DNA from: Rhodoferax sp.
GTDB taxonomy: Bacteria > Pseudomonadota > Gammaproteobacteria > Burkholderiales > Burkholderiaceae_C
Length of the DNA stretch: 64,000 nucleotides
Direction of reading: 5' to 3'
Assembly: GCF_030653815.1 (NCBI RefSeq)
Contig: NZ_JAURYQ010000017.1
Coordinates: forward strand, 17,370 to 81,369
Both the position numbers and the translations under genes were made by a program. Below the pieces are notes generated by a model, which ran no database searches, was not told the origin of the DNA, and saw only the letters and a list, made by a program, of their open reading frames with translations. Positions within the stretch are counted from its first letter, which is position 1. Each line of letters opens with the position of its first letter. Shown piece by piece: positions 1 through 64,000 of this stretch.

Positions 1-606
1 TACGTCAACCCGGGGCGCGACAGCCACGAGGAAGCGCTCAAGGTGCACGGCATCACCACCGAATTCCTCAAGGACAAACCCAAGTTTGTCGAAGTGGCCC
101 AGGACCTGCTGGACTACCTGAAAGACGCGCACGTGGTCATCCACAACGCGCCGTTCGATCTGGGTTTTTTGAACATGGAGCTGGCGCTCATCAAGCAGCC
201 GCCGGTGAAAAGTGTGGTGGCCAGCATCACCGACACGCTCGTCATGGCCAAGGAGCTGTTTCCGGGTAAGCGCAACTCGCTCGACGCCCTGTGTGATCGC
301 CTTGAGGTCGACAACTCGGGGCGCACGCTGCACGGCGCGCTGCTCGATGCCGAGCTGCTGGCCGACATGTACATCAACCTCACCCGTGGCCAGGATGCTC
401 TGCTCATGGACGAGACCCCGACCACTGATGCCAACGGCGCATGTGTCACCGCGCTGGACCTGAGCCAGTTTGTGCTGCCGGTCATCTGCGCCAACGAGCA
501 GGAACTGGCCGCGCACGAAGACGTTTTGAAGCAAATCGACAAGTCAAGCAATGCCAAGACACTTTGGCGCTCGCAAGAGCAAAAAACGCCAGAAACTGTG
601 CCATAA
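1..606 (+). CDS. dnaQ: DNA polymerase III epsilon subunit (5' end outside window)
   Basis: DEDDh exonuclease motifs ExoII (VVIHNAPFDLGFLNME) and ExoIII (HGALLDAELLA). The frame is open from the window start; the ORF-track start at 43 is internal. Confidence 0.95.
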   Translation, partial: YVNPGRDSHEEALKVHGITTEFLKDKPKFVEVAQDLLDYLKDAHVVIHNAPFDLGFLNMELALIKQPPVKSVVASITDTLVMAKELFPGKRNSLDALCDRLEVDNSGRTLHGALLDAELLADMYINLTRGQDALLMDETPTTDANGACVTALDLSQFVLPVICANEQELAAHEDVLKQIDKSSNAKTLWRSQEQKTPETVP

Positions 607-631
607 TTCGCGTCTTTCCTGAACAGGGAAA

Positions 632-706
632 GGGCGGTTAGCTCAGGGGTAGAGCACTGCATTCACACTGCAGGGGTCACAAGTTCGAAACTTGTACTGC
701 CCACCA
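632..706 (+). tRNA. tRNA-Val(CAC)
   Basis: gggcggttagctcaggggtagagc...ctgca-ttCACac-tgcag...gttcgaaac...ctgcccacca; cloverleaf with encoded CCA. Confidence 0.95.
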
Positions 707-719
707 AAAATACCAATTG

Positions 720-757
720 AATCAAGCACTTAGCGGTAACGCTAGGTGCTTTTTTGT
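720..757 (+). terminator. Intrinsic terminator hairpin after tRNA-Val(CAC), containing an IHF consensus box
   Basis: aagcacttagcg-gtaa-cgctaggtgctt followed by a T run; aatcaagcactta matches WATCAANNNNTTR. Confidence 0.75.
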
Positions 758-1278
758 TGGCTGGACGGACAAAATACGGACAACCGCTTGTTTCAGTGGG
801 CAAGGAGCACCCCAAAACAGCTTCAGTAGCAGCAAGTCTTTCAAAGTCTTTGGGGCCACAGCCGGGGATATATCAATTTCGTCGTTCCGAGTCTGGACAG
901 TTGCGCGTAGGTGAACAACGTACAGATCTGGCTTTGCGCTTGCTGGAGCAATCGGTTCTTGGCTTTCTGACCATGGTGCAGCCGGGCCATTTTGTGGCTG
1001 AAGTGGCCGCTGTGTTGGCCCGACTCAAACCGACCGACGCGCACGACGACCTGGACGATTTTTTGAACATCAGCTTCAGCACTCTGGCCAGTCCTGAAAT
1101 TTATGCCACGGCGTTGGACTTGGCCTTGCGCTATCGGCATCACCTGTTTGACACGCTCTACCATGCGGTGGCGCTAAACACCCCGGGCGCGGTGTTGGTC
1201 ACAGCGGATGAGCGCTACTACAACAAAACCCGGCTTGAGGGGCAGATCAGCTTGCTGGCAGATTTCAGATTCCCATGA
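754..1278 (+). pseudogene. N-terminally truncated PIN-domain (VapC-like) protein
   Basis: The C-terminal half has PIN motifs (EVAAVLAR; LFDTLYHAVA; LVTADERY). The N-terminal VxDxS motif is missing, the upstream frame is not PIN-like, and no antitoxin is adjacent. Confidence 0.6.
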
Positions 1279-1374
1279 CTCCCACCGCTTGTCTGCCCGA
1301 CCTGCCCATTTGTCGGTGGCGCGCGCGGGGCGATAAGATCGGCGGGCAAAATCCATTTGAAGGCACCCAACTCC

Positions 1375-1770
1375 ATGAACACCAGACAACAACGCGGCTT
1401 TACCCTGATTGAACTCATGATCACCGTGGCGGTGATCGGGATTCTGGCGGCGGTGGCTTACCCGTCTTATACGCAATATGTTATTCGAGCAAACAGGTCA
1501 GCAGCGCAGGCGCAAATGATGGACATAGCCAACCGACAGCAGCAGTTCTTGCTGGCTAACCGGGCCTATGTTTCTGAGACTGACACGCTTTGGACTAATA
1601 GCTATTCTTTGCCCTCTGAGGTGGATGCCAAATATAGCTACACCATCGCACCTGGTACGGGTACCGTCCCTTCTTTTGTAATTACTTTTACCCCCAAAGG
1701 CTCTCAGTCTAGCGATGGCGTGCTCACACTAAACAGCGAAGGGGCCAAAACTCCAATTGCCAAATGGTAG
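1375..1770 (+). CDS. pilE: Type IV minor pilin PilE
   Basis: Class III signal [27 protein letters not shown]; RS-AQ--MM---QQQF PilE core; ATG at 1375. Confidence 0.9.
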
Positions 1771-2342
1771 CGCCAGCACTCACCATTGCGCAGCGACGGC
1801 AGCGTGGGTCCTCGATGATCGAGGTGCTGGTCACACTCGTTATCGTCTCATTTGGTTTGCTCGGTTTGGCTGGACTTCAAACCCGCCTGCAAACGTCTGA
1901 AATGGAGTCATACCAGCGAAGCCAGGCATTGCTGCTCCTCAATGACATGGCGAACCGTATTACGACGAACCGCAGCAACGCAGCAGCCTACGTTTCTGGC
2001 GCAGACGTGGATAGTCCGTTGGGGGCAGGAATGAATTGCCCTACCTCTACTGCTTCGGTTGTTGAGGCCGATTTGCGCGAATGGTGCAACGCGCTACAAG
2101 GCGCGGGCGAGACGACTGGAGGCAACAATGTCGGTGCCATGATTGGCGGACGCGGATGCGTGGAAGACCTTGGCAGCGGCGAATACTTTATTACAGTTGC
2201 CTGGCAGGGTCTGATACCCATTGCTGCCCCGCCAGCTTCAGTCGCTTGTGGTGCGAATGGTTACGATACTGCGGGTTCCTCATGTGTCAACGATCTTTGT
2301 CGACGAACTGTGACAACGTTGGTGCGTATTGCGACATTGTGA
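1764..2342 (+). CDS. pilV: Type IV minor pilin PilV
   Basis: [26 protein letters not shown]...RSQA-LL--DM--RI PilV signature. Confidence 0.9.
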
Positions 2343-3520
2343 TGAACAAGCATTCCCGTCACATATTGCAAGCTGGCTTTACGCTGGTTGAGTTAATGGT
2401 GTCCATGGCCATCGGCCTGTTGATTGTGCTGGCGCTGATCACACTCCTCATCAACGTCAACCGCAATAACAGCGAAATGGCCAAGACCAATAGCCAGATT
2501 GAAAACGGCCGATTCGCCATCCAGTTGATTCAGAACGATCTGGTTCATGCTGGATTCTGGGGTGGTTTTGTTCCACAGTTTGACGACTTGACTTTTGAAA
2601 CAGTTCCCAATGATGCCCCCAGCGCCACCGTCCCCGATCCCTGTCTAGCTTACTCGGCACCCTGGACGGCGGCCTACAAGAAAGACATTATTGGCATCTC
2701 ACTCCAAGCTTATGGCACTACTCCGCCGTCAGGGGCAGGTTGTGTCACCAATTTCGCTACCAATAAAAAGGTCAATACCGATGTGCTGGTGGTGCGGCAT
2801 GCCGAAACCTGTTTGCCCGGTGTGGGTAATTGCGAGGCCGACACTGCGGGCAAACTGTATTTGCAGGCATCGCTATGCGAACTGGAAAACGCCACACCGT
2901 ACGTGCTAGATACCACGGGGTTCACGCTTCACAAGCGAACCTGTGTTGGAACCGGAACGCCGCCGGCCTTGCCCATCACGTCGACCGATTTTGCGGACAA
3001 ACGCAAATTCATTTCCAATATCTATTACATCCGTGATTACGCCGTGACAGCCGGCGACGGCATACCCACCTTGATGCGGTCACAGTTTGACCTGGCTGCT
3101 GGCACGTTGGCGCATCAGGCCGCTGAACCCCTGATCGAAGGCATCGAAGGCTTTAGCGTGGAATTCGGAATCGACAGTGTTAGCGACTCCGGAGGCGCTG
3201 TGGTGCCAACTGCCGCCATCGTGTGGGCAGACCCAAGTGCCAAAACTTCACCCACCAATCGGGGCGACGGTAATCCCGAATACCCATTCGTGCAATGTAC
3301 AGACGCTGTCCCTTGTACTGCTGCCCAGTTGGCCAATGTTGTTGCGGTCAAGCTGCATGTACTGGTTCGTGCCAGAGAGGTCTCACCCGGCTATACCGAT
3401 ACCAAAACCTACACCTTGGGCGCCACCACCCTAGGCCCTTTTAATGATCGCTTCAAACGCCATGCCTTTGCCACTACCGTGCGCCTGACCAATGTTGCCG
3501 GCAGACGGGAGACCCCATGA
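2342..3520 (+). CDS. pilW: Type IV minor pilin PilW
   Basis: AG-FTLVELMVSMAIGL; ENGRFAIQLIQNDLVHAGFWG; ATG at 2342 overlaps the pilV stop (ORF track starts 87 codons too early). Confidence 0.9.
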   Translation: MNKHSRHILQAGFTLVELMVSMAIGLLIVLALITLLINVNRNNSEMAKTNSQIENGRFAIQLIQNDLVHAGFWGGFVPQFDDLTFETVPNDAPSATVPDPCLAYSAPWTAAYKKDIIGISLQAYGTTPPSGAGCVTNFATNKKVNTDVLVVRHAETCLPGVGNCEADTAGKLYLQASLCELENATPYVLDTTGFTLHKRTCVGTGTPPALPITSTDFADKRKFISNIYYIRDYAVTAGDGIPTLMRSQFDLAAGTLAHQAAEPLIEGIEGFSVEFGIDSVSDSGGAVVPTAAIVWADPSAKTSPTNRGDGNPEYPFVQCTDAVPCTAAQLANVVAVKLHVLVRAREVSPGYTDTKTYTLGATTLGPFNDRFKRHAFATTVRLTNVAGRRETP

Positions 3521-4002
3521 AACGGATCGTTCTGCCCCGCCGACAACGCGGCGCCACACTCGTTATCGGCCTCATCATGCTCGTAATCATTACGTTGATG
3601 GTGACGAGTGCCTTCATGATGAGCAATACCAACCTCAAATCCGTGGGCAATATGCAAATTCGGGAGGAAACAATTGCAGCAGCCAATGTGGCGATTGAGC
3701 AAGTTATAGCGTCACCCTTCACAAATGCACCAGTTGCAGAGTCGATTGATGTGGATATCAACAATGACGGCACCGTTGATTATGTGGTGGCCATTGCCGT
3801 CCCCACTTGCATTAGAGCCGTGGCCGTAGCAGGCACTCCTCCCCCAAGTAGCGTTGGTTTCATTGCGCCTGCAACAAATTTCACCACCAGCTGGGATATT
3901 GATGCCACGGTGATGGAAGCCGGAAGTGGTGCATCCGTTCGTGTGCATCAGGGTGTGCGTGTACTGCTTACGCAAGCCCAAAAAGATGCAGTCTGTCCGT
4001 AA
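3517..4002 (+). CDS. pilX: Type IV minor pilin PilX
   Basis: RQRG-ATLVIGLIMLVIITL, lacking Glu+5 as is typical of PilX; position between pilW and pilY1. Confidence 0.85.
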   Translation: MKRIVLPRRQRGATLVIGLIMLVIITLMVTSAFMMSNTNLKSVGNMQIREETIAAANVAIEQVIASPFTNAPVAESIDVDINNDGTVDYVVAIAVPTCIRAVAVAGTPPPSSVGFIAPATNFTTSWDIDATVMEAGSGASVRVHQGVRVLLTQAQKDAVCP

Positions 4003-4026
4003 TTGGGCAATAGTTTGGAGTTCAAT

Positions 4027-7000
4027 ATGCACAACCATCTTTTTAAAAGAGTACTCGCTGCTGGCTTGCTTACGTTCACTCTGGTGGCGTCGGCGGAAGA
4101 CATTGATCTGTTTGTGGGGGCGGATCCTGTTACTACCGAGGTGCCAAATGTGTTGATCATTATGGATAACACGGCTAATTGGAATACTGCATTTGACAAT
4201 GAAATGGCTGCTTTGGCTGCCACTGTCGAAGCACTCCCGGCTGATAAATTCAGAGTAGGCATCATGTTTGCGAACGAAACGGGTAACCCTAACAATAACA
4301 CACGTGGGGGATATGTGAGGGCAGCTATTCGTCTGCTAAATAGTGCTAACAAAACAACATATCAGAATTTGATTAATAGTTTTGAGAAGATAGGAGATGC
4401 AGGTAATGGTGGTATTGCAAGTTTGGTAATGGCTGAGGCGTATCGCTATTTTTCAGCTGGAACTCCATACGGCGGCAATGGAAAAGTAAAAACTGACTAT
4501 ATTGGAAATATTTCTGGTACGGCACAATCAAAAGCCATATATGCACTTTCTGGTAACGCGTTGGAGTCGTTCAATGATACAACGTATGTTTCCCCGATTG
4601 CTTCCGGTTGTCAAAAGAACTTCATTATTTATATTAGCAACGGTGCATCAAATGACAATACTTCTGTTTCCAATCAAGCCAGTTCCATGCTGACAGCTGC
4701 GGCAACGTCGTTGGGAATAACAGGAGCGACCATACCAATACCTATTTCACCGAGTGGGTCGCAGGATAATTTCAGCGATGAATGGGCTCGTTTTATGAAA
4801 AAAAGCGATCTAAACATCACTACCTACACGGTGGATGTGAATAAAGTTACGACCGGGCAAGGTCCTGGTTGGACAGCACTTCTGAAAAGTATGGCTGGGG
4901 TGAGTAGTGGAAAGTACTTTGATGTAAGCTCAGCTGCAAATGCAGGTCAAGAAATTAAAGATGCACTTGGGGATATTTTTTCAGAAATTCAGTCTGTTAA
5001 TAGTGTATTTGCTTCTGTCAGTTTACCAGTTAGCGTAAGCACTCAAGGCACCTATTTAAATCAAGTTTATGTTGGAATGTTTAGGCCTGATCAAAATGCC
5101 TATCCGCGCTGGTCTGGTAATTTGAAGCAATACAAGATTGGGTTTATCAATGGTGTATTGAGGCTACAAGATGCTGACAGCAAAGACGCCAACAACAGTC
5201 AGACCGGCTTTATTACTGAGTGCGCACGCAGTTTTTGGACACCCAGTGTCTTGGATACTTATTGGACATTCAAGCCACAAGGGGACTGCATTACTATTGC
5301 AAATTCAGATGTTTCAAATTATCCGGACGGTAACATTGTAGAAAAAGGTGGACAGGGATTTACACGCCGGGCCTCCATTACCCGCACAGTTAAAACGTGC
5401 TCTTCAACTTTTGCATCTTGTACAAGTTTGACCGATTTTAATAACACTAATGTTACCCCGGGAATGCTTGGCCTTGGCGCAGAGGATACGACTGAGCGGG
5501 ATAGTTTGATTAACTGGATGAAAGGCTTGGATGTAGCCGTACCTATTCCGAATCCTGATGGAATCGATGGCGATGAGAATGTCAACGGGATCACCTTGAC
5601 TGAAATGCGCCCTTCAGTGCATGGTGATGTGGTGCACTCGAGGCCGGTTGCGATCAATTTTGGATCGGACGCTTCACCTCAGGTAGTCGTGTTTTATGGT
5701 GGCAACGACGGTATGTTGCGCGCAATCAATGGCAATCGTCCTGACAAACCAACGCCCAATATTGGTGCGGTCACCCCCGGCGGGGAATTGTGGGCCTTTG
5801 TTCCCCCCGAGTTTTATCGGCAAATCAAACGTATCCGTGACAACACGACGCAAATAAGCTTTCCTGGCAACACTTCGGGCACGCCTACGCCGCTGCCAAA
5901 ACCTTATGGTATCGATGGACCAGTCTCGGCCTATCAGGGGAATGTCAGTGGAACGCCTAAAGCTTTCATTTTCGCTACGATGAGGCGCGGCGGGCGTGCG
6001 CTGTACGCTTTTGACGTGACGACGCCAGCAAGTCCTGCGCTTAAATGGAAAAAGGGTTGTCCTAATAATTTTTCTGCTTTAGGTACTGTGGACGACACGA
6101 ATTGCAGCACAGGTTTTAGTGCCATTGGTCAAACATGGTCTACACCGCAAGTGATTAAGTCCAGTGGCTACGGGTCTGGAACTGCGCCTATGCTCATCAT
6201 GGGTGGGGGCTATGACACCTGCCAGGATGCCGATTCGAACTCTTGCACAACTGCGAATAAGGGGAAAAGTGTTTATGTGATGGATGCGGATACTGGTACG
6301 CTGCTCAAGACGCTGACTACGGACCGCAGCGTGGTCGGTGATGTCTTTGTGGTGCCGGACGCGACTGGCTTGATCAAGTACGCTTATGCGACCGACTTGG
6401 GCGGTAATGTCTACCGTATTTCTGGCATTAACGCCAACACTCCCATAGGAGCTACAACGCCGGCGAACTGGACAATTACCAAGGTCGCCTCGCTTGGCGG
6501 TAGCGGTACTGCGGCTCGAAAATTCATGTTTTCCACCGATGTAGTCGAGGATGGTAATAATATTGGTACTTATTATCTGTTGGTGGGGTCAGGTGACCGT
6601 GAAAAGCCCTTGCTTGGTTACACGGCAACTTCGGCGGTAACCAACTATTTCTTCATGATAAAGGATAAGCCGACAGACGCCACCTGGTTGACATCGCAAA
6701 ATGTTACCTGCGGCGCAGATGTGATCTGCTTGGCTTCATTGACACCGATATTGACCGGCACTAATCCGGAACAGACAGATCTGAATACTTCAAAAGGTTG
6801 GTATCTTGGTTTGCGTTCAACTGAGCAAGTGGTCACCAGCGCAGTCACACTTTTTGGCGTAGTGACATTCAGTACGCACCAGCCTGCCGTAGCCGTTGTG
6901 GGTTCTTGTGGTTCGAACTTGGGTGAGGCCCGTGTATATAACATCAATTACCTCAATGCTGCACCGGGTAGGGGAACTAGTCGCGATGCTGATCGTGCAG

Positions 7001-7176
7001 GAGATGGTTTGTCGACTAACCCTGTACTCGCCAGGGTCACGCTTGACGATGGAAGCACCGTAACTACAGTATTTGGCAGCAGCGGCGAGGGACCTATCCC
7101 GCCCGGTCCACCACCGCCCCCACCACCCGGTGCGAATCAGCCGAAGTCCCGAGTTTACTGGTACATCCAGAAATGA
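4027..7176 (+). CDS. pilY1: Type IV pilus tip adhesin PilY1 (N-terminal vWA-like domain, C-terminal beta-propeller)
   Basis: Sec signal; vWA-like strands (PNVLIIMDN, FRVGIMF, NFIIYISNG, ITTYTV); PilY1/PilC C-domain motifs GDVVHSRP, YGGNDGMLRA, GGELWAFVP, GQTWSTP, YATDLGGNVYR; ends SRVYW. Confidence 0.92.
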   Translation: MHNHLFKRVLAAGLLTFTLVASAEDIDLFVGADPVTTEVPNVLIIMDNTANWNTAFDNEMAALAATVEALPADKFRVGIMFANETGNPNNNTRGGYVRAAIRLLNSANKTTYQNLINSFEKIGDAGNGGIASLVMAEAYRYFSAGTPYGGNGKVKTDYIGNISGTAQSKAIYALSGNALESFNDTTYVSPIASGCQKNFIIYISNGASNDNTSVSNQASSMLTAAATSLGITGATIPIPISPSGSQDNFSDEWARFMKKSDLNITTYTVDVNKVTTGQGPGWTALLKSMAGVSSGKYFDVSSAANAGQEIKDALGDIFSEIQSVNSVFASVSLPVSVSTQGTYLNQVYVGMFRPDQNAYPRWSGNLKQYKIGFINGVLRLQDADSKDANNSQTGFITECARSFWTPSVLDTYWTFKPQGDCITIANSDVSNYPDGNIVEKGGQGFTRRASITRTVKTCSSTFASCTSLTDFNNTNVTPGMLGLGAEDTTERDSLINWMKGLDVAVPIPNPDGIDGDENVNGITLTEMRPSVHGDVVHSRPVAINFGSDASPQVVVFYGGNDGMLRAINGNRPDKPTPNIGAVTPGGELWAFVPPEFYRQIKRIRDNTTQISFPGNTSGTPTPLPKPYGIDGPVSAYQGNVSGTPKAFIFATMRRGGRALYAFDVTTPASPALKWKKGCPNNFSALGTVDDTNCSTGFSAIGQTWSTPQVIKSSGYGSGTAPMLIMGGGYDTCQDADSNSCTTANKGKSVYVMDADTGTLLKTLTTDRSVVGDVFVVPDATGLIKYAYATDLGGNVYRISGINANTPIGATTPANWTITKVASLGGSGTAARKFMFSTDVVEDGNNIGTYYLLVGSGDREKPLLGYTATSAVTNYFFMIKDKPTDATWLTSQNVTCGADVICLASLTPILTGTNPEQTDLNTSKGWYLGLRSTEQVVTSAVTLFGVVTFSTHQPAVAVVGSCGSNLGEARVYNINYLNAAPGRGTSRDADRAGDGLSTNPVLARVTLDDGSTVTTVFGSSGEGPIPPGPPPPPPPGANQPKSRVYWYIQK

Positions 7177-7751
7177 TCTGCTCAATAAACAGGTTGCAAA
7201 TTCCAAGAGGTCGTACGTTGAGTCAGAAAAGTAGGACGGTGGGAGTTGTCAATGACCTTGTGCATCGTCTTGAAGGAGGCTTCACCCTGATCGAACTCAT
7301 GGTCACGGTCGCCGTACTTGGCGTGCTGGCAGCCCTAGCTGCACCATCTTTCAATGAAGCCATACTGAGCAACAAGCTGACTTCCTATGCCAACAGCTTT
7401 GTAGCAAGCGCGACGCTGGCCCGCAGTGAAGCAATCAAGCGTAACGTAATCGTCAAACTTTGTCGCTCGGCTGATGGCTTGACCTGCGCTAGCTCAGGCA
7501 CTTGGCAACAGGGCTGGATTGTTTTGGGTGGGACTACCGTCATTCAACACCAACAAGCCCTCTCAACGGATTACCGGCTGACCGGGAACGTGTACAGCAT
7601 CGATTTTCAGCCAATTGGTGCCGGTGCCACCGCCGCCAACTTGACGTTATGCAGGGCGACACCTTCTCCAGGCGGTCAGGAACGTGTCATCTCGATCAGC
7701 GCGACGGGGCGCGCATCCGTCAGTACCACCAGAACAGGCTCCTGTTCCTGA
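7173..7751 (+). CDS. fimT: GspH/FimT-family minor pilin (start uncertain, 7173-7260)
   Basis: [26 protein letters not shown]; ARSEAIKRN; WQQGWIV. Confidence 0.85.
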   Translation: MICSINRLQIPRGRTLSQKSRTVGVVNDLVHRLEGGFTLIELMVTVAVLGVLAALAAPSFNEAILSNKLTSYANSFVASATLARSEAIKRNVIVKLCRSADGLTCASSGTWQQGWIVLGGTTVIQHQQALSTDYRLTGNVYSIDFQPIGAGATAANLTLCRATPSPGGQERVISISATGRASVSTTRTGSCS

Positions 7752-7869
7752 CGCAAAATAAAAGCTACCGGCCCCCCAAATGGGGGATACCGCACACAAG
7801 CCCTGAGATGTAGTCTTCCCCCTCGCACCCGGCACAAGACCGGTCTGCCCACTCAGGGAGGAGACACCC

Positions 7870-8424
7870 ATGGACAAGCGGTCTGCCAGTGCTGGTTTCA
7901 CTTTGATCGAGTTGATGGTGGTGGTGGCCGTGGCCGCGTTGCTTCAGTCACTGGCGGCGCCCGCGTTCACGGGCATGGTCAACTCGATGCGTTTGACCGC
8001 GGCAGTCAATTCCCTTTTCACCAGTTTGTTGCTCGCGCGCAGTGAGGCCATCAAGCGCAATGGGCGTGCCGTGGTGTGCAAATCTGTCACTGGTGAAACC
8101 TGCGTGACCACCGGGGGCTGGCAGCAGGGCTGGATTGTGTTTCATGACGCCAACAACAACGCACGACGCGATGCGGGGGAGGTGATCGTGTCGCACCAGC
8201 AAGCCACACCGGCACCAATTATGCTGAATGGCAATGCCCCGCTGGTCAGTTACGTGTCTTACACCCCAATGGGGCAAACCGCCTACGCCTCGGGGGCTTT
8301 CCAGGCGGGGACACTCACCGTTTGTGTGGCTTCGTCAGACAGCCAGGAGGCGCGTCAGATCGTGATCAGCAGTGCAGGGCGGCCGCGTACCGTCAGGACG
8401 ACGGTGGCCAAATGCCCGTTGTGA
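7870..8424 (+). CDS. fimT: Second GspH/FimT/FimU-family minor pilin
   Basis: [16 protein letters not shown]; ARSEAIKRN; WQQGWIVFHD; GRPR C-terminus; RBS ggagg upstream. Confidence 0.85.
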   Translation: MDKRSASAGFTLIELMVVVAVAALLQSLAAPAFTGMVNSMRLTAAVNSLFTSLLLARSEAIKRNGRAVVCKSVTGETCVTTGGWQQGWIVFHDANNNARRDAGEVIVSHQQATPAPIMLNGNAPLVSYVSYTPMGQTAYASGAFQAGTLTVCVASSDSQEARQIVISSAGRPRTVRTTVAKCPL

Positions 8425-8432
8425 TCAACGCC

Positions 8433-9674
8433 CTACTGACCCCATAAGCTTGATATTGGCACCGCCCAGATGCGATTTCCGAGCGGCAGGGTTTCCGTGC
8501 CATCGTAGAGGATTATGCCCAGCTTGAAGTGGTCGCCAGCAATACTGGCCAGCCGTTTGAGGCCGCGCAAATCGTTCGTTCCGACCGAGGCTGCTGCCTT
8601 GATCTCCACTCCCACCAATTGTCCGCCTGCGTTTTCCACCACCACATCCACCTCGAATTGATCGTGATCGCGGTAGTAGAGCAATTGGTAGTCACCCTCT
8701 GCGCTGGTAGCGTGCTTGAGTATTTCCCCGTAAACGAAGGTTTCCAACACATGACCAAAGCGGCTGCGATCTTGTGCGGCTGTGGCTGGCGTGAGATCAA
8801 TCAGGGCGGACAGCAGGCCTGAATCTATGAACTGTACCTTGGGAGTTTTCACCACCCGGTTGAGTCGGTTGCTGGCCCAAACTTCGACTCTCTTGAGTAA
8901 GTACATCTGCTCAAACACACTGACATAGCGGGCTGCCGTTTTGTGATCCAGCCCAACCTGGCCGCCCAATTGGGTGTAGTTGCACATCTGACCTGAGACC
9001 TGCGCCAAGGCCTGTAAAAAACGAGGCAGTTGGTCAAGCCGGTCAACGCCTGTCACATCGCGCACGTCACGTTGGATGATGGCATCGATGTACTGGCGGG
9101 CCCAAGCGGTGCGGCGGCGTGGCGTGGCGCGCGAGACCGCTTCCGGATAACCGCCACGCAACACTGCTTCGACCAGCGCTTCACCGACGATTGGGGTGGA
9201 CACTTTTGGGACAACTCCGGCAAAGGCGCTGTCCAGCCAGTTGAGCGTGGTGCCATGCATTTCGCTTTGCGACAGAGGTAGCAAAGTTAAGGTTTCCATT
9301 CGCCCGGCCAGCGAATCTGCCACGCTGGGCAGCGTCATTAAGTTGGCCGATCCGGTCAGCAGGAAGCGCCCAGGGCGTCGATCTTCATCAACAGTCTTCT
9401 TGATGGCCAGCAGCAGTTGCGGGGCACGCTGGATTTCATCAATAATGGCCCTATCTAGGTTGCGAATCGTTCCTACGGGGTCTTCCTTGGCCGCCAACCG
9501 GGTCAACTCATCATCAAGCGTGAGGTAGCGTCGCTCCTGGTTCGCCATCTGGCGTACCAACGTGGTTTTTCCGGCCTGTCTTGGACCCGCGATCATGACG
9601 ACGGGCGTGTCTGTGAGTGCCTCGGCAACTCGCGCCGTTATGAGCCGTGAATAGAGTGGGGTTGGGGTGTTCAT
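8433..9674 (-). CDS. AAA_14 ATPase with C-terminal DUF4143 (PD-(D/E)xK-like) domain
   Basis: Walker A GPRQAGKTT, Walker B IIDEIQ, LLTGS, KTPKVQFIDSGL, YYRD---EVDVV...VEIK. Confidence 0.9.
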   Translation of the reverse strand: MNTPTPLYSRLITARVAEALTDTPVVMIAGPRQAGKTTLVRQMANQERRYLTLDDELTRLAAKEDPVGTIRNLDRAIIDEIQRAPQLLLAIKKTVDEDRRPGRFLLTGSANLMTLPSVADSLAGRMETLTLLPLSQSEMHGTTLNWLDSAFAGVVPKVSTPIVGEALVEAVLRGGYPEAVSRATPRRRTAWARQYIDAIIQRDVRDVTGVDRLDQLPRFLQALAQVSGQMCNYTQLGGQVGLDHKTAARYVSVFEQMYLLKRVEVWASNRLNRVVKTPKVQFIDSGLLSALIDLTPATAAQDRSRFGHVLETFVYGEILKHATSAEGDYQLLYYRDHDQFEVDVVVENAGGQLVGVEIKAAASVGTNDLRGLKRLASIAGDHFKLGIILYDGTETLPLGNRIWAVPISSLWGQ

Positions 9675-9688
9675 GATTGCACATGGTA

Positions 9689-9754
9689 CCGTGCAATTGG
9701 GAATCAATCAACGTAAATCAGGGAATCTAAAGCCGTGTAATTGGGAATATTACC
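9689..9754. repeat. Three degenerate 22-bp tandem units upstream of the AAA gene
   Basis: GGGAAT begins at 9699, 9721 and 9743; units 1 and 3 share ccgtg(c/t)aattgggaat. Confidence 0.6.
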
Positions 9755-10199
9755 GCCCAACCTCATCCACCAGTGTCCTGAAGTCGTCGATGTCTTCAAA
9801 GCTGCGGTAGACGCTGGCAAAGCGCACGTAGGCCACTTTGTCGAGCTTTTTCAGCTCGTACATCACCAGTTCGCCAATGCGGGTGGACAGCACTTCGCGC
9901 AGGCCCAGGTTGAGCAGTTTTTCTTCGATGCGCTCCACCGCGCCGTCCACCTGCTCGGTGCTCACCGGGCGCTTGCGCAGTGCCAGTTTCATGGAGGCCA
10001 GCAGTTTGGCGCGCTCGTATTCGATGCGGCGGCCGTCTTTTTTGACGATGGCCGGAAAGTTCACCTCCGGGCGCTCGTAGGTGGTAAAGCGCTTGTCGCA
10101 CGAAGCGCAGCGCCGCCGCCGCCGTATGAAGCCCCCGTCCTCAGAAACCCGGGTTTCCACCACTTGGGTTTCCGGATGGCTGCAGAAGGGGCATTTCAT
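9750..10199 (-). CDS. nrdR: Transcriptional repressor NrdR
   Basis: MKCPFC zinc ribbon, [19 protein letters not shown]-cone, [12 protein letters not shown]. Confidence 0.98.
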
Positions 10200-10201
10200 G
10201 A

Positions 10202-11449
10202 CTAGGCAGAGTACACCGGGAAGCGCGAGGTCAAGGCATGGACCTTGGCGCGCACGGCGGCGATGTTGGTCTCGTCACGCGGGTTGTCCAGCACGTCGGC
10301 GATCAGATGGGCGGTCAGGCGTGCCTCTTCGTCCTTGAAGCCGCGCGTGGTCATGGCCGGGGTGCCCACGCGCACGCCGCTGGTCACCATGGGTTTTTCG
10401 GGGTCGTTGGGAATGGCGTTCTTGTTGATGGTCATGTGCGCCGCACCCAGCACCGCCTCGGCTTCCTTGCCGGTGATCTTTTTGGAGCGCAAGTCCACCA
10501 GCATCACGTGGCTTTCGGTGCGGCCGCTGACAATGCGCAGGCCGCGCTCGGTCAGGGTTTCGGCCACGATGCGCGCGTTGGTCAGCACCTGTTGCTGGTA
10601 GAGCTTGAAGTCGGGTTGCAGCGCTTCCTTGAAAGCCACGGCCTTGGCTGCAATCACATGCATCAGCGGGCCGCCTTGCAGGCCGGGGAAAATGGCGCTG
10701 TTGATGGCTTTCTCGTGCTGCGACTTCATCAAAATGATGCCGCCGCGCGGGCCGCGCAGGCTCTTGTGGGTGGTGCTGGTGACCACGTCGGCGTGCGGCA
10801 CCGGGTTGGGGTAGACACCGGCCGCGATCAGGCCGGCGTAATGCGCCATGTCGACCATAAAGATGGCGCCGACGTCTTTGGCCACCTTGGCAAAGCGCTC
10901 AAAGTCAATGCGCAGGCTGTAGGCACTGGCGCCGGCAATGATCAGCTTGGGTTTGGACTCATGCGCCTTGCGCTCCATGGCGTCGTAGTCAATGGCTTCG
11001 TTGGCGTCCAGGCCATAAGAGACCACATTGAACCACTTGCCGCTCATGTTCAGCGCCATGCCGTGCGTCAGGTGGCCGCCCTCGGCCAGGCTCATGCCCA
11101 TGATGGTGTCACCAGGCTTCAAAAACGCCAGAAAGACGGCTTCGTTGGCCGAGGCGCCGCAGTGCGGCTGCACGTTGGCGGCTTCAGCGCCAAAGAGTTG
11201 CTTGACGCGGTCCAGCGCCAGTTGCTCGGCAATGTCGACAAACTCGCAGCCGCCGTAATAGCGCTTGCCGGGGTAGCCTTCGGCGTACTTGTTGGTGAGC
11301 TGGGTGCCCTGTGCGGCCATGACGGCGGGCGAGGCATAGTTTTCGCTGGCGATCAGCTCGATGTGGTCTTGCTGGCGCTGGTTTTCAGATTGGATGGCGG
11401 CAAACAGCTCGGGGTCGGTTTGCTCGATGAGGATGTTTCGGTTGAACAT
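10202..11449 (-). CDS. glyA: Serine hydroxymethyltransferase
   Basis: [25 protein letters not shown] lysine motif [14 protein letters not shown]; ATG at 11449. Confidence 0.98.
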
Positions 11450-11485
11450 GTCAGTCCTTGAAGGCGTGGGGCTTACGGGTTGAGG

Positions 11486-11603
11486 TGCCCAGGCGAACGG
11501 CTGATCACAAAACCTGTCAAGGTCCTGCGGCACGCTCCCCCGTGGTGTTCCCACTTCGGCAACGTGTCCCGTCACAGGGTGTTGCCTATCGCCAGTCGCG
11601 TAC
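11486..11603 (-). ncRNA. ZMP/ZTP riboswitch (pfl motif) upstream of glyA
   Basis: The minus strand reads cgcgACTGGCGa...gtgggaacaccacGGGgAGCGtg...gCCGttCGCCTGGGCa, matching the conserved P1/P2/P3 and pseudoknot. glyA is a known target class. Confidence 0.9.
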
Positions 11604-11625
11604 TGTCTGATTTTAGCTGAGGTCC

Positions 11626-12453
11626 TCAGCCCATGGCCAGGGTGGCTGCTTTGTCTGGCGTGGCTGCGGGTGCTTCCGGTGCGGGTGGGGGCAGCGTCGC
11701 CTTGGTCAATGTGGGAGCCGCATTGGCTCGCGGCACTGCGCGACCCTGGGCGACCTGTTGCAGTCGGGTGTATTCGGCCATGACTTTGGAGGCATAGCCG
11801 CCGTCGGTTTCCATATTGGCGGCGCCAACATAGTATTTGAGGCCCCCTTCAACCGAACCCGCCATGCGTATGCAGTCTTGCAACACTTTCACGCCAACAT
11901 GCAGGTTGGCCAGTGGGTCAAAGGCGGCAAATTTGCCACCAAAGCTCTGGTACTTGTCGCTGTGGATCTTGGTCATGACCTGCATCAGGCCTTGCGCGCC
12001 CACAGAGCTTTGGGCAAACGGGTTAAAGCCGGATTCAACGGCCATCACGGCCAGGATCAGCGTGGGGTCAATCTTGACGCGCGCGCCAATGCTGTAGGCC
12101 TCGGACACCAGGGCGCTGATGGGCTCCGGTGCCACACGGTATTTTTTGCTCAACCAGAACGCCACGGCGGCCTGCTGTTTGGGCAGTTCCTTGGGGTCGG
12201 CTGCGGTGGCGCGGTCGATGGCGACCAGGTCGCTGACCATGCCGCTCACTTCTTGCTGGCGCTCCTGCAACCAGCTGAAAAGCTTGATTTCGCCCACCTG
12301 GCGCAGCTCGGGGCGTGCCACCAGGGCCATGGCGGCAAATAAAACAGCCAGGCCAATCAGGGCAAAACTGTTGTGGGTCAGTTGAAAAAAGCCTTTGGTC
12401 ACGGCTGCCGTGGCTTGCCGTAGGCTGGAACTCATGTTGTTAGACGCTGTCAT
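11626..12453 (-). CDS. Lytic transglycosylase SLT-domain protein
   Basis: [33 protein letters not shown]; N-terminal hydrophobic anchor. Confidence 0.9.
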
Positions 12454-12760
12454 AGCTTCTCCTTCTTGCGCGAGGGTTGATGTCACTTGAAGAGCTGGCT
12501 TCAAGCGGATCAATGATCCAGGCATGGGTTGTTACGCTATCAAGATCCTGCGGATTCTGGCCCGTTGGTGCAGAGATTTGATGTTGCCGGGGTCGGCAGC
12601 GGGTGAGGGTTTTCCCTTGATTTTGTCAAGGTCGCCGGATTCTAGGGGGACTGGATATACCAAGTCAACCATAAGAAATAGGTTTTATATTCTAAAAAGA
12701 AATTGTAAATTTTGTTTTCATGTGCTTTATCAGCCTTGAAACGAGGCGGAAAATACACTG

Positions 12761-15700
12761 ATGGACGTTCAAAAGCTTCATCATTCCAAGTGGCTGCGCC
12801 GTCTGGCAGTGGCGCTGGCCGCCGTGCTGCTCTTGTGGGGATTGGCTTGGCTGGCGCTGCCGCCCTGGCTCAAGACGCAGCTGGAAACCCGGCTGGGTGA
12901 ACAGCTCGGGCGCCCGGTGAGTCTGGGGCAGATCGAGTTCAAGCCCTGGTCTCTGGAGCTCACTGTCCATGACTTCAAAATTGCGCAGGCGGGGGCTGGC
13001 GCAGGGGCTGTGCCGCAGTTGTTTGTGAAGCGTCTTTATTTAGATGCCGAACTGCAGTCCTTGCTGAAGTGGGCCCCCGTGGTGGACGCCATCACCCTGG
13101 AAGCGCCGCAGTTGCGGCTGACGCACTTGGGACAGGGACGTTATGACCTTGACGACGTGATGGACCGCTTGGCCACCAAGCCCAGCACGCCAGCGTCGGA
13201 CCCGCTGCGGTTTGCCCTGTACAACCTGGTGCTGGCCGACGGTGCGATTGAATTCACCGACGCGCCGCATCAAAAAACACACCAGCTCAGCCAGCTCCAG
13301 ATCAAGCTGCCGTTCCTGAGCAATCTGGCCACGCAACGTGACGTGGTGGTGGTTCCGCAGCTGGCGTTTGCACTCGATGGCAGCCGCTTTGACTCGGCGG
13401 CGCAAAGCACGCCGTTCGCCCAAAGCCAGAAGACCGCACTCAGCCTGAAAGTGTCCAAACTCGACTTGGCTCCGTATCTGGGCTACCAACCGGCCAGTCT
13501 GCCCTTGCGCTTGACGTCGGCGGTGCTGGATGCCGACCTTAAGCTGGCGTTTGAGAAGACGTCGGAAGCCAGCGTGCGGCTGGAGGGCCAGATTCAGGCC
13601 AGCCAGGTCACATTGGTGTCGAACGCGGCAGGCAACGCAAGCCCGTCGCCTGATTTGCTTGCGTTCAGTCAGCTCACGCTCGAATTGAAAGATGTGCAAC
13701 CCCTGCTGCAAAACGTGCAATTGGCCAGCCTGACCCTGTCCGAGCCGCGCCTGAGTTTGACGCGCGACCGGGCCGGTCGGCTCAATTGGCTGGCGCTGCT
13801 GCCACCTGCCAAGGCCTCCCCGGCGACCGCTGACAAGGCGGCCAAGCCCTGGAAAGTCAGCCTCGACCAATTGACTGTGCAGGGTGGCCAGGTGCTGTGG
13901 CAAGATGCCAGCATCGCCGCGCCCGGCCGCCTGCAGCTAAGCGCGCTGGACGTGAGCGCGTCTGCCTTCAAATGGCCCATGACGGACGCGATGCCCTTTG
14001 AAGGGCAGGCCCGGTTCGACGGCGCCAGCCTCGCTTTCAAGGGCAGCACCAACGCGCAAAGCATGCAGCTCAGCGCACAGCTGGCTGACTTGCCGCTGGC
14101 GGTGGCTGCGCCTTACCTGGCTGAAGTGCTGCAGCCGCGCCTCGATGGGATATTGAACACGGCGCTGAACCTGCACTGGCAGGCTCCCGTGCAGGCAGGG
14201 CAAGCGCAGCAACTTGAAGTCCAGTTGCCACAGTTGACGCTGGACCAGTTGACTCTGGCACCCGTCCAGCGCGGCAAGGCCGGTAAAACGTCGCTGGCGA
14301 GCATCAAGCAACTGCAACTGCGTGACGTGACGATTGATGTTACCGGGCGCAGCGCCAGTCTGGGCCAGATCAGCGTCAGCCAGCCGCAAACCCGTGTGCT
14401 GCGGGCCGCCAATGGGCGCTGGATGTTCGAAGACTGGCTCAAAGCCCAGCCGCCTCAAGCGCGTACTGTGGGCGCTGCGGCCGTCAAGTCATCCGCCAGC
14501 AAGCCCTGGACGCTCGCCGTGCAACAACTCGACGTGCAAAACGGACTGCTGGGCTTTGTCGACCAGTCGGGCGACAAGCCGGTGAGCATCAATGGGTCGG
14601 CCATCGCGCTGCAGCTCAAAAACTTTTCAACGGTCAAGGGCAAGAGTTTCGGCCTGAACCTGGCTGCGCGCGTGCAGCAGGGCCGCAACGAGGCTGGTCG
14701 CCTGGCTTGGCGTGGCTCGGGCAAATTGACGCCACTGCAAATTCAGGGGCAGTTGACGGCGCAGCGTCTGCCGCTGCATGCGCTCGAGCCTTATTTGACT
14801 GAGCAGCTCAACGTGGAACTGCTGCATGCCGATGCCAGCTTCCAAGGCCAGGTCAACTTTGCCCAGCAGCCCGGTGGTATGCGGCTGAAAGTGCAGGGCG
14901 ACACCAGCTTTGAAGACTTTCGGGCCAACACCCTGGCGCAGGCGCAGCCTTTTGTGCCGGGTGAGGACTTGTTGAACTGGAAAGCCCTGAGCCTGCGCGG
15001 CTTGTCACTGGAGCTGGCACCGGGCGTGGCGACCCGGTTCGACGTCAAGGAAACGGTGCTCAGTGATTTTTATGCCCGCCTGATCCTCAGCCCGGCGGGT
15101 CGCTTCAACTTGCAGGACGTGCTCAAACCCGCCGCGCCTTCCTCCACGGTGGCCGACGCGCCGGCGGTATCCGCTTCGGCGCCGGAGTTGTCTGCCGTGG
15201 TGAATTTTGGCCCGGTCAGTTTGCTGGGTGGCCGGGTGGACTTCAGCGACCGTTTCATCCAGCCCAACTACTCGGCTGATCTGACCGAGCTCACCGGCAA
15301 GCTCAGCGCGTTTTCGTCGCAGGCGCCCAACGGCGCGGTGCAGCTGGCCGACATGGAACTGCACGGACGCGCCCAGGGGACGGCCTCGCTGGAGGTGCTG
15401 GGCAAAATAAATCCACTGGTCAAGCCGCTCGCGCTCGACATCACGGGCAAGGTGCGCGACTTGGAGTTGCCCCCGCTGTCCCCCTATTCGGCCCGCTATG
15501 CCGGTTACGGCATTGAGCGCGGCAAGCTCAGTGTCGACATCAACTACCAGGTGCAGCCCGACGGCCGGCTTTCGGCCAACCACAAGATCGTGCTGAATCA
15601 GCTCAAGTTTGGCGATGCCGTGCCGGATGCCAAGGACACCTTGCCGGTCAAGCTTGCGGTGGCGCTGCTGGCCGACCGCCATGGCGTCATTGACATCAAC

Positions 15701-16396
15701 CTGCCGGTCAGTGGCTCGCTGAGCGACCCGCAGTTTCGTATCGGGCCGATTGTGTTCAAGCTGATCGTCAATCTGATCGTGAAAGCCATTACTGCGCCGT
15801 TTTCCCTGCTGGCCAGCGCGCTGGGCGGCGGCGGTGAAGAACTGAGCATGGTCAACTTTGCGCCCGGCAGCGCCAGCCTGAGCCCGGAGGCCCGTACCGG
15901 GCTCGACAAGGTCGCCAAGGCGCTGCTGGAGCGCCCGGCACTGAGCATGACGGTGGTGGGCAGTGCCAGCCTGGCGCATGAGCGCGATGCATACAAGCGG
16001 GCACAGTTGCAGGCGCTGGTGCTGGCTGAAAAGCGGCGTGGTGCGGTGTTGGATGGTGCCACGGCGGAAGACGCCAGGGCGCTTGCCGTGTCAGCGCAAG
16101 ACTACCCGGTGCTGCTCAAGGCGGTTTACAAGCGGGCTGACTTTCCCAAGCCGCGCAACCTGATCGGGCTGGCCAAGGACATCCCGGTACCGGAAATGGA
16201 AGCCTTGCTGCTGGCCAACCTGAGCGTGACCGAAGCGGCCATGCGGGCGCTGGCCGAGCAACGGGGCGTGGCGGTGCGCGACTACCTGGCCAGCCTCAAG
16301 CTGCCCATGGAACGCCTGTTTCTGGGCGCCACCAAAGCCGCGCCGGAGGATGCCAAATGGCAGCCCCGGGCCGAGCTCAATCTGGCCACCCAATAG
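12761..16396 (+). CDS. DUF748 (AsmA-like) envelope protein with C-terminal OmpA-like region
   Basis: N-terminal TM; LPPLSPYSARYAGYGIERGKLS; LAVALLADRHGVIDINLPVSGSLSDPQF; FAPGSASL. Confidence 0.85.
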   Translation: MDVQKLHHSKWLRRLAVALAAVLLLWGLAWLALPPWLKTQLETRLGEQLGRPVSLGQIEFKPWSLELTVHDFKIAQAGAGAGAVPQLFVKRLYLDAELQSLLKWAPVVDAITLEAPQLRLTHLGQGRYDLDDVMDRLATKPSTPASDPLRFALYNLVLADGAIEFTDAPHQKTHQLSQLQIKLPFLSNLATQRDVVVVPQLAFALDGSRFDSAAQSTPFAQSQKTALSLKVSKLDLAPYLGYQPASLPLRLTSAVLDADLKLAFEKTSEASVRLEGQIQASQVTLVSNAAGNASPSPDLLAFSQLTLELKDVQPLLQNVQLASLTLSEPRLSLTRDRAGRLNWLALLPPAKASPATADKAAKPWKVSLDQLTVQGGQVLWQDASIAAPGRLQLSALDVSASAFKWPMTDAMPFEGQARFDGASLAFKGSTNAQSMQLSAQLADLPLAVAAPYLAEVLQPRLDGILNTALNLHWQAPVQAGQAQQLEVQLPQLTLDQLTLAPVQRGKAGKTSLASIKQLQLRDVTIDVTGRSASLGQISVSQPQTRVLRAANGRWMFEDWLKAQPPQARTVGAAAVKSSASKPWTLAVQQLDVQNGLLGFVDQSGDKPVSINGSAIALQLKNFSTVKGKSFGLNLAARVQQGRNEAGRLAWRGSGKLTPLQIQGQLTAQRLPLHALEPYLTEQLNVELLHADASFQGQVNFAQQPGGMRLKVQGDTSFEDFRANTLAQAQPFVPGEDLLNWKALSLRGLSLELAPGVATRFDVKETVLSDFYARLILSPAGRFNLQDVLKPAAPSSTVADAPAVSASAPELSAVVNFGPVSLLGGRVDFSDRFIQPNYSADLTELTGKLSAFSSQAPNGAVQLADMELHGRAQGTASLEVLGKINPLVKPLALDITGKVRDLELPPLSPYSARYAGYGIERGKLSVDINYQVQPDGRLSANHKIVLNQLKFGDAVPDAKDTLPVKLAVALLADRHGVIDINLPVSGSLSDPQFRIGPIVFKLIVNLIVKAITAPFSLLASALGGGGEELSMVNFAPGSASLSPEARTGLDKVAKALLERPALSMTVVGSASLAHERDAYKRAQLQALVLAEKRRGAVLDGATAEDARALAVSAQDYPVLLKAVYKRADFPKPRNLIGLAKDIPVPEMEALLLANLSVTEAAMRALAEQRGVAVRDYLASLKLPMERLFLGATKAAPEDAKWQPRAELNLATQ

Positions 16397-16493
16397 CGTG
16401 GCAAATTGTTTTTTGGCCGGGTGTCAAAACCCGGCGAAAATAGCTGTTTATTCCCGCTGCCCTGCAGTGGGCACTTTCTCAATTTAGTGCGCG

Positions 16494-19238
16494 ATGTCGA
16501 TGTTCCCTTTTTCTACCCAAAGCAAAGCCAACCCCACGCTTGACGTGCCCGCCGTCAGCGCCAAAACCCCCGAGGTCCATCCGCTGGATGCGCTCACGCA
16601 TGGGGCGTTTTCTGCGCAAACCTCGGGCGAGCGCATGGCCTGTATCCGCGAATGGCTGGCGACCAGTCCGGGCAACGAGCAGTTGCAGCAGGTGTTCAAG
16701 GAGCTCAGCGGCAAGGACAAGGGTGCTGCCAAACTGCTGCGCGAAAAGCTTGACGAGATCAAGCGCAGCAAGACGCAGGCCAGCATCGCACTGGAATGGG
16801 CCGACAAGGCCCAGGCGCTGCTGGCCTTGAGCAAACTCAATCTGGCCGACGCCCTGGCCTGGCAGCGCGATGCCGCCAAGGCCGGTGCGCCGCTGAGCAA
16901 GGAGCCGCTGGCCGGCCTGAAGGCGCAACTGGTGGAACGCGTGCGTGCCATTGAAGACCTGCAGCACCGGGTGCAGGTGCAGCGCGAGGCCGCGGTGTTG
17001 CTGGCGCAGCGCATCGAGGTGCTGTCGACCAAGCCCTGGACCGACGCCCAGGCTGCCCAGGAGGCCTTGGCCGCCGATGTCGCCCATTGGCAAACCGAGG
17101 CAGAGGCTTTGGTGGCGGATGCCAATTGGTCCAGTGTGGACGTTCGTTTTGTCACCCAGCTGCACGATGCGCAAGCCCAGTTGCAGCTGGTCTGGCAAGC
17201 TTTTCAGGATGCCCTGGCGCTCACGGTCGCCGCTGCCCAGGACCCGGCAGCACCTTTGCCCAAGGTGCCGGTGTGGGCTGACGAGCTGCGCGTTGCGCGC
17301 GGCATTCCGCTGGAACCGGTGGCTGCACCTGCCAAGCCCAAGGTCGACCCCGAAATTCGCGCCAAGGCCTCTGCCCATGTGGCCGAGGTGCTGGCCAAGC
17401 TGGAACATGAAATGGCCCAGGGCCATGGCAAGGCCAGCGCGGGCGCGGCCAATGCGCTGCGCCAGGTGCTCAAGGACAACGGCCGCCTGATTGACGACAA
17501 ACTGGAAGCCCAGGCGCACGCGGCGCTGGTGGCTGCGGGTGAACTTGAGGGCTGGCAGCGCTGGCGTGCCGACCAACTGCGCGAAGAACTGGTGGCCAAG
17601 GCCGAGGGCCTGCTCAAGCGCCCCGAGGGCCAGGCCATGGGTGGTCGCAAGATGCAGGACCAGTTGCGTGGTTTGCGTGAGCAATGGAAGCTGACCGACC
17701 AGGGTGGTGTACCCAACCATGCGCTGTGGAAGCGTTTTGACGAAGCCTGCAACGAAGCCCACAAGGTGGTCGAGGCTTGGTTGGAAAAAATGAAGGCCGA
17801 GTCGGCCGAGCACCGTGCCCAGCGCCTGGCCCTGATCGAAGAAGTCAAGGCCTGGGCCGAGGCCAACCGGGTCGCGCTGGACGACGACTGGAAAGGCTTC
17901 AGCCGCGTGTTGCACCAGTTTGGCGACCGCTGGCGTGAGGCCGGCCACATTGGTGAAAAAATGTTTGCCGAGCTGCAACCGCTCTGGAAAGCCGCCATTG
18001 ACCACGCGGCCGAGCCGCTGGAGACCCTGCAAAAGCAAAGCCTGGAAGCGCGCCATGCCATGATTGACGAGGCCCGCGCGCTGGGTGCCGAGGCCATGTT
18101 GCGTATCGACGCCGTCAAGGCGCTGCAGCAGCGTTGGCAGGCCGAGGCGCACCGCGTGCCGATCGACCGCCGCCACGAACAAAAGCTGTGGGACGCCTTC
18201 CGCAAACCGATTGATGAAGCTTTCAACCGGAAGACGGCCGAGCGCGAAAAGGCACAAAGTGCCCTGAGCGATCGCGACCGCGTCGTGCTGGACGCCTCCA
18301 AGGCGCTGCAGGCCGCCAATGCCTCAGGCGATGCGCAGGCCATTCGCAGTGCCATGAGCGCGCTTGAGGCCGCATTGAGCGGTCAGGCGCTGGCGCAGGC
18401 GGCTGTCACGGCGGCCGGCCCTGCCGAGACCAACACCGCGATGGCTCAGCCTGAGGCTGTGGCTGAAGCGCCCGAGACGGCAGAAACGTCATCAGAAGCA
18501 GCCCCTGGCGAGACGCCAGAAGCTGCACCCGAAGTCGTCAAACCCGTGGCTGCGCCCAAACGCGTGGTGGCCATGCGTGGCGATGATCGTCCGGGCATGA
18601 AAAAAGAAGAGCCTGCTGCCATGGGCCGGGGTGGCAAGTTTGGTGACCGCAAGGACGCCGGCCGTCCGGCGGGTCGTGACGGCGCGCGTGATGCGCGCGG
18701 TCCCGGCCGCATGGATGACCGTGGTCCGCGCCGCGATGCACGCCCTGACCGCCCCGCTTATGGCGAGCGCTCTGATGCGCCGCGCCTGGGCGATGCTGCC
18801 TTCCGGGCTCAGCGCGACGCGCTGGAGCAGGCTCAGTTTGCCTTGCGCAAGCTGGCGGCGCAGGCCCATGGCGAGGCCCTGACGCATTTGCTGACGGCCT
18901 GGGAAACGCGTGATGCCGCCCAAGTGCCCGGCGTGCAGGAACTCGGCAGCCGGGTCAGCCCGGCGGCGCGGGCGGCCTGGGTCAAGGCCGTGTCCCAGCC
19001 TGCTTCCGGTGAGGCTGCCACAGCACTGCTGCGCCTGGAGATGGCGGCCGAAGTGCCCACCCCGGCTGAGCAGTTGAGCGCACGGCGCATGTACCAGTTG
19101 CAGTTGTTGACCAAGCGCAACGACCCGGCACCGGCACAAACCTGGGCGCAGGATGCCGCCACGGTGCTGGCATCGGCTTTTGATGCGGCACAGGTGCGTC
19201 GTTTGCAAAATGTCCTGAAAGTGTTGCTGAAGCCTTAA
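16494..19238 (+). CDS. DUF349-domain protein
   Basis: Repeated W---G...LW-RF--A---- helical units (EQWKLTDQGG..HALWKRFDEAC; QRWQAEA..QKLWDAFRKP); Arg/Gly/Asp-rich linker. Confidence 0.8.
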   Translation: MSMFPFSTQSKANPTLDVPAVSAKTPEVHPLDALTHGAFSAQTSGERMACIREWLATSPGNEQLQQVFKELSGKDKGAAKLLREKLDEIKRSKTQASIALEWADKAQALLALSKLNLADALAWQRDAAKAGAPLSKEPLAGLKAQLVERVRAIEDLQHRVQVQREAAVLLAQRIEVLSTKPWTDAQAAQEALAADVAHWQTEAEALVADANWSSVDVRFVTQLHDAQAQLQLVWQAFQDALALTVAAAQDPAAPLPKVPVWADELRVARGIPLEPVAAPAKPKVDPEIRAKASAHVAEVLAKLEHEMAQGHGKASAGAANALRQVLKDNGRLIDDKLEAQAHAALVAAGELEGWQRWRADQLREELVAKAEGLLKRPEGQAMGGRKMQDQLRGLREQWKLTDQGGVPNHALWKRFDEACNEAHKVVEAWLEKMKAESAEHRAQRLALIEEVKAWAEANRVALDDDWKGFSRVLHQFGDRWREAGHIGEKMFAELQPLWKAAIDHAAEPLETLQKQSLEARHAMIDEARALGAEAMLRIDAVKALQQRWQAEAHRVPIDRRHEQKLWDAFRKPIDEAFNRKTAEREKAQSALSDRDRVVLDASKALQAANASGDAQAIRSAMSALEAALSGQALAQAAVTAAGPAETNTAMAQPEAVAEAPETAETSSEAAPGETPEAAPEVVKPVAAPKRVVAMRGDDRPGMKKEEPAAMGRGGKFGDRKDAGRPAGRDGARDARGPGRMDDRGPRRDARPDRPAYGERSDAPRLGDAAFRAQRDALEQAQFALRKLAAQAHGEALTHLLTAWETRDAAQVPGVQELGSRVSPAARAAWVKAVSQPASGEAATALLRLEMAAEVPTPAEQLSARRMYQLQLLTKRNDPAPAQTWAQDAATVLASAFDAAQVRRLQNVLKVLLKP

Positions 19239-20014
19239 GGCGTTGGGGCCAGTGCCACGCGCCCGGGTGCGTGGCCGGCGCGCAAGCGCAACACCTCCAG
19301 CCGCGGTGGCTGGGCCACAGCATCCCAGTCACTCAGCACCAGGCGGCGCAATGGCGGCTGTGCATCGGCATCCAGCAGGTGGTCCTGCGGCCGATGGGTG
19401 TGGCCGTGAATCAGGGTGCTGGCGCCATGAGCGTGCAAGCATGACAGCGCGGCTGCGGTGTCGACATCGGCATACGTGGCGCCGCTGTCTTTGCGGGCTG
19501 CGCTTTGGGCCCGCAGGCCGCGCGCAAAGGCCTGGCGCTCAGCCAGGGGTTTGGCCAGAAAGTGCGCTTGCCAGGTGGGCTGGCGCACCTGCACGCGGAA
19601 CTGCTGGTAGTCCACATCGCCCAGGCACAGCGCGTCGCCATGGGACAGCAGGTAGCGTTGGTCAGCAAAGTCCAGTACCGTCGGGTCGGGCAACAGCGTC
19701 ATGCCGCTGGCTCGGGCGACGTCCTCACCGAGCAAAAAATCCCGGTTGCCGTGCATGAAATACACCGGCAGGCGCCTGGAGGTGGCTTGCAAAATTTGTT
19801 GGCATTGCCGCGCAAAGGCAGCGTCGGGGTCGTCCGTGGCAGCCATGAGGTCGTCACCAACCCAGACCTCGAACAAATCTCCCAGAATGAACAGCGCATC
19901 GGCAGGCGTGCTGGCCATGTAGCGCTGCCAGGCCGCGGCCGTGGCAGGCTCGCCGACCTGCAGGTGCAGGTCAGAGATGAAGTCAACCGTGCGCCAAGCC
20001 GGTTCAGCCTTCAC
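19235..20014 (-). CDS. lpxH: UDP-2,3-diacylglucosamine hydrolase
   Basis: FISDLHL, ILGDLFEVWVGDD, MHGNRDF, SHGD, IHGHTHRP; next to ppiB. Confidence 0.95.
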   Translation of the reverse strand: MKAEPAWRTVDFISDLHLQVGEPATAAAWQRYMASTPADALFILGDLFEVWVGDDLMAATDDPDAAFARQCQQILQATSRRLPVYFMHGNRDFLLGEDVARASGMTLLPDPTVLDFADQRYLLSHGDALCLGDVDYQQFRVQVRQPTWQAHFLAKPLAERQAFARGLRAQSAARKDSGATYADVDTAAALSCLHAHGASTLIHGHTHRPQDHLLDADAQPPLRRLVLSDWDAVAQPPRLEVLRLRAGHAPGRVALAPTP

Positions 20015-20034
20015 CGCGTGAGCTGCTTGTTGGC

Positions 20035-20541
20035 TTACAGTGCGACGGCTTTCTCGATCACCACGTCTTCCAGCGGCACGTCGTCATGGTAGCCCTTGCG
20101 GCCGGTCTTGACGGCCTTGATCTTGTCCACCACGTCGGTGCCTGCCACCACCTTGCCGAACACGGCGTAGCCCCAGCCTTGCTGGCTGGGTGCGGTGTGG
20201 TTCAGGAAGGTGTTGTCGGCGACGTTGATGAAAAACTGGGCGGTGGCCGAATGCGGGTCGCCGGTGCGCGCCATGGCCACGGTGTAGTTCAGGTTTTTCA
20301 GGCCGTTGTTGGCCTCGTTCTCGATCGGGGCGTCGCAGCCCTTCTGCGCCATGCCGGGTTCCATGCCGCCGCCTTGCACCATGAAGCCGGGAATCACACG
20401 GTGAAAAATGGTGTTGTCGTAATGGCCCTTGTTGACATAGGCCAGGAAGTTGGCCGTGCACTTGGGCGCCTTGTCAGCGTCGAGTTCAAGCGTGATGGTG
20501 CCGTAGTTTTTGACGTGGAGTTCGACTTGGGGGTTGCTCAT
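20035..20541 (-). CDS. ppiB: Cyclophilin peptidyl-prolyl isomerase, cytoplasmic
   Basis: [38 protein letters not shown]. Confidence 0.95.
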
Positions 20542-20544
20542 GAT

Positions 20545-21150
20545 TTATTTCACCAGGGTTGCAGAGTTGATAAGAATAGGGGTTTTGGGGACGTCGGCAC
20601 CAACCGGGCCCATGCCGGTGGGCACGACTTTGATTTTGTCGATCACGTCCATGCCGGAAACGACTTTACCAAACACGGTGTAGCCGTAGCCCTGGGTGCC
20701 TGGGTCCAGGAAGGCGTTGTCCTTGACGTTGATATAAAACTGGGCGGTGGCCGACTGCGGGTCGCTGGTGCGCGCCATGGCAAGCGTGCCAACCGCATTG
20801 CGCAAGCCCTTTTCCATGGCCTGGCGGCCTTCGTGCACCACGGGGGCGCGGGTGGGCTTTTGTTGGAAATTGGCATCAAAACCGCCGCCCTGCACCATGA
20901 AGTTGTTGATTACCCGGTGAAACACGGTGCCGTCATAGTGCTTGTCCTTGACGTACTGCAAAAAATTTTCGACAGTTTTGGGCGCCTTGTCGGGGTACAC
21001 CTCGACCACAAAATCACCCGATGATGTGGCAAATTTGACCTTTGGTGCGGCTTGCGCCAGGGCCAGATGGGCGGCGGAAAGCAATGTGGCCGCGACCAGC
21101 GTGGTGCGGGCCAAGGAAAAAAGGGTTTTTAGATGCATGGTGCCGCTCAT
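20545..21150 (-). CDS. ppiA: Cyclophilin peptidyl-prolyl isomerase, periplasmic
   Basis: Signal peptide plus FHRVINNFMVQGGG, AMARTSDPQSATAQF. Confidence 0.9.
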   Translation of the reverse strand: MSGTMHLKTLFSLARTTLVAATLLSAAHLALAQAAPKVKFATSSGDFVVEVYPDKAPKTVENFLQYVKDKHYDGTVFHRVINNFMVQGGGFDANFQQKPTRAPVVHEGRQAMEKGLRNAVGTLAMARTSDPQSATAQFYINVKDNAFLDPGTQGYGYTVFGKVVSGMDVIDKIKVVPTGMGPVGADVPKTPILINSATLVK

Positions 21151-21686
21151 TTCTTGGGTGCCAGTTTGGGTTTGAACACGTCAAGCGTCAGGGTCAGCTT
21201 GGGTGGAATCGCCGTGTTGCCGCTGTCCAGCAGCAAAGCCCTGTTGTAGGACTGACTGGCCAGCCGGACATAGACGTCACCCAGGTTTTCGTGGGCGGTG
21301 GCGTAGTTGGGGTTGGTGCGAATGGCCATTTCAAGCGTCACGCGCGCCTTGTCATACTGGCCCTGGCCCGCGTAAAGCACGGCCAGGTTGTTGTACGGCT
21401 CGGGCAGTTCAGGGTAGTCCTGGGTCAGCAGCGTGAAGGTATTGATGGCCTCGGCCGGTTTGCCCAGATTGCGCTGGATCACGCCCTTGAGAAAACGCAT
21501 TTGGGGGTCGGCGGGTTTGCTGGCCAGGTAGCTGTCAACCTTGGCCAGGGCTTCGGTGAATTTGTTGGCGCGCACCAATTGGTTGGTGTCTGCGTATTCG
21601 TCCGCATGGCCCGACAGGGCCGTCAAGGCTCCCAACAGGGTGAGCCAGCGCAAGGATGTGTAAACAATTGAACGGGCGTGCTTCAT
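21147..21686 (-). CDS. Exported tetratricopeptide-repeat protein
   Basis: Signal peptide; TPR motifs PEPYNNLAVLYA, ATAHENLGDVY. Confidence 0.85.
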   Translation of the reverse strand: MKHARSIVYTSLRWLTLLGALTALSGHADEYADTNQLVRANKFTEALAKVDSYLASKPADPQMRFLKGVIQRNLGKPAEAINTFTLLTQDYPELPEPYNNLAVLYAGQGQYDKARVTLEMAIRTNPNYATAHENLGDVYVRLASQSYNRALLLDSGNTAIPPKLTLTLDVFKPKLAPKK

Positions 21687-21877
21687 GGGTGGATGGGTCC
21701 GGTAGGGTGGGCTTGACCTGCCAGAAAGCGGGTGAATGCAGGGCCTTATACTGAGGTGAATTGTAGCTGAGGGTCGTTGATTGGAACGCCTGCCGGCCAC
21801 TGCCAGCCATGCACCATGAACGCGCTGTGCCCCTTGCCTGGCGCAGTTTTGCCCTTCACACCGAATTTGAAATACTC

Positions 21878-23254
21878 ATGAGTTTGCGCATTTACAACAC
21901 GCTGTCGCGTGATCTTGAACCCTTTAAGCCTTTGCAGCCCGGCCACGTTCGCATGTACGTGTGCGGCATGACCGTGTACGACCTGTGCCACCTCGGCCAC
22001 GCGCGGGCCATGGTGGCCTTTGATTTGGTGCAGCGCTGGCTTAAAAGCAGTGGCTACCAGGTGCACTACGTCCGCAACGTCACGGATATTGACGACAAAA
22101 TCATCAAACGTGCGTTGGAAAACGGTGAAACCATCCGCGCCCTCACCGACCGCATGGTGGACGCACTGCACCAGGACGCCGACGCCTTGGGAATTGAGCG
22201 GCCCACCCACGAGCCGCGTGCCACCGACTACGTGCCTTCCATGCTCAAGCTCATCAGCCAGTTGCAGGACAAGGGACTGGCCTACCAGAGCGGTGACGGC
22301 GACGTGAACTTTGCGGTGCGCAAATTTGATGGCTACGGCAAGCTCAGTGGCAAATCGCTCGACGAGTTGCGTGCCGGTGAGCGCGTGGCTGTGGTGGATG
22401 GCAAGACCGACCCGCTGGACTTTGTGCTGTGGAAATCGGCCAAACCCAGTGAACCTGCCGACGCCAAATGGGACAGCGTTTACGGTGTTGGTCGCCCGGG
22501 CTGGCACATCGAGTGTTCGGCCATGTGTGGCGAATTGCTGGGCCAGACGGTGGACATCCATGGTGGCGGTGCCGACCTGCAGTTTCCTCACCACGAAAAC
22601 GAAATTGCCCAAAGTGAAGGCGCCAACGGGCAGCCGCTGGCGCGTTTCTGGATGCACAACGGATTTGTCACGCGTGACAACGAGAAAATGTCCAAGAGTC
22701 TGGGCAATTTCTTCACCATTCGCGAAATCCTGGCCCGCTTTGACGCCGAGACGCTGCGCTTCTTCATCATCCGCGCACACTACCGCAGTGCCTTGAACTA
22801 CAGCGATGTGCACCTCGAAGATGCCCGCCAGTCGCTCAAGCGCTTGTACACCGCGTTGGCGCTGGTGCCGCCCGAGGCGGTCACGATCGACTGGAGCGAC
22901 CCGTTTGCGGCGCGCTTCAAGGCCGCCATGGACGACGACTTCGGCACGCCGGAAGCGGTGGCCGTGCTGTTTGATCTGGCCAGTGAGGTCAACCGCACCC
23001 GCTCGGGCGCGTTGGCCGGTTTGCTGAAGGCGCTGGGCGGCTGCCTGGGGCTGTTGCAGCAAAACCCGCAAAGCTACCTGCAGTCGGGCACGGCGGTCCG
23101 CGACACCGACATTGCCCAGCGCATTGCCGAGCGCGCGGCTGCCAAGGCCACCAAAAACTTTGCCGAGGCTGACCGTATTCGCCAGGAGTTGCTGGTGCAA
23201 GGTATCGTGCTCAAGGACAGCGCCAGCGGCACCACCTGGGAAGCCGCCAAATGA
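21878..23254 (+). CDS. cysS: Cysteinyl-tRNA synthetase
   Basis: [35 protein letters not shown]. Confidence 0.98.
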
Positions 23255-23267
23255 GATCAATGACGTG

Positions 23268-23912
23268 ATGGGTGCGACAGACAGTATGAGTATCGCGACG
23301 CCGGCGTATTGGGAAGATGCCTGCAAGCATCTGATGAAGAAAGACCGCGTCATGAAGCGGCTGATCCCACAGTTTGGTCAGACCTGCCTGCAAAGCCGGG
23401 GCGATGCCTTTGCCACCCTGGCCCGCAGCGTGGTGGGTCAGCAGATCTCGGTCAAGGCGGCCCAAACCGTGTGGGACCGCTTTGCGAAATTGCCGCAGCA
23501 GATGACACCGGCGCAGGTGCTCCGGCTCAAGATTGACGACATGCGGGCGGCCGGTTTGAGCGCCCGCAAGGTGGAATACCTGGTGGACCTGGCGCTGCAC
23601 TTTGACAATGGCTTGGTGCATGTGGAGGATTGGGTGGCCATGGACGACGAGGCCATCATTGACGAGCTGGTGGCCATTCGCGGCATAGGCCGCTGGACCG
23701 CCGAGATGTTCCTGATCTTTCATTTGATGCGCCCCAACGTGCTGCCGCTGGACGATGTGGGCCTGATCAACGGCATCAGCAAAAGCTATTTTTCAGGCGA
23801 AGTGGTCAGCCGCAGCGATGCGCGCGAGGTGGCGCTCGCCTGGGCTCCTTACCGGACCGTGGCAACTTGGTATATTTGGCGCTCGTTGGATCCGGTGCCG
23901 GTTGAATACTGA
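23268..23912 (+). CDS. HhH-GPD DNA-3-methyladenine glycosylase (AlkA-like)
   Basis: VVGQQISVKAA, IRGIGRWTAEM, LPLDDVG, WAPYRTVATWYIW. Confidence 0.9.
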   Translation: MGATDSMSIATPAYWEDACKHLMKKDRVMKRLIPQFGQTCLQSRGDAFATLARSVVGQQISVKAAQTVWDRFAKLPQQMTPAQVLRLKIDDMRAAGLSARKVEYLVDLALHFDNGLVHVEDWVAMDDEAIIDELVAIRGIGRWTAEMFLIFHLMRPNVLPLDDVGLINGISKSYFSGEVVSRSDAREVALAWAPYRTVATWYIWRSLDPVPVEY

Positions 23913-23913
23913 A

Positions 23914-24036
23914 ACCTTGTGGGTCAGATCTTTAGCTCTGACCCCAACTGATTGTTGGATGTCGACCTTGTGGGTCAGATCTTTAGCTTTGACCCCATCC
24001 GATCGTCGGATGTTGGATGTCAACCTTGCGGGTTAG
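23914..24036. repeat. Tandem REP-like palindromes (2 full, 1 partial)
   Basis: accttgtGGGTCAGAtctttagcT(C/T)TGACCCCa at 23914 and 23965; partial copy at 24023; linkers share tgttggatgtc. Confidence 0.8.
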
Positions 24037-24067
24037 ACTTGTTTTGAATTGATGAGATGGAGTTGTT

Positions 24068-25045
24068 GTGGCTAAAAAAACTTTCCTCGATTTCGAGAAC
24101 CCGATTGCCGAGCTGGAAAACAAGATTGAAGAGCTGCGCTATGTGCAGACCGAGTCGGCGGTGGATATTTCGGCTGAAATCACCCAACTGGCCAAAAAAA
24201 GCCAGCAGCTCACCAAAGACATTTACAGTGACCTGACACCTTGGCAAATTACCAAAATTGCCCGCCATGCCGAGCGCCCGTACACCATGGACTACGTGAA
24301 CGAACTGTTCACCCATTTTGTCGAACTGCACGGCGACCGCCATTTTTCGGACGACCTCAGCATCGTGGGGGGGCTGGCCCGTTTCAATGGCACACCGTGC
24401 ATGGTGATTGGCCAGCAAAAAGGGCGCGACACCCGCGAGCGCGCCACTCGCAACTTTGGCATGAGCAAGCCCGAGGGTTACCGCAAGGCCTTGCGGCTCA
24501 TGAAAACCGCTGAAAAGTTCAAGCTTCCGGTGTTCACTTTTGTCGACACACCGGGCGCCTACCCGGGCATTGATGCCGAAGAGCGTGGCCAGTCCGAGGC
24601 CATTGGCCGCAACATCTTCGAGATGGCGCAGCTGGAAGTGCCGGTGATCGTCACCATCATTGGCGAAGGCGGCTCCGGTGGCGCGCTGGCGATCTCGGTG
24701 GGCGATCAGGTGCTGATGCTGCAATATTCGATTTACTCGGTGATCAGCCCCGAAGGTTGTGCTTCCATTTTGTGGAAAACCTCCGAAAAGGCCCAAGAAG
24801 CGGCTGACGCGCTGGGCATTACCGCGCACCGCCTCAAGGCCCTGGGTGTGATCGACAAGATAGTCAACGAACCGGTCGGTGGTGCGCACCGCGACCCCCG
24901 GCAAATGGCGGCTTTCCTCAAGCGCGCGTTGACCGATGCGTATCGCCAGGTCAGCGACCTCAAGGTCGACGAACTGCTGGCGCGGCGCTACGAGCGTCTG
25001 CAGAGTTATGGCCGTTTCACCGACACCAAAAACACGGGCAAGTAA
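24068..25045 (+). CDS. accA: Acetyl-CoA carboxylase carboxyltransferase alpha
   Basis: [34 protein letters not shown]. Confidence 0.98.
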
Positions 25046-25059
25046 ATCGCCGTCATGCC

Positions 25060-26040
25060 ATGACACGCTCGTTTGAGCAGGCCATTGCAGACTTTGCGCC
25101 AGCGTTGCCCTTGGCCGTGGCCTACAGCGGCGGCGCAGATTCCACGGCGCTGCTGTTGGCTTGCGCACGCCAATGGCCGGGGCAGGTGACTGCCGTCCAT
25201 GTACACCATGGTTTGCAGGCGGCGGGTGACGACTTCGAGCGCCATTGCCGCAGCTTTTGTGCCGACCTGAATGTGCCGTTGGTGGTGCAAAAAGTCGATG
25301 CCCGCCACGCCCCGGGGCAAAGCCCGGAAGCGGCGGCGCGCCACGCCCGCTACCAGGCCATTGATGCGCTGGCCCTGCATGGGCAGCTCGCCATTCAAAC
25401 CATCGCCATAGCGCAGCACGCCGACGACCAGGTCGAAACCCTGCTGCTGGCGCTGAGCCGGGGTGCCGGCCTGCCGGGCCTGAGCGCCATGGCCGCGCAG
25501 TGGCAGCGTGGCGGGCTGACTTATTGCCGGCCCTTGCTGCAGGTCAGCGGCATCGCCATTCGGGACTGGCTGCAGACCGAGGGCGCTCGGTTCATTGAAG
25601 ACCCCAGCAACGTCGATGAGCGGTTTACCCGCAACCGCATTCGCGCCCGCGTGTTACCTGTGTTGCAAGCCTGTTTTCCGCAGTTTCGCGACACCTTCAC
25701 CCGCAGCAGCCGGCATGCCGCTCAGGCCCAGGTGCTGTTGCAGGAGGTGGCGGCTGAAGACCTGGCGCGCGTGGGCGTGCCGCCCGACGTCAAGGCCTTG
25801 CAGGCGCTGAGTCCCGCGCGGCTGGCCAATCTGTTGCGCCATTGGTTGCTGAGCGCGCACCAAGCGACACCAACCAGCGCGCAGTTGGAAGCCCTGACGG
25901 CCCAGATTGCGGCTTGCCGCACCCGGGGTCATCAGATCCACCTGAAAGTGGGTCAGGGCTTTTGTGTCAGGCGGGGGAAAGTCCTCGATTGGTACAATCC
26001 CCATCCTTTGCAACCCTCTTCAAACCCTTCATGTCCTTGA
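25060..26040 (+). CDS. tilS: tRNA(Ile)-lysidine synthase
   Basis: AVAYSGGADS, HVHHGL, AQHADDQVET, RPLL, EDPSN. Confidence 0.95.
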   Translation: MTRSFEQAIADFAPALPLAVAYSGGADSTALLLACARQWPGQVTAVHVHHGLQAAGDDFERHCRSFCADLNVPLVVQKVDARHAPGQSPEAAARHARYQAIDALALHGQLAIQTIAIAQHADDQVETLLLALSRGAGLPGLSAMAAQWQRGGLTYCRPLLQVSGIAIRDWLQTEGARFIEDPSNVDERFTRNRIRARVLPVLQACFPQFRDTFTRSSRHAAQAQVLLQEVAAEDLARVGVPPDVKALQALSPARLANLLRHWLLSAHQATPTSAQLEALTAQIAACRTRGHQIHLKVGQGFCVRRGKVLDWYNPHPLQPSSNPSCP

Positions 26041-27299
26041 TTGTTCACAAATACGGCGGCACCTCGATGGGCTCAACCGAGCGCATCAGCAATGTCGCCA
26101 AACGCGTTGCCAAATGGGCGCGTGCCGGCCACCAGATGGTGGTGGTGCCCAGCGCCATGAGCGGCGAAACCAATCGTTTGCTGGCCCTGGCCAAAGAGCT
26201 GGCACCTGCCAAATTGAACGATGCCTACAACCGTGAACTCGACATGCTGGCCGCCACTGGCGAGCAGGCCTCCAGTGCCTTGCTGGCCATCGCGCTGCAG
26301 GCCCAGGGCCTGGAATCGGTGAGCTATGCCGGTTGGCAGGTGCCCATTCGCACCAACAGCGCCTACACCAAGGCCCGCATCGAATCGATTGACGACAAAC
26401 GCGTGCGCGCCGACCTGGATGCTGGCCGGGTCGTCATCGTGACCGGTTTCCAGGGCCTGGACGAAGCAGGCAACATCACCACGCTGGGCCGCGGCGGTTC
26501 CGACACCTCGGCGGTAGCTGTGGCAGCGGCCATGAAGGCCGACGAATGCCTGATCTACACCGACGTCGACGGCGTCTACACCACCGACCCGCGCGTGGTG
26601 CCCGACGCGCGCCGCCTGCACACCGTCAGCTTCGAGGAAATGCTGGAGATGGCCTCGCTGGGCTCCAAGGTGCTGCAGATTCGCTCGGTGGAATTTGCCG
26701 GCAAGTACAAAGTCAAATTGCGTGTGCTGTCGAGCTTCACGCCGTGGGACATCGACATCAATGAAGAAGCCAAATCTGGCACCCTGATCACTTTTGAGGA
26801 AGACGAAAACATGGAGCAAGCCATCGTTTCAGGCATCGCATTTACCCGCGACGAGACCAAAATTTCTGTGCTGGGCGTGCCCGACAAGCCCGGTATTGCC
26901 TACCAGATCCTGGGTGCTGTGGCCGACGCCAACATCGAAGTCGACATGATCATCCAGAACATCAGCAAGGATGGCAAGACCGACTTCAGCTTCACCGTGA
27001 ACCACGGCGACTACGCCAAGGCCATGGACTTGCTGAAAAACGTGGTGCTGCCCAAACTGGGTGCGCAAGAGGTGGTGGGCGACACCAAGATTTGCAAGGT
27101 GTCGATCGTCGGCATCGGCATGCGCAGCCATGTGGGTGTGGCCAGCACCATGTTCCGCGTCTTGAGCGAAGAAGGCATCAACATCCAGATGATTTCCACC
27201 AGCGAGATCAAGACTTCGGTGGTGATTGACGAGAAGTATATGGAACTCGCCGTGAAGGCACTGCACAAAGCTTTTGGCCTGGATCAGGCGCCAGCCTGA
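26031..27299 (+). CDS. lysC: Aspartate kinase (two ACT domains)
   Basis: HKYGGTS, SAMSGETN, TTLGRGGSDTSA, YTDVDGVYTTDPR, ISTSEIK. Confidence 0.97.
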   Translation: MSLIVHKYGGTSMGSTERISNVAKRVAKWARAGHQMVVVPSAMSGETNRLLALAKELAPAKLNDAYNRELDMLAATGEQASSALLAIALQAQGLESVSYAGWQVPIRTNSAYTKARIESIDDKRVRADLDAGRVVIVTGFQGLDEAGNITTLGRGGSDTSAVAVAAAMKADECLIYTDVDGVYTTDPRVVPDARRLHTVSFEEMLEMASLGSKVLQIRSVEFAGKYKVKLRVLSSFTPWDIDINEEAKSGTLITFEEDENMEQAIVSGIAFTRDETKISVLGVPDKPGIAYQILGAVADANIEVDMIIQNISKDGKTDFSFTVNHGDYAKAMDLLKNVVLPKLGAQEVVGDTKICKVSIVGIGMRSHVGVASTMFRVLSEEGINIQMISTSEIKTSVVIDEKYMELAVKALHKAFGLDQAPA

Positions 27300-27342
27300 A
27301 AAAAGCCTTGAAGTCGTGACATAATCGCGGCTCTGATTTTCA

Positions 27343-27435
27343 GGAAACGTGACCGAGTGGCCGAAGGTGCTCCCCTGCTAAGGGAGTATGGGGTGTAGAG
27401 CCTCATCGAGGGTTCGAATCCCTCCGTTTCCGCCA
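27343..27435 (+). tRNA. tRNA-Ser(GCT)
   Basis: ggaaacgtgaccgagtggccgaagg...ctccc-ctGCTaa-gggag, long variable arm, ggttcgaatccc...ccgcca. Confidence 0.96.
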
Positions 27436-27440
27436 GTACT

Positions 27441-27475
27441 AAACCCCAAGTGATTGATTTACTTGGGGTTTTTTT
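27441..27475 (+). terminator. Terminator after tRNA-Ser with an IHF consensus box
   Basis: aaaccccaagt-gattgattt-acttggggttt plus T run; the reverse strand reads aatcaatcacttg (WATCAANNNNTTR). Confidence 0.75.
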
Positions 27476-27773
27476 ATGTCCGGGCTGATGTGCAGCACAG
27501 CGGCATGACGGCGTCGCATGACGAAGCCGATCGCCACCACCTGCATGGCGGCATTGGCGTCGATGCCAAACAGTGCGCAGGCCATCAGGATCAAAGCGCT
27601 TCAGTCGGTCGTTTTTTACCCAGGCTTCAGATGCCTTTCTCGTGTGCCGTCAGGTTCGTGCGTAACAACCAATTCGCCACGACATTCCTTTTTTTGCGAA
27701 CTATTCCTATTGTTTTTTCAGAATAAACATGTTGATATCTCGATAAACTTCGACATCAATTCGAAAGGACGTT

Positions 27774-28733
27774 ATGGAAACAATTGCCCCGCTATGGTTG
27801 TGGGTCACCTTCGGCGGCATCGTGCTGGTGTCGCTGTTCGTTGACTTTGTCGTGCTCAAAAAGCAGGGCTCGCATGACATCGGTGTCAAGGAGGCGCTGA
27901 ACTGGTCGCTGGTCTGGATTTCGCTTAGCTTCTTGTTCAACGGACTTTTTTGGTGGGCAGTCAGGGACGCCACCGGCTCGACCGAGATGGCCAACACCAA
28001 ATCGCTTGAATTCCTGACCGGTTACCTGATTGAGAAATCACTGGCCGTGGACAACATTTTTGTCTTTCTGTTGATCTTCACTTACTTTGCGGTACCGACG
28101 CATTTCCAGAAACGGGTGCTGATGATCGGCATCATCGGCGCCATTGTGTTGCGCACCATCATGATTCTGGTGGGGGGCTGGTTGTTGGCTGAGTTCCACT
28201 GGATCTTGTATGTGTTCGGAGCGTTCCTGATCCTGACTGGCATCAAGATGTGGTGGGCCGCCGGCAAAGAGCCTGACCTGAACGACAACCCCGCTTTGAA
28301 GTTGCTGCGCAAGCTGCTGCCGGTCAGCAAGCATTATGACGGCGAGAAGTTCTGGACGGTCGAAAACGGCAAACGCATTGCCACACCGCTGTTCATGGTG
28401 ATTTGTCTGATTGCGCTCACCGATGTGATTTTTGCGGTGGACTCCATCCCCGCCATCTTTGCCATCACCAAGGACCCGTTCATCGTGCTGACCAGCAACG
28501 TCTTTGCCATTCTGGGCTTGCGTGCCATGTACTTTTTGCTGGCCGCGGTGGCCAACAAGTTTCACTTGCTCAACTATGGCCTTGCGGTTATTCTGGTGTT
28601 CATCGGTACCAAGATGTCCTTGATCGATGTGTACAAAATCCCGGTGCATGTGTCGCTGGGGGTGGTCGCGGGCATTTTGGCCTTTACCATGCTGCTGAGC
28701 CTGCGCACGACCCCTGTGCGAATCAAGGAGTGA
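27774..28733 (+). CDS. TerC/Alx-family membrane protein
   Basis: GYLIEKSLAVDNIFVF, QKRVL--GI-GAIVLR, DVIFAVDSIPAIFAIT, NVFAILGLRAMYF. Confidence 0.93.
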   Translation: METIAPLWLWVTFGGIVLVSLFVDFVVLKKQGSHDIGVKEALNWSLVWISLSFLFNGLFWWAVRDATGSTEMANTKSLEFLTGYLIEKSLAVDNIFVFLLIFTYFAVPTHFQKRVLMIGIIGAIVLRTIMILVGGWLLAEFHWILYVFGAFLILTGIKMWWAAGKEPDLNDNPALKLLRKLLPVSKHYDGEKFWTVENGKRIATPLFMVICLIALTDVIFAVDSIPAIFAITKDPFIVLTSNVFAILGLRAMYFLLAAVANKFHLLNYGLAVILVFIGTKMSLIDVYKIPVHVSLGVVAGILAFTMLLSLRTTPVRIKE

Positions 28734-28770
28734 ATCGTCGCGTGAGCTGCCCGATCTGGAGATAAGGCCG

Positions 28771-29727
28771 ATGGATGTCTGGATGACCATCGCGTTGGGC
28801 TTGACGATGCTGTTGTTGGGCGGGGAACTGCTGGTGCGCGGTGCGGTGGCGTCGGCGAAGTCAATGGGCGTGTCGCCGCTGCTGATCGGGCTCACGCTGG
28901 TCGGGTTCGGCACCTCGACGCCGGAGTTGGTGACGAGTGTGACGGCCGCACTCAACGGCTCGCCGGGCATTGCGGTGGGCAATGTGGTGGGCTCGAACAT
29001 TGCCAACATCTTGTTCATTCTGGGGCTGTCCGCGGTGATTTACCCGATGGCCGTCAACCCGAAGGGCTTCCAGCGCGACGCCCTCATGATGACGGCGGCG
29101 GCGCTGGCTTGCCTGGGTGTGGTGCTTTACGGACGCATGGACATGCTGATGGGCGCGGCCTTCATTGCGATCTTGTTGGTCTATATTGTGTTTGTGGCTG
29201 TGCAGGAGAAACGCGCGCCGGACGAGGCGGCCCTGGTGGCCGAGCACCGCGCGGAGGATGCGCGTAAAGGGCCGGGCAAGATGGCGCTCTCGTTGACCAT
29301 GGCAGTGGCTGGCATTGCGATCACTATTTTTGGTGCGCGCTTTCTGGTGGACGGCTCGATTGGCCTGGCCAAAGGCCTGGGGATATCGGACACGATCATC
29401 GGGCTGACCATTGTGGCCGTGGGTACCTCGATGCCCGAGTTGGTGACCTCCGTGATGGCGGCGCTGCGCAAGCATGCCGATGTGGCTTACGGCAACATCG
29501 TGGGCTCGAATATCTTCAACGTGCTTTTTATTCTGGGCACTACAGCCATCGTCCACCCGATCGAGATGCCTCGCCAGATTGCGGCTTTTGACATTTGGGT
29601 GATGCTGGTGGCGACAGGCTTGCTCGTTTACTTTGCTCGCACGGGCGCCAAACTGCAGCGCTGGGAGGGCTGGGTCTTTATTGCCGCTTATGCGACCTAC
29701 ACCGGCTATCTCATTTCTATTGCCTAG
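28771..29727 (+). CDS. Ca2+/cation antiporter (YrbG/CaCA family)
   Basis: Alpha-repeats GFGTSTPEL...GNVVGSNIAN and AVGTSMPEL...GNIVGSNIFN. Confidence 0.93.
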   Translation: MDVWMTIALGLTMLLLGGELLVRGAVASAKSMGVSPLLIGLTLVGFGTSTPELVTSVTAALNGSPGIAVGNVVGSNIANILFILGLSAVIYPMAVNPKGFQRDALMMTAAALACLGVVLYGRMDMLMGAAFIAILLVYIVFVAVQEKRAPDEAALVAEHRAEDARKGPGKMALSLTMAVAGIAITIFGARFLVDGSIGLAKGLGISDTIIGLTIVAVGTSMPELVTSVMAALRKHADVAYGNIVGSNIFNVLFILGTTAIVHPIEMPRQIAAFDIWVMLVATGLLVYFARTGAKLQRWEGWVFIAAYATYTGYLISIA

Positions 29728-29748
29728 ATCTTCACGCCAGAAATTCCG

Positions 29749-30633
29749 TTAAAGCGCTGCCTCCAGCAAACGCTGCACCAGCGGGTGTTGCACTTTCTTC
29801 TCAGTGCCGATGGCAAAGAAATGTTCGACCACCCCCTCGCAAGCACCCAAACGCTGCACTGCGTAATGGGCCAGCAAATCTTCGTGAACCCACTCGGCGG
29901 CCGGGAAGATCCCCATGCCGCTGGCGCCAAAAGTCTTGAGCAAAGCGCTGTCTTCAAACTCGCCCACCACGCGCGGCCGGATCGCGCGCTGCTCAAACCA
30001 GTGGTCCAGGCGCGCTCGGACCGCCGTGTGTGCAGTGGGCAGCAGCATAGGCACATCGGCCAGGCTTTGGGGAAAGTTTTTGCCTGCGGCTGCCACCATG
30101 TTCGCCGTGCCATACCAGGCGATCGCGGAGGACCCCATGCCATGGCTGTAGAGCTTGATGTTGGGGTTGGTGGGTGCGGGGCGGTCTGATAACACGACGT
30201 CCAATCGATGCAGGGCCAGATCCCCCAGCAACTCGTCAAACTCGCCCTCATTGCACAACAGGCGCAAATGGGGCTCGGGGATCACCGGCCCTAACAGTCG
30301 ATGCACCACCAGCTTGGGCAAGCCGTCGGAGATGCCCACGGCCAGGCGCACCGTGGGCGCGCTGACAGCGTCGCGCACCCTGGCCGGCAGGTCTTCGCCA
30401 AGCTGAAAAATCTGGTCCGCCTGTTGCATGGCGGCCAGGCCCGCGTCGGTCAATACCAGGCCCCGCCCAGCCGGTTTGAGCAGCGCGAAGCCGAGCGAAC
30501 GCTCCAGTTCGCGCACTTGGGCGCTGACGGTTTGCACCGCCATGTCCAACTTGTCGGCAGCCCGTGAAATGCCACCTTCTTTGGCCACAACCCAGAAGTA
30601 GTACAGGTGTTTGTAATTGAAGGGTTTGCTCAT
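29749..30633 (-). CDS. nhaR: NhaR-type LysR regulator
   Basis: NYKHLYYFWVVAKEG, Q---LE, GEFEDSALLKTFG typical of the NhaR subfamily. Confidence 0.8.
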   Translation of the reverse strand: MSKPFNYKHLYYFWVVAKEGGISRAADKLDMAVQTVSAQVRELERSLGFALLKPAGRGLVLTDAGLAAMQQADQIFQLGEDLPARVRDAVSAPTVRLAVGISDGLPKLVVHRLLGPVIPEPHLRLLCNEGEFDELLGDLALHRLDVVLSDRPAPTNPNIKLYSHGMGSSAIAWYGTANMVAAAGKNFPQSLADVPMLLPTAHTAVRARLDHWFEQRAIRPRVVGEFEDSALLKTFGASGMGIFPAAEWVHEDLLAHYAVQRLGACEGVVEHFFAIGTEKKVQHPLVQRLLEAAL

Positions 30634-30731
30634 GGTCTTGTTTTTTAAGAGTATCGGTTAAAAATTATCTGCTTTTTTAAGATCGTTCCCACTGCTATCG
30701 TCAAATCATCTGCAACCTTTAGGAGAAAACC

Positions 30732-31010
30732 ATGAAATGCCCAAGCTGCCCCGACACCACCCTGGTCATGAGTGATCGTCAGGGTGTCGAAATTGACTAC
30801 TGCCCCGCCTGCCGTGGCATCTGGCTGGACCGCGGAGAACTCGACAAACTGCTGGACCGGGCCGCCACCGCACCGCTGCCCGCGACATCAGCTGCTGCAG
30901 CGCCCCCACGGAGTCGGCAACAACCCGACTTTGAAGATTCGGATTTCCGCGACCGCCAGCGCTACCAGCACGGTCGCAAAAAGTCATGGCTCAGCGAGAT
31001 CTTTGACTGA
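30732..31010 (+). CDS. zf-TFIIB-type zinc-ribbon protein
   Basis: MKCPSC...GVEIDYCPACRGIWLDRGELDKLL; ends KKSWLSEIFD; RBS aggaga. Confidence 0.88.
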   Translation: MKCPSCPDTTLVMSDRQGVEIDYCPACRGIWLDRGELDKLLDRAATAPLPATSAAAAPPRSRQQPDFEDSDFRDRQRYQHGRKKSWLSEIFD

Positions 31011-31157
31011 AATCAAAAATAGTCGTCTTGCCGTTCCCATGCCGTCTGGCGGGAGACCCGGTTGTGCCGGAATTTCCCCCATCTATTGATCCAGGTGGGA
31101 TTCTTTCTTTGGGCTTGCGGTGTAGCATGTTGGCCATCAAAACTGAGGTGATCCATC

Positions 31158-32900
31158 ATGTCAAATCATCACACCGCACACCGGGACGGGCCTGAAAGCA
31201 TGGCTGGCCTCGAATCCGCCATTCGCGCCATCAACAAGCAGGCTGATCCTTTCGGCATCATCTCCTCTCAGATCAATGCCCAGGTGGCCTTGATGATGCA
31301 CCCGCAGGAATTTCTCAAAGCCGTGGACGACTTGTCCTCGGACTGGATCGCCCTGTATGACCATGCGCTGCGTCGCATGCTTGGCATGCCTACCCACGAA
31401 GTGTTCGAACAAAACCCTGAAGACGCCCGCTTTGCCGACCCCATCTGGACCGAGTCCGCGATCTGGGACATCTACAAAGAGTGGTACCTGACATTTTCCA
31501 ACCGGCTGCAAAAAATTTGTCTGGAAACGCCCGGCTTGTCAGGTCACGCGCGCCGTCAGGCCGCGTTCTGGCAACGCAACTGGCTCAACCGGGTGTCGCC
31601 CACCAATTTCTTCTGGCTCAATCCGCAGGCTATGGCCCGCGCCATCGAAACCAAAGGGGCGAGCCTGCAGGCAGGGTTGAACAATTTCATGCGCGATGCG
31701 GCGGCCAAAAACATCCAGATGGTCGAGCCCGATGCCTTTGCCGTGGGCAAGGACCTGGCCACCACCGCGGGCAAGGTGATCTTTCGCAATCGGCTGGTCG
31801 AATTGATCCACTACGCGCCCACCACGAAGCAGGTGCGCGCCATGCCCATCCTGATCGTCACACCCTGGATCAACAAGTTTTACATTCTGGACCTGACCGC
31901 GCAAAAGAGCATGGTCAAGCACCTGACTGACCAGGGCTTTTCGGTATTCATCAGCAGCTGGAAGAACCCGACCGCGGACATGTCTGAAGTGCGGCTTGAC
32001 GATTATTTGCTGGAAGGCGTCGAGGCCATGGTCAACGCCACCACCGAATTTTGCAAGGTGCCGCAAGTGCACCTGGTGGGTTATTGCATTGGTGGCACAC
32101 TGGCTGCCACCTACATGGCCTGGGCCAACAAGCGCTATGGCGACGACAGAATGGCGGTGGCGCACTGGACGCTGCTGACCTCGCTGACCGATTTTTCCCA
32201 TCCCGGCGAGATCGAAGTGTTCATCGACGAAGCCTGCATCAGCGCCCTGGAGGAATCGATGGCGAAAAAAGGCTATCTGGACGGCGGGGAGATGGCGAGT
32301 TCTTTCCGTCTGCTGCGCTCCAACAGCCTGATCTGGCATTACTGGGTCAAGAGCTATTTGATGGGCGAAAAACTGCCGCCGTTCGACGTGCTGTTCTGGA
32401 ACACCGACACCACGCGGATGCCGCAAGCCATGCATTCCTATTACTTGCGCGAGATGTACCTGCACAACAAGCTGGTCAAGCGTGACCAACTCAGCATCGG
32501 GGGCGAGTCCATCGATCTGAACCGCATCACCCAACCACTGTATGCGGTGACCGCCGAAGAGGACCATATTGCGCCTTGGCAACAGTGTTATCTGATCCGG
32601 CGCGACATCCACCCCGAAACCCCGGTGCGCTTTGTCAGGTCAAGTTCCGGGCATATTCTGGGCATCGTCAACCCGCCGGTGAATCCGCCCAAGCGCAGCT
32701 ACTGGGTGGCTGATCCCGAGGCCAATGACGACTCAGAGCGCTGGCTCAGCCGTGCCGAGAAAAAGCAGGGTAGCTGGTGGCCCGACTGGACCGCCTGGCT
32801 GCATGCGCGCACCGGTGACATGGTGCCCGCCTATGCCACCACCAGCCGAAAATTTCCGGCGCTGGCAGATGCGCCGGGCACCTATGTGCTGGAGAAATAG
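31158..32900 (+). CDS. phaC: Polyhydroxyalkanoate synthase (class I/II type)
   Basis: Lipase box GYCIGG; ILIVTPWINKFYILDL; catalytic Asp (EEDHIAPW) and His (SSGHILG); SWWPDW. Confidence 0.93.
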   Translation: MSNHHTAHRDGPESMAGLESAIRAINKQADPFGIISSQINAQVALMMHPQEFLKAVDDLSSDWIALYDHALRRMLGMPTHEVFEQNPEDARFADPIWTESAIWDIYKEWYLTFSNRLQKICLETPGLSGHARRQAAFWQRNWLNRVSPTNFFWLNPQAMARAIETKGASLQAGLNNFMRDAAAKNIQMVEPDAFAVGKDLATTAGKVIFRNRLVELIHYAPTTKQVRAMPILIVTPWINKFYILDLTAQKSMVKHLTDQGFSVFISSWKNPTADMSEVRLDDYLLEGVEAMVNATTEFCKVPQVHLVGYCIGGTLAATYMAWANKRYGDDRMAVAHWTLLTSLTDFSHPGEIEVFIDEACISALEESMAKKGYLDGGEMASSFRLLRSNSLIWHYWVKSYLMGEKLPPFDVLFWNTDTTRMPQAMHSYYLREMYLHNKLVKRDQLSIGGESIDLNRITQPLYAVTAEEDHIAPWQQCYLIRRDIHPETPVRFVRSSSGHILGIVNPPVNPPKRSYWVADPEANDDSERWLSRAEKKQGSWWPDWTAWLHARTGDMVPAYATTSRKFPALADAPGTYVLEK

Positions 32901-32902
32901 GC

Positions 32903-34216
32903 TCAGGCGGTGGCGCTGACCGCCCGTTTGGGCAGGTTGCGAATCGGTGCGGGGGCGCTGTAGCGGTCCAGCGCCAAACCTTCCGTGCTGATGGCAGGCT
33001 GCCGCCCCGTAACCAAATCGGCCAGCAATTGCCCGGAGCCGCTGGCCATGGTCCAGCCCAGGGTGCCGTGGCCGGTGTTCAAAAACAGGTTGGGGTACTG
33101 CCGGGTGGCGCCGATGATGGGCGTGCCATCGGGCGTTTGCGGGCGCAAGCCAGTCCAGAACTCCGCCTTGGGCAGGTCGCCGCCGGGGAACAGGTCGGCC
33201 GTCACCATCTCTAAGGTGGCGCGGCGTTTGGGGTTCAGGCTCAGGTCAAAACCACTCAACTCGGCCATGCCACCAACGCGGATGCGCTTGTCAAAACGCG
33301 TGATGGCCACCTTGTAGGTCTCATCCAGCACGGTGGACTGCGGTGCCAGGCTGGCGTCCAGCAAAGGCACCGTGAGCGAGTACCCCTTGACCGGATACAC
33401 CGGAATGCTCAGGCCCAGGGGTTGCAACAGCTGGCGCGTGTAACTGCCCAGTGCCAGCACATATTTGTCGGCCTTGACCACTTCGGCCTCAGGCCCCGCC
33501 AATTGCACGCCCTGCAGGCTCTGGCCGTCAGACAGCAGCTGCTTGACATCCACGCCGTAGCGGAACTGCACGCCCAATTGCCGCGCTTTCTCGGCCAGTT
33601 GTTGGGTGAACATGAAGCAGTCACCGGTCTCATCATGGGGCAGCCAGAGGCCGCCGAGCAACCGGTCTTGCGTGTGGGCCAGCGCGGGCTCCACGCGGGC
33701 CAGTCCGGCGCGGTCCAACACCTCATGCGCCACTCCGCAGGCGCGCAGCACCTCCAGGTCACGCGTCACGGCGTCAAGTTGCGCCTGCGAGCGAAACACC
33801 TGCAGCGTGCCACCCGTGCGCTGCTCGTACTGGATGCCGGTGTCCAGGCGCAGTTGCTGCAAACAGGCGCGGCTGTACTCCGACACGCGCATCATGCGTT
33901 CCTTGTTGATGGCATAACGCGACGGCGTGCAGTTGGCCAGCATGCCCGCCAGCCAGCGCAACTGGAACAGTGAGCCATCGGCGCGCAAGGCCAGCGGCGC
34001 ATGTTTCTGAAACAGCCATTTGAGGGCTTTGAGCGGAATGCCGGGTGCCGCCCAAGGAGTTGAGTAGCCGGGCGAAACCTGGCCCGCATTGGCAAAACTG
34101 GTTTCCAGCGCTGCGCCAGGCTGGCGTTCCAGCACTGTGACCTCGGCCCCGGCGCGGGCCAGGGCATAAGCCGTTGAAATGCCGATGACGCCAGCGCCTA
34201 AAACAACAACTTTCAT
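32903..34216 (-). CDS. dadA: D-amino acid dehydrogenase
   Basis: GAGVIG FAD motif, [43 protein letters not shown]. Confidence 0.95.
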
Positions 34217-34345
34217 GCGAACCTCATGTTGAACAATTGATTTATGAAGTTTATGTAAGCATTAGCAGTAAATTTCGCTGTTTTAAACTATGATTTCAGC
34301 GAAAAATATAAACTACAACTGGAAAACTCGATCCAAACCAGAAAA

Positions 34346-34813
34346 ATGGCTGAACTCGACCGCATTGACAGAAAAATCCTCGATATCCTGCAGCGCCAGG
34401 GTCGCATCTCGATGACCGAACTTGGTGAGCAGATCGGGCTCTCGACCTCACCCTGCGCCGAGCGCGTTCGGCGCATGGAGCGCAGCGGTGTCATCACCGG
34501 CTACCACGCCCAGGTCGACCCCAAGTCGGTGGGGAAAACGCTGCTGGTGTTTGTTGAAATCACGCTCACCACGAAGTCGGGCGATGTGTTTGACCAGGTC
34601 CGCAAGGCGCTTTTGCACATGCCGGAGGTGATGGCGTGTTACCTGGTGTCGGGCAACTTTGACTACCTGGTGAAGGCGCGCCTGAATGCGATGCCCGATT
34701 ACCGTGAGTTACTGAGCAGCATTCTGCAAAAGATCCCGGTGCCGTCGCAGTCGCACAGCTATGTGGTGATGGAGGAAGTCAAGGACACCGCCATCATGAA
34801 CATTAAGTTCTAA
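34346..34813 (+). CDS. Lrp/AsnC regulator divergent from dadA
   Basis: LDRIDRKILDILQRQGRISMTEL, GLS-SPC-ERVRR, SGNFDYLVKAR. Confidence 0.93.
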   Translation: MAELDRIDRKILDILQRQGRISMTELGEQIGLSTSPCAERVRRMERSGVITGYHAQVDPKSVGKTLLVFVEITLTTKSGDVFDQVRKALLHMPEVMACYLVSGNFDYLVKARLNAMPDYRELLSSILQKIPVPSQSHSYVVMEEVKDTAIMNIKF

Positions 34814-34818
34814 TCAGT

Positions 34819-34859
34819 TGGGGTCAGAGCACGTCGCTACGCGAGTGGTCTGACCCGCA
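34819..34859. repeat. Single REP-like palindrome, same family as 23914
   Basis: tGGGGTCAGAGC-acgtcgctacgcgagtgg-TCTGACCCgcaa; the arms match the reverse complement of the 23914 unit. Confidence 0.7.
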
Positions 34860-34863
34860 AACC

Positions 34864-35280
34864 TCAGGGTTTGAGGCTGGCGCTCCAGCGCTCGTCCCAG
34901 TCATGCTGGCGCAGCTGCTCGGTGTCGCGCCGGTCGCGCTTGGTGGGGCGGCCCTGACTCAGGCTCAGGGCCGGCTCGGGTGCCAGCCGGCGCTGCTCGG
35001 CTGCTTGTTGGCGCTGGCGAATGGAGTCTTCGGTTTCCTGGTAGAGCAGGGCGGCGAGCGGCGCCGGGCCCCGCTTGTCGCTGACGGCCAGCACGGTCAC
35101 GGTGCGGCTGATGGGCCCGTTGCGCAACTGCACGCTGTCACCGGCCTTGAGTTCACGCGCCGGTTTGGCCACCACGCCATTGACCTGCACCCGACCCTTG
35201 TCAATTTCGTCGCAGGCCAGGCTGCGCGTCTTGTAGAAACGCGCAGCCCACAGCCACTTGTCAAGGCGCAGACGTTCCAT
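34864..35280 (-). CDS. hslR: Ribosome-associated heat-shock protein Hsp15 (S4 domain)
   Basis: RLDKWLWAARFYKTRSLA, LYQET, GRPTKRDRR. Confidence 0.93.
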   Translation of the reverse strand: MERLRLDKWLWAARFYKTRSLACDEIDKGRVQVNGVVAKPARELKAGDSVQLRNGPISRTVTVLAVSDKRGPAPLAALLYQETEDSIRQRQQAAEQRRLAPEPALSLSQGRPTKRDRRDTEQLRQHDWDERWSASLKP

Positions 35281-35737
35281 TTTTTGCGATTGGCTTGAAC
35301 GGTGGGCCACTGAGCTTGAAGCCTGCCTTGATGCCTTTTTGGGCAAACCAGCCCTGGTTCATTTCCAGCACATAACGCACCGGCTTGGCCGAGCAATGGG
35401 AGTCGCTGCTTTGCGGTGTCATGTCGGCCAGGTTGACGATGGTGCCGTCATCAGCCACAAAAGCGGCAGTCAGGGGCAACAAGGTGTTTTTCATCCAGAA
35501 GCATTGTTGGCCAGCTTGCTCAAAGACAAACAGCATGCCCTCAGCGTGTGGCATTTGCCGGCGAAACATCAGGCCGGTGCTGCGTTGTGCGGGTGTGCCT
35601 GCCACCTGGGCGTCAACCAGGTACATGCCTGCGGTGAGCCTGACGCGCGGCAAATCGAGCTGAGGTGCGTCCTGGGCGAAACTGGTGCCTGAGCACAGCA
35701 GGGCCAAGGTCAGAAAAAAGCTGGCGAAAGGGTTCAT
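35261..35737 (-). CDS. DUF192-domain exported protein
   Basis: Signal peptide; GLMFR, GMLFVF, FWMKNTLLPL, YVLEMNQG. Confidence 0.9.
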   Translation of the reverse strand: MNPFASFFLTLALLCSGTSFAQDAPQLDLPRVRLTAGMYLVDAQVAGTPAQRSTGLMFRRQMPHAEGMLFVFEQAGQQCFWMKNTLLPLTAAFVADDGTIVNLADMTPQSSDSHCSAKPVRYVLEMNQGWFAQKGIKAGFKLSGPPFKPIAKNGTSAP

Positions 35738-35917
35738 GGCCCGATTTTGACCCAAAAAATAGCGCTGACTATCCCTGCGCAGCTTGTCATCGCAAGCTTG
35801 ACTGGACTGACCGTGTTGGACGCTTGGATGGGACTAGAATGAAAAAGTCTAAACAACACGGGTCGGTTTGCTCGCTGGCCTGTGCCTAGATTGATCAACT
35901 ACCGGAGACACAAGACC

Positions 35918-37171
35918 ATGTACCAGCACATCAAGGTGCCCTCAGAAGGCCAGAAAATTACCGTCAATGCAGACTACTCATTGAACGTGCCCGACCAGCC
36001 CATCATTCCTTTTATCGAAGGTGATGGCACTGGTTTCGATATCACGCCCGTGATGATGAAGGTGGTGGACGCTGCCGTGGCCAAAGCCTACGCCGGCAAG
36101 AAAAAGATCCACTGGATGGAAGTCTATGCCGGTGAAAAGTCCACCAAAATTTACGGCCCAGACGTCTGGTTGCCAGAGGAAACACTGGCTGCCTTGCGCG
36201 AGTACGTGGTGTCCATCAAGGGCCCGCTGACGACACCGGTGGGTGGCGGCATTCGCTCGCTCAACGTGGCCTTGCGCCAGGAACTCGATTTATACGTTTG
36301 CCTGCGCCCGATTCAATATTTCGAAGGCGTGCCCAGCCCGGTCAAGGAGCCGCACAAGACCAACATGGTGATCTTCCGCGAAAACTCCGAAGACATCTAT
36401 GCCGGGATCGAGTTCGAGGCTGAATCTGCCAAGGCGAAAAAGCTCATCAAGTTCCTGCAGGACGAAATGGGTGTCACCAAGATCCGCTTCCCCAACACTT
36501 CTGGCATCGGCATCAAGCCGGTGTCACGCGAGGGCACCGAGCGCCTGGTGCGCAAGGCCATCCAGTACGCCATCGACAACGACAAGCCCAGCGTGACGAT
36601 TGTTCACAAGGGCAACATCATGAAATTCACCGAAGGCGGCTTCCGTGACTGGGCCTACGGTCTGGCACAGAAAGAGTTCGGTGCGGAGCTGATTGACGGC
36701 GGCCCGTGGTGCAAGTTCAAGAACCCGAAAACGGGCAAAGACATCACGGTCAAGGACAGCATTGCCGACGCCTTTTTGCAGCAAATTTTGTTGCGCCCGG
36801 CCGAGTACAGCGTCATTGCCACGCTGAACCTGAACGGTGACTACGTGTCGGACGCCCTGGCCGCGCAGGTGGGTGGCATTGGTATTGCACCTGGCGCCAA
36901 CTTGTCCGACTCGGTGGCCTGTTTTGAGGCTACCCATGGCACAGCGCCCAAGTACGCCGGCAAGGATTATGTGAACCCGGGTTCTGAAATTTTGTCGGCT
37001 GAAATGATGTTGCGCCACATGGGCTGGGTCGAGGCCGCAGACGCCATCATCAAGTCGATGGAGCGCTCGATTGCCAGCAAAAAGGTCACCTACGACTTTG
37101 CCCGCCTGATGGACGGTGCCACGCAAGTGAGCTGCTCTGGCTTTGGCCAGGTCATGATCGACCACATGTAA
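35918..37171 (+). CDS. icd: NADP-dependent isocitrate dehydrogenase
   Basis: [61 protein letters not shown]. Confidence 0.98.
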
Positions 37172-37206
37172 TTGACTGAACAAGCCGTCCTTGACGGTTT
37201 GATGAC

Positions 37207-37241
37207 AGCCCCATGGCGCGCCGGCGCTTGGGGCTTTTTTT
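37207..37241 (+). terminator. Intrinsic terminator after icd
   Basis: agcccca...tggggct followed by a T run. Confidence 0.65.
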
Positions 37242-37301
37242 ATGCGTTCCTCACGTTTACCCCGATACCCAGTCGGGCCGTGGACCGGCAATATAGCCAC
37301 C

Positions 37302-38174
37302 ATGAAAATCGACAGTCACCAGAATTTCTGGCACTTTGAACCGCAGGCTTTCCCTTGGATATCGGAAGACATGCCCATCCTGCGCCGGCATCAACGCCCG
37401 GCTGACAGCCGGCCTGGCATGGACAGCAGTGGCGTGTTGGGGGTGATTGCCGTGCAGGCACGGTGCGAACCCGAGGAAACAGACTTTTTGCTCGGTCTGG
37501 CGGCCAATCATCCGCATATTTTGGGGGTGATCGGTTGGGCCGATTTGACCAGTGCCACACTGCAGGCAGACCTCGCGCGCTGGCAGGGTCAGGAAAAACT
37601 CAAGGGTTTTCGGCACTTTTTGCAATACGAGCCGGACCTGGCTGGAGTCATCAGCAACCCGGCCTTCAACCAGGGCGTGGCGTGTTTGCAGCGACAGCAA
37701 CTGGTCTTTGAGGTGTTGGTTTTTGCGCATCAGTTACCCACCGTGTTTGATTTTTGCACTCGCCATGACGAGCATGCGCTGGTGTTGGACCATGTGGGAA
37801 AACCCGCACTCAGGGACTGGCTGACCGCACCCGAGGCAAGGCACCAATGGACGCAAGACCTGCAGCAACTGGCCCGCTTGCCCCATGTCAGTTGCAAAGT
37901 CTCGGGGCTGGTGACGCAGACCGATTGGCAGCATCAGGATGATCCCAGCGTGGCCGACATGGCGCACATCGAGCAATGTTTTGACGTGGCCCTGCAAGCC
38001 TTCGGGCCGGAGCGGCTGATGTTTGGCTCTGATTGGCCGGTCTGTCAGATGGCTGCCAACTACCAGGGCGTTCACGCCATTGCGCAACGCTGGGCGGCAT
38101 CGCGTCTTGATAGCCAGGCACAGCGTGCTTTCTGGGGGGAAAATGCCATGCGAATTTACGACTTGACGATTTGA
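37302..38174 (+). CDS. Amidohydrolase_2 family protein (sugar-lactonase-like)
   Basis: IDSHQNFW, AVQA, KGFRH, LDHVGKP, CKVSGL, RLMFGSDWPVC. Confidence 0.85.
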   Translation: MKIDSHQNFWHFEPQAFPWISEDMPILRRHQRPADSRPGMDSSGVLGVIAVQARCEPEETDFLLGLAANHPHILGVIGWADLTSATLQADLARWQGQEKLKGFRHFLQYEPDLAGVISNPAFNQGVACLQRQQLVFEVLVFAHQLPTVFDFCTRHDEHALVLDHVGKPALRDWLTAPEARHQWTQDLQQLARLPHVSCKVSGLVTQTDWQHQDDPSVADMAHIEQCFDVALQAFGPERLMFGSDWPVCQMAANYQGVHAIAQRWAASRLDSQAQRAFWGENAMRIYDLTI

Positions 38175-38199
38175 GTCACCGCGTGCCCGTGCCCTGCGT

Positions 38200-39264
38200 T
38201 CAGCAAATGCGCGGCAACTGCTCCCCGGTCAGCCAATCCACAATGCGCCGGCCACCAAAAGCGGTATGAAGTTGCACAAAGTGGTGTGCGTCGGCAACCA
38301 CGGTGCCGATCTGGGCCGCGTCTGCTCCGAGCGGATGGGCCTGCAGGGTGGCCAGCAGGCTTGGCGCATCGGCGGCAGTGCAAATCACGATCAGTTTGCC
38401 TTCGTTGGCCACATAGAGCGGGTCCAGCCCCAGGAATTCGCAGGCGGCAGCCACCACCGGTTTGACTGGAATGGCTTTCTCCTGCAGCACCATGCCCACG
38501 CCCGACTGCGTGGCGATTTCGTTGAGGGTCGAGGCCAGGCCGCCGCGCGTGGGGTCGCGCAGGCAGCGGATGTCGGCACCGGTGGCCAGCAGTTGGGCAA
38601 TCAGGCCGTGCAGCGCGGCGGTGTCAGATGCAATGGCCGCCTCAAAGCTGAGGTTTTCACGCAGGCTCATGATGGCCACGCCATGGTCGCCCATCGTGCC
38701 CGACACCAGCACCACGTCACCTGGCCGCGCGCGGGCGCCGCCCAGGTCCAGCCCGTCGGGCATGACACCAACGCCGGTGGTGGTGATGAAAACGCCGTCA
38801 CCCTTGCCGCGCTCCACCACCTTGGTGTCGCCGGTCACCACGGGTACCCCCGCTTGCCTGGCCGCGCTGGCCATTGATTCGACGATGCGCGCCAGGTCGG
38901 CCAGGGCAAAACCTTCTTCCAGAATGAAACCGGCGGCAATGTAGAGCGGCGTGGCGCCCATCACGGCCACGTCGTTGAGCGTGCCGTGCACCGACAGGCA
39001 GCCGATGTCGCCCCCGGGGAAGAACAGCGGAGACACTACATGACCGTCGGTGGCCATCACCAGGCGAGCGACCTTGCCGTTGAGCACGGGTGCGGGCAGC
39101 ACGGCGCCGTCGTTGCCCTGACCAAGGTAAGCATTGCCAAGATGGTGGGTAAACAGCTCGGCAATCAGTTGCATCATGGCACGGCCACCCGCACCATGGC
39201 TCATGTCGACCCGGCCATGTTTCAGGTCGAGTGCGCGCGCGTAGCCGCGCTTGACGCCACTCAT
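38200..39264 (-). CDS. hypE: Hydrogenase maturation protein HypE
   Basis: MSHGAGG, TDGHVVSPLFFPGGDIG, GDTKVV, RDPTRGG, ANEGK, C-terminal LPRIC. Confidence 0.97.
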   Translation of the reverse strand: MSGVKRGYARALDLKHGRVDMSHGAGGRAMMQLIAELFTHHLGNAYLGQGNDGAVLPAPVLNGKVARLVMATDGHVVSPLFFPGGDIGCLSVHGTLNDVAVMGATPLYIAAGFILEEGFALADLARIVESMASAARQAGVPVVTGDTKVVERGKGDGVFITTTGVGVMPDGLDLGGARARPGDVVLVSGTMGDHGVAIMSLRENLSFEAAIASDTAALHGLIAQLLATGADIRCLRDPTRGGLASTLNEIATQSGVGMVLQEKAIPVKPVVAAACEFLGLDPLYVANEGKLIVICTAADAPSLLATLQAHPLGADAAQIGTVVADAHHFVQLHTAFGGRRIVDWLTGEQLPRIC

Positions 39265-40391
39265 GGCGCCTTGTCCTGATAGCGGCCGTAACTGTAGTGC
39301 GCGGCACAAGCACCTTCGCTGCTGACCATGCAGGAGCCCACCGGGTTTTCGGGAGTGCAGACGGTGCCAAAAATCTTGCAATCCTGCGGCCGTTTGACAC
39401 CGCGCAAAATGGCGCCGCATTCACAGGCCTTGTTGTCGGGCACTGAGCGGTAGTCCATTTTGAAACGGCGCTCGGCATCGAAACTGCCGTAGCTTTCGCG
39501 GATTTTCAGGGCCGATTCGGGCACGGTGCCGAGCCCTCGCCACTCGAACGCAGGGCGCAGCTCGAACACCTCGGCCATGCGGTCCTGCGCCTTCTTGTTG
39601 CCGTCGCGGCTGACGGCGCGCGAGAATTCGTTTTCGACCTCGGCGCGGCCGTCGTTGACCTGGGCGATCAGCATGAGAATTGCTTGCATCACATCGAGCG
39701 GCTCAAAGCCGGCAATCACCACGGGCTTGCTGTAATTGGTGGCAAACGGCTCATAGGGCCGGCTGCCGATCACCGTGGAAACATGGGCGGGGCCGATGAA
39801 GCCGTCAATCGGCACCGTGCCCCATTGCTGCACTTCGGGCGATTCAAGAATATGGGTGATGGCAGCAGGTGTGAGCACATGGCAGCACAACACGCTGAAG
39901 TTGGTCAATTGGTCCCGGGCCGCCTGCAGAATCGCCAGTGCCGTGGGCGGCGTGGTGGTCTCAAAACCAATCGCAAAAAACACCACGTCACGGCCCGGAT
40001 TGTCGCGTGCAATCTGCAGCGCATCCAGCGTGGAATAGACCATGCGGATATCGCCCCCTTGTGCCTTGGCCTTGAGCAGTGACAGGTGGTTGGAGGCTGG
40101 CACACGCAAGGTGTCGCCGTAAGTGCACAGGATGACACCGCGGTTCAGGGCCAGTTCAATCGCCATGTCGATGCGGCCGATCGGCAACACACACACCGGG
40201 CAACCGGGGCCGTGCACCATGCGCACCGTGGGCGGAAGCAGATCGGGCAGGCCGTAGCGCGATATGGCGTGGGTATGACCACCACAAAACTCCATGAAGC
40301 TGTAGCGGCGCCCGGGCTGTGCCAGTCGGGCAATTTTGTATGCCAGGGTTTTGGCAATCTCGCCGTCGCGAAACTCGTCGACGTATTTCAT
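39261..40391 (-). CDS. hypD: Hydrogenase maturation protein HypD
   Basis: MEFCGGHTH, GPGCPVCV, GFETT, GPAHVS, C-terminal CECG...PVGSCMVSSEGACAA. Confidence 0.97.
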   Translation of the reverse strand: MKYVDEFRDGEIAKTLAYKIARLAQPGRRYSFMEFCGGHTHAISRYGLPDLLPPTVRMVHGPGCPVCVLPIGRIDMAIELALNRGVILCTYGDTLRVPASNHLSLLKAKAQGGDIRMVYSTLDALQIARDNPGRDVVFFAIGFETTTPPTALAILQAARDQLTNFSVLCCHVLTPAAITHILESPEVQQWGTVPIDGFIGPAHVSTVIGSRPYEPFATNYSKPVVIAGFEPLDVMQAILMLIAQVNDGRAEVENEFSRAVSRDGNKKAQDRMAEVFELRPAFEWRGLGTVPESALKIRESYGSFDAERRFKMDYRSVPDNKACECGAILRGVKRPQDCKIFGTVCTPENPVGSCMVSSEGACAAHYSYGRYQDKAP

Positions 40392-40630
40392 GCCGCTGCC
40401 ACGGGGGGGGCGCTGATGTCGGCAAACAGGGCCAGCGTGCGCTCGGCCTCTTCGGGGTCGAGTTTGGACAGGGCGTAACCCGCATGCAAAATCACGTAAT
40501 CACCCACCTGCACATCGTCAAGCAGCGCCAGCGAGATTTTCTTTTTGACGCCGCCCAGATCGACCAGGCCCATGTCGCCCGCTGGGCCGCAGCCGACTTC
40601 AATCACCTTGACCGGAAGTGCCAGACACAT
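40388..40630 (-). CDS. hypC: Hydrogenase maturation chaperone HypC
   Basis: MCLALP N-terminus; VGDYVILHAGYA; ATG at 40630 overlaps the hypF stop. Confidence 0.95.
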   Translation of the reverse strand: MCLALPVKVIEVGCGPAGDMGLVDLGGVKKKISLALLDDVQVGDYVILHAGYALSKLDPEEAERTLALFADISAPPVAAA

Positions 40631-43035
40631 CAGTTTTTCTCCAAATAATGCATGGCCACCCAGGCTTGCCCGAGCGCGATGCTGCCATCGCCCGGCGAAG
40701 TCATGCGGGGCGCCAGCACCATGATGCCATGGCGTTCCAGATTTTGCCGCAGGTGGGTGGACACCAGGGCATTGAGAAAGCAGCCGCCGCCCCAGGCCAG
40801 GGTGGTCAATCCGGTGGATTGTGAGGCTCGCAGCACCCAATCGGTCAAGGCGGTCACCAGGGTGGCATGGAAGCTGGCGGCGGCCTGTGCGGCATCACCG
40901 GCATCGATCAGCGAAGCCAGCAGCGGTAATAAATTCAGTTGCCCCTCGTTGCTGATGGCATAGCCACCCGGCAGGGGTTCGGGCCAGCCATGGGTATCGA
41001 CAAAACCTGTGGCCGCCTGCTCCAGCAGCATGGCGGCTTGGGCCTCGTAAGCCAGGGTGGCGCTGATGCCGAGCAGGCCCGCCGCTGCGTCGAACAAGCG
41101 GCCCATGCTGGACGTGCGCGGACAGTTGAACTGGCGCAGCAGCATGGCCGCCACCGTGCTGGCGGCTGGGTCCTGACAGCGGCGTACGATCTCGTCATTG
41201 CGGCCGAGCTCATGTAGCACCGCAGCCGCCATGCGCCAGGGCGCGCGTGCGGCACTGTCAGCGCCGGGCATCGGAAGCGGTTGCAGATGGCCCAGGCGCG
41301 CGACCGTTGCGCCATCGACCCTGAGCAGCTCGCCGCCCCAGGCCGTGCCATCGGTGCCCAGGCCGACACCGTCCAGCGCCAGACCCAGCACCGGGCCGTA
41401 CCAGCCGTGCTCGGCACAGACGGCGCCCAAGTGGGCATGGTGGTGCTGCACCGCCAAGGTGGGCAGGTCGTGTTGCTGCGCATAGGCCAAGGCAGCGCGC
41501 GTGCTGTAGCTGTCGGGGTGCAGGTCGTGCGCGACCAAAGCTGGTTGGGTATCAAGCAGAGCGCACAGACCTAGCACGGTTTCATCCAGAAATTCGCAGC
41601 TTGCCACGTCGTCCAGGTCGCCGATGTGCGGGGACAAAAATGCTTCATCGCCCCGGGTCACGCAGACAGTGTTCTTGAGGTGGGCACCAAAGGCCAGCAC
41701 CGATGGCCCGGCATGGGTAAGGCGAATGGCGGCCGGTGCGTAGCCGCGACTGCGGCGGACAAATTGCCAGGTCTTGCCCACGGGGCGAATCACGCTGTCA
41801 TCGCAGCGCGCCACGATCTCCCGGTCATGGTCCAGAAAGGCGTCGGCAATGCCAGCCAGGCGGGTGTGGGCTTCTTGTGTATCCCGCACCATGGGCTCAC
41901 CGCCCGGGTTGGCGCTGGTCATCACCAGCACCATGGCCTGCGGCTCGACAAGCCAGGCGCTGCCCGTGGGGCGCCCCGCGGCTTCATGGAACAACAGGTA
42001 GTGGATCGGCGTGGTGGGCAGCATCACGCCCAGGCTCAGCAGGCCCGGGGCGACACCGGGCAGGGCGACCGCACCAGCCGTTGTGGCCGGCAGCAGCACG
42101 ATGGGACGCTCGCGACTTGCCAGCAGCGAGCGTTCACTTTCGTCGTGCGCGCCCAGCATCGGGTCTTCGTCACTGCGAGCGTAGCGCGGCAGTCCATGGC
42201 TGCGGAAGTCATGGATTGCTTCACTGCGTTCGCAATGACGAATGTGAGCGAAAGGTGCTAGGCTGGCGACATTGGCCAGCATCACGGCAAAGGGCTTGGC
42301 GTCACGGTTCTTGCGCAAGCGCAGCCGCGCCACCGCTTCAACGTTGCGCGCGTCACAGGCCAGATGAAAGCCGCCGAGGCCCTTGATGGCGACGATGCCG
42401 CCGCTTTGCAGCAGGTGCAAGCTTTGCGTGATCGGGTCGCCGGCGATGGTCTGGCCTTGTGCATCCGATAAACTCAGGCGCGGTCCGCATTGCAGACAAC
42501 AGGTGGTCTCGGCGTGAAAGCGTCGGTTGGCGGGGGCAGTGTATTCAGCACTGCAGTCCGGACACAGCGGAAACGCGGCCATGCTGGTCTGTGGTCGGTC
42601 GTAGGGCAGGGCGCGCGTGACGGTAAAACGTGGGCCGCAATGGGTGCAGGTGATGAAGGCGTGGCGCCAGCGCCTGCTGGATGGGTCAAACAGTTCCTCA
42701 AGGCAATCGGCACACACGGCCACATCAGGGCCAATCGCGGTGGCGGCCTGTCCCGATTGGCTGGCGATGATGCTGAACGCGGTGAAGGACTCTGCCGCCA
42801 GGCCCCGCGTCTGCACGCTGTCAACACGTGCCAGCGGTGGGGCATCGGTGCGCAGGCGCGCTCGCAATTCAGCCAAGGCGAAAGGGCTGCCCTGAGCCAG
42901 GATCTCAACGCCCTGGGTATCATTGCGCACCCAGCCGCTCAGATTGAGTTGCTGCGCCAGTCGCCAGACAAAGGGTCTGAAACCGACGCCTTGAACAATG
43001 CCGGTAACGCGGAGGTGCTGGGTTTGCAAGGTCAA
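40630..43035 (-). CDS. hypF: Carbamoyltransferase HypF (probable TTG start), with a ~30-aa in-frame insertion
   Basis: [14 protein letters not shown] acylphosphatase domain; two CxxC-CxxC fingers; [13 protein letters not shown]; MTSAN; QHHHAH; DGVGLG-DG--WGGE; SSMGRLFDA; [10 protein letters not shown]. Confidence 0.95.
42166..42242. repeat. 77-nt palindromic element inside hypF
   Basis: 33-nt arms at 42166-42198 and 42210-42242 (26/33 complementary) around an 11-nt loop; translates as [10 protein letters not shown]...[11 protein letters not shown]. Confidence 0.9.
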
Positions 43036-43883
43036 TGCCGTCGAACAGCACGCGCCTGGGCCACGCCCGCGCGCAAAAAATCCAGCCATTCATCCATGCC
43101 TGCGCCACTGGTGGCAGAGACTTGAATCACCTTGATCTCGGGGTTGACCCGGCGCGCATAGCCAATGGCGGCCTTCACGTCGTAATTCAGGTAGGGCAGC
43201 AGGTCGGTTTTGTTGAGCAACATCAGGCTGGCGGCACGGAACATGTCGGGGTACTTGATGGGTTTGTCTTCGCCCTCGGTGACCGACAGGATCACCACCT
43301 TGTGCGCTTCGCCCAGGTCGAACGCTGCCGGGCACACCAGGTTGCCCACGTTTTCGATCATCAGCAGGGACTCTTCGGCCAGTTTGAGCTGGGCCAGGGC
43401 GTGGCCCACCATGTGGGCATCGAGATGGCAGCCCTTGCCTGTGTTGATCTGAATCGCCTGCGCGCCAGTGGCGCGAATGCGGTCGGCATCCTGGCTGGTT
43501 TGCTGGTCGCCTTCGATCACGGCGACTGTCTGCTGTTTCAGCAGTTCGATGGTCTTGCATAGCAAGGTGGTTTTGCCCGAGCCCGGGCTGGAGACCAGGT
43601 TCAGCGCAAAAATGCCGCGCTCGGAAAGTAGCCGGCGGTTGGCTTGGGCATAGGCCTTGTTTTTGGCCAGGATGTCCTGCTCGATTTGCACCCTGCGGGT
43701 GGGCGTGACGCCCGGCGCATGGGAATGCGCAGGTGCTGCGTCATGCGTGTGTTCGTGGTCATGGGGGTGTTCGTGCGCGTGGCGGGTGCCATCGGCGTGC
43801 ACATGTTCATGGACGTGGTCATGTTGCACTGCCGCGCCGTCGATCCTGACCTCACCTTCACCGCAACCACATGTCACACACAT
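43032..43883 (-). CDS. hypB: Nickel-insertion GTPase HypB
   Basis: MCVTCGC, His-rich stretch, [34 protein letters not shown]. Confidence 0.97.
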
Positions 43884-43925
43884 TGCCTGCCTCCTCGATT
43901 GGATCCGTTGGGACCACGTTGGTGC

Positions 43926-44267
43926 TCAGCTTACCTCAAGTTCCTTCACCCGCATGTCAGTGCCGGCCGTCACTTGCAGCGGGTAGCTTCCGCACTGCGG
44001 GCATTCGCCAAAGACCTCGGTCAGGGGCACGGTCCGGGCGCAGGCCTCACACCAACCCTGGCCGGGCAGGGTGATGATCTCCAGCCTGGCCCCGTCGGCC
44101 ACCGTGCCGCGCGTCACCGCATCAAAACAAAAGGCCAGGGCTTCGGGCTCCACACCCGAGAGTTGGCCAATTTCAAGCCAGACGGCGCTGACCTTGTTGA
44201 ACTGGTCCCGGCGTGCCGCGTCCTCGATGAGTTGCAACACACCTTCGGCCAGCGACATTTCGTGCAT
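43926..44267 (-). CDS. hypA: Nickel metallochaperone HypA
   Basis: MHEMSLA; CEAC and CPQC zinc motifs. Confidence 0.97.
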   Translation of the reverse strand: MHEMSLAEGVLQLIEDAARRDQFNKVSAVWLEIGQLSGVEPEALAFCFDAVTRGTVADGARLEIITLPGQGWCEACARTVPLTEVFGECPQCGSYPLQVTAGTDMRVKELEVS

Positions 44268-44296
44268 GGCGCTGTCCCAACATGCCTTCGCGCAGC

Positions 44297-46627
<2,331 letters not shown>

Positions 46628-46870
46628 GTTGACACCTCAAAACAGTAATATCAGTATGAACGAACGCTTTGGCAGCCAGCGTTGGGCAGGACAAGGAATC
46701 AACCTGGTCAGACAAGAGGTGTGGGCGAACATTTGGTGTGCAGTCCTTGCGGTAAGTTGGCCGGATGAAAAATGTGTCATCACGTGGCCGGGACCGGAGG
46801 TGCTGCTGTCGCGCTTGTCGGAAAGCGTCGGATTATACCTTTTGGCATCAACCTGATGGCCATTGCGGAT

Positions 46871-48730
46871 TCAGGTGGCAGACTCCAGCAGCAAGCGGCG
46901 CGCCTGCAACTCGCGGTAGCGCTGCAGCGCCCCGGGATCAACCTTGGCGGCCTCGATCGCCAGGGTTTCTTCGGTTTTGAGGTGCTCGATCAGCATGCGG
47001 TTGATCAGATGGCGCAACTCATTGAGCTCCTCGGCGGCATCGCTGTCGGCGCCAAGTTCGTAGCCGGCCATGAGCTTGAGCGCAAAGTCTTCGCTCTCAT
47101 GCCCTTGCAGGCCTTCGCGCAAGGCGACCCAGGGGATCGGGCCGTGCTCATGAAGCTGGCTCTCAAGCCAGGTAAACAACGGACCATGAGGTGCTGGCAG
47201 ACCGCAGAGCAGGGTGTGGTCTTCGGCCGACAGGGATTCCAGCGCGGCCATGTTGTCGAGCAAAATGCGCGCCGCATGGTCGGCCCGGCTGGCGGGCAGA
47301 CGGCCGCCTGGGGTGCGTGTGGGCGCTTTCTTTTTGTAGTTCCTGGGGCTGTAGTCGGGGAAGTCCTGACGGGCTGGGCCGTCATTGCCATAACGTTCAG
47401 ATTTTTCGCGCTTGACCTTGGTTGGCGCCGGGTGCCAGATGTCGGTGAGTTCGCGCGGACTGAGTTGGACCAGGTCGGCGATCTCGGCCAGCAGTTGTTG
47501 TTTGAGGGCGCCCGCGGGCAGCATTTCCCACAAGGGTTTGGCATTGCTGGCCAGATGGGCGCGGCCTTCGGCGCTGTGCAGGTCGCAGCCGTCGCGCGCG
47601 GCGTCGATCAAAAAGCGGCTCAGGGGCACGGCCTCGCTGATATAGCGGGCAAAGGCGTCCTTGCCGTGCTCCCGGATGAAGCTGTCCGGGTCGTGTTCGG
47701 CCGGCAAAAACAAGAACTTGACCGAGCGCACGTCGGTGGCCAGTGGCAGTGCGGCATCGAGCGCCTTGCGTGCCGCGCGCCGGCCCGCGCTGTCGCCGTC
47801 AAAGCTGAACACCACCGCATCGGTGAAGCGAAACAGCTTGTGCACATGCTCGGGCGTGCAGGCCGTGCCCAGTGTGGCCACCGCATTGGGAAAGCCCAAC
47901 TGCGCCAGCGCCACCACGTCCATGTAGCCTTCGGTCACCAGTGCGTAACCCTGCTCGCGCAAGGCGCTGCGCGCCTCAAACAAACCGTAAAGTTCACGCC
48001 CCTTGCTGAAAACCGGGGTTTCTGGCGAATTGAGGTACTTGGGCTTGTCATCGCCCAGCACGCGGCCGCCAAAGCCGATGTACTCGCCCTTGATGTTCCG
48101 GATCGGAAACATCACCCGATCACGAAAGCGGTCGTAACGTTTGGCTTCCTGGCCTTCTTCTTCAGTCAGGATGACCAGGCCGCTTTCCACCAGAAGCGGG
48201 TCGTCGTAATTGGGGAAGACGCTGGCCAGACTGCGCCAGCCTTCGGGTGCGTAGCCGAGCCCAAACTGCTTGGCAATCCGCCCGGACAGCCCCCGGCCCT
48301 TGAAATAGGCCACGGCGCGCTCGGAGCCCTTGAGCTGCTTTTGATAGGCCAGGCAGGCTTTTTCCAGCACCTCGTTGAGCGTGCTTTGTTTTTGCCGCTG
48401 CTCGGCCGCGCGCGCCCGGTCCTGCGGGCTGGCATCGTCTTCGGGCACTTTCATGCCAAATTGCTGGGCCAGGTCCTGCACCGCTTCGACAAAGCTCATG
48501 CCCGCGTGCTCCATCAGGAAGCCGATGGCGTTGCCGGTCTTGCCGCAGCCGAAGCAGTGGTAGAACTGCTTGGTCGGGCTGACTGAAAAAGAGGGCGACT
48601 TTTCGCTGTGAAACGGGCACAGGCCCATGAAGTTGGCGCCGCCCTTTTTGAGCGGCACATAGCGCCCGACGATCTCCACCACGTCGGCACGGGCGAGCAA
48701 TTCCTGAACAAAGGTTTGGGGGATGGACAT
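46871..48730 (-). CDS. dnaG: DNA primase
   Basis: CPFH-EKSPSF..HCFGC zinc finger; KYLNSPET; EGYMDV; FDGDSAG; DPD. Confidence 0.98.
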   Translation of the reverse strand: MSIPQTFVQELLARADVVEIVGRYVPLKKGGANFMGLCPFHSEKSPSFSVSPTKQFYHCFGCGKTGNAIGFLMEHAGMSFVEAVQDLAQQFGMKVPEDDASPQDRARAAEQRQKQSTLNEVLEKACLAYQKQLKGSERAVAYFKGRGLSGRIAKQFGLGYAPEGWRSLASVFPNYDDPLLVESGLVILTEEEGQEAKRYDRFRDRVMFPIRNIKGEYIGFGGRVLGDDKPKYLNSPETPVFSKGRELYGLFEARSALREQGYALVTEGYMDVVALAQLGFPNAVATLGTACTPEHVHKLFRFTDAVVFSFDGDSAGRRAARKALDAALPLATDVRSVKFLFLPAEHDPDSFIREHGKDAFARYISEAVPLSRFLIDAARDGCDLHSAEGRAHLASNAKPLWEMLPAGALKQQLLAEIADLVQLSPRELTDIWHPAPTKVKREKSERYGNDGPARQDFPDYSPRNYKKKAPTRTPGGRLPASRADHAARILLDNMAALESLSAEDHTLLCGLPAPHGPLFTWLESQLHEHGPIPWVALREGLQGHESEDFALKLMAGYELGADSDAAEELNELRHLINRMLIEHLKTEETLAIEAAKVDPGALQRYRELQARRLLLESAT

Positions 48731-48801
48731 GACCGGATTGTAGGAAGCCGCCAGCCCGAACTATCGCGGCGGGTCCAGCGCTGTCGCGGCCGGTCAGCCG
48801 G

Positions 48802-49560
48802 TCAGCGCGGCGCCAGCCGGATCGCGCCGTCGAGCCGGATCACCTCGCCATTGAGCATGTCGTTCTCAAAAATATGCACCGTCAGCTTGGCGTAGTCCTG
48901 CGGCGTGCCCAGGCGCGACGGAAACGGCACGTTGGCCGCCAGCGCGTCCTGCACTTCCTGGGGAAAGCTGAACAGCATCGGGGTGCCAAAAATACCGGGG
49001 GCAATGGTCATGTTGCGAATGCCGTTGCGCGCCAAGTCGCGGGCAATGGGCAGCGTCATGCCGACGATGCCACCCTTGGATGCACTGTAGGCGGCCTGGC
49101 CGATCTGGCCGTCAAAAGCCGCCACCGAGGCGGTGGAGATCAGCACACCGCGCTCGCCCGTGGCCTCGGGCGCATTTCGGCTCATGGCGTCCGCGCACAG
49201 GCGGATCATGTTGAAGCTGCCGACCAGGTTGACGCTGATACATTTGCTGAACAGTGCCAGGGCGTGCGGGCCGGTCTTGCCCACGGTTTTCTCGGCCGGT
49301 GCAATGCCGGCGCAGTTCACCAGGCCCATCAATTTGCCCAAGCCAGTGGCGCAGGCCACCACGGCTTGCGCGTCAGATTCGCTGCTGACGTCGCATTTGA
49401 CAAACGCGCCGCCAATCTCCCTGGCCACGGCTTCCCCTTTGTCGGCCTGCATGTCGGCAATCACCACGGTACCGCCCTTGCTGGCGAGCATGCGGGCCGT
49501 GCCTTCGCCCAGACCCGAGGCGCCACCGGTGACGACGAATACTTTGCCTGCAATTTCCAT
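48802..49560 (-). CDS. Short-chain 3-hydroxyacyl-CoA dehydrogenase (HSD10-like SDR)
   Basis: [44 protein letters not shown]. Confidence 0.92.
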
Positions 49561-49695
49561 GGTGAACTCCAAAAAGTGATTGACGTGAACGTAAACGTCA
49601 ATTATGGCGCAAGCGCCCACTGTGAATTTTCGCTCCCGGGGCCTCGGATCGGCGCAATATTGCGGCTATACTCTCGTTCTCTTTTAGAGACCCTT

Positions 49696-49772
49696 AGGCG
49701 CGTAGCTCAGCTGGTTAGAGCACCACCTTGACATGGTGGGGGTCGTTGGTTCGAGTCCAATCGCGCCTACCA
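49696..49772 (+). tRNA. tRNA-Val(GAC)
   Basis: aggcgcgtagctcagctggttagagc, ccacc-ttGACat-ggtgg, ggttcgagtcc, cgcctacca. Confidence 0.96.
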
Positions 49773-49785
49773 AATTTGGTAGATA

Positions 49786-49824
49786 AATCAAGCACTTAGC
49801 GGCAACGTCAAGTGCTTTTTTTGT
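49786..49824. terminator. Terminator hairpin between convergent tRNAs, with an IHF consensus box
   Basis: aagcactta..aagtgctt plus T run; nearly identical to 720-757. Confidence 0.75.
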
Positions 49825-49892
49825 GGGCGTTTGCAAGCTATGTCTCATGGCGCGAGGGCTACGAGGCGGTGATCGGGGAGATTTGGGGGGAG

Positions 49893-49966
49893 TGGAGCGG
49901 GTGATGGGAATCGAACCCACGCTATTTGCTTGGGAAGCAAAAGTTCTACCATTGAACTACACCCGC
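49893..49966 (-). tRNA. tRNA-Gly(CCC)
   Basis: The minus strand reads gcgggtgtagttcaatggtagaac, tttgc-ttCCCaa-gcaaa, ggttcgattccc, cccgctcca. Confidence 0.95.
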
Positions 49967-49972
49967 GTTTTG

Positions 49973-50130
49973 TAACTGCTTGATTCTTCTATAAGTTTTC
50001 AGATAAGTGATTGATTTTCAACGTTTTTTAAACTTTCGTTGAAAATTTTATCACCACATCAAACCACATTAAACCGCATTCACTTATGATCTAGGCGTAG
50101 GTTTTGGCGTAGGTTTTTGGAACTTACGCC
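49973..50130. promoter_or_regulatory. att-like region: two IHF boxes and putative integrase arm-type sites
   Basis: taactgcttgatt (49973-49985) and taagtgattgatt (50004-50016) are reverse IHF consensus; tandem ggcgtaggtttt at 50094-50117 plus inverted aacttacgcc at 50121-50130; ~10-bp accacat repeats at about 50052-50080. Confidence 0.65.
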
Positions 50131-50178
50131 GCCTGGGAAATCCCCCCGACGACTTGATCACATGGAGATTGTAGTTCG

Positions 50179-51456
50179 ATGTATTTTGATGCCCGCGCCG
50201 CAAAGCTGCTGCCACCCGGAGAACATATGGTTATCGACGGCTGTCCTGGGCTGCGTCTAGTGGCTACGCAGACCGGCAAGACCTGGACCTACCGATACAA
50301 GGATGCCGCCAATCGAATGAAGCAGGTGCGCATCGGTCAGTGGCCGGTGATGCCGGCGCACGTAGCAGCTACGGACTGGCAAGCGTTGCGCGACCAGCGC
50401 GAGGCTGGCGTCGACCCGGCTGCACAGCGCAAGGCCCAGCGCCAGGCTGTCAAGGTCGAAGCGCCCGCGGTCTACACCGTGCGTAAGCTGTTGCAGGATT
50501 TCAAGGACGGGCATTTGCGCCAGAGTCGCAAGCCGGCAGGATTTGACGCAGCCGCAAACATGTTCGATCGCATCCTCGAGGACAAACCCGGCTTTGCCGA
50601 CAAACCCGCTGATGAGGTTGCGCGCGCCGATGCGTTCGAGGTTCTGGAAAGCCGAAAAGCTACGCCAACGATGGCGCAAAAGCTACGCTCGTTATTCGGT
50701 TCGGCCTGGGACTATGCGCTCGATGCCGGCAAGCTCGATGGTGATGCGACCAACTGGTGGCGCCTGGTGCAGCGCGGCCGGATCAAAAGCAAGGGCAAGG
50801 TGATTGGGGGCAAGCATCAGGGCCAGACGCGGCGCGTGCTGCACCCGGATGAAGTTTCGCAACTGCTGTCCTGGATTCCCAACATGCACGCCACCGGGCG
50901 CGATCTGGTGCTGATGCACTTATGGACGGCCACACGCGGCGCCGAAATTTTGTCCATGCAGCGCGACCACATTACGCAGACTGACGAGCAGTGGTGGTGG
51001 ACGGTGCCCAAGTCGCTTACCAAGAACGCCAACGTTCCGCAGGCAGTCGATTTACGCGTCCCATTGTTCGGCCAAGCACTGGCCGTGGTGCAGCGCAGGA
51101 TGGCGTCCATTGGGCCGTCCGGCCTGATGTGGGAGGATGCCAAGGGCAAGGCATATAGCCAGCATGATTTTTCGACCTACATCTACAACCTGCAGCCTTA
51201 CAGCCCCAAGGTGACAGGGCGCCAGAGCATCAGCGGGCTGGTGCTACCAGTAACGCACTGGACGCCACACAATCTGCGACGCACGGCCAGCACCATGCTA
51301 TCGAGTCTCGGATGCGTCAAGGAATACCGTGAGGCGATCCTGGGTCACGTTCAGCCGGGCGTTGAGGGCATATACAACGCCTACAGCTACGACGCTGAGC
51401 GTATTGAATGGCTCAAAAAACTGTCAGACCGTATGCAAAGCCTGATGCCAAAGTGA
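50179..51456 (+). CDS. int: Tyrosine recombinase/integrase with N-terminal arm-binding domain (P4-like)
   Basis: GLRL----GKTWTYRYK...RQVRIGQWP arm domain; catalytic R (TRGAE), HNLRR, LGH and Y (GIYNAY) intact. Confidence 0.95.
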   Translation: MYFDARAAKLLPPGEHMVIDGCPGLRLVATQTGKTWTYRYKDAANRMKQVRIGQWPVMPAHVAATDWQALRDQREAGVDPAAQRKAQRQAVKVEAPAVYTVRKLLQDFKDGHLRQSRKPAGFDAAANMFDRILEDKPGFADKPADEVARADAFEVLESRKATPTMAQKLRSLFGSAWDYALDAGKLDGDATNWWRLVQRGRIKSKGKVIGGKHQGQTRRVLHPDEVSQLLSWIPNMHATGRDLVLMHLWTATRGAEILSMQRDHITQTDEQWWWTVPKSLTKNANVPQAVDLRVPLFGQALAVVQRRMASIGPSGLMWEDAKGKAYSQHDFSTYIYNLQPYSPKVTGRQSISGLVLPVTHWTPHNLRRTASTMLSSLGCVKEYREAILGHVQPGVEGIYNAYSYDAERIEWLKKLSDRMQSLMPK

Positions 51457-51711
51457 TCAAGTCGGCTTGCCAGCGCGACCATGGCCGCTGTTGATGGGTG
51501 GCACAAAGTCCGACACTGGCCGAGCGCGCCCCCAGGCATCGAGCTCGTCCACCAACCAGGCGGTGCGCCCGGCAGAAATGCGCCGAGGTTTGGGCGCGTC
51601 ACCCTGGGCTACCAGCTTGTCTAGCATTGAATCGCTGATCGACAGATACATCGCCGCTTGCTCCCGCGCCAGGTACAGTGGCTTGATGGTAATGATGGCA
51701 TCCTTGGTCAT
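51457..51711 (-). CDS. AlpA-like excisionase / HTH regulator
   Basis: LAREQAAMYLSISDSMLDKLVAQGDAPKPRRISAGRTAWLVDELDAW; its stop abuts the int stop. Confidence 0.85.
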   Translation of the reverse strand: MTKDAIITIKPLYLAREQAAMYLSISDSMLDKLVAQGDAPKPRRISAGRTAWLVDELDAWGRARPVSDFVPPINSGHGRAGKPT

Positions 51712-52013
51712 TCTTCCATCTCGTCGGGTTCGTTGCTGTGGTCCATTTGCAAAAGTCAGATATCGTCAGGAGCCACAAACTTTAGCCATAGCAATGAGTT
51801 GATCTTGCGCGACAGGCTGTGCGGGCATTCACGGCGTTCCGAGTGCAACAGTTGTCATGTGTAAGCGGCGTGGGCCGTTATTGAGCGATATGGTGAGCTT
51901 GTTTGTTCGGAAAAACATGATTTACTCCAGCTGGACAGATGACGCCAGCATGTTTGGTAGTTGCTTGATACCGCTGGTGTGCAAGTGGGGCTAATGCGCT
52001 AACGCCTTTCAAA

Positions 52014-52433
52014 ATTCAACTCATTGGGGATGCCGTGCGACAACCCCAGCCGTGGGGCTAACCCCTGGACGACGCTCAAACGGACTGCCAAAACAAAGTC
52101 GCTCCGCTTTGTTCGCCTTGTCAGTCCGTTTCAGCCCAGCAGAAAGGTTCAGTCTCGTGTCCGAATGGTCACGCAAGTTTTGCAATCTTGGTCAATTTGA
52201 AAAAATTCTTTGCGAATTGCCCGAAACCCAGCCAAGCTTGCAAGGCACCCGGTTTGCCTAATGCCACCCCGACAACGATCGTTGTCGCAACATCCGAAAG
52301 GATGATTCAACTCATTGGGGATGTCATTCGACAACCCCAGCCGTGAGGCTAACCCCTGGGCGACGCTCAAACGGACTGTCAAAACAAAGTCGCTCCGCTT
52401 TGTTTGCCTTGTCAGTCCGTTTCAGCCCAACAG
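52014..52433. repeat. Two 129-bp direct repeats (52014-52142 and 52305-52433), each with a long hairpin
   Basis: 8 mismatches in 129 nt, offset 291 bp; aaacggactg...aacaaag-loop-ctttgtt...cagtccgttt stem. Confidence 0.92.
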
Positions 52434-52627
52434 CCAAACTCACCACAGGCGCGCGCGTCCATACTTGCGACGCACCCGTATTGGCTATCCGCCGTCGTGG
52501 CGGATAGTCGATTGGAGATGCAAATGAAAAGAATGTCCGGCGTGGTACTGTCAATCAGCCTGTCTACCGTCGTCGTGGCGACACGGCGCGCACAACGCGG
52601 TGAACTGTCGCGTGGTCTTTTTTGATC
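52434..52627. other. Candidate oriT region
   Basis: Non-coding stretch directly upstream of mobC-relaxase; perfect 9-bp IR ctatccgcc/ggcggatag (52485-52507); catacttgc (52460-52468) loosely resembles the MOB-P nic motif YATCYTG/Y. Confidence 0.45.
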
Positions 52628-52972
52628 ATGCCGCGTTCAACGTTTTTGAAACTCAGGGTTTCGCCCGATGAAGCAGACCGCTTCAACGCGCGTGCAGCAG
52701 CGCTGGGCGTCAGTGTGTCGCAGATGATCCGCGACACCACCTTGCATGGCGCAGTTTATGTCACCGTTGACAGAGCTCAGGCTGGCTACGAATTTCGTCG
52801 TCTGGGTGCCATGCTCAAGCACCTGTACCCGGCCAGAGATATCCGCTGGACGGCAGAAGACCGAAAAAAATGGTGGGCATTGATCCATGAGCTGCGTGAG
52901 CGCGCTGACACGCTGGAAGCAACCGCCTCAGGTGGCAAGGACAGGGCAGCCGGAATGGTTCATGCTGGCTAA
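52628..52972 (+). CDS. Relaxosome accessory protein (MobC/TraJ-like ribbon-helix-helix)
   Basis: LKLRVSPDE..RFNARAAALGVSVSQMIR RHH; EFRRLGAMLK; overlaps the relaxase start. Confidence 0.8.
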   Translation: MPRSTFLKLRVSPDEADRFNARAAALGVSVSQMIRDTTLHGAVYVTVDRAQAGYEFRRLGAMLKHLYPARDIRWTAEDRKKWWALIHELRERADTLEATASGGKDRAAGMVHAG

Positions 52973-54866
52973 GGTCATCATGCTGAAGAAGTCCTGGAAA
53001 ACGGTGGCCAGCGCAGCAAACTATGTCGTTGACGACCTCAAAAAGGCACCAGCACAACCAGAGCCCGACTACTACGGGCCAGAGGACGGCGCCGACTACC
53101 TTGCGCGCGATGGTGTGCTGGAAGCTGCATCCTTCAACATGGAGGGCCTCAACCCCACTGACCCGGATGATCGCAGGCAAATCATCAAGTGGATGGACAG
53201 CACAGCGCGGGCCTGGGCGGCAAGATCAAGAGCGCATCCCAAAACCAATCCGTTTTATCACGTAGTCCTTTCATGGAAGGCTGGCGAGCAGCCGACCGTT
53301 GACCAGGCCGCGGTTGCAGCCGCCAAGGCGCTCAAAGCGGTTGGCATGGCCGACAACCAGGCATTTTTTGCGATCCACCGCGACAAAGATCACCACCACC
53401 ACATTCACATCATTGCCAACCGTGTCCACCCTGAGCATTTGGTACTGACCGGGCCACCACGCTATGACTTCCTTGTGCTGGACAAAACCTGTCGGGAGAT
53501 CGAACTTGAACAGGGCTGGCAGCATGACAACGGCCCCCACGTGGTCATTGACGGTCAAATCAAGCGGCTGACGCATGCGCTGCGCCGCCAGCTTGGACTT
53601 GAAACCGACAAGTCACTTGCACCGCATGCACCTGCCGTGAAGGCGCGCATGGGGGAAGTCAAGGCAGGACTGCCCTCACTGGCCGGCTGGCTCAACAACA
53701 AGGTTGCACCAGAGCTGGTTGCAACGCAGAACTGGCAGGAGTTCCATCGCGCATGCGTCGCCAGAGGCCTGCGTGTGGTGAAAGTCAAATCCGGCTTGAT
53801 TTTCGAGACCGACATGCTCGACAAGGCAACGCAAACCAAAGCGTCAGCCGTTCACTATGCACTGAGTCTGGGGCGCTTGCAAAAGCGCTTTGGTGAGTAC
53901 CAGCCGCCCAACATTCCCATAGGGCAGACCTCATCGACCAACCGGTCGATTGACGGAGCCACTTACAACGATTACGTTGCCCGTGTTGCCTGTGGTACTG
54001 ACCCGGACTCGCAGGAATATCCCGGGTGCACCGGGCGAGGCGAACAGCGCGATCAAGCCAGAATTGATCGTGCCATTGCACGCACAGCACTCTTTGAGCA
54101 ATACAAGTCAGAAAAATACACGGCTAAAGACAACCGCAAGGCCGCAAGGCTGGAGCTGCGAGAGCTTTACAAAGCAGAAAAATCTGACCTGCTCCAACAG
54201 CTTGCGGCTTCTAAAACCGGGACCCTGACCCATCTGCAAAATCAATATGGGAGCCAGGTGGCGAGACTCCTGTGGGCAGCACAGCGCACGGCGGCGATGG
54301 AAGACTTGGCAGACCGGCAAAAGCGTGAACGCCTGGCGCTTACACATGCCAACGCGATGGAATGGTTGCCGTGGCTGGAGCGGCAGGCGGCGCTAGGCAA
54401 CGAGGCGGCAATCTCCGCACTTCGCGGGCTGCGCTATCGGTCCCAGCGAGACAAAACCAAACAAAAGGCAGGCATCGAGGGCGAAGACCTCGGCCATACC
54501 GCCCCCGCAGCAAGCCGGGAAAACAGCATCAGGGGCACGGCACGACCCGACGACTTCGACATCCGCACAGCCCGGCTCAGGATCACTCCAGAGCACTGCA
54601 TTGAATACCTTGACACCCGTGGCACGGTACGACTGACCGACAGTGGACCGCGGATCGATGTGACGCAAGAGAACGACCCACAAGCCATGCGCGCAGGGCT
54701 GTTACTGGCCTCTCAAAAATTTGGTGGTGAAGTATTCGTCACAGGGTCAGTGACGTTTCGGGAGTTGGCTGCCAAAGAAGCTCTGCAAATGGGTATCAAA
54801 GTGAAAAACCCGGAATTGGCATTTTTAGCCGCTGAGAAGACAAGGGATAAAGAATTGGAATTATGA
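52962..54866 (+). CDS. MOB-P (TraI-like) relaxase with C-terminal LPD7-like domain
   Basis: Motif I ANYV/DYL, motif II FYHVVLSW--GEQP, motif III IHRDKDHHHHIHIIANRV; C-terminal LTDSGPRI...ASQKFGGEVFVTGS--F. Confidence 0.9.
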   Translation: MLAKVIMLKKSWKTVASAANYVVDDLKKAPAQPEPDYYGPEDGADYLARDGVLEAASFNMEGLNPTDPDDRRQIIKWMDSTARAWAARSRAHPKTNPFYHVVLSWKAGEQPTVDQAAVAAAKALKAVGMADNQAFFAIHRDKDHHHHIHIIANRVHPEHLVLTGPPRYDFLVLDKTCREIELEQGWQHDNGPHVVIDGQIKRLTHALRRQLGLETDKSLAPHAPAVKARMGEVKAGLPSLAGWLNNKVAPELVATQNWQEFHRACVARGLRVVKVKSGLIFETDMLDKATQTKASAVHYALSLGRLQKRFGEYQPPNIPIGQTSSTNRSIDGATYNDYVARVACGTDPDSQEYPGCTGRGEQRDQARIDRAIARTALFEQYKSEKYTAKDNRKAARLELRELYKAEKSDLLQQLAASKTGTLTHLQNQYGSQVARLLWAAQRTAAMEDLADRQKRERLALTHANAMEWLPWLERQAALGNEAAISALRGLRYRSQRDKTKQKAGIEGEDLGHTAPAASRENSIRGTARPDDFDIRTARLRITPEHCIEYLDTRGTVRLTDSGPRIDVTQENDPQAMRAGLLLASQKFGGEVFVTGSVTFRELAAKEALQMGIKVKNPELAFLAAEKTRDKELEL

Positions 54867-54998
54867 GTTTTAAAAACAACATCGTATTAATTTACCTATT
54901 AACTTTATAGCTACTCTGAGTTAAAATAGATAATGACTTCATGCTGCTAAAAATAATAGTGAATCATATTTATTTTCATCTGATTAGATTACTTTCCC

Positions 54999-55295
54999 AT
55001 GGCCAACAATCGTAGAACTACAGCAAGACGCTGGATCAATAGCGCTGTATATCGGTACGGGCAAGTGGTCTTTTACACCAAATGGCTCTTTTGCCTTGCG
55101 ATCACTTGCCTGGTCTGGGGAGGCGCGCTCTGGTTTGGGTCGCTAGCCTGGGATCAAAAGCAAGGTGCCATCCTGGCTCTGATGGGATTTGGTGCATGGT
55201 TGACAGTTTGCAGATATGTTTTTCCAGTATTTTGGTTTATATCCATCGAGGTCATCAAACGGTTCTTTAGATGTATTAATTATCGCTTCTTGTAA
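54999..55295 (+). CDS. Small hypothetical membrane protein (2-3 hydrophobic segments)
   Basis: 98-aa ORF in AT-rich DNA with hydrophobic, Trp/Phe-rich segments; no family recognised. Confidence 0.45.
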   Translation: MANNRRTTARRWINSAVYRYGQVVFYTKWLFCLAITCLVWGGALWFGSLAWDQKQGAILALMGFGAWLTVCRYVFPVFWFISIEVIKRFFRCINYRFL

Positions 55296-55382
55296 AATTT
55301 TTTCCATGACCTAGGAAGTTTGAATGACGGCAATGATTAATATTTATTTTTCCATTCAAACAGATTATTTTGTTATTTTAAA

Positions 55383-55565
55383 ATGATTACTTTAACGGTG
55401 AAAATGAATGAAACACTGGTAATCGCGCTGGCCCAATTTGTCAAGCGGGTTGGATTCTCAGAAATTCGCAGCAATGCAGTAGACGACTTTGAGGCGTACC
55501 TCATTCGTGATGCCCTCGACAGAGTTCGCATAGGGCTGGCGAACGCTGGCTTTTCTCCTCGGTGA
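55383..55565 (+). CDS. Small conserved hypothetical plasmid/ICE protein
   Basis: ALAQFVKRVGFSEIRSNAVDDFEAY--RDAL..AGFSPR resembles a recurrent mobile-element family (from recall, not searched); GTGA-coupled to the next gene. Confidence 0.65.
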   Translation: MITLTVKMNETLVIALAQFVKRVGFSEIRSNAVDDFEAYLIRDALDRVRIGLANAGFSPR

Positions 55566-56137
55566 AGCCCACCAGCAGCATGGTGGTGACCATGGTCTTC
55601 CTGATGACGGCCACTTTTTCCCGGGCAGAAACAGAGGCTTGGAGAGATCACGTTGTTGCAGCAGTTCGACCTGGAGCCGTTGTGGCGCGGCGCGGCCTTG
55701 ACAATGATCCCATCACGCAAGCGGTACTGTTCGGTCAGGGTGGCGGCAAATGGAGTCATGTGGGCATCGCCGTGCAGTTGATACCAGATGGCCAAATCTA
55801 CATTGAAAGTGCCATGCCAGGCTTTGGCACCAAGCTCGAAAAACCGGAGGTATTTTTCAGTGCCGAGCAGGCCTCAGAGGGGAAAGTGTTGTTGATGCCG
55901 GTGGACAAAGTGGATGCGGTTCAAAACGCTGCCAAATCGCTTTTGGGTCGTCCCTTTGATGACCAGTTAGCGCTGGATGACAACGGCAAAAAGCTCTATT
56001 GCACTGAGCTGGTGGCCATGGCACTGCAAAGTGCTGGGGTGATCAAAGATTTGCCAATGCGATCTGTTCCATTTTTGCCTCAAAAGGTCATTACCCCCGA
56101 CGATCTGATTGCCACAGTTCGCGCAACAGTGCTTTAG
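55562..56137 (+). CDS. YiiX/YebB-like permuted NlpC/P60 (papain-like) hydrolase
   Basis: His before Cys order: WSHVGI ... LLGRPFD ... LYCTELV; ITPDDL; N-terminal signal-like segment. Confidence 0.85.
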   Translation: MKPTSSMVVTMVFLMTATFSRAETEAWRDHVVAAVRPGAVVARRGLDNDPITQAVLFGQGGGKWSHVGIAVQLIPDGQIYIESAMPGFGTKLEKPEVFFSAEQASEGKVLLMPVDKVDAVQNAAKSLLGRPFDDQLALDDNGKKLYCTELVAMALQSAGVIKDLPMRSVPFLPQKVITPDDLIATVRATVL

Positions 56138-56443
56138 GGGCGAGGTTCGTACGTAATCTGACCAATGAAGCCGCTCTAACCGGCACCAAAACGCCACCAG
56201 TTCCGACCTGATATAGCCACCTGATGTGGCTATAAACTGTTGGGACGAGCACCGGCTAGGCAGCGTTTCCCGACAGCCACGAATGCCAGCTTCCGGGTGA
56301 GCCGATTTCATGAATTTGGTGGCTGGTCAACGGCTGTTCGCAGACTTTGGCAAGGTGCCCGTTATTGACGTTGCTACCAATGTGAACCGGCCACGGAAGC
56401 CCGCCATCCTTGGCGTGAATTGCAATCGCAATACAATACAGCG

Positions 56444-56725
56444 ATGAAAACTGCAACAATCCCCCCCATTCGCGTAGCACCTGAGTTCAGGATCGAAGTT
56501 GAAGGTGTCCTTGAGCAGGGTGAATCGCTTTCACAATTCGTCGAAAGCGCCGTACGCCAAACGGTTTTGAAGCGCAAGCATCAAGCTGAATTCCTGCATC
56601 GGGGCATCACAGCCATCGAGGAAACAAAGCGAGTAGGTGGTGGCATTGCTGCGGAGGTTGTAGTTGCCAAGCTTGAAGCCAAACTGGCGGCTGCGCGTCG
56701 AACCCAGTCTCAGCACCATCGATGA
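56444..56725 (+). CDS. YlcI/YnfO-like ribbon-helix-helix antitoxin
   Basis: MKTATIPPIRV-PEFR-EVEGVL--GESLSQFVESAVR; ATGA-coupled to the toxin; palindrome ttgcaatcgcaa upstream. Confidence 0.8.
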   Translation: MKTATIPPIRVAPEFRIEVEGVLEQGESLSQFVESAVRQTVLKRKHQAEFLHRGITAIEETKRVGGGIAAEVVVAKLEAKLAAARRTQSQHHR

Positions 56726-57039
56726 TCTATGCCGTTCAATTCAGTGCCGCTGCCGACGAAGACTTGGAGAGGCTTTTTGATTTCATTCTTCAGCGTGAAC
56801 TGGACAGTGAGGCTGGTGATCTTGACATTCCCGAGAGGGCGCTACAAGCCATCAAAGAGGGCATAGGCTTTTTGAGGTCATCTCCATTTGCCTGTCGAAA
56901 GGTTGGGGAGAGTCCTTTTATCCGAGAGCTAGTGATCACTTTTGGACGCTCAGGCTATGTGGCACTTTATGAAATTGTCGATGACAGAACCGTCATCATC
57001 GGTGCGATTCGTCACCAACGGGAAGATGATTACCACTGA
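56722..57039 (+). CDS. RelE/ParE-family toxin
   Basis: YAVQFSAAADEDLERLF..., RELVITFGRSGYVALYEI...IRHQRE. Confidence 0.88.
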   Translation: MIYAVQFSAAADEDLERLFDFILQRELDSEAGDLDIPERALQAIKEGIGFLRSSPFACRKVGESPFIRELVITFGRSGYVALYEIVDDRTVIIGAIRHQREDDYH

Positions 57040-57330
57040 ATCAACCAATCGTTGCTGATGTGGCTGCCATCGAAATCAACACCTGCTGACCTTCAGAGGC
57101 AGAGATGAACGGCCGGTTTGGATGGGTCATTTCGGCAAGTTGGCTGGCCTCTTCGGGTCTGGAACTGACCTAGGTTTCATCCAGTGTGCGCACTCACAAG
57201 TTGCGGTTTTGAATTAGTATGACTGGCAACGTTGACACCGGAATCAGTGGTTTCGTTGGATCGTAATGGCTGGCTTTTTTGGTCGGATTACGCAATTCGC
57301 CTGGCGCGACACACGCGCACAGCAAACCGA

Positions 57331-57852
57331 TCAATCTTCGACAAATCCGAAAGAGGATTTGCGTGGCCTGTTGTGGTGGTCCCTTGGAAATTTCACAGGC
57401 CCAAAATACCGCGAATCAAAGCTGTTCGGATGCTCACCGGCGGTCCAGATTCCCCCTTGCTTGAGCGTAAAACATCCGCGCATATGGGGAAGTGCCTGTC
57501 CCTTGGTATCCAGGTCAAGCGGCCTTGAATTCGGCACTGGCTGTCCGTTAATTTCAACCCCGTCATCCGTTGCCGTCACCAAGTCACCAGCAACCCCAAC
57601 CACTCTTTTGATCAAGGGCATGCTGCCATCAGGGCACGAGCCGTGACCGATGGAGGGATGTGGAATCGGAGAGCAAAAGCTGGTCAGGCTGCCTTTTTCT
57701 CCATGACCCACTTTGTAGACCGTGCCAGGCATCGAGCCAGTGACATTCAAAACGATGCCAGATGATTTTGCCGTCACGGCAAAAATCGCTACCACCGACA
57801 ACACCAGCAGCGTCACATAGAGAGGGATGAGGTTCAGTTGTTTTGCTTGCAT
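57331..57852 (-). CDS. traF: Conjugative TraF-type S26 peptidase
   Basis: NVTGSMP (Ser), LIKRVVG (Lys), SFDSRYFGPV; directly after traG. Confidence 0.85.
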   Translation of the reverse strand: MQAKQLNLIPLYVTLLVLSVVAIFAVTAKSSGIVLNVTGSMPGTVYKVGHGEKGSLTSFCSPIPHPSIGHGSCPDGSMPLIKRVVGVAGDLVTATDDGVEINGQPVPNSRPLDLDTKGQALPHMRGCFTLKQGGIWTAGEHPNSFDSRYFGPVKFPRDHHNRPRKSSFGFVED

Positions 57853-57871
57853 GTTGCAAGAGTTTGGTCAT

Positions 57872-59857
57872 TCAGCTTCGAGCGGCTTTCTCCCGCGCGT
57901 CAATCACCGAATTCCCGATCAGTTTGGCGGCCCCCAGCATCTGTCTTTTCACCAGCGCTGGATCCTTGTAATAGATGATTTTCTGGCAGTAGATCGGCGC
58001 GTGACCAGCCACAAACACGAGCTCATCAGTGGGTGGCAGGCGCATGGTTTCATCCGGTGTCAATAAGGGCCGCTGGCTCAATTGTTCATTGGTGCTGACG
58101 TTGTTCAGCACCACGCTCAGGCGTGATCCCGAGAAATTTCTTTGGGTGTGGGCCACCGTAGAGGCGCCACTCATTTTGGAGAGCAGTTCTGCCGTTTCGA
58201 TTTTGTTGGGCGCGAAGGCAATCCGGATGTGGCAGTTCGACATGATCGACTCGTCCTTTGAGTAGGCTTTTGTCAGCTGGGACAAATCTTGTGTGATCAA
58301 CAGCGCCTTGAGCCCGTAGCCAGCGATAAATGCCAGGGCCTCCTCAAAAATTTCCAGTTTGCCGAGCGCCGGGAATTCGTCAATCAGCAGCAACATCTTG
58401 TGGGGGAAGCGCGACTTCGAAGCGCCGGTCTCGTCGAACTCCATTTTTTCTGTGAGGCGACGAACCACCTGGTTGATGATAAGCCTCAAAAGTGGCTTCA
58501 GGCGGTCTTTGTCGGAGGGCGGCACGACCAGGTACAAGCTGGTTCTGCGCTGCATCAGCGATTCGATGGTGAAGTCCGACGCACTGGTGTTGGCAGCCAC
58601 AATCGGATCCCGGTACAGCGACAGGAACGACAAGGCCGTCGACAGCACGCCAGAGGCCTCGTTGGATGCCTTGTTCAAGAACGATTGAGCCGCCTGCGAT
58701 GCAGTTTTCCAGGCGACCAGATCAACATCGGTACAGTGCCCGGCACTGATCTTTTCGTAGCCGGTGTCCCGGATGTATTCCATCACCGCCCGAAAGCCCT
58801 CTGCAATTTTGGCTTTTTCGTCAGCATCGGTATCTTTGTCAGCGGCCAATCGCTCAGCCAGTTCACGCACGGGGCCACCGTCCGACAAAATCGCCTGCAC
58901 GGTTGACAAATTCCGTTGCGAATCCTCCAGCTCATCGGACACCAGCACAAAAATGATGACACCGGTCATCAGGTCAAAGCCGGTTTTGGCCCAATGGTCT
59001 TGCAGGCCTTTGCCGTCAGGGTCAACAATCATGGTCGAGACGTTCTGCACGTCCTTGACCAGGTTGTCGTCAAGGCGAATTTCAGACAGGGGATTGAAGC
59101 GGGCCGACTCGATTTCTGATGGCGAAAACCGCAGGCAACGTTGTTTCAACACCTTCTCACGAAAGCCGGACGTCAGCGCCCAGTTTTCTCCCTTGACGTC
59201 ATGCACCAAAACAGATTCTGACCAGGATAAAAGTGTCGGTATCACGATACCAACACCTTTACCCGAACGCGTTGGAGCAAAGACCAGAATGTGTTCCGGC
59301 CCGCCATGGCGCAAATAGATAGTTTTGGCTGTTGCGCCAAACGGGTTGAAACCGACAGTTTTGACTGGAATCTCAACAGCCCCCAGCATCACACCGCCGA
59401 CGTTTTCCCGTGTCGGCAAGATCCCTGCAGCTTCGATTTCGTCTGCCACCGCCCAATGCGCTGAACCGTGCAGGTCATTGCGTTCGTCTTTCAGCTTGCG
59501 GGTTCGCCGAAACACGTAGGCCACCGGAAAAACAATGGCGGTCATGGCGCCTCCAGCCAGCATCAGTTGCGCTGTCTTGATGACGGCCATGACATCCGGT
59601 GATGAGTCTGGCCGGAAATACCGAAATATCCAGATCAGGATGTCCCACGGCCAGTAAATCCGCGTCTGGCCAAGAATCGCGGCGGGTGATCCGAGTGTCG
59701 GGTGAAAACGAAATTGCCAGGCCGTATATTGCGTCACCAGCACGAAGGTCAGCGCAGTGACAACTCCGAATATCAGGAAGGCAATCCATACAAAGTGAGT
59801 AATGTCCCCTTGGGTGCGGGGGATAACGTAGAGCTGCTGTCGCTGCGATTGGGACAT
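57872..59857 (-). CDS. traG: Type IV coupling protein TraG/VirD4 (IncP-like)
   Basis: N-terminal TMs, HGSAHWA, Walker A APTRSGKG, DVKGENW, LIDEFPALG, QDLSQL, RPLLTPDE. Confidence 0.95.
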   Translation of the reverse strand: MSQSQRQQLYVIPRTQGDITHFVWIAFLIFGVVTALTFVLVTQYTAWQFRFHPTLGSPAAILGQTRIYWPWDILIWIFRYFRPDSSPDVMAVIKTAQLMLAGGAMTAIVFPVAYVFRRTRKLKDERNDLHGSAHWAVADEIEAAGILPTRENVGGVMLGAVEIPVKTVGFNPFGATAKTIYLRHGGPEHILVFAPTRSGKGVGIVIPTLLSWSESVLVHDVKGENWALTSGFREKVLKQRCLRFSPSEIESARFNPLSEIRLDDNLVKDVQNVSTMIVDPDGKGLQDHWAKTGFDLMTGVIIFVLVSDELEDSQRNLSTVQAILSDGGPVRELAERLAADKDTDADEKAKIAEGFRAVMEYIRDTGYEKISAGHCTDVDLVAWKTASQAAQSFLNKASNEASGVLSTALSFLSLYRDPIVAANTSASDFTIESLMQRRTSLYLVVPPSDKDRLKPLLRLIINQVVRRLTEKMEFDETGASKSRFPHKMLLLIDEFPALGKLEIFEEALAFIAGYGLKALLITQDLSQLTKAYSKDESIMSNCHIRIAFAPNKIETAELLSKMSGASTVAHTQRNFSGSRLSVVLNNVSTNEQLSQRPLLTPDETMRLPPTDELVFVAGHAPIYCQKIIYYKDPALVKRQMLGAAKLIGNSVIDAREKAARS

Positions 59858-59873
59858 GCAGAGCCTTCAATTT

Positions 59874-61028
59874 CTAAATTTCCAGTTCAGTTTCAGGTTT
59901 AGCAACTTTTTTTGCCCTGGCTTTCGAGGGCTTCAGGGTCTCCTCTTTCACGGGTTCTACCTTAACCTCATCCGCCACCAGGCCAACGTCTTTTTCGACC
60001 TCAACGCCCAGGCTCTTCTCAATCAAATAGTCCACCGCTTTTGACGCGTCCTTGGCCGCTGCAAAGACGGCGTGCTTGTCGCCTTTGAGTGCTTCCAGCC
60101 ATGACCCGATGTAAGCGGCATGATTTTTGTCGTCAAACTGTACGCCGGTTTCGGCACTGGCGAAAGCGCTGCACAACTCCGCCACCAATTCTTCACGGGC
60201 ATACTCACTCGTGCCAAAGCCGTTGGCGAGAGGCCGGTTGAGCCGGTTTTCGCCGCCGGTCGCGTGGCCGAGTTCATGCAATAGCGTGCCGGAGTAGGCT
60301 TCAGGGCTTTCAAACTGATCAGGATTCGGCATTTGAACGGCATCGCGTGCAGGCGAGTAAAAAGCCCGATCACCGCCGTGTTCAAGCGTCAAGCCGTCGA
60401 GCTTCATACCGCTGGCAATTTTTTCTACTGCAGCGATCTTTTCCACAGCAGGGCGGTCTTTTGTTGTGGCGATAGGTTCAAGGGTCAAGCCGTTGCATTG
60501 CTCGACATTGAAGGCATGGCTGGTTTTTTCGAACAGCAAGCTCAAGGTCCGCTCAGCCTGCCGCCAACTGTATTTGGTCCCGTCAGATTCCACCACCAAT
60601 TGACGCGTGTCCACCTGCAGCCCACTGGCAAGTTTGACCGTTTGCGCATGCTTCTCAGGCGCTTCAGCAAGCGTTACCCGAGCGCCATTGTGGGTGATGT
60701 CAACGTCCCGGCGGCGATGAAAAGGCAACTCGTCCCAGTATTCGATGGGCGTTGACTTTTCGCCTTGGGTGACACCACCGCCCAGGCTGGCTGCCTGCTT
60801 GTAGGTCAGCCAGCGTGGATCGGCGTAGCCTTTGTCCATTCCCTGCATCATCAGCATGAGCCGGTTACCGCCGCTGTAAATACGGCCAGAAACCGCATTG
60901 CGGGGCAGTCCGGCAGCAACACCACCTTCATTGCTCCAACCCTTGCGCCAGGGCATGACACCCGACTCCAGGGAGGCGACGATGCGATCCGTGATTTGCT
61001 CACGCAGGTCTTTTTTGGGCTCAGTCAT
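59874..61028 (-). CDS. ardC: ArdC-family ssDNA-binding antirestriction protein with zincin-like metallopeptidase domain
   Basis: ITDRIVASLESGVMPW-KGW, PRNAVSGRIYSGGN, WLTYKQA, GEKS, FNVEQ, AFYSP--D-VQMP, HELGH, YAREELVAE. Confidence 0.9.
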   Translation of the reverse strand: MTEPKKDLREQITDRIVASLESGVMPWRKGWSNEGGVAAGLPRNAVSGRIYSGGNRLMLMMQGMDKGYADPRWLTYKQAASLGGGVTQGEKSTPIEYWDELPFHRRRDVDITHNGARVTLAEAPEKHAQTVKLASGLQVDTRQLVVESDGTKYSWRQAERTLSLLFEKTSHAFNVEQCNGLTLEPIATTKDRPAVEKIAAVEKIASGMKLDGLTLEHGGDRAFYSPARDAVQMPNPDQFESPEAYSGTLLHELGHATGGENRLNRPLANGFGTSEYAREELVAELCSAFASAETGVQFDDKNHAAYIGSWLEALKGDKHAVFAAAKDASKAVDYLIEKSLGVEVEKDVGLVADEVKVEPVKEETLKPSKARAKKVAKPETELEI

Positions 61029-61188
61029 GATGCACCTCGACAAAATCCAGGGCGTCAACATCGTCATGTTCAGGGCCGGAGAGCTCAATGCCGAGCTTGT
61101 CGGCATCGCGAACCGAATGCACTTGGGCGTCGGCTGGTATGCCCAGTTCAGCCATTGTTTGCGGAGAGATGGGTGTCATTGCTTGCAT
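61021..61188 (-). CDS. 55-aa acidic hypothetical protein
   Basis: ATG at 61188 with an AGGA RBS; overlaps the ardC start by 8 nt; 12 Asp/Glu versus 2 Lys/Arg. Confidence 0.5.
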   Translation of the reverse strand: MQAMTPISPQTMAELGIPADAQVHSVRDADKLGIELSGPEHDDVDALDFVEVHHD

Positions 61189-61231
61189 GGTTTTTCCTAT
61201 AAAAATGCCCGATATGGTCGGGCGGTGTCGA

Positions 61232-62641
61232 TCAACGTTCAATATATTCCTCCAAGTCAAGTTGAGGCGACACTGGCATTTTTTTCCACATCTGAGAGGC
61301 TTTTTTATTTTCGAGCGCTTGTTCTCTTCTCTCTTCGGCCACTTCAGGTGCGGCCTTTTCCCGCTCCGCCAAAAAAGCCTCCCGCACGTAGTCGCCAGAC
61401 GTTTTGAAATACTGTGCAATGTTCGCCTTCTGCGATGGCTCCAGCGCTTCGCGTTCCCTGATGACGCGGTCATCGCGCACCATGACCACATCCGTTCCAA
61501 GCTGCGTGAGCTTGCCGTCCGTGTCCAAAATGCCTTTCTCGCGTAGCAGATCGACAGACCCGGGGTCAACGCCACCGTTTTGCTGTTCAAGGTCAACCTT
61601 GGCTATTTGGTGAATTGCCTGATAGCCCAAATCTTTGATACTGGCGTTGGCCGCAAGCATGCGTTCATCGGGCATGGAAATCTTGCCGTCACCCAGCAGG
61701 TCAATATCTGCCACGGGGCTTTTTGTGAGGATGTCAATCGTTCTTTGATCGGCGCGAAGAACGGACTTGCCCACAGGCGCAATCTTCAGGTTCTTGACCG
61801 GATCACCCGTGATGCCCGCTTCAACACTTGGGATATTTGCGCGTTCAATGCCTTGGGCGACCTGTTTACCTCTCATCCAGGCCCTTAACACCTCAGGCTC
61901 TGTGTTTTGCAATGGATAGCCCAATTTGCCAGAGATCTCCGCTGCACGGACCTTGAAGGCCGTGTCACCGGTCAACAGCAGGCCTTTGTCGATGTCAAAC
62001 TTTTTGGCGGCGATCTTGAGTGCCGCTTCGACATCGCGATCATCGGTTTTGCGCACATCCAGGCGGTCACCGACATCACGCACGGCCACCGTCAAGCCGC
62101 GCGTGTATTCCATGACGCCGTCCTTACCTTCACGCGCCTGCAAATCGGCCAGCACAATGTTGGGTGCTGTTTGTTGGGTGAAGCCTTCCAGGCCGGAATC
62201 CGGCGTCTTTTCTGCTTCTTCAATCAGACTGTCAAAAATGGGGTCATCGGGCTGTTCAAGTTTTGACTCTTTCAGGAAATCAAGCCAGCTTTGCGGCTTG
62301 ACCAGCGTGCCATCGAGTTCGCGAGCGGCCCTGTCTTTTTCAGCGTAATAGCCTTCAGTGAGTTTGGCCAGCTCCATGGCCACCGACGCGGAGATCGATT
62401 GATCAGACGCACCCAGCCCCTTCAGTCTGGTTTGCAGATCGCCACGGGTTGCTTCAATACTGGACTGCAATTGCAGCCATTTTTCGCGGTATTTCTGTTC
62501 GTGCTGATCAATCCCGCCATTGCGAATTTCTCGCGCAGGGGCAGTTTTGGCCTCAAAGGCATCCAGCAGGGCAATTCGCTTTTGTTGTTCACCAGTCAAA
62601 GTTTCCATAGGTGGCCTTTCAGGTACAAACTCATTGACCAC
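61232..62641 (-). CDS. LPD7-domain protein (start 62641 or 62608)
   Basis: VRDVGDRLDV...DVEAALKIAAKKF..LLLTGDTAFK-RAAE matches the LPD7 pattern also seen in the relaxase tail. Confidence 0.7.
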   Translation of the reverse strand: MVNEFVPERPPMETLTGEQQKRIALLDAFEAKTAPAREIRNGGIDQHEQKYREKWLQLQSSIEATRGDLQTRLKGLGASDQSISASVAMELAKLTEGYYAEKDRAARELDGTLVKPQSWLDFLKESKLEQPDDPIFDSLIEEAEKTPDSGLEGFTQQTAPNIVLADLQAREGKDGVMEYTRGLTVAVRDVGDRLDVRKTDDRDVEAALKIAAKKFDIDKGLLLTGDTAFKVRAAEISGKLGYPLQNTEPEVLRAWMRGKQVAQGIERANIPSVEAGITGDPVKNLKIAPVGKSVLRADQRTIDILTKSPVADIDLLGDGKISMPDERMLAANASIKDLGYQAIHQIAKVDLEQQNGGVDPGSVDLLREKGILDTDGKLTQLGTDVVMVRDDRVIREREALEPSQKANIAQYFKTSGDYVREAFLAEREKAAPEVAEERREQALENKKASQMWKKMPVSPQLDLEEYIER

Positions 62642-63248
62642 CGGAATCAGGCGGGGTGCAGTCGATCAGTGGGATGGTGAGTGCTGGTCCCCAGCGGCCC
62701 TCATTGGCTGACTTTTGAATCAGCGCATTGCGAAAGGCCATGTCATCTTCATAGGCAGCACGCCACTTGCCCTTTTGTTGCAGCCAGGGCTTGGCCAGGT
62801 CGAGCGATACACGCCGTTTTCCAATCAAGGTTTGATGCTCAGGCGTCAAGACGCCATAGCCCGCATAGACTTTCCAACCAACAAAATCGGTGCTGGTTGA
62901 GGCACAGCCACCCCCGGCAGGTGAAGTGGGCATGCACGCGGAGTACGCAAAAGTTGACCCCAGTGCCGGTGTTTCAACGTAAGTGGGGAAGCCGCCGGTC
63001 GTCCAGGCCACCCAGCCACTGGGTGTCAAAAATGCAGCGGGGTAACCGGGCACCCCTGGGTCTTCAATACCCACCCAAATGGCACCGGGCAGGCCCACAT
63101 CGGATGCGGCAACGGTGCCACTGATTGACACTGAAGCGGGTGATGGGTCATACGCCGTGCCAGCGCAAAAGACGTTGCCGCCGACGGTTTGCGCCATTGC
63201 GGCGACACCGTGGGCTAGCAGCAAAATGAAAGCGGAATTTTTTTGCAT
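62631..63248 (-). CDS. Exported hypothetical protein, first gene of the transfer operon
   Basis: Signal peptide ending VAA-MAQ; several Cys; RBS gaaagga; overlaps the next gene. Confidence 0.65.
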   Translation of the reverse strand: MQKNSAFILLLAHGVAAMAQTVGGNVFCAGTAYDPSPASVSISGTVAASDVGLPGAIWVGIEDPGVPGYPAAFLTPSGWVAWTTGGFPTYVETPALGSTFAYSACMPTSPAGGGCASTSTDFVGWKVYAGYGVLTPEHQTLIGKRRVSLDLAKPWLQQKGKWRAAYEDDMAFRNALIQKSANEGRWGPALTIPLIDCTPPDSGGQ

Positions 63249-63761
63249 GGGACGGCATTCCTTTCAGGAAGGCCAGTTCAGCATCAAAACTTTGGGGGAA
63301 AGGTGGCAAACCCCCGCTGGACTGGCTTTACCCATACCGCGAAGGCGCAAATGCAATGCCTGGACGACTTTCCGCTTCCATGGGAAACGTCCCACAATTC
63401 GAAGACTTTCGGTACCCGGTTAACCAAGTCGCTTATGACTGCCAAGACCTGCTGTGCCGTCCGAAAGATATCGAACTGCCGGTCCAAGACGAGAGCGAGA
63501 TGCTGTTACATAACTTATTGGTCGGGTTGCTCCAACGCAGTCAATCGGGCGTGCGCCGAAAAGTTGGCAATGTGCCGACGATTTCAGTGCCCGGACTCGA
63601 CCATTTACGGGAATTCACCGGTAACTGCTTTGGCAGTGTCAAGACTTTTGGGTAAACAAGTTCAAGAGTGACCAACGATCAAATTTTGCTCAAAACAATT
63701 GGTCTCAAATTAGACTGAGCCACTACATGCGGCATTGGACCGCCTCAACACGTAACCTGCA

Positions 63762-64000
63762 TCAGTTTCTGAATGAAAGCATCAGCAAACCTGCGCAAAT
63801 GATGAAGGCGGCGGATGCCCTTGCTTTCCAAGCCGCCCTTTCCTTGAAAACAAAGATGGAGGCACCGCTCGCTAGAACAATCCCGGCGTTTGTAAACGCG
63901 ACAACGATGGCGGCAGGCATCGAACGCATGGCGTGAATAACCAGCGCATAGGCTAAGCCAACGCACAGTCCACCGACGACGGCTACGGGCAGGCCAATCC
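63762..64000 (-). CDS. EamA/DMT-family transporter, C-terminal part (missing from the ORF track)
   Basis: The minus frame reads ...GLAYALVIHAMRSMPAAIVVAFTNAGIVLASGASIFVFKER...LLMLSFRN-stop at 63762. Confidence 0.75.
   Translation of the reverse strand, partial: IGLPVAVVGGLCVGLAYALVIHAMRSMPAAIVVAFTNAGIVLASGASIFVFKERAAWKARASAAFIICAGLLMLSFRN

Follow-up and report, generated by a model that had tools for sequence, protein, structure and literature searches.

The window, the whole 64-kb stretch of DNA analysed here, came from a groundwater Rhodoferax sp. and contained on its reverse strand an intact hypF gene, which carried a palindromic insert and encoded 819 aa. The product matched the Pfam profiles HypF_C_2 (1e-69), Sua5_yciO_yrdC (4e-37), HypF_C, zf-HYPF (twice) and Acylphosphatase, and in a PDB search the HypF structure 3VTH was matched with E = 2e-151. 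According to the Pfam and PDB HypF matches, the Acylphosphatase domain, two Zn-finger motifs, the YrdC-like domain and the Kae1-like domain were present in the expected order. The nearest homologues were annotated as HypF of Rhodoferax sp., and every invariant column of a 72-sequence alignment was kept in the query protein. In orthologous contigs with the same insert, hypA, hypB, hypC, hypD and hypE were called intact next to hypF. The features of the locus were as follows, with positions counted from the first nucleotide of the window.

40630..43089, reverse strand: hypF (carbamoyltransferase HypF), an intact 819-aa ORF hosting the insert, called from the ORF and its translation.
42127..42496, no strand: recombination patch (~370 bp), the sole internal stretch of the window hypF that differs from the empty sister allele L001.
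42145..42240, reverse strand: the net insert, 96 nt or 32 codons long, in which a 73-nt REP dimer adjoins 23 nt left over from a longer composite repeat.
42145..42167, reverse strand: the 23-nt remnant, coding strand AAGACCCGATGCTGGGCGCGCAC, left from a module that occurs beside the dimer both in related alleles and between genes elsewhere.
42168..42198, forward strand: arm A, a CGTC-tagged REP / SRM-like unit, CGTC-ACTGC-GA-GC-GTA-GC-GCG-GCAGT-CCATG.
42199..42209, no strand: the 11-nt spacer GCTGCGGAAGT between the arms, taken from the sequence.
42210..42240, reverse strand: arm B, the second CGTC-tagged unit, CGTC-ATTGC-GA-AC-GCA-GT-GAA-GCAAT-CCATG.

The 77-nt hairpin with an 11-nt loop and 26 of 33 complementary arm positions, which an earlier note on this DNA had described, was found exactly at 42166-42242. 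Its left arm TTCGTCACTGCGAGCGTAGCGCGGCAGTCCATG (42166-42198) and right arm CATGGATTGCTTCACTGCGTTCGCAATGACGAA (42210-42242) were 33 nt long each and were joined by the loop GCTGCGGAAGT; besides the 26 Watson-Crick pairs, 4 of the mismatches were G·T pairs. A repeat search lengthened the arms to 36 nt at a complementarity of 78%. Folded as DNA, the forward strand had an energy of -28.2 kcal/mol (z = -2.26; 6 of 200 shuffles were equally stable), and the mRNA-sense RNA had an energy of -49.1 kcal/mol (z = -3.95; none of 200 shuffles was equally stable). The 96-nt block was defined by comparing its DNA with that of the empty allele L001 and of other insert alleles, and the gain of about 30 aa with the frame kept, as noted earlier, was thereby refined to a net 32 aa within the intact ORF. 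No second copy of the element was found in the 64-kb window, where it was single-copy. No Rfam family covered it, whether in the window or in six loci that carry the repeat, and a literature search with its sequence string gave no match.

Each arm is a functional unit that folds alone into a two-tier DNA hairpin, and this hairpin is conserved by the family. The CGTC tags at 42168-42171 (forward strand) and 42240-42237 (reverse strand) pointed outward from the two inverted arms, and the tag was conserved among family arms. The stem started with A and consisted of 5 bp, followed by a GA/GNN internal loop, a 2-bp upper stem and a 3-nt loop; an unpaired CCA tail followed the hairpin in both arms (...GCAGT-CCA and ...GCAAT-CCA). 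Arm A had, between its CGTC tag and CCA tail, the 5-bp lower stem ACTGC/GCAGT and an upper GC/GC stem with a triloop. In arm B, pairing was perfect within both the lower stem (ATTGC/GCAAT) and the upper stem (AC/GT), with compensated changes relative to arm A. Since arm B is a stem variant other than that of arm A, the element is a heterodimer. The 23-nt remnant occurred as a longer form, GACGAAGTCTCTGTTCAAGGTCCGTGTGCGGTATCGAGCCCGAT..., at the same place of hypF in the allele L002; its module was also found outside hypF in L013, L060 and L101 and was inverted in L006 and L007. The composite form of L002 was also present at an intergenic position in Rhodoferax L013.

Both stems covaried across the 141 family arms examined. 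The positions Y5Y6/R23R24 were consistent with Watson-Crick pairing in 137 of them, and the pair 11/17 was G-C in 129 arms, A-T in 12 and discordant in none. Of the 141 arms, 113 belonged to dimers with outward-facing tags, whose median length was 78 nt. Scanning with the arm pattern revealed at least 120 loci in many phyla, including Bradyrhizobium, Rhodoferax, Limnohabitans, Porphyrobacter, CPR and Firmicutes among the matches listed. Very similar palindromes occurred at many other loci of Rhodoferax/Comamonadaceae MAGs and of many other bacteria, contrary to the absence elsewhere that the earlier note had named as refuting its reading. In the source metagenomes, the depth over the palindrome was 3-20 times that of the backbone, with many different flanks. 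Elements of this family were mostly intergenic at the other loci; in-frame copies were found in other real genes, namely DUF2126 (1308 bits) and PutA, in which the Aldedh domain was split in two. Six evenly spaced matches in L028 that had been read as CRISPR-like were 67-nt units, i.e., whole palindromes arranged head to tail with no unique spacers.

CGTC REPs and their intragenic copies were defined by Di Nocera, De Gregorio and Rocco (2013, BMC Genomics 14:522; PMC3733652), who gave the tag as CGTC, or TGTC/CCTC, unpaired at one hairpin end. The assignment of the palindrome to CGTC-tagged REP-like elements was right: the unpaired CGTC tag, the stem opening with A and the CCA tail of these REPs were present in both arms. 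Further likenesses were the prevalence of inverted dimers, often heterodimers, the lack of RAYT association, and a mostly intergenic location with a minority of copies in frame in genes, where dimers encode 20-30 aa (PMC3733652). However, CGTC families 1-4 have a continuous stem of 8-9 bp and a loop of 4-5 nt, whereas the arms studied here have a 5-bp stem and an internal loop, and their upper part, a 2-bp stem with a triloop, is a GCGAAGC-type mini-hairpin unlike those families; atypical loops were described for Bradyrhizobium CGTC-1 (PMC3733652). The CGTC REPs of that study were mainly from Alphaproteobacteria, whereas the present host is a betaproteobacterium. hypF was not among the targets named in its main text, from which the term "hydrogenase" was absent, and neither a one-codon allelic series nor a population polymorphism of hypF was described there.

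Coding insertions of palindromes had been taken to be known mainly from Rickettsia RPEs. This view had to be given up because intragenic in-frame CGTC and GTAG REPs have already been catalogued in several phyla, and Rickettsia RPE-4 and RPE-6 are themselves CGTC REPs (PMC3733652). Thus, in-frame copies of this repeat family are already known, and the hypF case adds to them. As in Rickettsia, an in-frame palindromic repeat with open frames through it lies in an otherwise functional enzyme gene; in contrast to the RPE hosts, which are obligate intracellular alphaproteobacteria, the present host lives free in groundwater and is a betaproteobacterium. RPE-1 is longer than the present element, whose likeness to RPEs is one of description.

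The insertion site was compared among the 120 closest HypF clusters. A short canonical linker, which the earlier note had regarded as typical of HypF, was present at the site in 100 of them, and relative to these the window protein had the net gain of 32 aa; most orthologues, including the sister allele L001, were without the segment. In 18 clusters, inserts of 17-94 aa were located at the same codon, all in frame. Three clusters had deletion scars at the site, also all in frame, which were internal deletions of the element (L211, CGTCATTGCGAAC|AGCGC; L210, CGTC|GCGATGAC). The series thus comprised empty, filled (17-94 aa), inverted, duplicated and scarred alleles, and scars and many empty alleles were found among close relatives. 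The inserts occurred in two orientations and two reading frames: in alleles of the L005 type the arms belonged to another subfamily and were read in a different frame, and the composite of L006 and L007 was inverted. The 11-nt spacer was kept in L002 and L004 and was missing in L003, in which the arms join at CCATGG. Between empty and filled alleles with ~98% identical DNA, 21 nt were replaced by 147 nt.

The junctions ATT|CGTCAT and ATGACG|AAC were common to all insert alleles, and neither a target-site duplication nor any other transposition signature was seen at them. A MITE, i.e., an element with TIRs and a target-site duplication, was accordingly rejected. The insertion is old within a Rhodoferax clade, and the shared insertion codon may reflect either a single origin or strict site-specific re-insertion.

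The insert lies in the linker that joins two helices of the HypF YrdC-like domain. In the comparison with 3VTH, query residues 280-316 (37 residues) were opposite 6 residues of 3VTH, in which the insertion point corresponds to residues 265-270. The position may be a surface loop. A full-length AlphaFold2 model built with 72 homologues had a mean pLDDT of 65; pLDDT was below 50 at residues 282-316 and in much of 114-450, and the model was unreliable in the YrdC-like domain. The arm was open in five of its six reading frames, and extra residues are apparently accommodated by the linker, which argues that the insert is translated as part of HypF and tolerated rather than selected for function. 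Among RNA runs, the only match to the query was one marginal wastewater run with 5% of the query's sampled words. Since HypF is otherwise intact, it is probable that the insert is tolerated and that the hyp operon is not decaying. The proposal that a selfish repeat lies in frame in a betaproteobacterial enzyme was therefore supported, its translation being deduced from the intact ORF.

The source groundwater metagenomes were found to contain both filled and empty alleles in an otherwise identical backbone. In run X1, the depths of the filled (83.5) and empty (66-69) alleles summed to that of the backbone (about 150), i.e., the filled allele was at about half frequency in one population. The insert allele of the window was also assembled independently in L209 (JGI) and in Logan contigs of runs X1 and X2.

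The patch around the insert was mapped by sliding-window identity and by listing the positions that differ. The window hypF was 100% identical to L001 at the DNA level except for gene positions 594-963 and the 3' end. The greater part of the patch, at 42125-42397, hardly differed from L209, a distant allele that bears an insert: only 2 differences were found over gene positions 693-965, whereas the backbone of L209 was about 85% identical. Because the patch nearly matches that of a much more distant lineage, the insert was evidently carried into the window allele by homologous recombination of a short patch. This claim concerns the trio of the window, L001 and L209. A recombination patch as a general rule was rejected: in other filled/empty sister pairs the protein divergence near the site was not raised, and control pairs were as heterogeneous as these sister pairs.

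The earlier note had suggested looking for a linked HUH or GIY-YIG nuclease gene, and the GIY-YIG part of this suggestion was borne out at other loci, where the arms flanked small, Ssn-like genes of this kind. Arms of the ATTGCGAGCG type flanked GIY-YIG ORFs in L070, L129, L131, L132 and L135, and in L070 one GIY-YIG gene was exactly nested between arms. Among metagenomic relatives, arms were nearby in 67 of 80 and the gene was nested between arms in 33 of 66; the hairpin density near GIY-YIG genes was 12.5-fold that further away, and some relatives (L165 and L177) were flanked by canonical NTS. The arm-flanked genes encoded single-domain proteins of roughly 95-100 aa with PF01541 as the sole domain found. 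The spacing of the catalytic Y/Y/E residues in the relatives fitted Y6/Y17/E64 with an offset of +2, and the GIY-YIG protein had only weak matches in NCBIfam and PDB (a group I intron endonuclease family and UPF0213 BH0048). No GIY-YIG ORF or ssn gene was found within the 64-kb window.

Ssn, a single-strand nuclease (single-domain GIY-YIG, cd10448), is known to bind hairpins of NTS and Ssn-related motifs (SRMs) as ssDNA and to cut one strand upstream of the hairpin (Chenal et al. 2025, Nat Commun 16:2388; PMC11893778). The architecture CGTCAT-stem-loop-stem-ATCC of NTS is shared by the present element, and, as with SRMs, the same type of arm lies on both sides of single-domain GIY-YIG genes of roughly 95-100 aa; arms were nearby in 84% and on both sides in 52% of cases here, similar to the 71% and 42% of the published set (PMC11893778). 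In contrast to SRMs, the arms of the window failed the published degenerate motif HGTCWYN(0-2)YYVSBRHN(0-5)WNVSBRGN(0-2)RNCYNB, since the arms have GC at the place behind the stem start for which this motif demands YY, and the window contained no ssn gene. In the whole window, 0 matches to the motif were found versus about 0.5 expected by chance. The motif also misses the very widespread arm type ATTGC-GA-GCGAAGC-GAA-GCAAT; therefore, the published counts of Ssn-related repeats are likely too low. NTS are rarely intragenic (2% in N. meningitidis), and translated copies were not discussed (PMC11893778).

The HUH part of the suggestion was not borne out. A jackhmmer search with an E. coli RayT seed found no match among 11,022 ORFs of at least 50 aa from the window and loci L001-L127, about 1 Mb of sequence flanking the repeats. 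A doublet of REPs that forms a long hairpin does resemble, in general terms, a REPIN of the kind that GTAG-type REPs form in Pseudomonas and E. coli and that is moved by a RAYT, an HUH/Y1 tyrosine transposase, and both systems comprise non-autonomous doublets of short hairpin repeats whose partner is a small gene itself flanked by repeats (Bertels & Rainey 2011, PMC3116915). However, the tag is CGTC and not GTAG or GTGG, the search gave 0 RayT-like ORFs, CGTC units flank no RAYT or IS200 gene (PMC3733652), and the arms flank genes for a GIY-YIG nuclease instead of an HUH tyrosine transposase, so that a RAYT-driven origin is highly unlikely. A local origin of the palindrome by template switching or as an assembly artefact, outside any mobile family, would agree with its single copy in the window; its probability is negligible given the independent assemblies of the same allele, the near-identical arms and composite module at non-hypF loci, and the depth spike with heterogeneous flanks.

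Two other explanations concern the fate of HypF itself. The palindrome was proposed in the earlier note as a possible sign of relaxed selection on the hyp operon, which would mean that hypF or the operon is starting to become a pseudogene, and an insertion of 32 aa in an enzyme domain could indeed do damage. This is very unlikely: the full-length ORF scored strongly for all domains, no invariant column of the alignment was lost, all 18 insert clusters and the 3 scars kept the frame, and hypA-hypE were intact beside hypF. Conversely, the insert could be an adaptive HypF loop, selected as a protein segment or as an mRNA hairpin regulating hypF instead of being a tolerated passenger. The persistence of the insert class over diverged lineages, the near-half frequency of the filled allele and the strong mRNA hairpin speak for such a role. 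However, insert length and sequence vary widely, with both orientations and two frames in use; stem changes are compensated, so that conservation follows the DNA hairpin instead of the peptide; close relatives include scarred and many empty alleles; and the same elements are mostly intergenic elsewhere. Selection of the loop is thus distinctly improbable.

It is highly probable that a CGTC-REP/SRM dimer of a putatively Ssn-dependent family, together with a 23-nt scrap, constitutes an old, remodelled, recombination-shuffled and tolerated insertion in hypF. After an early insertion in a Rhodoferax clade, the element would have been remodelled by nested insertions, duplication, spacer loss and internal deletions, with only frame-keeping versions surviving. 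Filled and empty alleles now coexist and, as shown for the window allele, are shuffled among lineages by short-patch homologous recombination. The spread and upkeep of the arm family would depend on small GIY-YIG Ssn nucleases, and RAYT tyrosine transposases would not be involved. On single-stranded DNA, Ssn would bind the hairpin, and its nick would fall a few nucleotides upstream of the CGTC tag, so a dimer would be nicked just outside each end, on opposite strands.

To our knowledge, no CGTC/SRM unit has ever been shown to transpose. A more far-reaching and rather unlikely version is that the dimers, acting as cassettes, owe their spread through populations chiefly to recombination rather than to transposition, with Ssn nicks stimulating short-patch gene conversion. 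Nicks in single-stranded DNA during transformation, conjugation or replication would then promote conversion of empty by filled alleles, or the reverse, amounting to a homing-like drive with neither intron nor intein. If this were true, a natural example would be provided by hypF, where filled and empty alleles are polymorphic across lineages and a 370-bp conversion patch is visible.

The occurrence of CGTC-REP and Ssn-related hairpin repeats thus extends beyond intergenic DNA and beyond reduced endosymbiont genomes. Judging from the ORFs, translated copies appear to be part of at least HypF, a DUF2126 amidoligase and PutA in free-living Rhodoferax. At hypF there is an unusually rich natural series, with filled and empty states segregating in one groundwater population, and it makes testable the insertion tolerance of the HypF YrdC-like domain, the action of Ssn on the copies, and recombination versus transposition.

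The palindrome in hypF was characterized by its sequence, folding and reading frame, and the features concerned are as follows.

42166-42242: palindrome with left arm TTCGTCACTGCGAGCGTAGCGCGGCAGTCCATG, loop GCTGCGGAAGT and right arm CATGGATTGCTTCACTGCGTTCGCAATGACGAA
40630-43089, minus strand: hypF ORF of 819 aa; the palindrome is on its antisense strand, and the frame is intact

The 33-nt arms paired with each other through 26 Watson-Crick and 4 G·T pairs, and an inverted-repeat search extended them to 36 nt with 78% complementarity. The ssDNA fold of the region had an energy of -28.2 kcal/mol (z = -2.26); the mRNA-sense fold reached -49.1 kcal/mol (z = -3.95), a stability matched by 0 of 200 shuffles. 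The arms, pairing, loop and frame were thereby rechecked, and their description in the earlier note was found to be accurate in all details. The window's two arms are unlike but internally perfect stem variants, which explains why just 26 of the 33 positions are paired between them. The domain architecture of HypF was complete in the ORF, which matched solved HypF structures with E of about 1e-151; query residues 280-316 (37 residues) stood against 6 residues in the structure 3VTH. In a structural model, which was unreliable in that region, the insert followed a short helix (residues 274-277) and preceded helix 315-325, and it may occupy a surface loop. The palindromic insert in hypF is real.

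The CGTC-tagged REP superfamily, defined by Di Nocera et al. in 2013 (PMC3733652), includes Rickettsia RPE-4/-6 and Neisseria dRS3, and intragenic CGTC dimers coding 20-30 aa were catalogued in the same work. The element in hypF belongs here: it likewise has a CGTC tag, an A-starting stem and a CCA tail, and its inverted dimers, often heterodimers, with occasional in-frame intragenic copies, match the published ones. An Rfam search of the window and six repeat-bearing loci assigned the element to no family.

When the arm pattern GTCAYYGCGARCNNNGYGNNGCRRTCCATG was searched for in one genome per species, at least 120 loci matched. Among the matches listed, the hosts were many Bradyrhizobium, Rhodoferax and other Comamonadaceae, Limnohabitans, Porphyrobacter, Marinospirillum and Inquilinus, as well as a CPR bacterium, a Lachnospiraceae MAG and Desulfovibrionaceae MAGs. 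The family consensus was CGTCATTGCGAGCGAAGCGAAGCAATCCATG…GGATTGCTTCG…CTCGCAATGACG. Dimers with outward CGTC tags accounted for 113 of the 141 arms among these matches, and their median length was 78 nt, so that the 73-nt dimer of the window is typical. Every arm was a small hairpin on its own. The search pattern left every Y5Y6/R23R24 combination permissible, and these positions were Watson-Crick consistent in 137 of the 141 arms listed (ATTGC/GCAAT, ACTGC/GCAGT, ATCGC/GCGAT); in the same set, position 11/17 was G-C in 129 arms, A-T in 12 and discordant in none. The composite of hypF allele L002 recurred nearly unchanged in an apparently intergenic cluster in Rhodoferax (L013) and was also present at L060 and L101. 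One Rhodoferax MAG (JAMPXE01) combined a hypF scar (L210) with a dimer between genes (L021) and a copy lying in frame in a gene other than hypF (L062).

Other repeats were seen during these searches. A Limnohabitans MAG (L028:44-407) contained a 67-nt REP dimer repeated six times head-to-tail (CGTCATCGCGAGCG...CTCGCAATGACGCCCCC); a CRISPR array was ruled out at this place because unique spacers were absent, and it is a tandem array of palindromes. In an Azoarcus MAG, two single arms 1.3 kb apart (L042:5079-5108 and 6402-6431) were each followed by the same non-palindromic stretch of about 70 nt, possibly marking the two ends of a longer repeat that employs one REP arm. In the window, a 15-nt exact match to the arm B core (ACGCAGTGAAGCAAT; 7422-7436, minus strand; blastn-short E = 0.006) was adjoined by neither a CGTC tag nor a partner arm and is either a chance match or a heavily decayed arm. 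The sole match of a whole-window scan (9-nt seed, arms of at least 24 nt, at most 60 nt apart) was an unrelated inverted repeat at 52365-52426, GCTCAAACGGACTGTCAAAACAAA / TTTGCCTTGTCAGTCCGTTTCAGC, with 24-nt arms, 83% complementarity and a 14-nt spacer.

The orthologue alignment proposed in the earlier note was made with the 120 closest HypF clusters, which were 64-93% identical and mostly named Rhodoferax. The canonical 24-residue segment (…AQVSETERALL…), free of any insert, was present in 100 of them; 18 were longer by 17 to 94 residues, all at one codon, and 3 had 1-2 extra residues. Eleven hypF alleles were then compared at the DNA level.

Forms of the insert among the hypF alleles
L003: smallest form, a 58-nt palindrome, CGTCATTGCGAACGAAGTGAAGCAATCCATGGATCGCCGCGCTTCGCTCGCGATGACG
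Window, L209, L002 and L004: 11-nt spacer added between CATG repeats
L002: further 47-nt module following the dimer, of which 23 nt are left in the window
L007 and L006: composite inverted and nested past the initial 13 nt of the left arm
L006: composite in two copies, giving 94 aa
L005: other arm subfamily (CGTCATTGCGAGGAGCGCAGCGACGCGGCAATCC) in a different reading frame (VIARSAATRQS)
L211: scar, CGTCATTGCGAAC|AGCGC
L210: scar, CGTC|GCGATGAC

The two scars are products of deletions between short direct repeats. The junctions ATT|CGTCAT and ATGACG|AAC, or degraded forms of them, were common to all insert and scar alleles, every one of which was in frame. Between the empty allele L212 and the filled allele L007, which share about 98% DNA identity, 21 nt were cleanly replaced by 147 nt with identical flanks and no target-site duplication.

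The source of the window is groundwater metagenomes, and contigs of four runs (X1-X4) were mapped onto the insert region. X1 (depth 83.5) and X2 contained the filled allele. The empty allele, a joint 42126→42262 with 39 nt identical to the empty sister allele L001, had depths of 66-69 in X1, 157.5 in X3 and 47.5 in X4; in X1, the depths of the two alleles together account for the roughly 150 of the backbone. Across 42174-42255 the depth climbed to 445-3300 with many differing loose-end flanks, indicating that the arm is highly repeated in the community.

The window was identical to L001 at hypF gene positions 61-593 and differed from it once at positions 964-2211, with many differences at positions 594-963 (window 42127-42496). 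The distant insert-bearing allele L209 has a backbone only about 85% identical to that of the window, yet it carries the same 32-aa insert, and it differed from the window just twice at positions 693-965. Therefore, an insert-bearing patch was swapped by homologous recombination between diverged lineages. No such patch was visible at the protein level in other filled/empty sister pairs, so this result is kept to the window's allele. A second cluster of differences from the otherwise identical L001, at the hypF 3' end (window 40634-40786, gene positions 2304-2456), points to a further recombination patch, one with no relation to the palindrome.

The insert state was patchy on the NJ tree of HypF. 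The shared junctions, the scars, the nested changes and the diverged site-proximal bases with homogenised flanks fit one old insertion followed by long-lived polymorphism; strict site-specific re-insertion at the hypF codon is a conceivable alternative.

The proposal that a selfish repeat had entered coding sequence was supported by the insert-free majority of HypF clusters (100 of 120) and the dispersed family. The accompanying suggestion of relaxed selection on the hyp operon was not borne out. The window's HypF matched all invariant columns of a 72-sequence alignment and had all its domains; the frame was preserved in 18/18 insert clusters and 3/3 scars; and hypA, hypB, hypC, hypD and hypE were intact in orthologous contigs that share the insert. 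Five of the six frames of the consensus arm were open, which makes read-through likely. Family arms were read in frame in a Rhodoferax DUF2126 protein (1308 bits; insert residues 663-704) and in Rhodoferax PutA, where the Aldedh domain match falls in two pieces. Together, the conserved columns and domains, the preserved frame, the intact hyp genes and the read-through in other genuine genes argue for a tolerated passenger.

Inserts and passengers were also observed elsewhere. In an Alcaligenaceae MAG (L063:1727-4009), an ADH_zinc_N + GFO_IDH_MocA oxidoreductase contained two single in-frame arms, each reading MDRHASLAMT (residues 435-444 and 557-566). A 1563-aa ORF resembling isoleucyl-tRNA synthetase in a Rickettsiales MAG (L056:2888-7576) showed by eye an in-frame REP-coded stretch (…PRNDVIASAAKQSM…), a DUF559-type endonuclease-like segment and an acetyltransferase-like segment; several modules appear to have been inserted into this one essential gene. 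Small modules of selfish appearance lay between hypD and hypE in related Rhodoferax contigs: L005 carried a DUF1016/YhcG nuclease-like gene (6281-7330), and L006 (14666-15455) and L007 (6586-7375) a toxin-antitoxin-like DUF2281 + PIN pair; in the latter two, hypF and hypC were separated by an extra small ORF and about 500 bp. The hyp operon of this related Rhodoferax clade seems to gather passengers.

A linked HUH or GIY-YIG nuclease had been suggested as a partner. A RayT-seeded search of about 1 Mb of repeat-flanking DNA gave no match to the HUH transposase RAYT, which speaks against the former; the GIY-YIG option was upheld at other loci with these arms. In Porphyrobacter (L070), a 101-aa GIY-YIG ORF was exactly bounded by a left arm and an inverted right arm, its start codon coming from CCATGG of the left arm, and a second GIY-YIG gene, in Marinospirillum (L015), had palindromes all round. 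A metagenome scan seeded with these two proteins gave 80 loci, of which 67 had arm heads or tails no farther than about 200 nt from the gene; the gene was nested between arms at 33 of 66 evaluable loci. Hairpin density was 6.4 per kb close to the gene vs 0.5 per kb farther off. Left and right arms were alike within one element, stems varied from element to element, and gene calls often ran on into the arm, so that the predicted proteins began with peptides such as VIARSAATWQS or RHCEERSD.

This association is that of the already published Ssn family (Chenal et al. 2025, PMC11893778). Ssn is a single-domain GIY-YIG nuclease that binds NTS/SRM hairpins (CGTCATTCCCGCGMAVGCGGGAATCYRG) solely as ssDNA and on one strand only, cleaving a few nt upstream of the hairpin; SRMs lie near 71% of its homologues and on both sides of 42% (PMC11893778). 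The GIY-YIG proteins found here have the Ssn Y/Y/E spacing (Y6/Y17/E64, offset +2), and the canonical NTS occurred at some of their loci (L165, L177). The published degenerate SRM motif did not match the window's arm type, which is thus a variant beyond the published search definition. The Ssn-like family is very large: a single query matched at least 6224 clusters (E <= 1e-10), very many of them on contigs of just 0.5-1.5 kb. Such short contigs are expected if flanking repeats break short-read assemblies, so MAGs probably understate the copy number.

Host or community Ssn nucleases would recognise each arm on its own strand. At an outward-tagged dimer, they would nick just beyond both ends on opposite strands, and such nicking may underlie maintenance or spread of the repeat, or local recombination. 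The insert peptide is presumably translated and neutral. The kind of element is already known, in-frame CGTC REPs having been described in 2013 and their Ssn partner in 2025. What this analysis adds is a new host gene and a new clade, a series of alleles at a single codon, a filled/empty polymorphism that is segregating and has a mapped conversion patch, and a very common arm type missed by the published SRM motif.

Follow-up and report, generated by a model that had tools for sequence, protein, structure and literature searches.

Analysis of a 64,000-nucleotide stretch of DNA from Rhodoferax sp. (here called the window) revealed a 129-nt non-coding unit, present in two copies beside the candidate origin of transfer (oriT) of an integrative mobilizable element. 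The minus strand is the better-supported folded strand of this unit, and the unit goes with the nikA-relaxase cassette, not with int/xis. We tentatively interpret it as a signal for single-strand initiation of the ssi/sso kind, forming a strand-specific part of the DNA-transfer cassette together with oriT, NikA and the MOBP relaxase. The alternative, a structured RNA, comes close to this strand-conversion role in likelihood, and the two readings are weighed below.

Repeat search of the window returned a single repeat family, with copies at positions 52014-52142 (copy A, distal from oriT) and 52305-52433 (copy B, proximal to oriT). The copies are spaced 291 nt from start to start and are 94% identical (about 8 mismatches), which confirms the duplication claimed in a preliminary description of this DNA (a 129-bp module, 291 bp apart, with 8 mismatches). 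Both lie on the minus strand, where they score 171 bits (copy A) and 181 bits (copy B) with the covariance model R1, and a 24-nt core pattern of the unit has two sites only in the 64-kb window as compared to 0.00 expected from shuffles. Copy B, which is the copy kept in almost all related loci, ends about 195 nt upstream of nikA. The gggg/cccc hairpins and the long stem (AAACGGACTG.../...CAGTCCGTTT) described previously were found in both copies. The spacer between them (52143-52304, minus strand) contains, as also described, the 18-bp palindrome cgacaacgatcgttgtcg at 52270-52287 and the catcc-GAAA-ggatg hairpin at 52291-52304. Neither is a conserved feature: the palindrome is poorly kept among the loci, which have in common only its core AACGATCG, and the GAAA hairpin is confined to one flank type. 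The right-hand part of the spacer (about 105 nt) is homologous to the conserved flank located to the left of single-copy units. A match to the sigma-54 -24/-12 pattern in the spacer (aGGCACccggtTTGCc, 52244-52258) was dropped, since it is not conserved in other loci.

The unit itself shows no sign of coding content. Single-base insertions occur within it in about 18 of 49 aligned homologous copies, and the approximately 650 bp reported to lack a credible open reading frame (ORF) contain only overlapping ORFs of at most 77 aa. The claimed extent of the ORF-free region needs correction, however, since a conserved short ORF with a GGAG Shine-Dalgarno sequence (52518-52625, plus strand, 35 aa) separates the oriT core from nikA, leaving a truly non-coding stretch of approximately 51712-52517. 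The stop of this ORF overlaps the nikA start, and the ORF contains a terminator-like hairpin (52595-52623). Among the loci its position is conserved and its sequence is variable, with an in-frame 39-nt deletion in locus L013.

The host of the unit is an integrative mobilizable element of Rhodoferax/Comamonadaceae, approximately 13.7 kb in length, which encodes a relaxase and a TraG coupling protein and carries no mating-pore genes. The candidate oriT core (52463-52512) is composed of the box ACTTGCGAC-N6-GTATTGG and an inverted repeat with 14-nt arms (52480-52493 and 52499-52512). The short ORF is followed by genes for a NikA-like ribbon-helix-helix relaxosome accessory protein (52628-52972, plus strand; PF21983, E = 1e-11), with homologues of 114 aa, and for a TraI/MobA(P)-family relaxase (52887-54866 as the longest ORF, plus strand; PF03432, PF22863 and PF18821). 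The relaxase scores 339 bits against NF041893 (cut-off 250), and its homologues are called at 634 aa. To the left of the unit, an 84-aa helix-turn-helix protein (xis; 51457-51711, minus strand) is weakly excisionase-like by its match to the PHROG "excisionase and transcriptional regulator" families (E = 1e-5) and has no Pfam match. It is convergent with the gene for a P4-type tyrosine integrase with an arm-binding domain (int; 50179-51456, plus strand; PF13356 and PF00589), the start of which is 1.8 kb off, at the far end. The genes at the far end of the element are all on the minus strand and include the operon 205aa-LPD7-ArdC-TraG-TraF. A search for the att core by direct repeats between the element ends gave a 10-nt match only, at chance level.

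About 30 nt separate the conserved oriT box from the start of the unit, which lies opposite to the relaxase operon. The unit adjoins the candidate oriT, as had been claimed, and does so on the side predicted to exit the donor first. By the order box, inverted repeat, relaxase operon, as in RP4, R64 and RSF1010, the minus strand is predicted to be the transferred strand. The best match to a MOBP nick core, CTATCCGCC, falls within the inverted repeat and is therefore strand-ambiguous; the leading-strand placement of the unit would fit a minus-strand nick near GTCGCAAGT. The nick position, the nick polarity and any priming activity of the unit are inferences.

To assess the distribution of the unit, related loci were collected via NikA homologues, and presence of the unit was assessable in 69. 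It is present in 64 of these, beside the oriT-NikA-TraI(MOBP) cassette, and all 89 instances (loci and window) have the same orientation with respect to nikA, displaced copies included. The int-xis pair of the window is shared by only 6 of 70 loci, and the unit is found by at least four different tRNA attachment sites with int-xis either present or absent. The side away from nikA varies, being occupied by int-xis, by a small unrelated ORF or, in many loci, by a gene-less tRNA/att end. In loci of the L049 type, the unit is intact and in the same orientation even though a HipA/HipB-like cassette, a toxin-antitoxin operon on the minus strand, puts 2.1 kb between it and oriT; in the L027 type, a second copy is located 2.2 kb from oriT. 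Copy number ranges from one to two through tandem duplication, with a second copy in about 24 loci and the remnant of a third copy seen. Unit identity across loci is 82-98%, with NikA proteins that are 75-99% identical. A sister clade has kept the same candidate oriT core and lacks the unit, which indicates that the unit is dispensable; the core is also conserved in the module-less relatives L017, L062 and L064. A covariance-model search detected no divergent copies in these relatives or elsewhere in the window, and BLASTN of the intergenic region against plasmid and phage collections gave no match. Within positions 49000-56000, cmscan against Rfam (E <= 1) returned only tRNAs and chance hits.

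The fold of the unit was assessed in an alignment of 49 homologous copies, with the structure statistics drawn from the 47 distinct variants. Read along the minus strand, copy A consists of a long imperfect hairpin (H3), a 4-bp hairpin (H2), an 8-bp G4/C4 hairpin (H1) and the tail AATGAGTTGAA, which is invariant and unpaired. H3 (52074-52135, with its counterpart in copy B at 52365-52426), located by its inverted repeats, has 22 pairs that are 97.4% paired over the 47 variants, with changes on both sides at four of them. Its apex, GCGGAGC (52102-52108 and 52393-52399), corresponds to the GCGNAGC mini-hairpin motif, which is kept in 39 of the 47 variants (N is A in 21, G in 11, C in 5 and T in 2). 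In copy A, H1 (52026-52047) directly adjoins H2 (52048-52059), and both hardly vary; H1 is 99.5% paired, with six of its eight pairs the same throughout. The consensus structure of 38 pairs is 97.9% paired. Collection of homologues and a covariation test had been proposed as a check on this region, and the changes observed preserve the structure, with none of 500 shuffles reaching its covariation score. The strong structure claimed earlier is borne out also by folding, since each copy folds better than its dinucleotide shuffles both as RNA (z from -2.8 to -4.9) and as DNA (z from -4.1 to -5.5).

The two strands differ in this respect. Consensus folding by RNAalifold with RNA parameters gave -41.4 kcal/mol for the minus strand versus -14.9 kcal/mol for the plus strand, and with DNA parameters -16.4 versus -5.9 kcal/mol; the minus strand was the more stable in 47 of 47 variants with RNA parameters and in 44 of 47 with DNA parameters. 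Over the same 38 pairs, 212 alignment cells are mismatched on the plus strand versus 38 on the minus strand, the 174 extra cells being A.C on the plus strand against G.U on the minus strand. G.U is abundant in the minus-strand pairing, and individual positions switch between G.U, A-U and G-C. The register of the inner stem, which holds three G.T pairs in the consensus, works on the minus strand only, and variants that break the alternative register strengthen this one. In those helices that are Watson-Crick on both strands, nine G.U pair types occur on the minus strand versus three on the plus strand (p = 0.15), and the shuffle-corrected z-scores of the two strands are similar. The strand asymmetry of the unit is thus moderate only.

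A single-strand priming signal is the function that fits these observations best, although our preference for it is guarded. Second-strand priming had been among the early suggestions for this region; that part stands, whereas the proposed tie to xis/int gives way to one with the nikA-relaxase cassette. Under this reading, the minus strand would be single-stranded in the recipient, or in the donor during relaxase-driven rolling-circle replication, and the hairpins of the unit would stay free of SSB and could recruit a priming enzyme (host primase, primosome or RNA polymerase). Priming would then start the complementary-strand synthesis needed before the integrase can insert the element, and the second copy, a tandem duplicate, may give redundancy. 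An ssi/sso is expected to have extensive structure on one DNA strand and a fixed orientation to the nick or leading-strand origin; the unit folds preferentially on one strand and keeps one orientation with respect to nikA. Like the G4-type ssi, the RSF1010 ssiA and ssiB and the sso of rolling-circle plasmids and ICEBs1, it is a non-coding sequence of about 130 nt with several hairpins in one orientation, near the putative nick or origin of a strand processed by a relaxase or Rep protein; it likewise has a GCGNAGC-type mini-hairpin cap, is dispensable or redundant, and sometimes occurs in more than one copy. Mini-hairpins of the GCGNAGC class occur at the G4 complementary-strand origin, in RSF1010 ssiA and in the N4 hairpin promoters (PMC13037366). 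The sso1 of ICEBs1 has three stem-loops, is orientation-specific, and becomes necessary for stable acquisition only when a redundant region has been deleted as well (PMC4595007). The ssi signals in plasmid leading regions have been reviewed (PMC7690428), and Frpo/ssi elements are often multiple there (PMC11541004). On the other side, the inner-stem G.T pairs suit RNA better than DNA, and the region is represented in metatranscriptomes, which is not required of a purely DNA-level element. The unit has no recognizable RSB or CS-6 boxes, and no sequence similarity to known ssi, sso or Frpo was found in the plasmid and phage collections or in Rfam. To our knowledge, no ssi/sso has been described in a betaproteobacterial integrative mobilizable element.

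The undescribed structured non-coding RNA also suggested at the outset is still a live rival, ranked just below priming; the unit has no Rfam match, and metatranscriptome contigs cover it. The unit would then be the conserved folded part of a minus-sense transcript, either a leader or a non-coding RNA, initiated next to oriT and extending leftward in the direction of the att end. Acting in cis, it could affect how transcription elongates or terminates, or how stable the RNA is, as a processive antiterminator like put, EAR or canT or as an attenuator, with xis as its target in the window and, after excision, the minus-strand 205aa-LPD7-ArdC-TraG-TraF operon across the circular joint. In locus L035, metatranscriptome contigs span positions ~3409/3435 to 3831/3833 in three runs, with none on nikA, and in the window type contig depth reaches 24-106 over the unit, compared with 2-17 over the genes flanking it; other runs show coverage extending leftward from the unit into the small minus-strand ORF. 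The abundance of G.U in the minus-strand pairing, with its exchange for A-U and G-C, also speaks for RNA, and a minus-sense RNA of the full 454 nt has a folding energy of -187.7 kcal/mol (z = -5.0). Since the far-end genes are all on the minus strand, a transcript running leftward would read them in the sense direction once the element is circular. In loci at tRNA-Ser, the unit and the att core are separated by a hairpin with an A-run on one side and a T-run on the other, which was judged by eye to be a bidirectional terminator. A precedent is canT of Tn916, a cis-acting antiterminator RNA of 350-450 nt at one end of an integrative element, which reads across the joint (PMC11658703). Like canT, put, EAR and conAn2, the unit is part of a structured non-coding region of a few hundred nucleotides near one end of an integrative element, facing the joint, with conjugation genes past the joint in the same sense.

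Several observations weigh against the RNA interpretation. The coverage comes from Logan contigs, which carry no strand direction; where segments are most conserved, the depth adds up variants that co-occur, and carried-over DNA may contribute to it. The apparent RNA ends in the public runs, which are confounded by the repeat, strain SNPs and low depth, differ by element type (~3832 in L035 and ~52567 in the window type), and promoter scans of the window and L035 found no sigma-70-like promoter at either boundary. More generally, these scans found no promoters in the two sequences, and the terminator scans found only the short-ORF hairpin upstream of nikA and the ends of neighboring genes. In the window, a read-through transcript would pass antisense through int. 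The unit tracks the relaxase type and not any downstream gene, an RNA-RNA duplex search against seven genes of the element gave no base-pairing target in their 5' regions (z from -1.4 to +1.0), and the unit matches no Rfam family. Unlike canT, put, EAR and conAn2, it is homologous to none of these RNAs and its antitermination is only proposed, and the elements described here are Gram-negative, with a MOBP relaxase and, in some, a tandemly duplicated unit. A more specific form of this idea, which we regard as rather unlikely, is that proteobacterial integrative elements have a novel type of cis-acting RNA, with the unit as its core, that makes RNA polymerase resistant to termination. After excision, and not before, outward transcription from beside oriT would then get past the tRNA terminator, over the joint and into the ArdC-TraG-TraF operon, so that transfer-gene expression would be coupled to excision, as by canT in Tn916; the same sequence might also be a priming signal on the transferred strand.

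It is somewhat less probable still that the unit is part of an extended oriT, serving as a duplex or cruciform platform for relaxosome accessory proteins (NikA, a TraK-like protein or the coupling protein). In RP4, a 180-bp TraK-bound region adjoins the nick, and the distance of ~30 nt to the oriT box, the very high conservation of primary sequence (loops included) and the linkage to relaxase type are all consistent with such a platform. However, the unit is intact when displaced by 2.1 kb in the L049 type, a second copy is placed 2.2 kb off in the L027 type, and relatives with the same oriT core do without it. Pairing with G.U on one strand only would also be unexpected of a duplex binding site. 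We consider it improbable that the unit acts on the plus strand, as a cis-regulatory 5' leader of the nikA-relaxase operon. RNA depth in the window type does drop stepwise from the unit to nikA to the relaxase, with one contig spanning all three, and the plus strand has GNRA-type loops (GUAA, GUGA and GAAA). The plus-strand consensus, however, lacks the long hairpin, reaching just the -14.9 kcal/mol and the 212 mismatched cells (38 on the minus strand) given above; the GAAA hairpin is not conserved, and in the L049 type a minus-strand toxin-antitoxin operon separates the unit from nikA.

The first idea for this region, that xis/int is transcribed from the entering strand at a single-stranded DNA promoter of the Frpo type, is very unlikely and was rejected. 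Like the Frpo of F and IncI1 leading regions, the unit is structured as single-stranded DNA, is often repeated, may prime the second strand and has a putative leading-region position. Frpo, however, is about 330 nt long, with a long stem that displays the -35 and -10 hexamers and faces the downstream genes, whereas the longest stem here, of about 24 pairs, is too short for both. The absence of convincing hexamers noted previously holds, with 0 sites in a promoter scan of both strands; TTGACA appears in one hairpin arm only where a variable mismatch position is A. The genes beside the unit also have the wrong polarity: xis and the small conserved ORF on the left share their sense with the strand that folds and is predicted to be transferred, which therefore cannot be the template for xis. 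Finally, the unit follows nikA-relaxase, is present in most loci without xis/int on that side, and has no similarity to plasmid Frpo regions.

That the unit is a selfish or neutral repeat (MITE or REP-like) and does nothing for the element is scarcely tenable: copy number is variable and deletions leave remnants, but the unit occurs at one position relative to oriT and nowhere else in the window or loci (a dispersed MITE/REP was discarded on finding only two adjacent copies in 64 kb), keeps 82-98% identity across loci in which NikA is 75-99% identical, and changes in ways that preserve its structure. Like an integron attC, it has an imperfect one-strand hairpin, about 60 nt long and mismatched at its center, with an AAAC...GTTT base; in contrast to attC, no gene cassettes lie between the hairpins, and this candidate was rejected because the sequence GCTCAAAC...GTTTCAGC does not match the RYYYAAC/GTTRRRY cores and the integrase is P4-type, not IntI. 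An analogy to the three stem-loops of ColE1 RNA I/RNA II was dropped, as the unit has no replication protein or origin context.

The interest of the unit lies in how Gram-negative integrative elements convert the incoming single strand to the duplex needed by the integrase. The one defined single-strand origin that we found for an integrative element is the sso1 of ICEBs1, which comes from a Gram-positive host; the authors of that work pointed out that sequence, structure and functional analysis would have to be combined to find more of them (PMC4595007). If the unit is instead an RNA, it would be a structured RNA that is missing from the catalogues and linked to the processing of DNA in conjugation. 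The unit is a well-delimited, conserved and easily testable candidate, for which about 49 natural variants, structure and covariance models, and natural deletion, duplication and displacement variants are at hand.

The repeated module consists of two direct copies of a 129-nt unit (52014-52142 and 52305-52433), which start 291 nt apart and are 94% identical. Three hairpins can form in each copy: one with GGGG...CCCC arms, another short one, and a long imperfect one (AAACGGACTG.../...CAGTCCGTTT). The predicted fold of each copy is more stable than that of dinucleotide shuffles, with z-scores of -2.8 to -4.9 for RNA and -4.1 to -5.5 for DNA. An 18-nt palindrome (52270-52287) and a catcc-GAAA-ggatg hairpin (52291-52304) are present as well. 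The preliminary description had placed all of these elements correctly, and its view of the unit as non-coding is upheld, since single-base insertions distinguish approximately 18 of the 49 aligned homologous copies and ORFs across the region reach 77 aa at most. The 24-nt core pattern of the unit has no further occurrence in the 64-kb window (0 expected by chance); a dispersed repeat was thus ruled out by the presence of only two adjacent copies in the window, and an attC site was ruled out on the aligned sequence. Searches for the unit in Rfam gave no match, and searches of plasmid and phage collections revealed no relatives. On the plus strand of the spacer, aGGCACccggtTTGCc (52244-52258) fits the -24/-12 spacing of a sigma-54 promoter; it is unconserved in the other loci and is probably a chance match.

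By its gene content, the surrounding DNA is an integrative mobilizable element of ~13.7 kb (about 49970-63761) with its own relaxase and coupling protein, in which no mating-pore genes were found. A tRNA-Val gene (49696-49772, plus strand) and a tRNA-Gly gene (49893-49966, minus strand) are followed by a tyrosine integrase with an arm-binding domain (50179-51456, plus), an 84-aa helix-turn-helix protein that is weakly excisionase-like (51457-51711, minus), and the two units with their spacer (52014-52433, minus). The candidate oriT core, a conserved box (ACTTGCGAC-N6-GTATTGG) with a 14-nt inverted repeat (52463-52512), precedes a NikA-like ribbon-helix-helix protein (52628-52972, plus) and a TraI/MobA(P) relaxase (52887-54866, plus; NF041893, 339 bits). 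Further right, genes for a TraF-like S26 peptidase, a TraG coupling protein, and ArdC-like, LPD7 and 205-aa proteins all lie on the minus strand. The right end was placed between 63249 and ~63761 because host genes (EamA, phn operon) are found ~500 nt past the 205-aa protein in contigs sharing that protein. Between the oriT core and nikA, a 35-aa ORF (52518-52625, plus; MQMKRMSG...) with a GGAG Shine-Dalgarno sequence has a stop codon overlapping the nikA start (TGATCATG). Within this ORF lies a hairpin with a T-run (52595-52623) that resembles a terminator. Relatives have the ORF at the same place and with variable sequence, and locus L013 shows an in-frame 39-nt deletion; the ORF may serve nikA-traI as a leader peptide or an attenuator.

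Through NikA homologues we reached 70 loci, 17 of them in Rhodoferax/Comamonadaceae genome bins and 53 in metagenomes. The unit was found in 64 of the 69 assessable loci, always in the same orientation relative to nikA. One copy ends ~195 nt upstream of nikA, and a second, present in ~24 loci, mostly lies 289-291 nt further out. The flank of ~105 nt outside each unit is conserved too; only the core of the palindrome (AACGATCG) is conserved among loci, and the GAAA hairpin is confined to one flank type. The five loci without the unit encode NikA proteins only 68-71% identical and keep the box and short inverted repeat, and a covariance model search of these five loci found no divergent copy. 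Many loci carry a tRNA gene (Ser-GGA, Ser-GCT, Val or Pro) on the int/xis side of the unit; in the tRNA-Ser loci, a gene-free stretch of ~350-380 nt separates it from the outermost unit. Int-xis can be present or absent at the left of identical NikA proteins. The preliminary description had connected the unit specifically to xis/int, and this connection did not survive: the int-xis pair of the window is common to only 6 loci, and gene order across the relatives indicates that the unit is linked to the nikA-relaxase cassette instead.

The integration module itself appears, from these sequences, to be exchanged independently of the transfer module. One NikA protein, P0006, and its downstream genes are identical in loci L074 and L075/L076; two of the P0006 contigs have the int-xis pair at the left, and the third directly adjoins host genes and a tRNA-Ser-type end. 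Loci L049 (about 1420-1560), L069, L005, L009 and L002 carry three to four direct repeats (GTGTCCCCGTTTTGTCCCCG, or GTGTGCCCGTTTTGTGCCGG in another type) between the tRNA-Ser gene and the conserved flank; these repeats differ with the attachment site and resemble arm-type sites for integrase binding. In several element types, unit-less ones included, the minus-strand gene nearest to oriT on its left is a conserved small ORF (82-92 aa, MIGTQPVG...; leftward from 3336 in locus L035, and also in L008, L012, L017 and L064) with no match in Pfam, NCBIfam or PHROG.

The distance between unit and oriT is not fixed. In the L049 type, a HipA/HipB-like pair lies between them and the unit is intact 2.1 kb away; in the L027 type, two unit copies are 2.2 kb apart. 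The L049 insertion (1918-3560, minus strand) encodes HipA-like (421 aa) and XRE/HipB-like (126 aa) proteins and recurs in L055 and probably also in L052 and L063. Its oriT-side junction carries a degenerate remnant of the 3' end of a unit (cagtctggTCAGCCC), and the tRNA-Ser loci retain a short remnant of a further copy (TTTCAGCCC) ~105 nt outside the outermost unit. These remnants indicate repeated tandem duplication and deletion of the unit.

The folding strand was assessed on alignments of 49 (plus strand) and 47 (minus strand) distinct copies. RNAalifold gave -41.4 kcal/mol for the minus strand with all three hairpins recovered, compared to -14.9 to -17.8 kcal/mol for the plus strand without the long hairpin; with DNA parameters, the consensus values were -16.4 and -5.9, respectively. 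RNA parameters made the minus strand the more stable one in 47/47 variants, and DNA parameters did so in 44/47. The 38-pair minus-strand structure is 97.9% paired, with 27 additional pair types and four pairs changed on both sides; its covariation score was reached by 0/500 shuffles, and slid controls paired at only 38-50%. The same 38 pairs contain 178 G.U cells on the minus strand versus 4 on the plus strand, a difference arising partly from the chosen, minus-only inner-stem register (CAAGGCGAA/UUUGUUUUG). This register is independently supported, since 12 variants disrupt the strand-symmetric alternative AACAAAG/CTTTGTT, and in most of these, G-to-A changes and a one-base insertion reinforce the minus-only pairing. 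When only helices with Watson-Crick pairing on both strands are counted, there are 9 (minus) versus 3 (plus) G.U pair types (p = 0.15), or 15 versus 3 as cells, which are not independent, and shuffle-corrected z-scores are alike on both strands. Overall, the minus strand is favoured as the folded strand but not proven.

Conservation across all relatives, unit-less loci included, is limited to the box, the short inverted repeat after it, and then nikA. In RP4, R64 and RSF1010, the nick is separated from the relaxase operon by the inverted repeat, and the nicked strand exits 5' to 3' in the direction opposite to the operon. By analogy, the nick is predicted with fair likelihood on the minus strand, in or near GTCGCAAGT, and the transferred strand would reach the proximal copy after ~30 nt. 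A sequence within the inverted repeat, CTATCCGCC, matches the MOBP nick core best (RP4, CTATCCTGC); its location there leaves the strand ambiguous.

The best-fitting, still tentative reading of these data is that the unit acts as an ssi/sso-like priming signal on the predicted transferred strand. Such a signal fits the strand-specific fold, strongly conserved including its loops and 3' tail (AATGAGT), the fixed orientation to oriT and the linkage to relaxase type, as well as the tolerance of kilobase displacement, the presence of one or two copies, the dispensability in a sister clade and a mini-hairpin. The latter, GCGNAGC, caps the long hairpin, read on the minus strand, in 39 of 47 variants, with six fixed positions conserved and N free (A 21, G 11, C 5, T 2). 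This motif is unusually stable in DNA and occurs in the G4 complementary-strand origin (also St-1 and alpha3), RSF1010 ssiA and the N4 virion-RNA-polymerase hairpin promoters (2026 review, PMC13037366). The bare heptamer is common in this GC-rich DNA (~1 per 1.7 kb per strand); the weight of the motif comes from its apex position and conservation pattern, which would point to DNA. Close functional precedents are the ssi/Frpo elements of plasmid leading regions, often multiple (PMC7690428, PMC11541004), and ICEBs1 sso1, which has three stem-loops, is orientation-specific, and becomes important for stable acquisition only if a redundant region is missing as well (PMC4595007).

The main rival, nearly as likely, is that the unit acts as a structured RNA of minus sense, either a leader or a non-coding transcript, which would explain the G.U-rich stem and the RNA coverage. 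Unstranded Logan contigs from groundwater, aquifer and river metatranscriptomes share the sequence, and the unit is probably transcribed. For the window type, contig depth in two aquifer runs was 24 and 57-106 over the units and 2-17 over nikA and the relaxase, and 2-15 toward xis in run X27, which is covered left of the units; these depths sum co-occurring variants in the most conserved segments. A single contig spans everything in another run. For the single-copy L035 type (unit 3680-3808), three river runs covered about 3409/3435 to 3831/3833, with no coverage on oriT or nikA; in other runs, the small minus-strand ORF at the left is covered too. Contigs break at the repeat and at strain SNPs, the coverage of either type may include DNA carry-over, and the apparent right-hand RNA boundary varies by type (3832 in L035, ~52567 in the window type); no sigma-70-like promoter was found at either boundary. 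At L035 3707, inside the GGGG...CCCC hairpin (H1), contigs of five river/freshwater metatranscriptomes diverge and continue with GGTATGACCCGGACACATAGTTAACAC..., which is absent from all 70 loci; these contigs represent either a variant locus or a unit carrying an insertion. A minus-sense RNA over the full 454 nt would be highly structured, with a predicted fold of -187.7 kcal/mol (z = -5.0). A leftward transcript that continued past the circular joint would run in sense into the 205aa-LPD7-ArdC-TraG-TraF operon, and in the tRNA-Ser loci it would first meet a hairpin between an A-run and a T-run that by eye looks like a bidirectional terminator; the Tn916 canT antiterminator RNA is used in this layout (PMC11658703). 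However, a read-through transcript in this window would be antisense to int, the contigs are unstranded, and no base-pairing target was found for the unit RNA among the 5' regions of seven element genes. The RNA and priming readings are not mutually exclusive, since a leader RNA and the transferred strand would share one sequence.

A plus-sense leader of nikA is unlikely, given that the consensus plus-strand fold lacks the long hairpin and the G.U cells fall almost entirely on the minus strand. A duplex platform for the relaxosome is likewise unlikely, as the unit tolerates displacement and its pairing is strand-asymmetric. A Frpo-type promoter for xis/int was rejected: there are no hexamers, the stem has only ~24 pairs, xis runs in the sense of the folded strand, and xis/int is missing from this place in most relatives.

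The general idea of the preliminary description, a folded single strand next to oriT, and its location are thus retained. While the function of the unit is one that we infer, the unit itself is real, conserved and previously uncatalogued, and forms part of the transfer cassette in a family of small integrative mobilizable elements.
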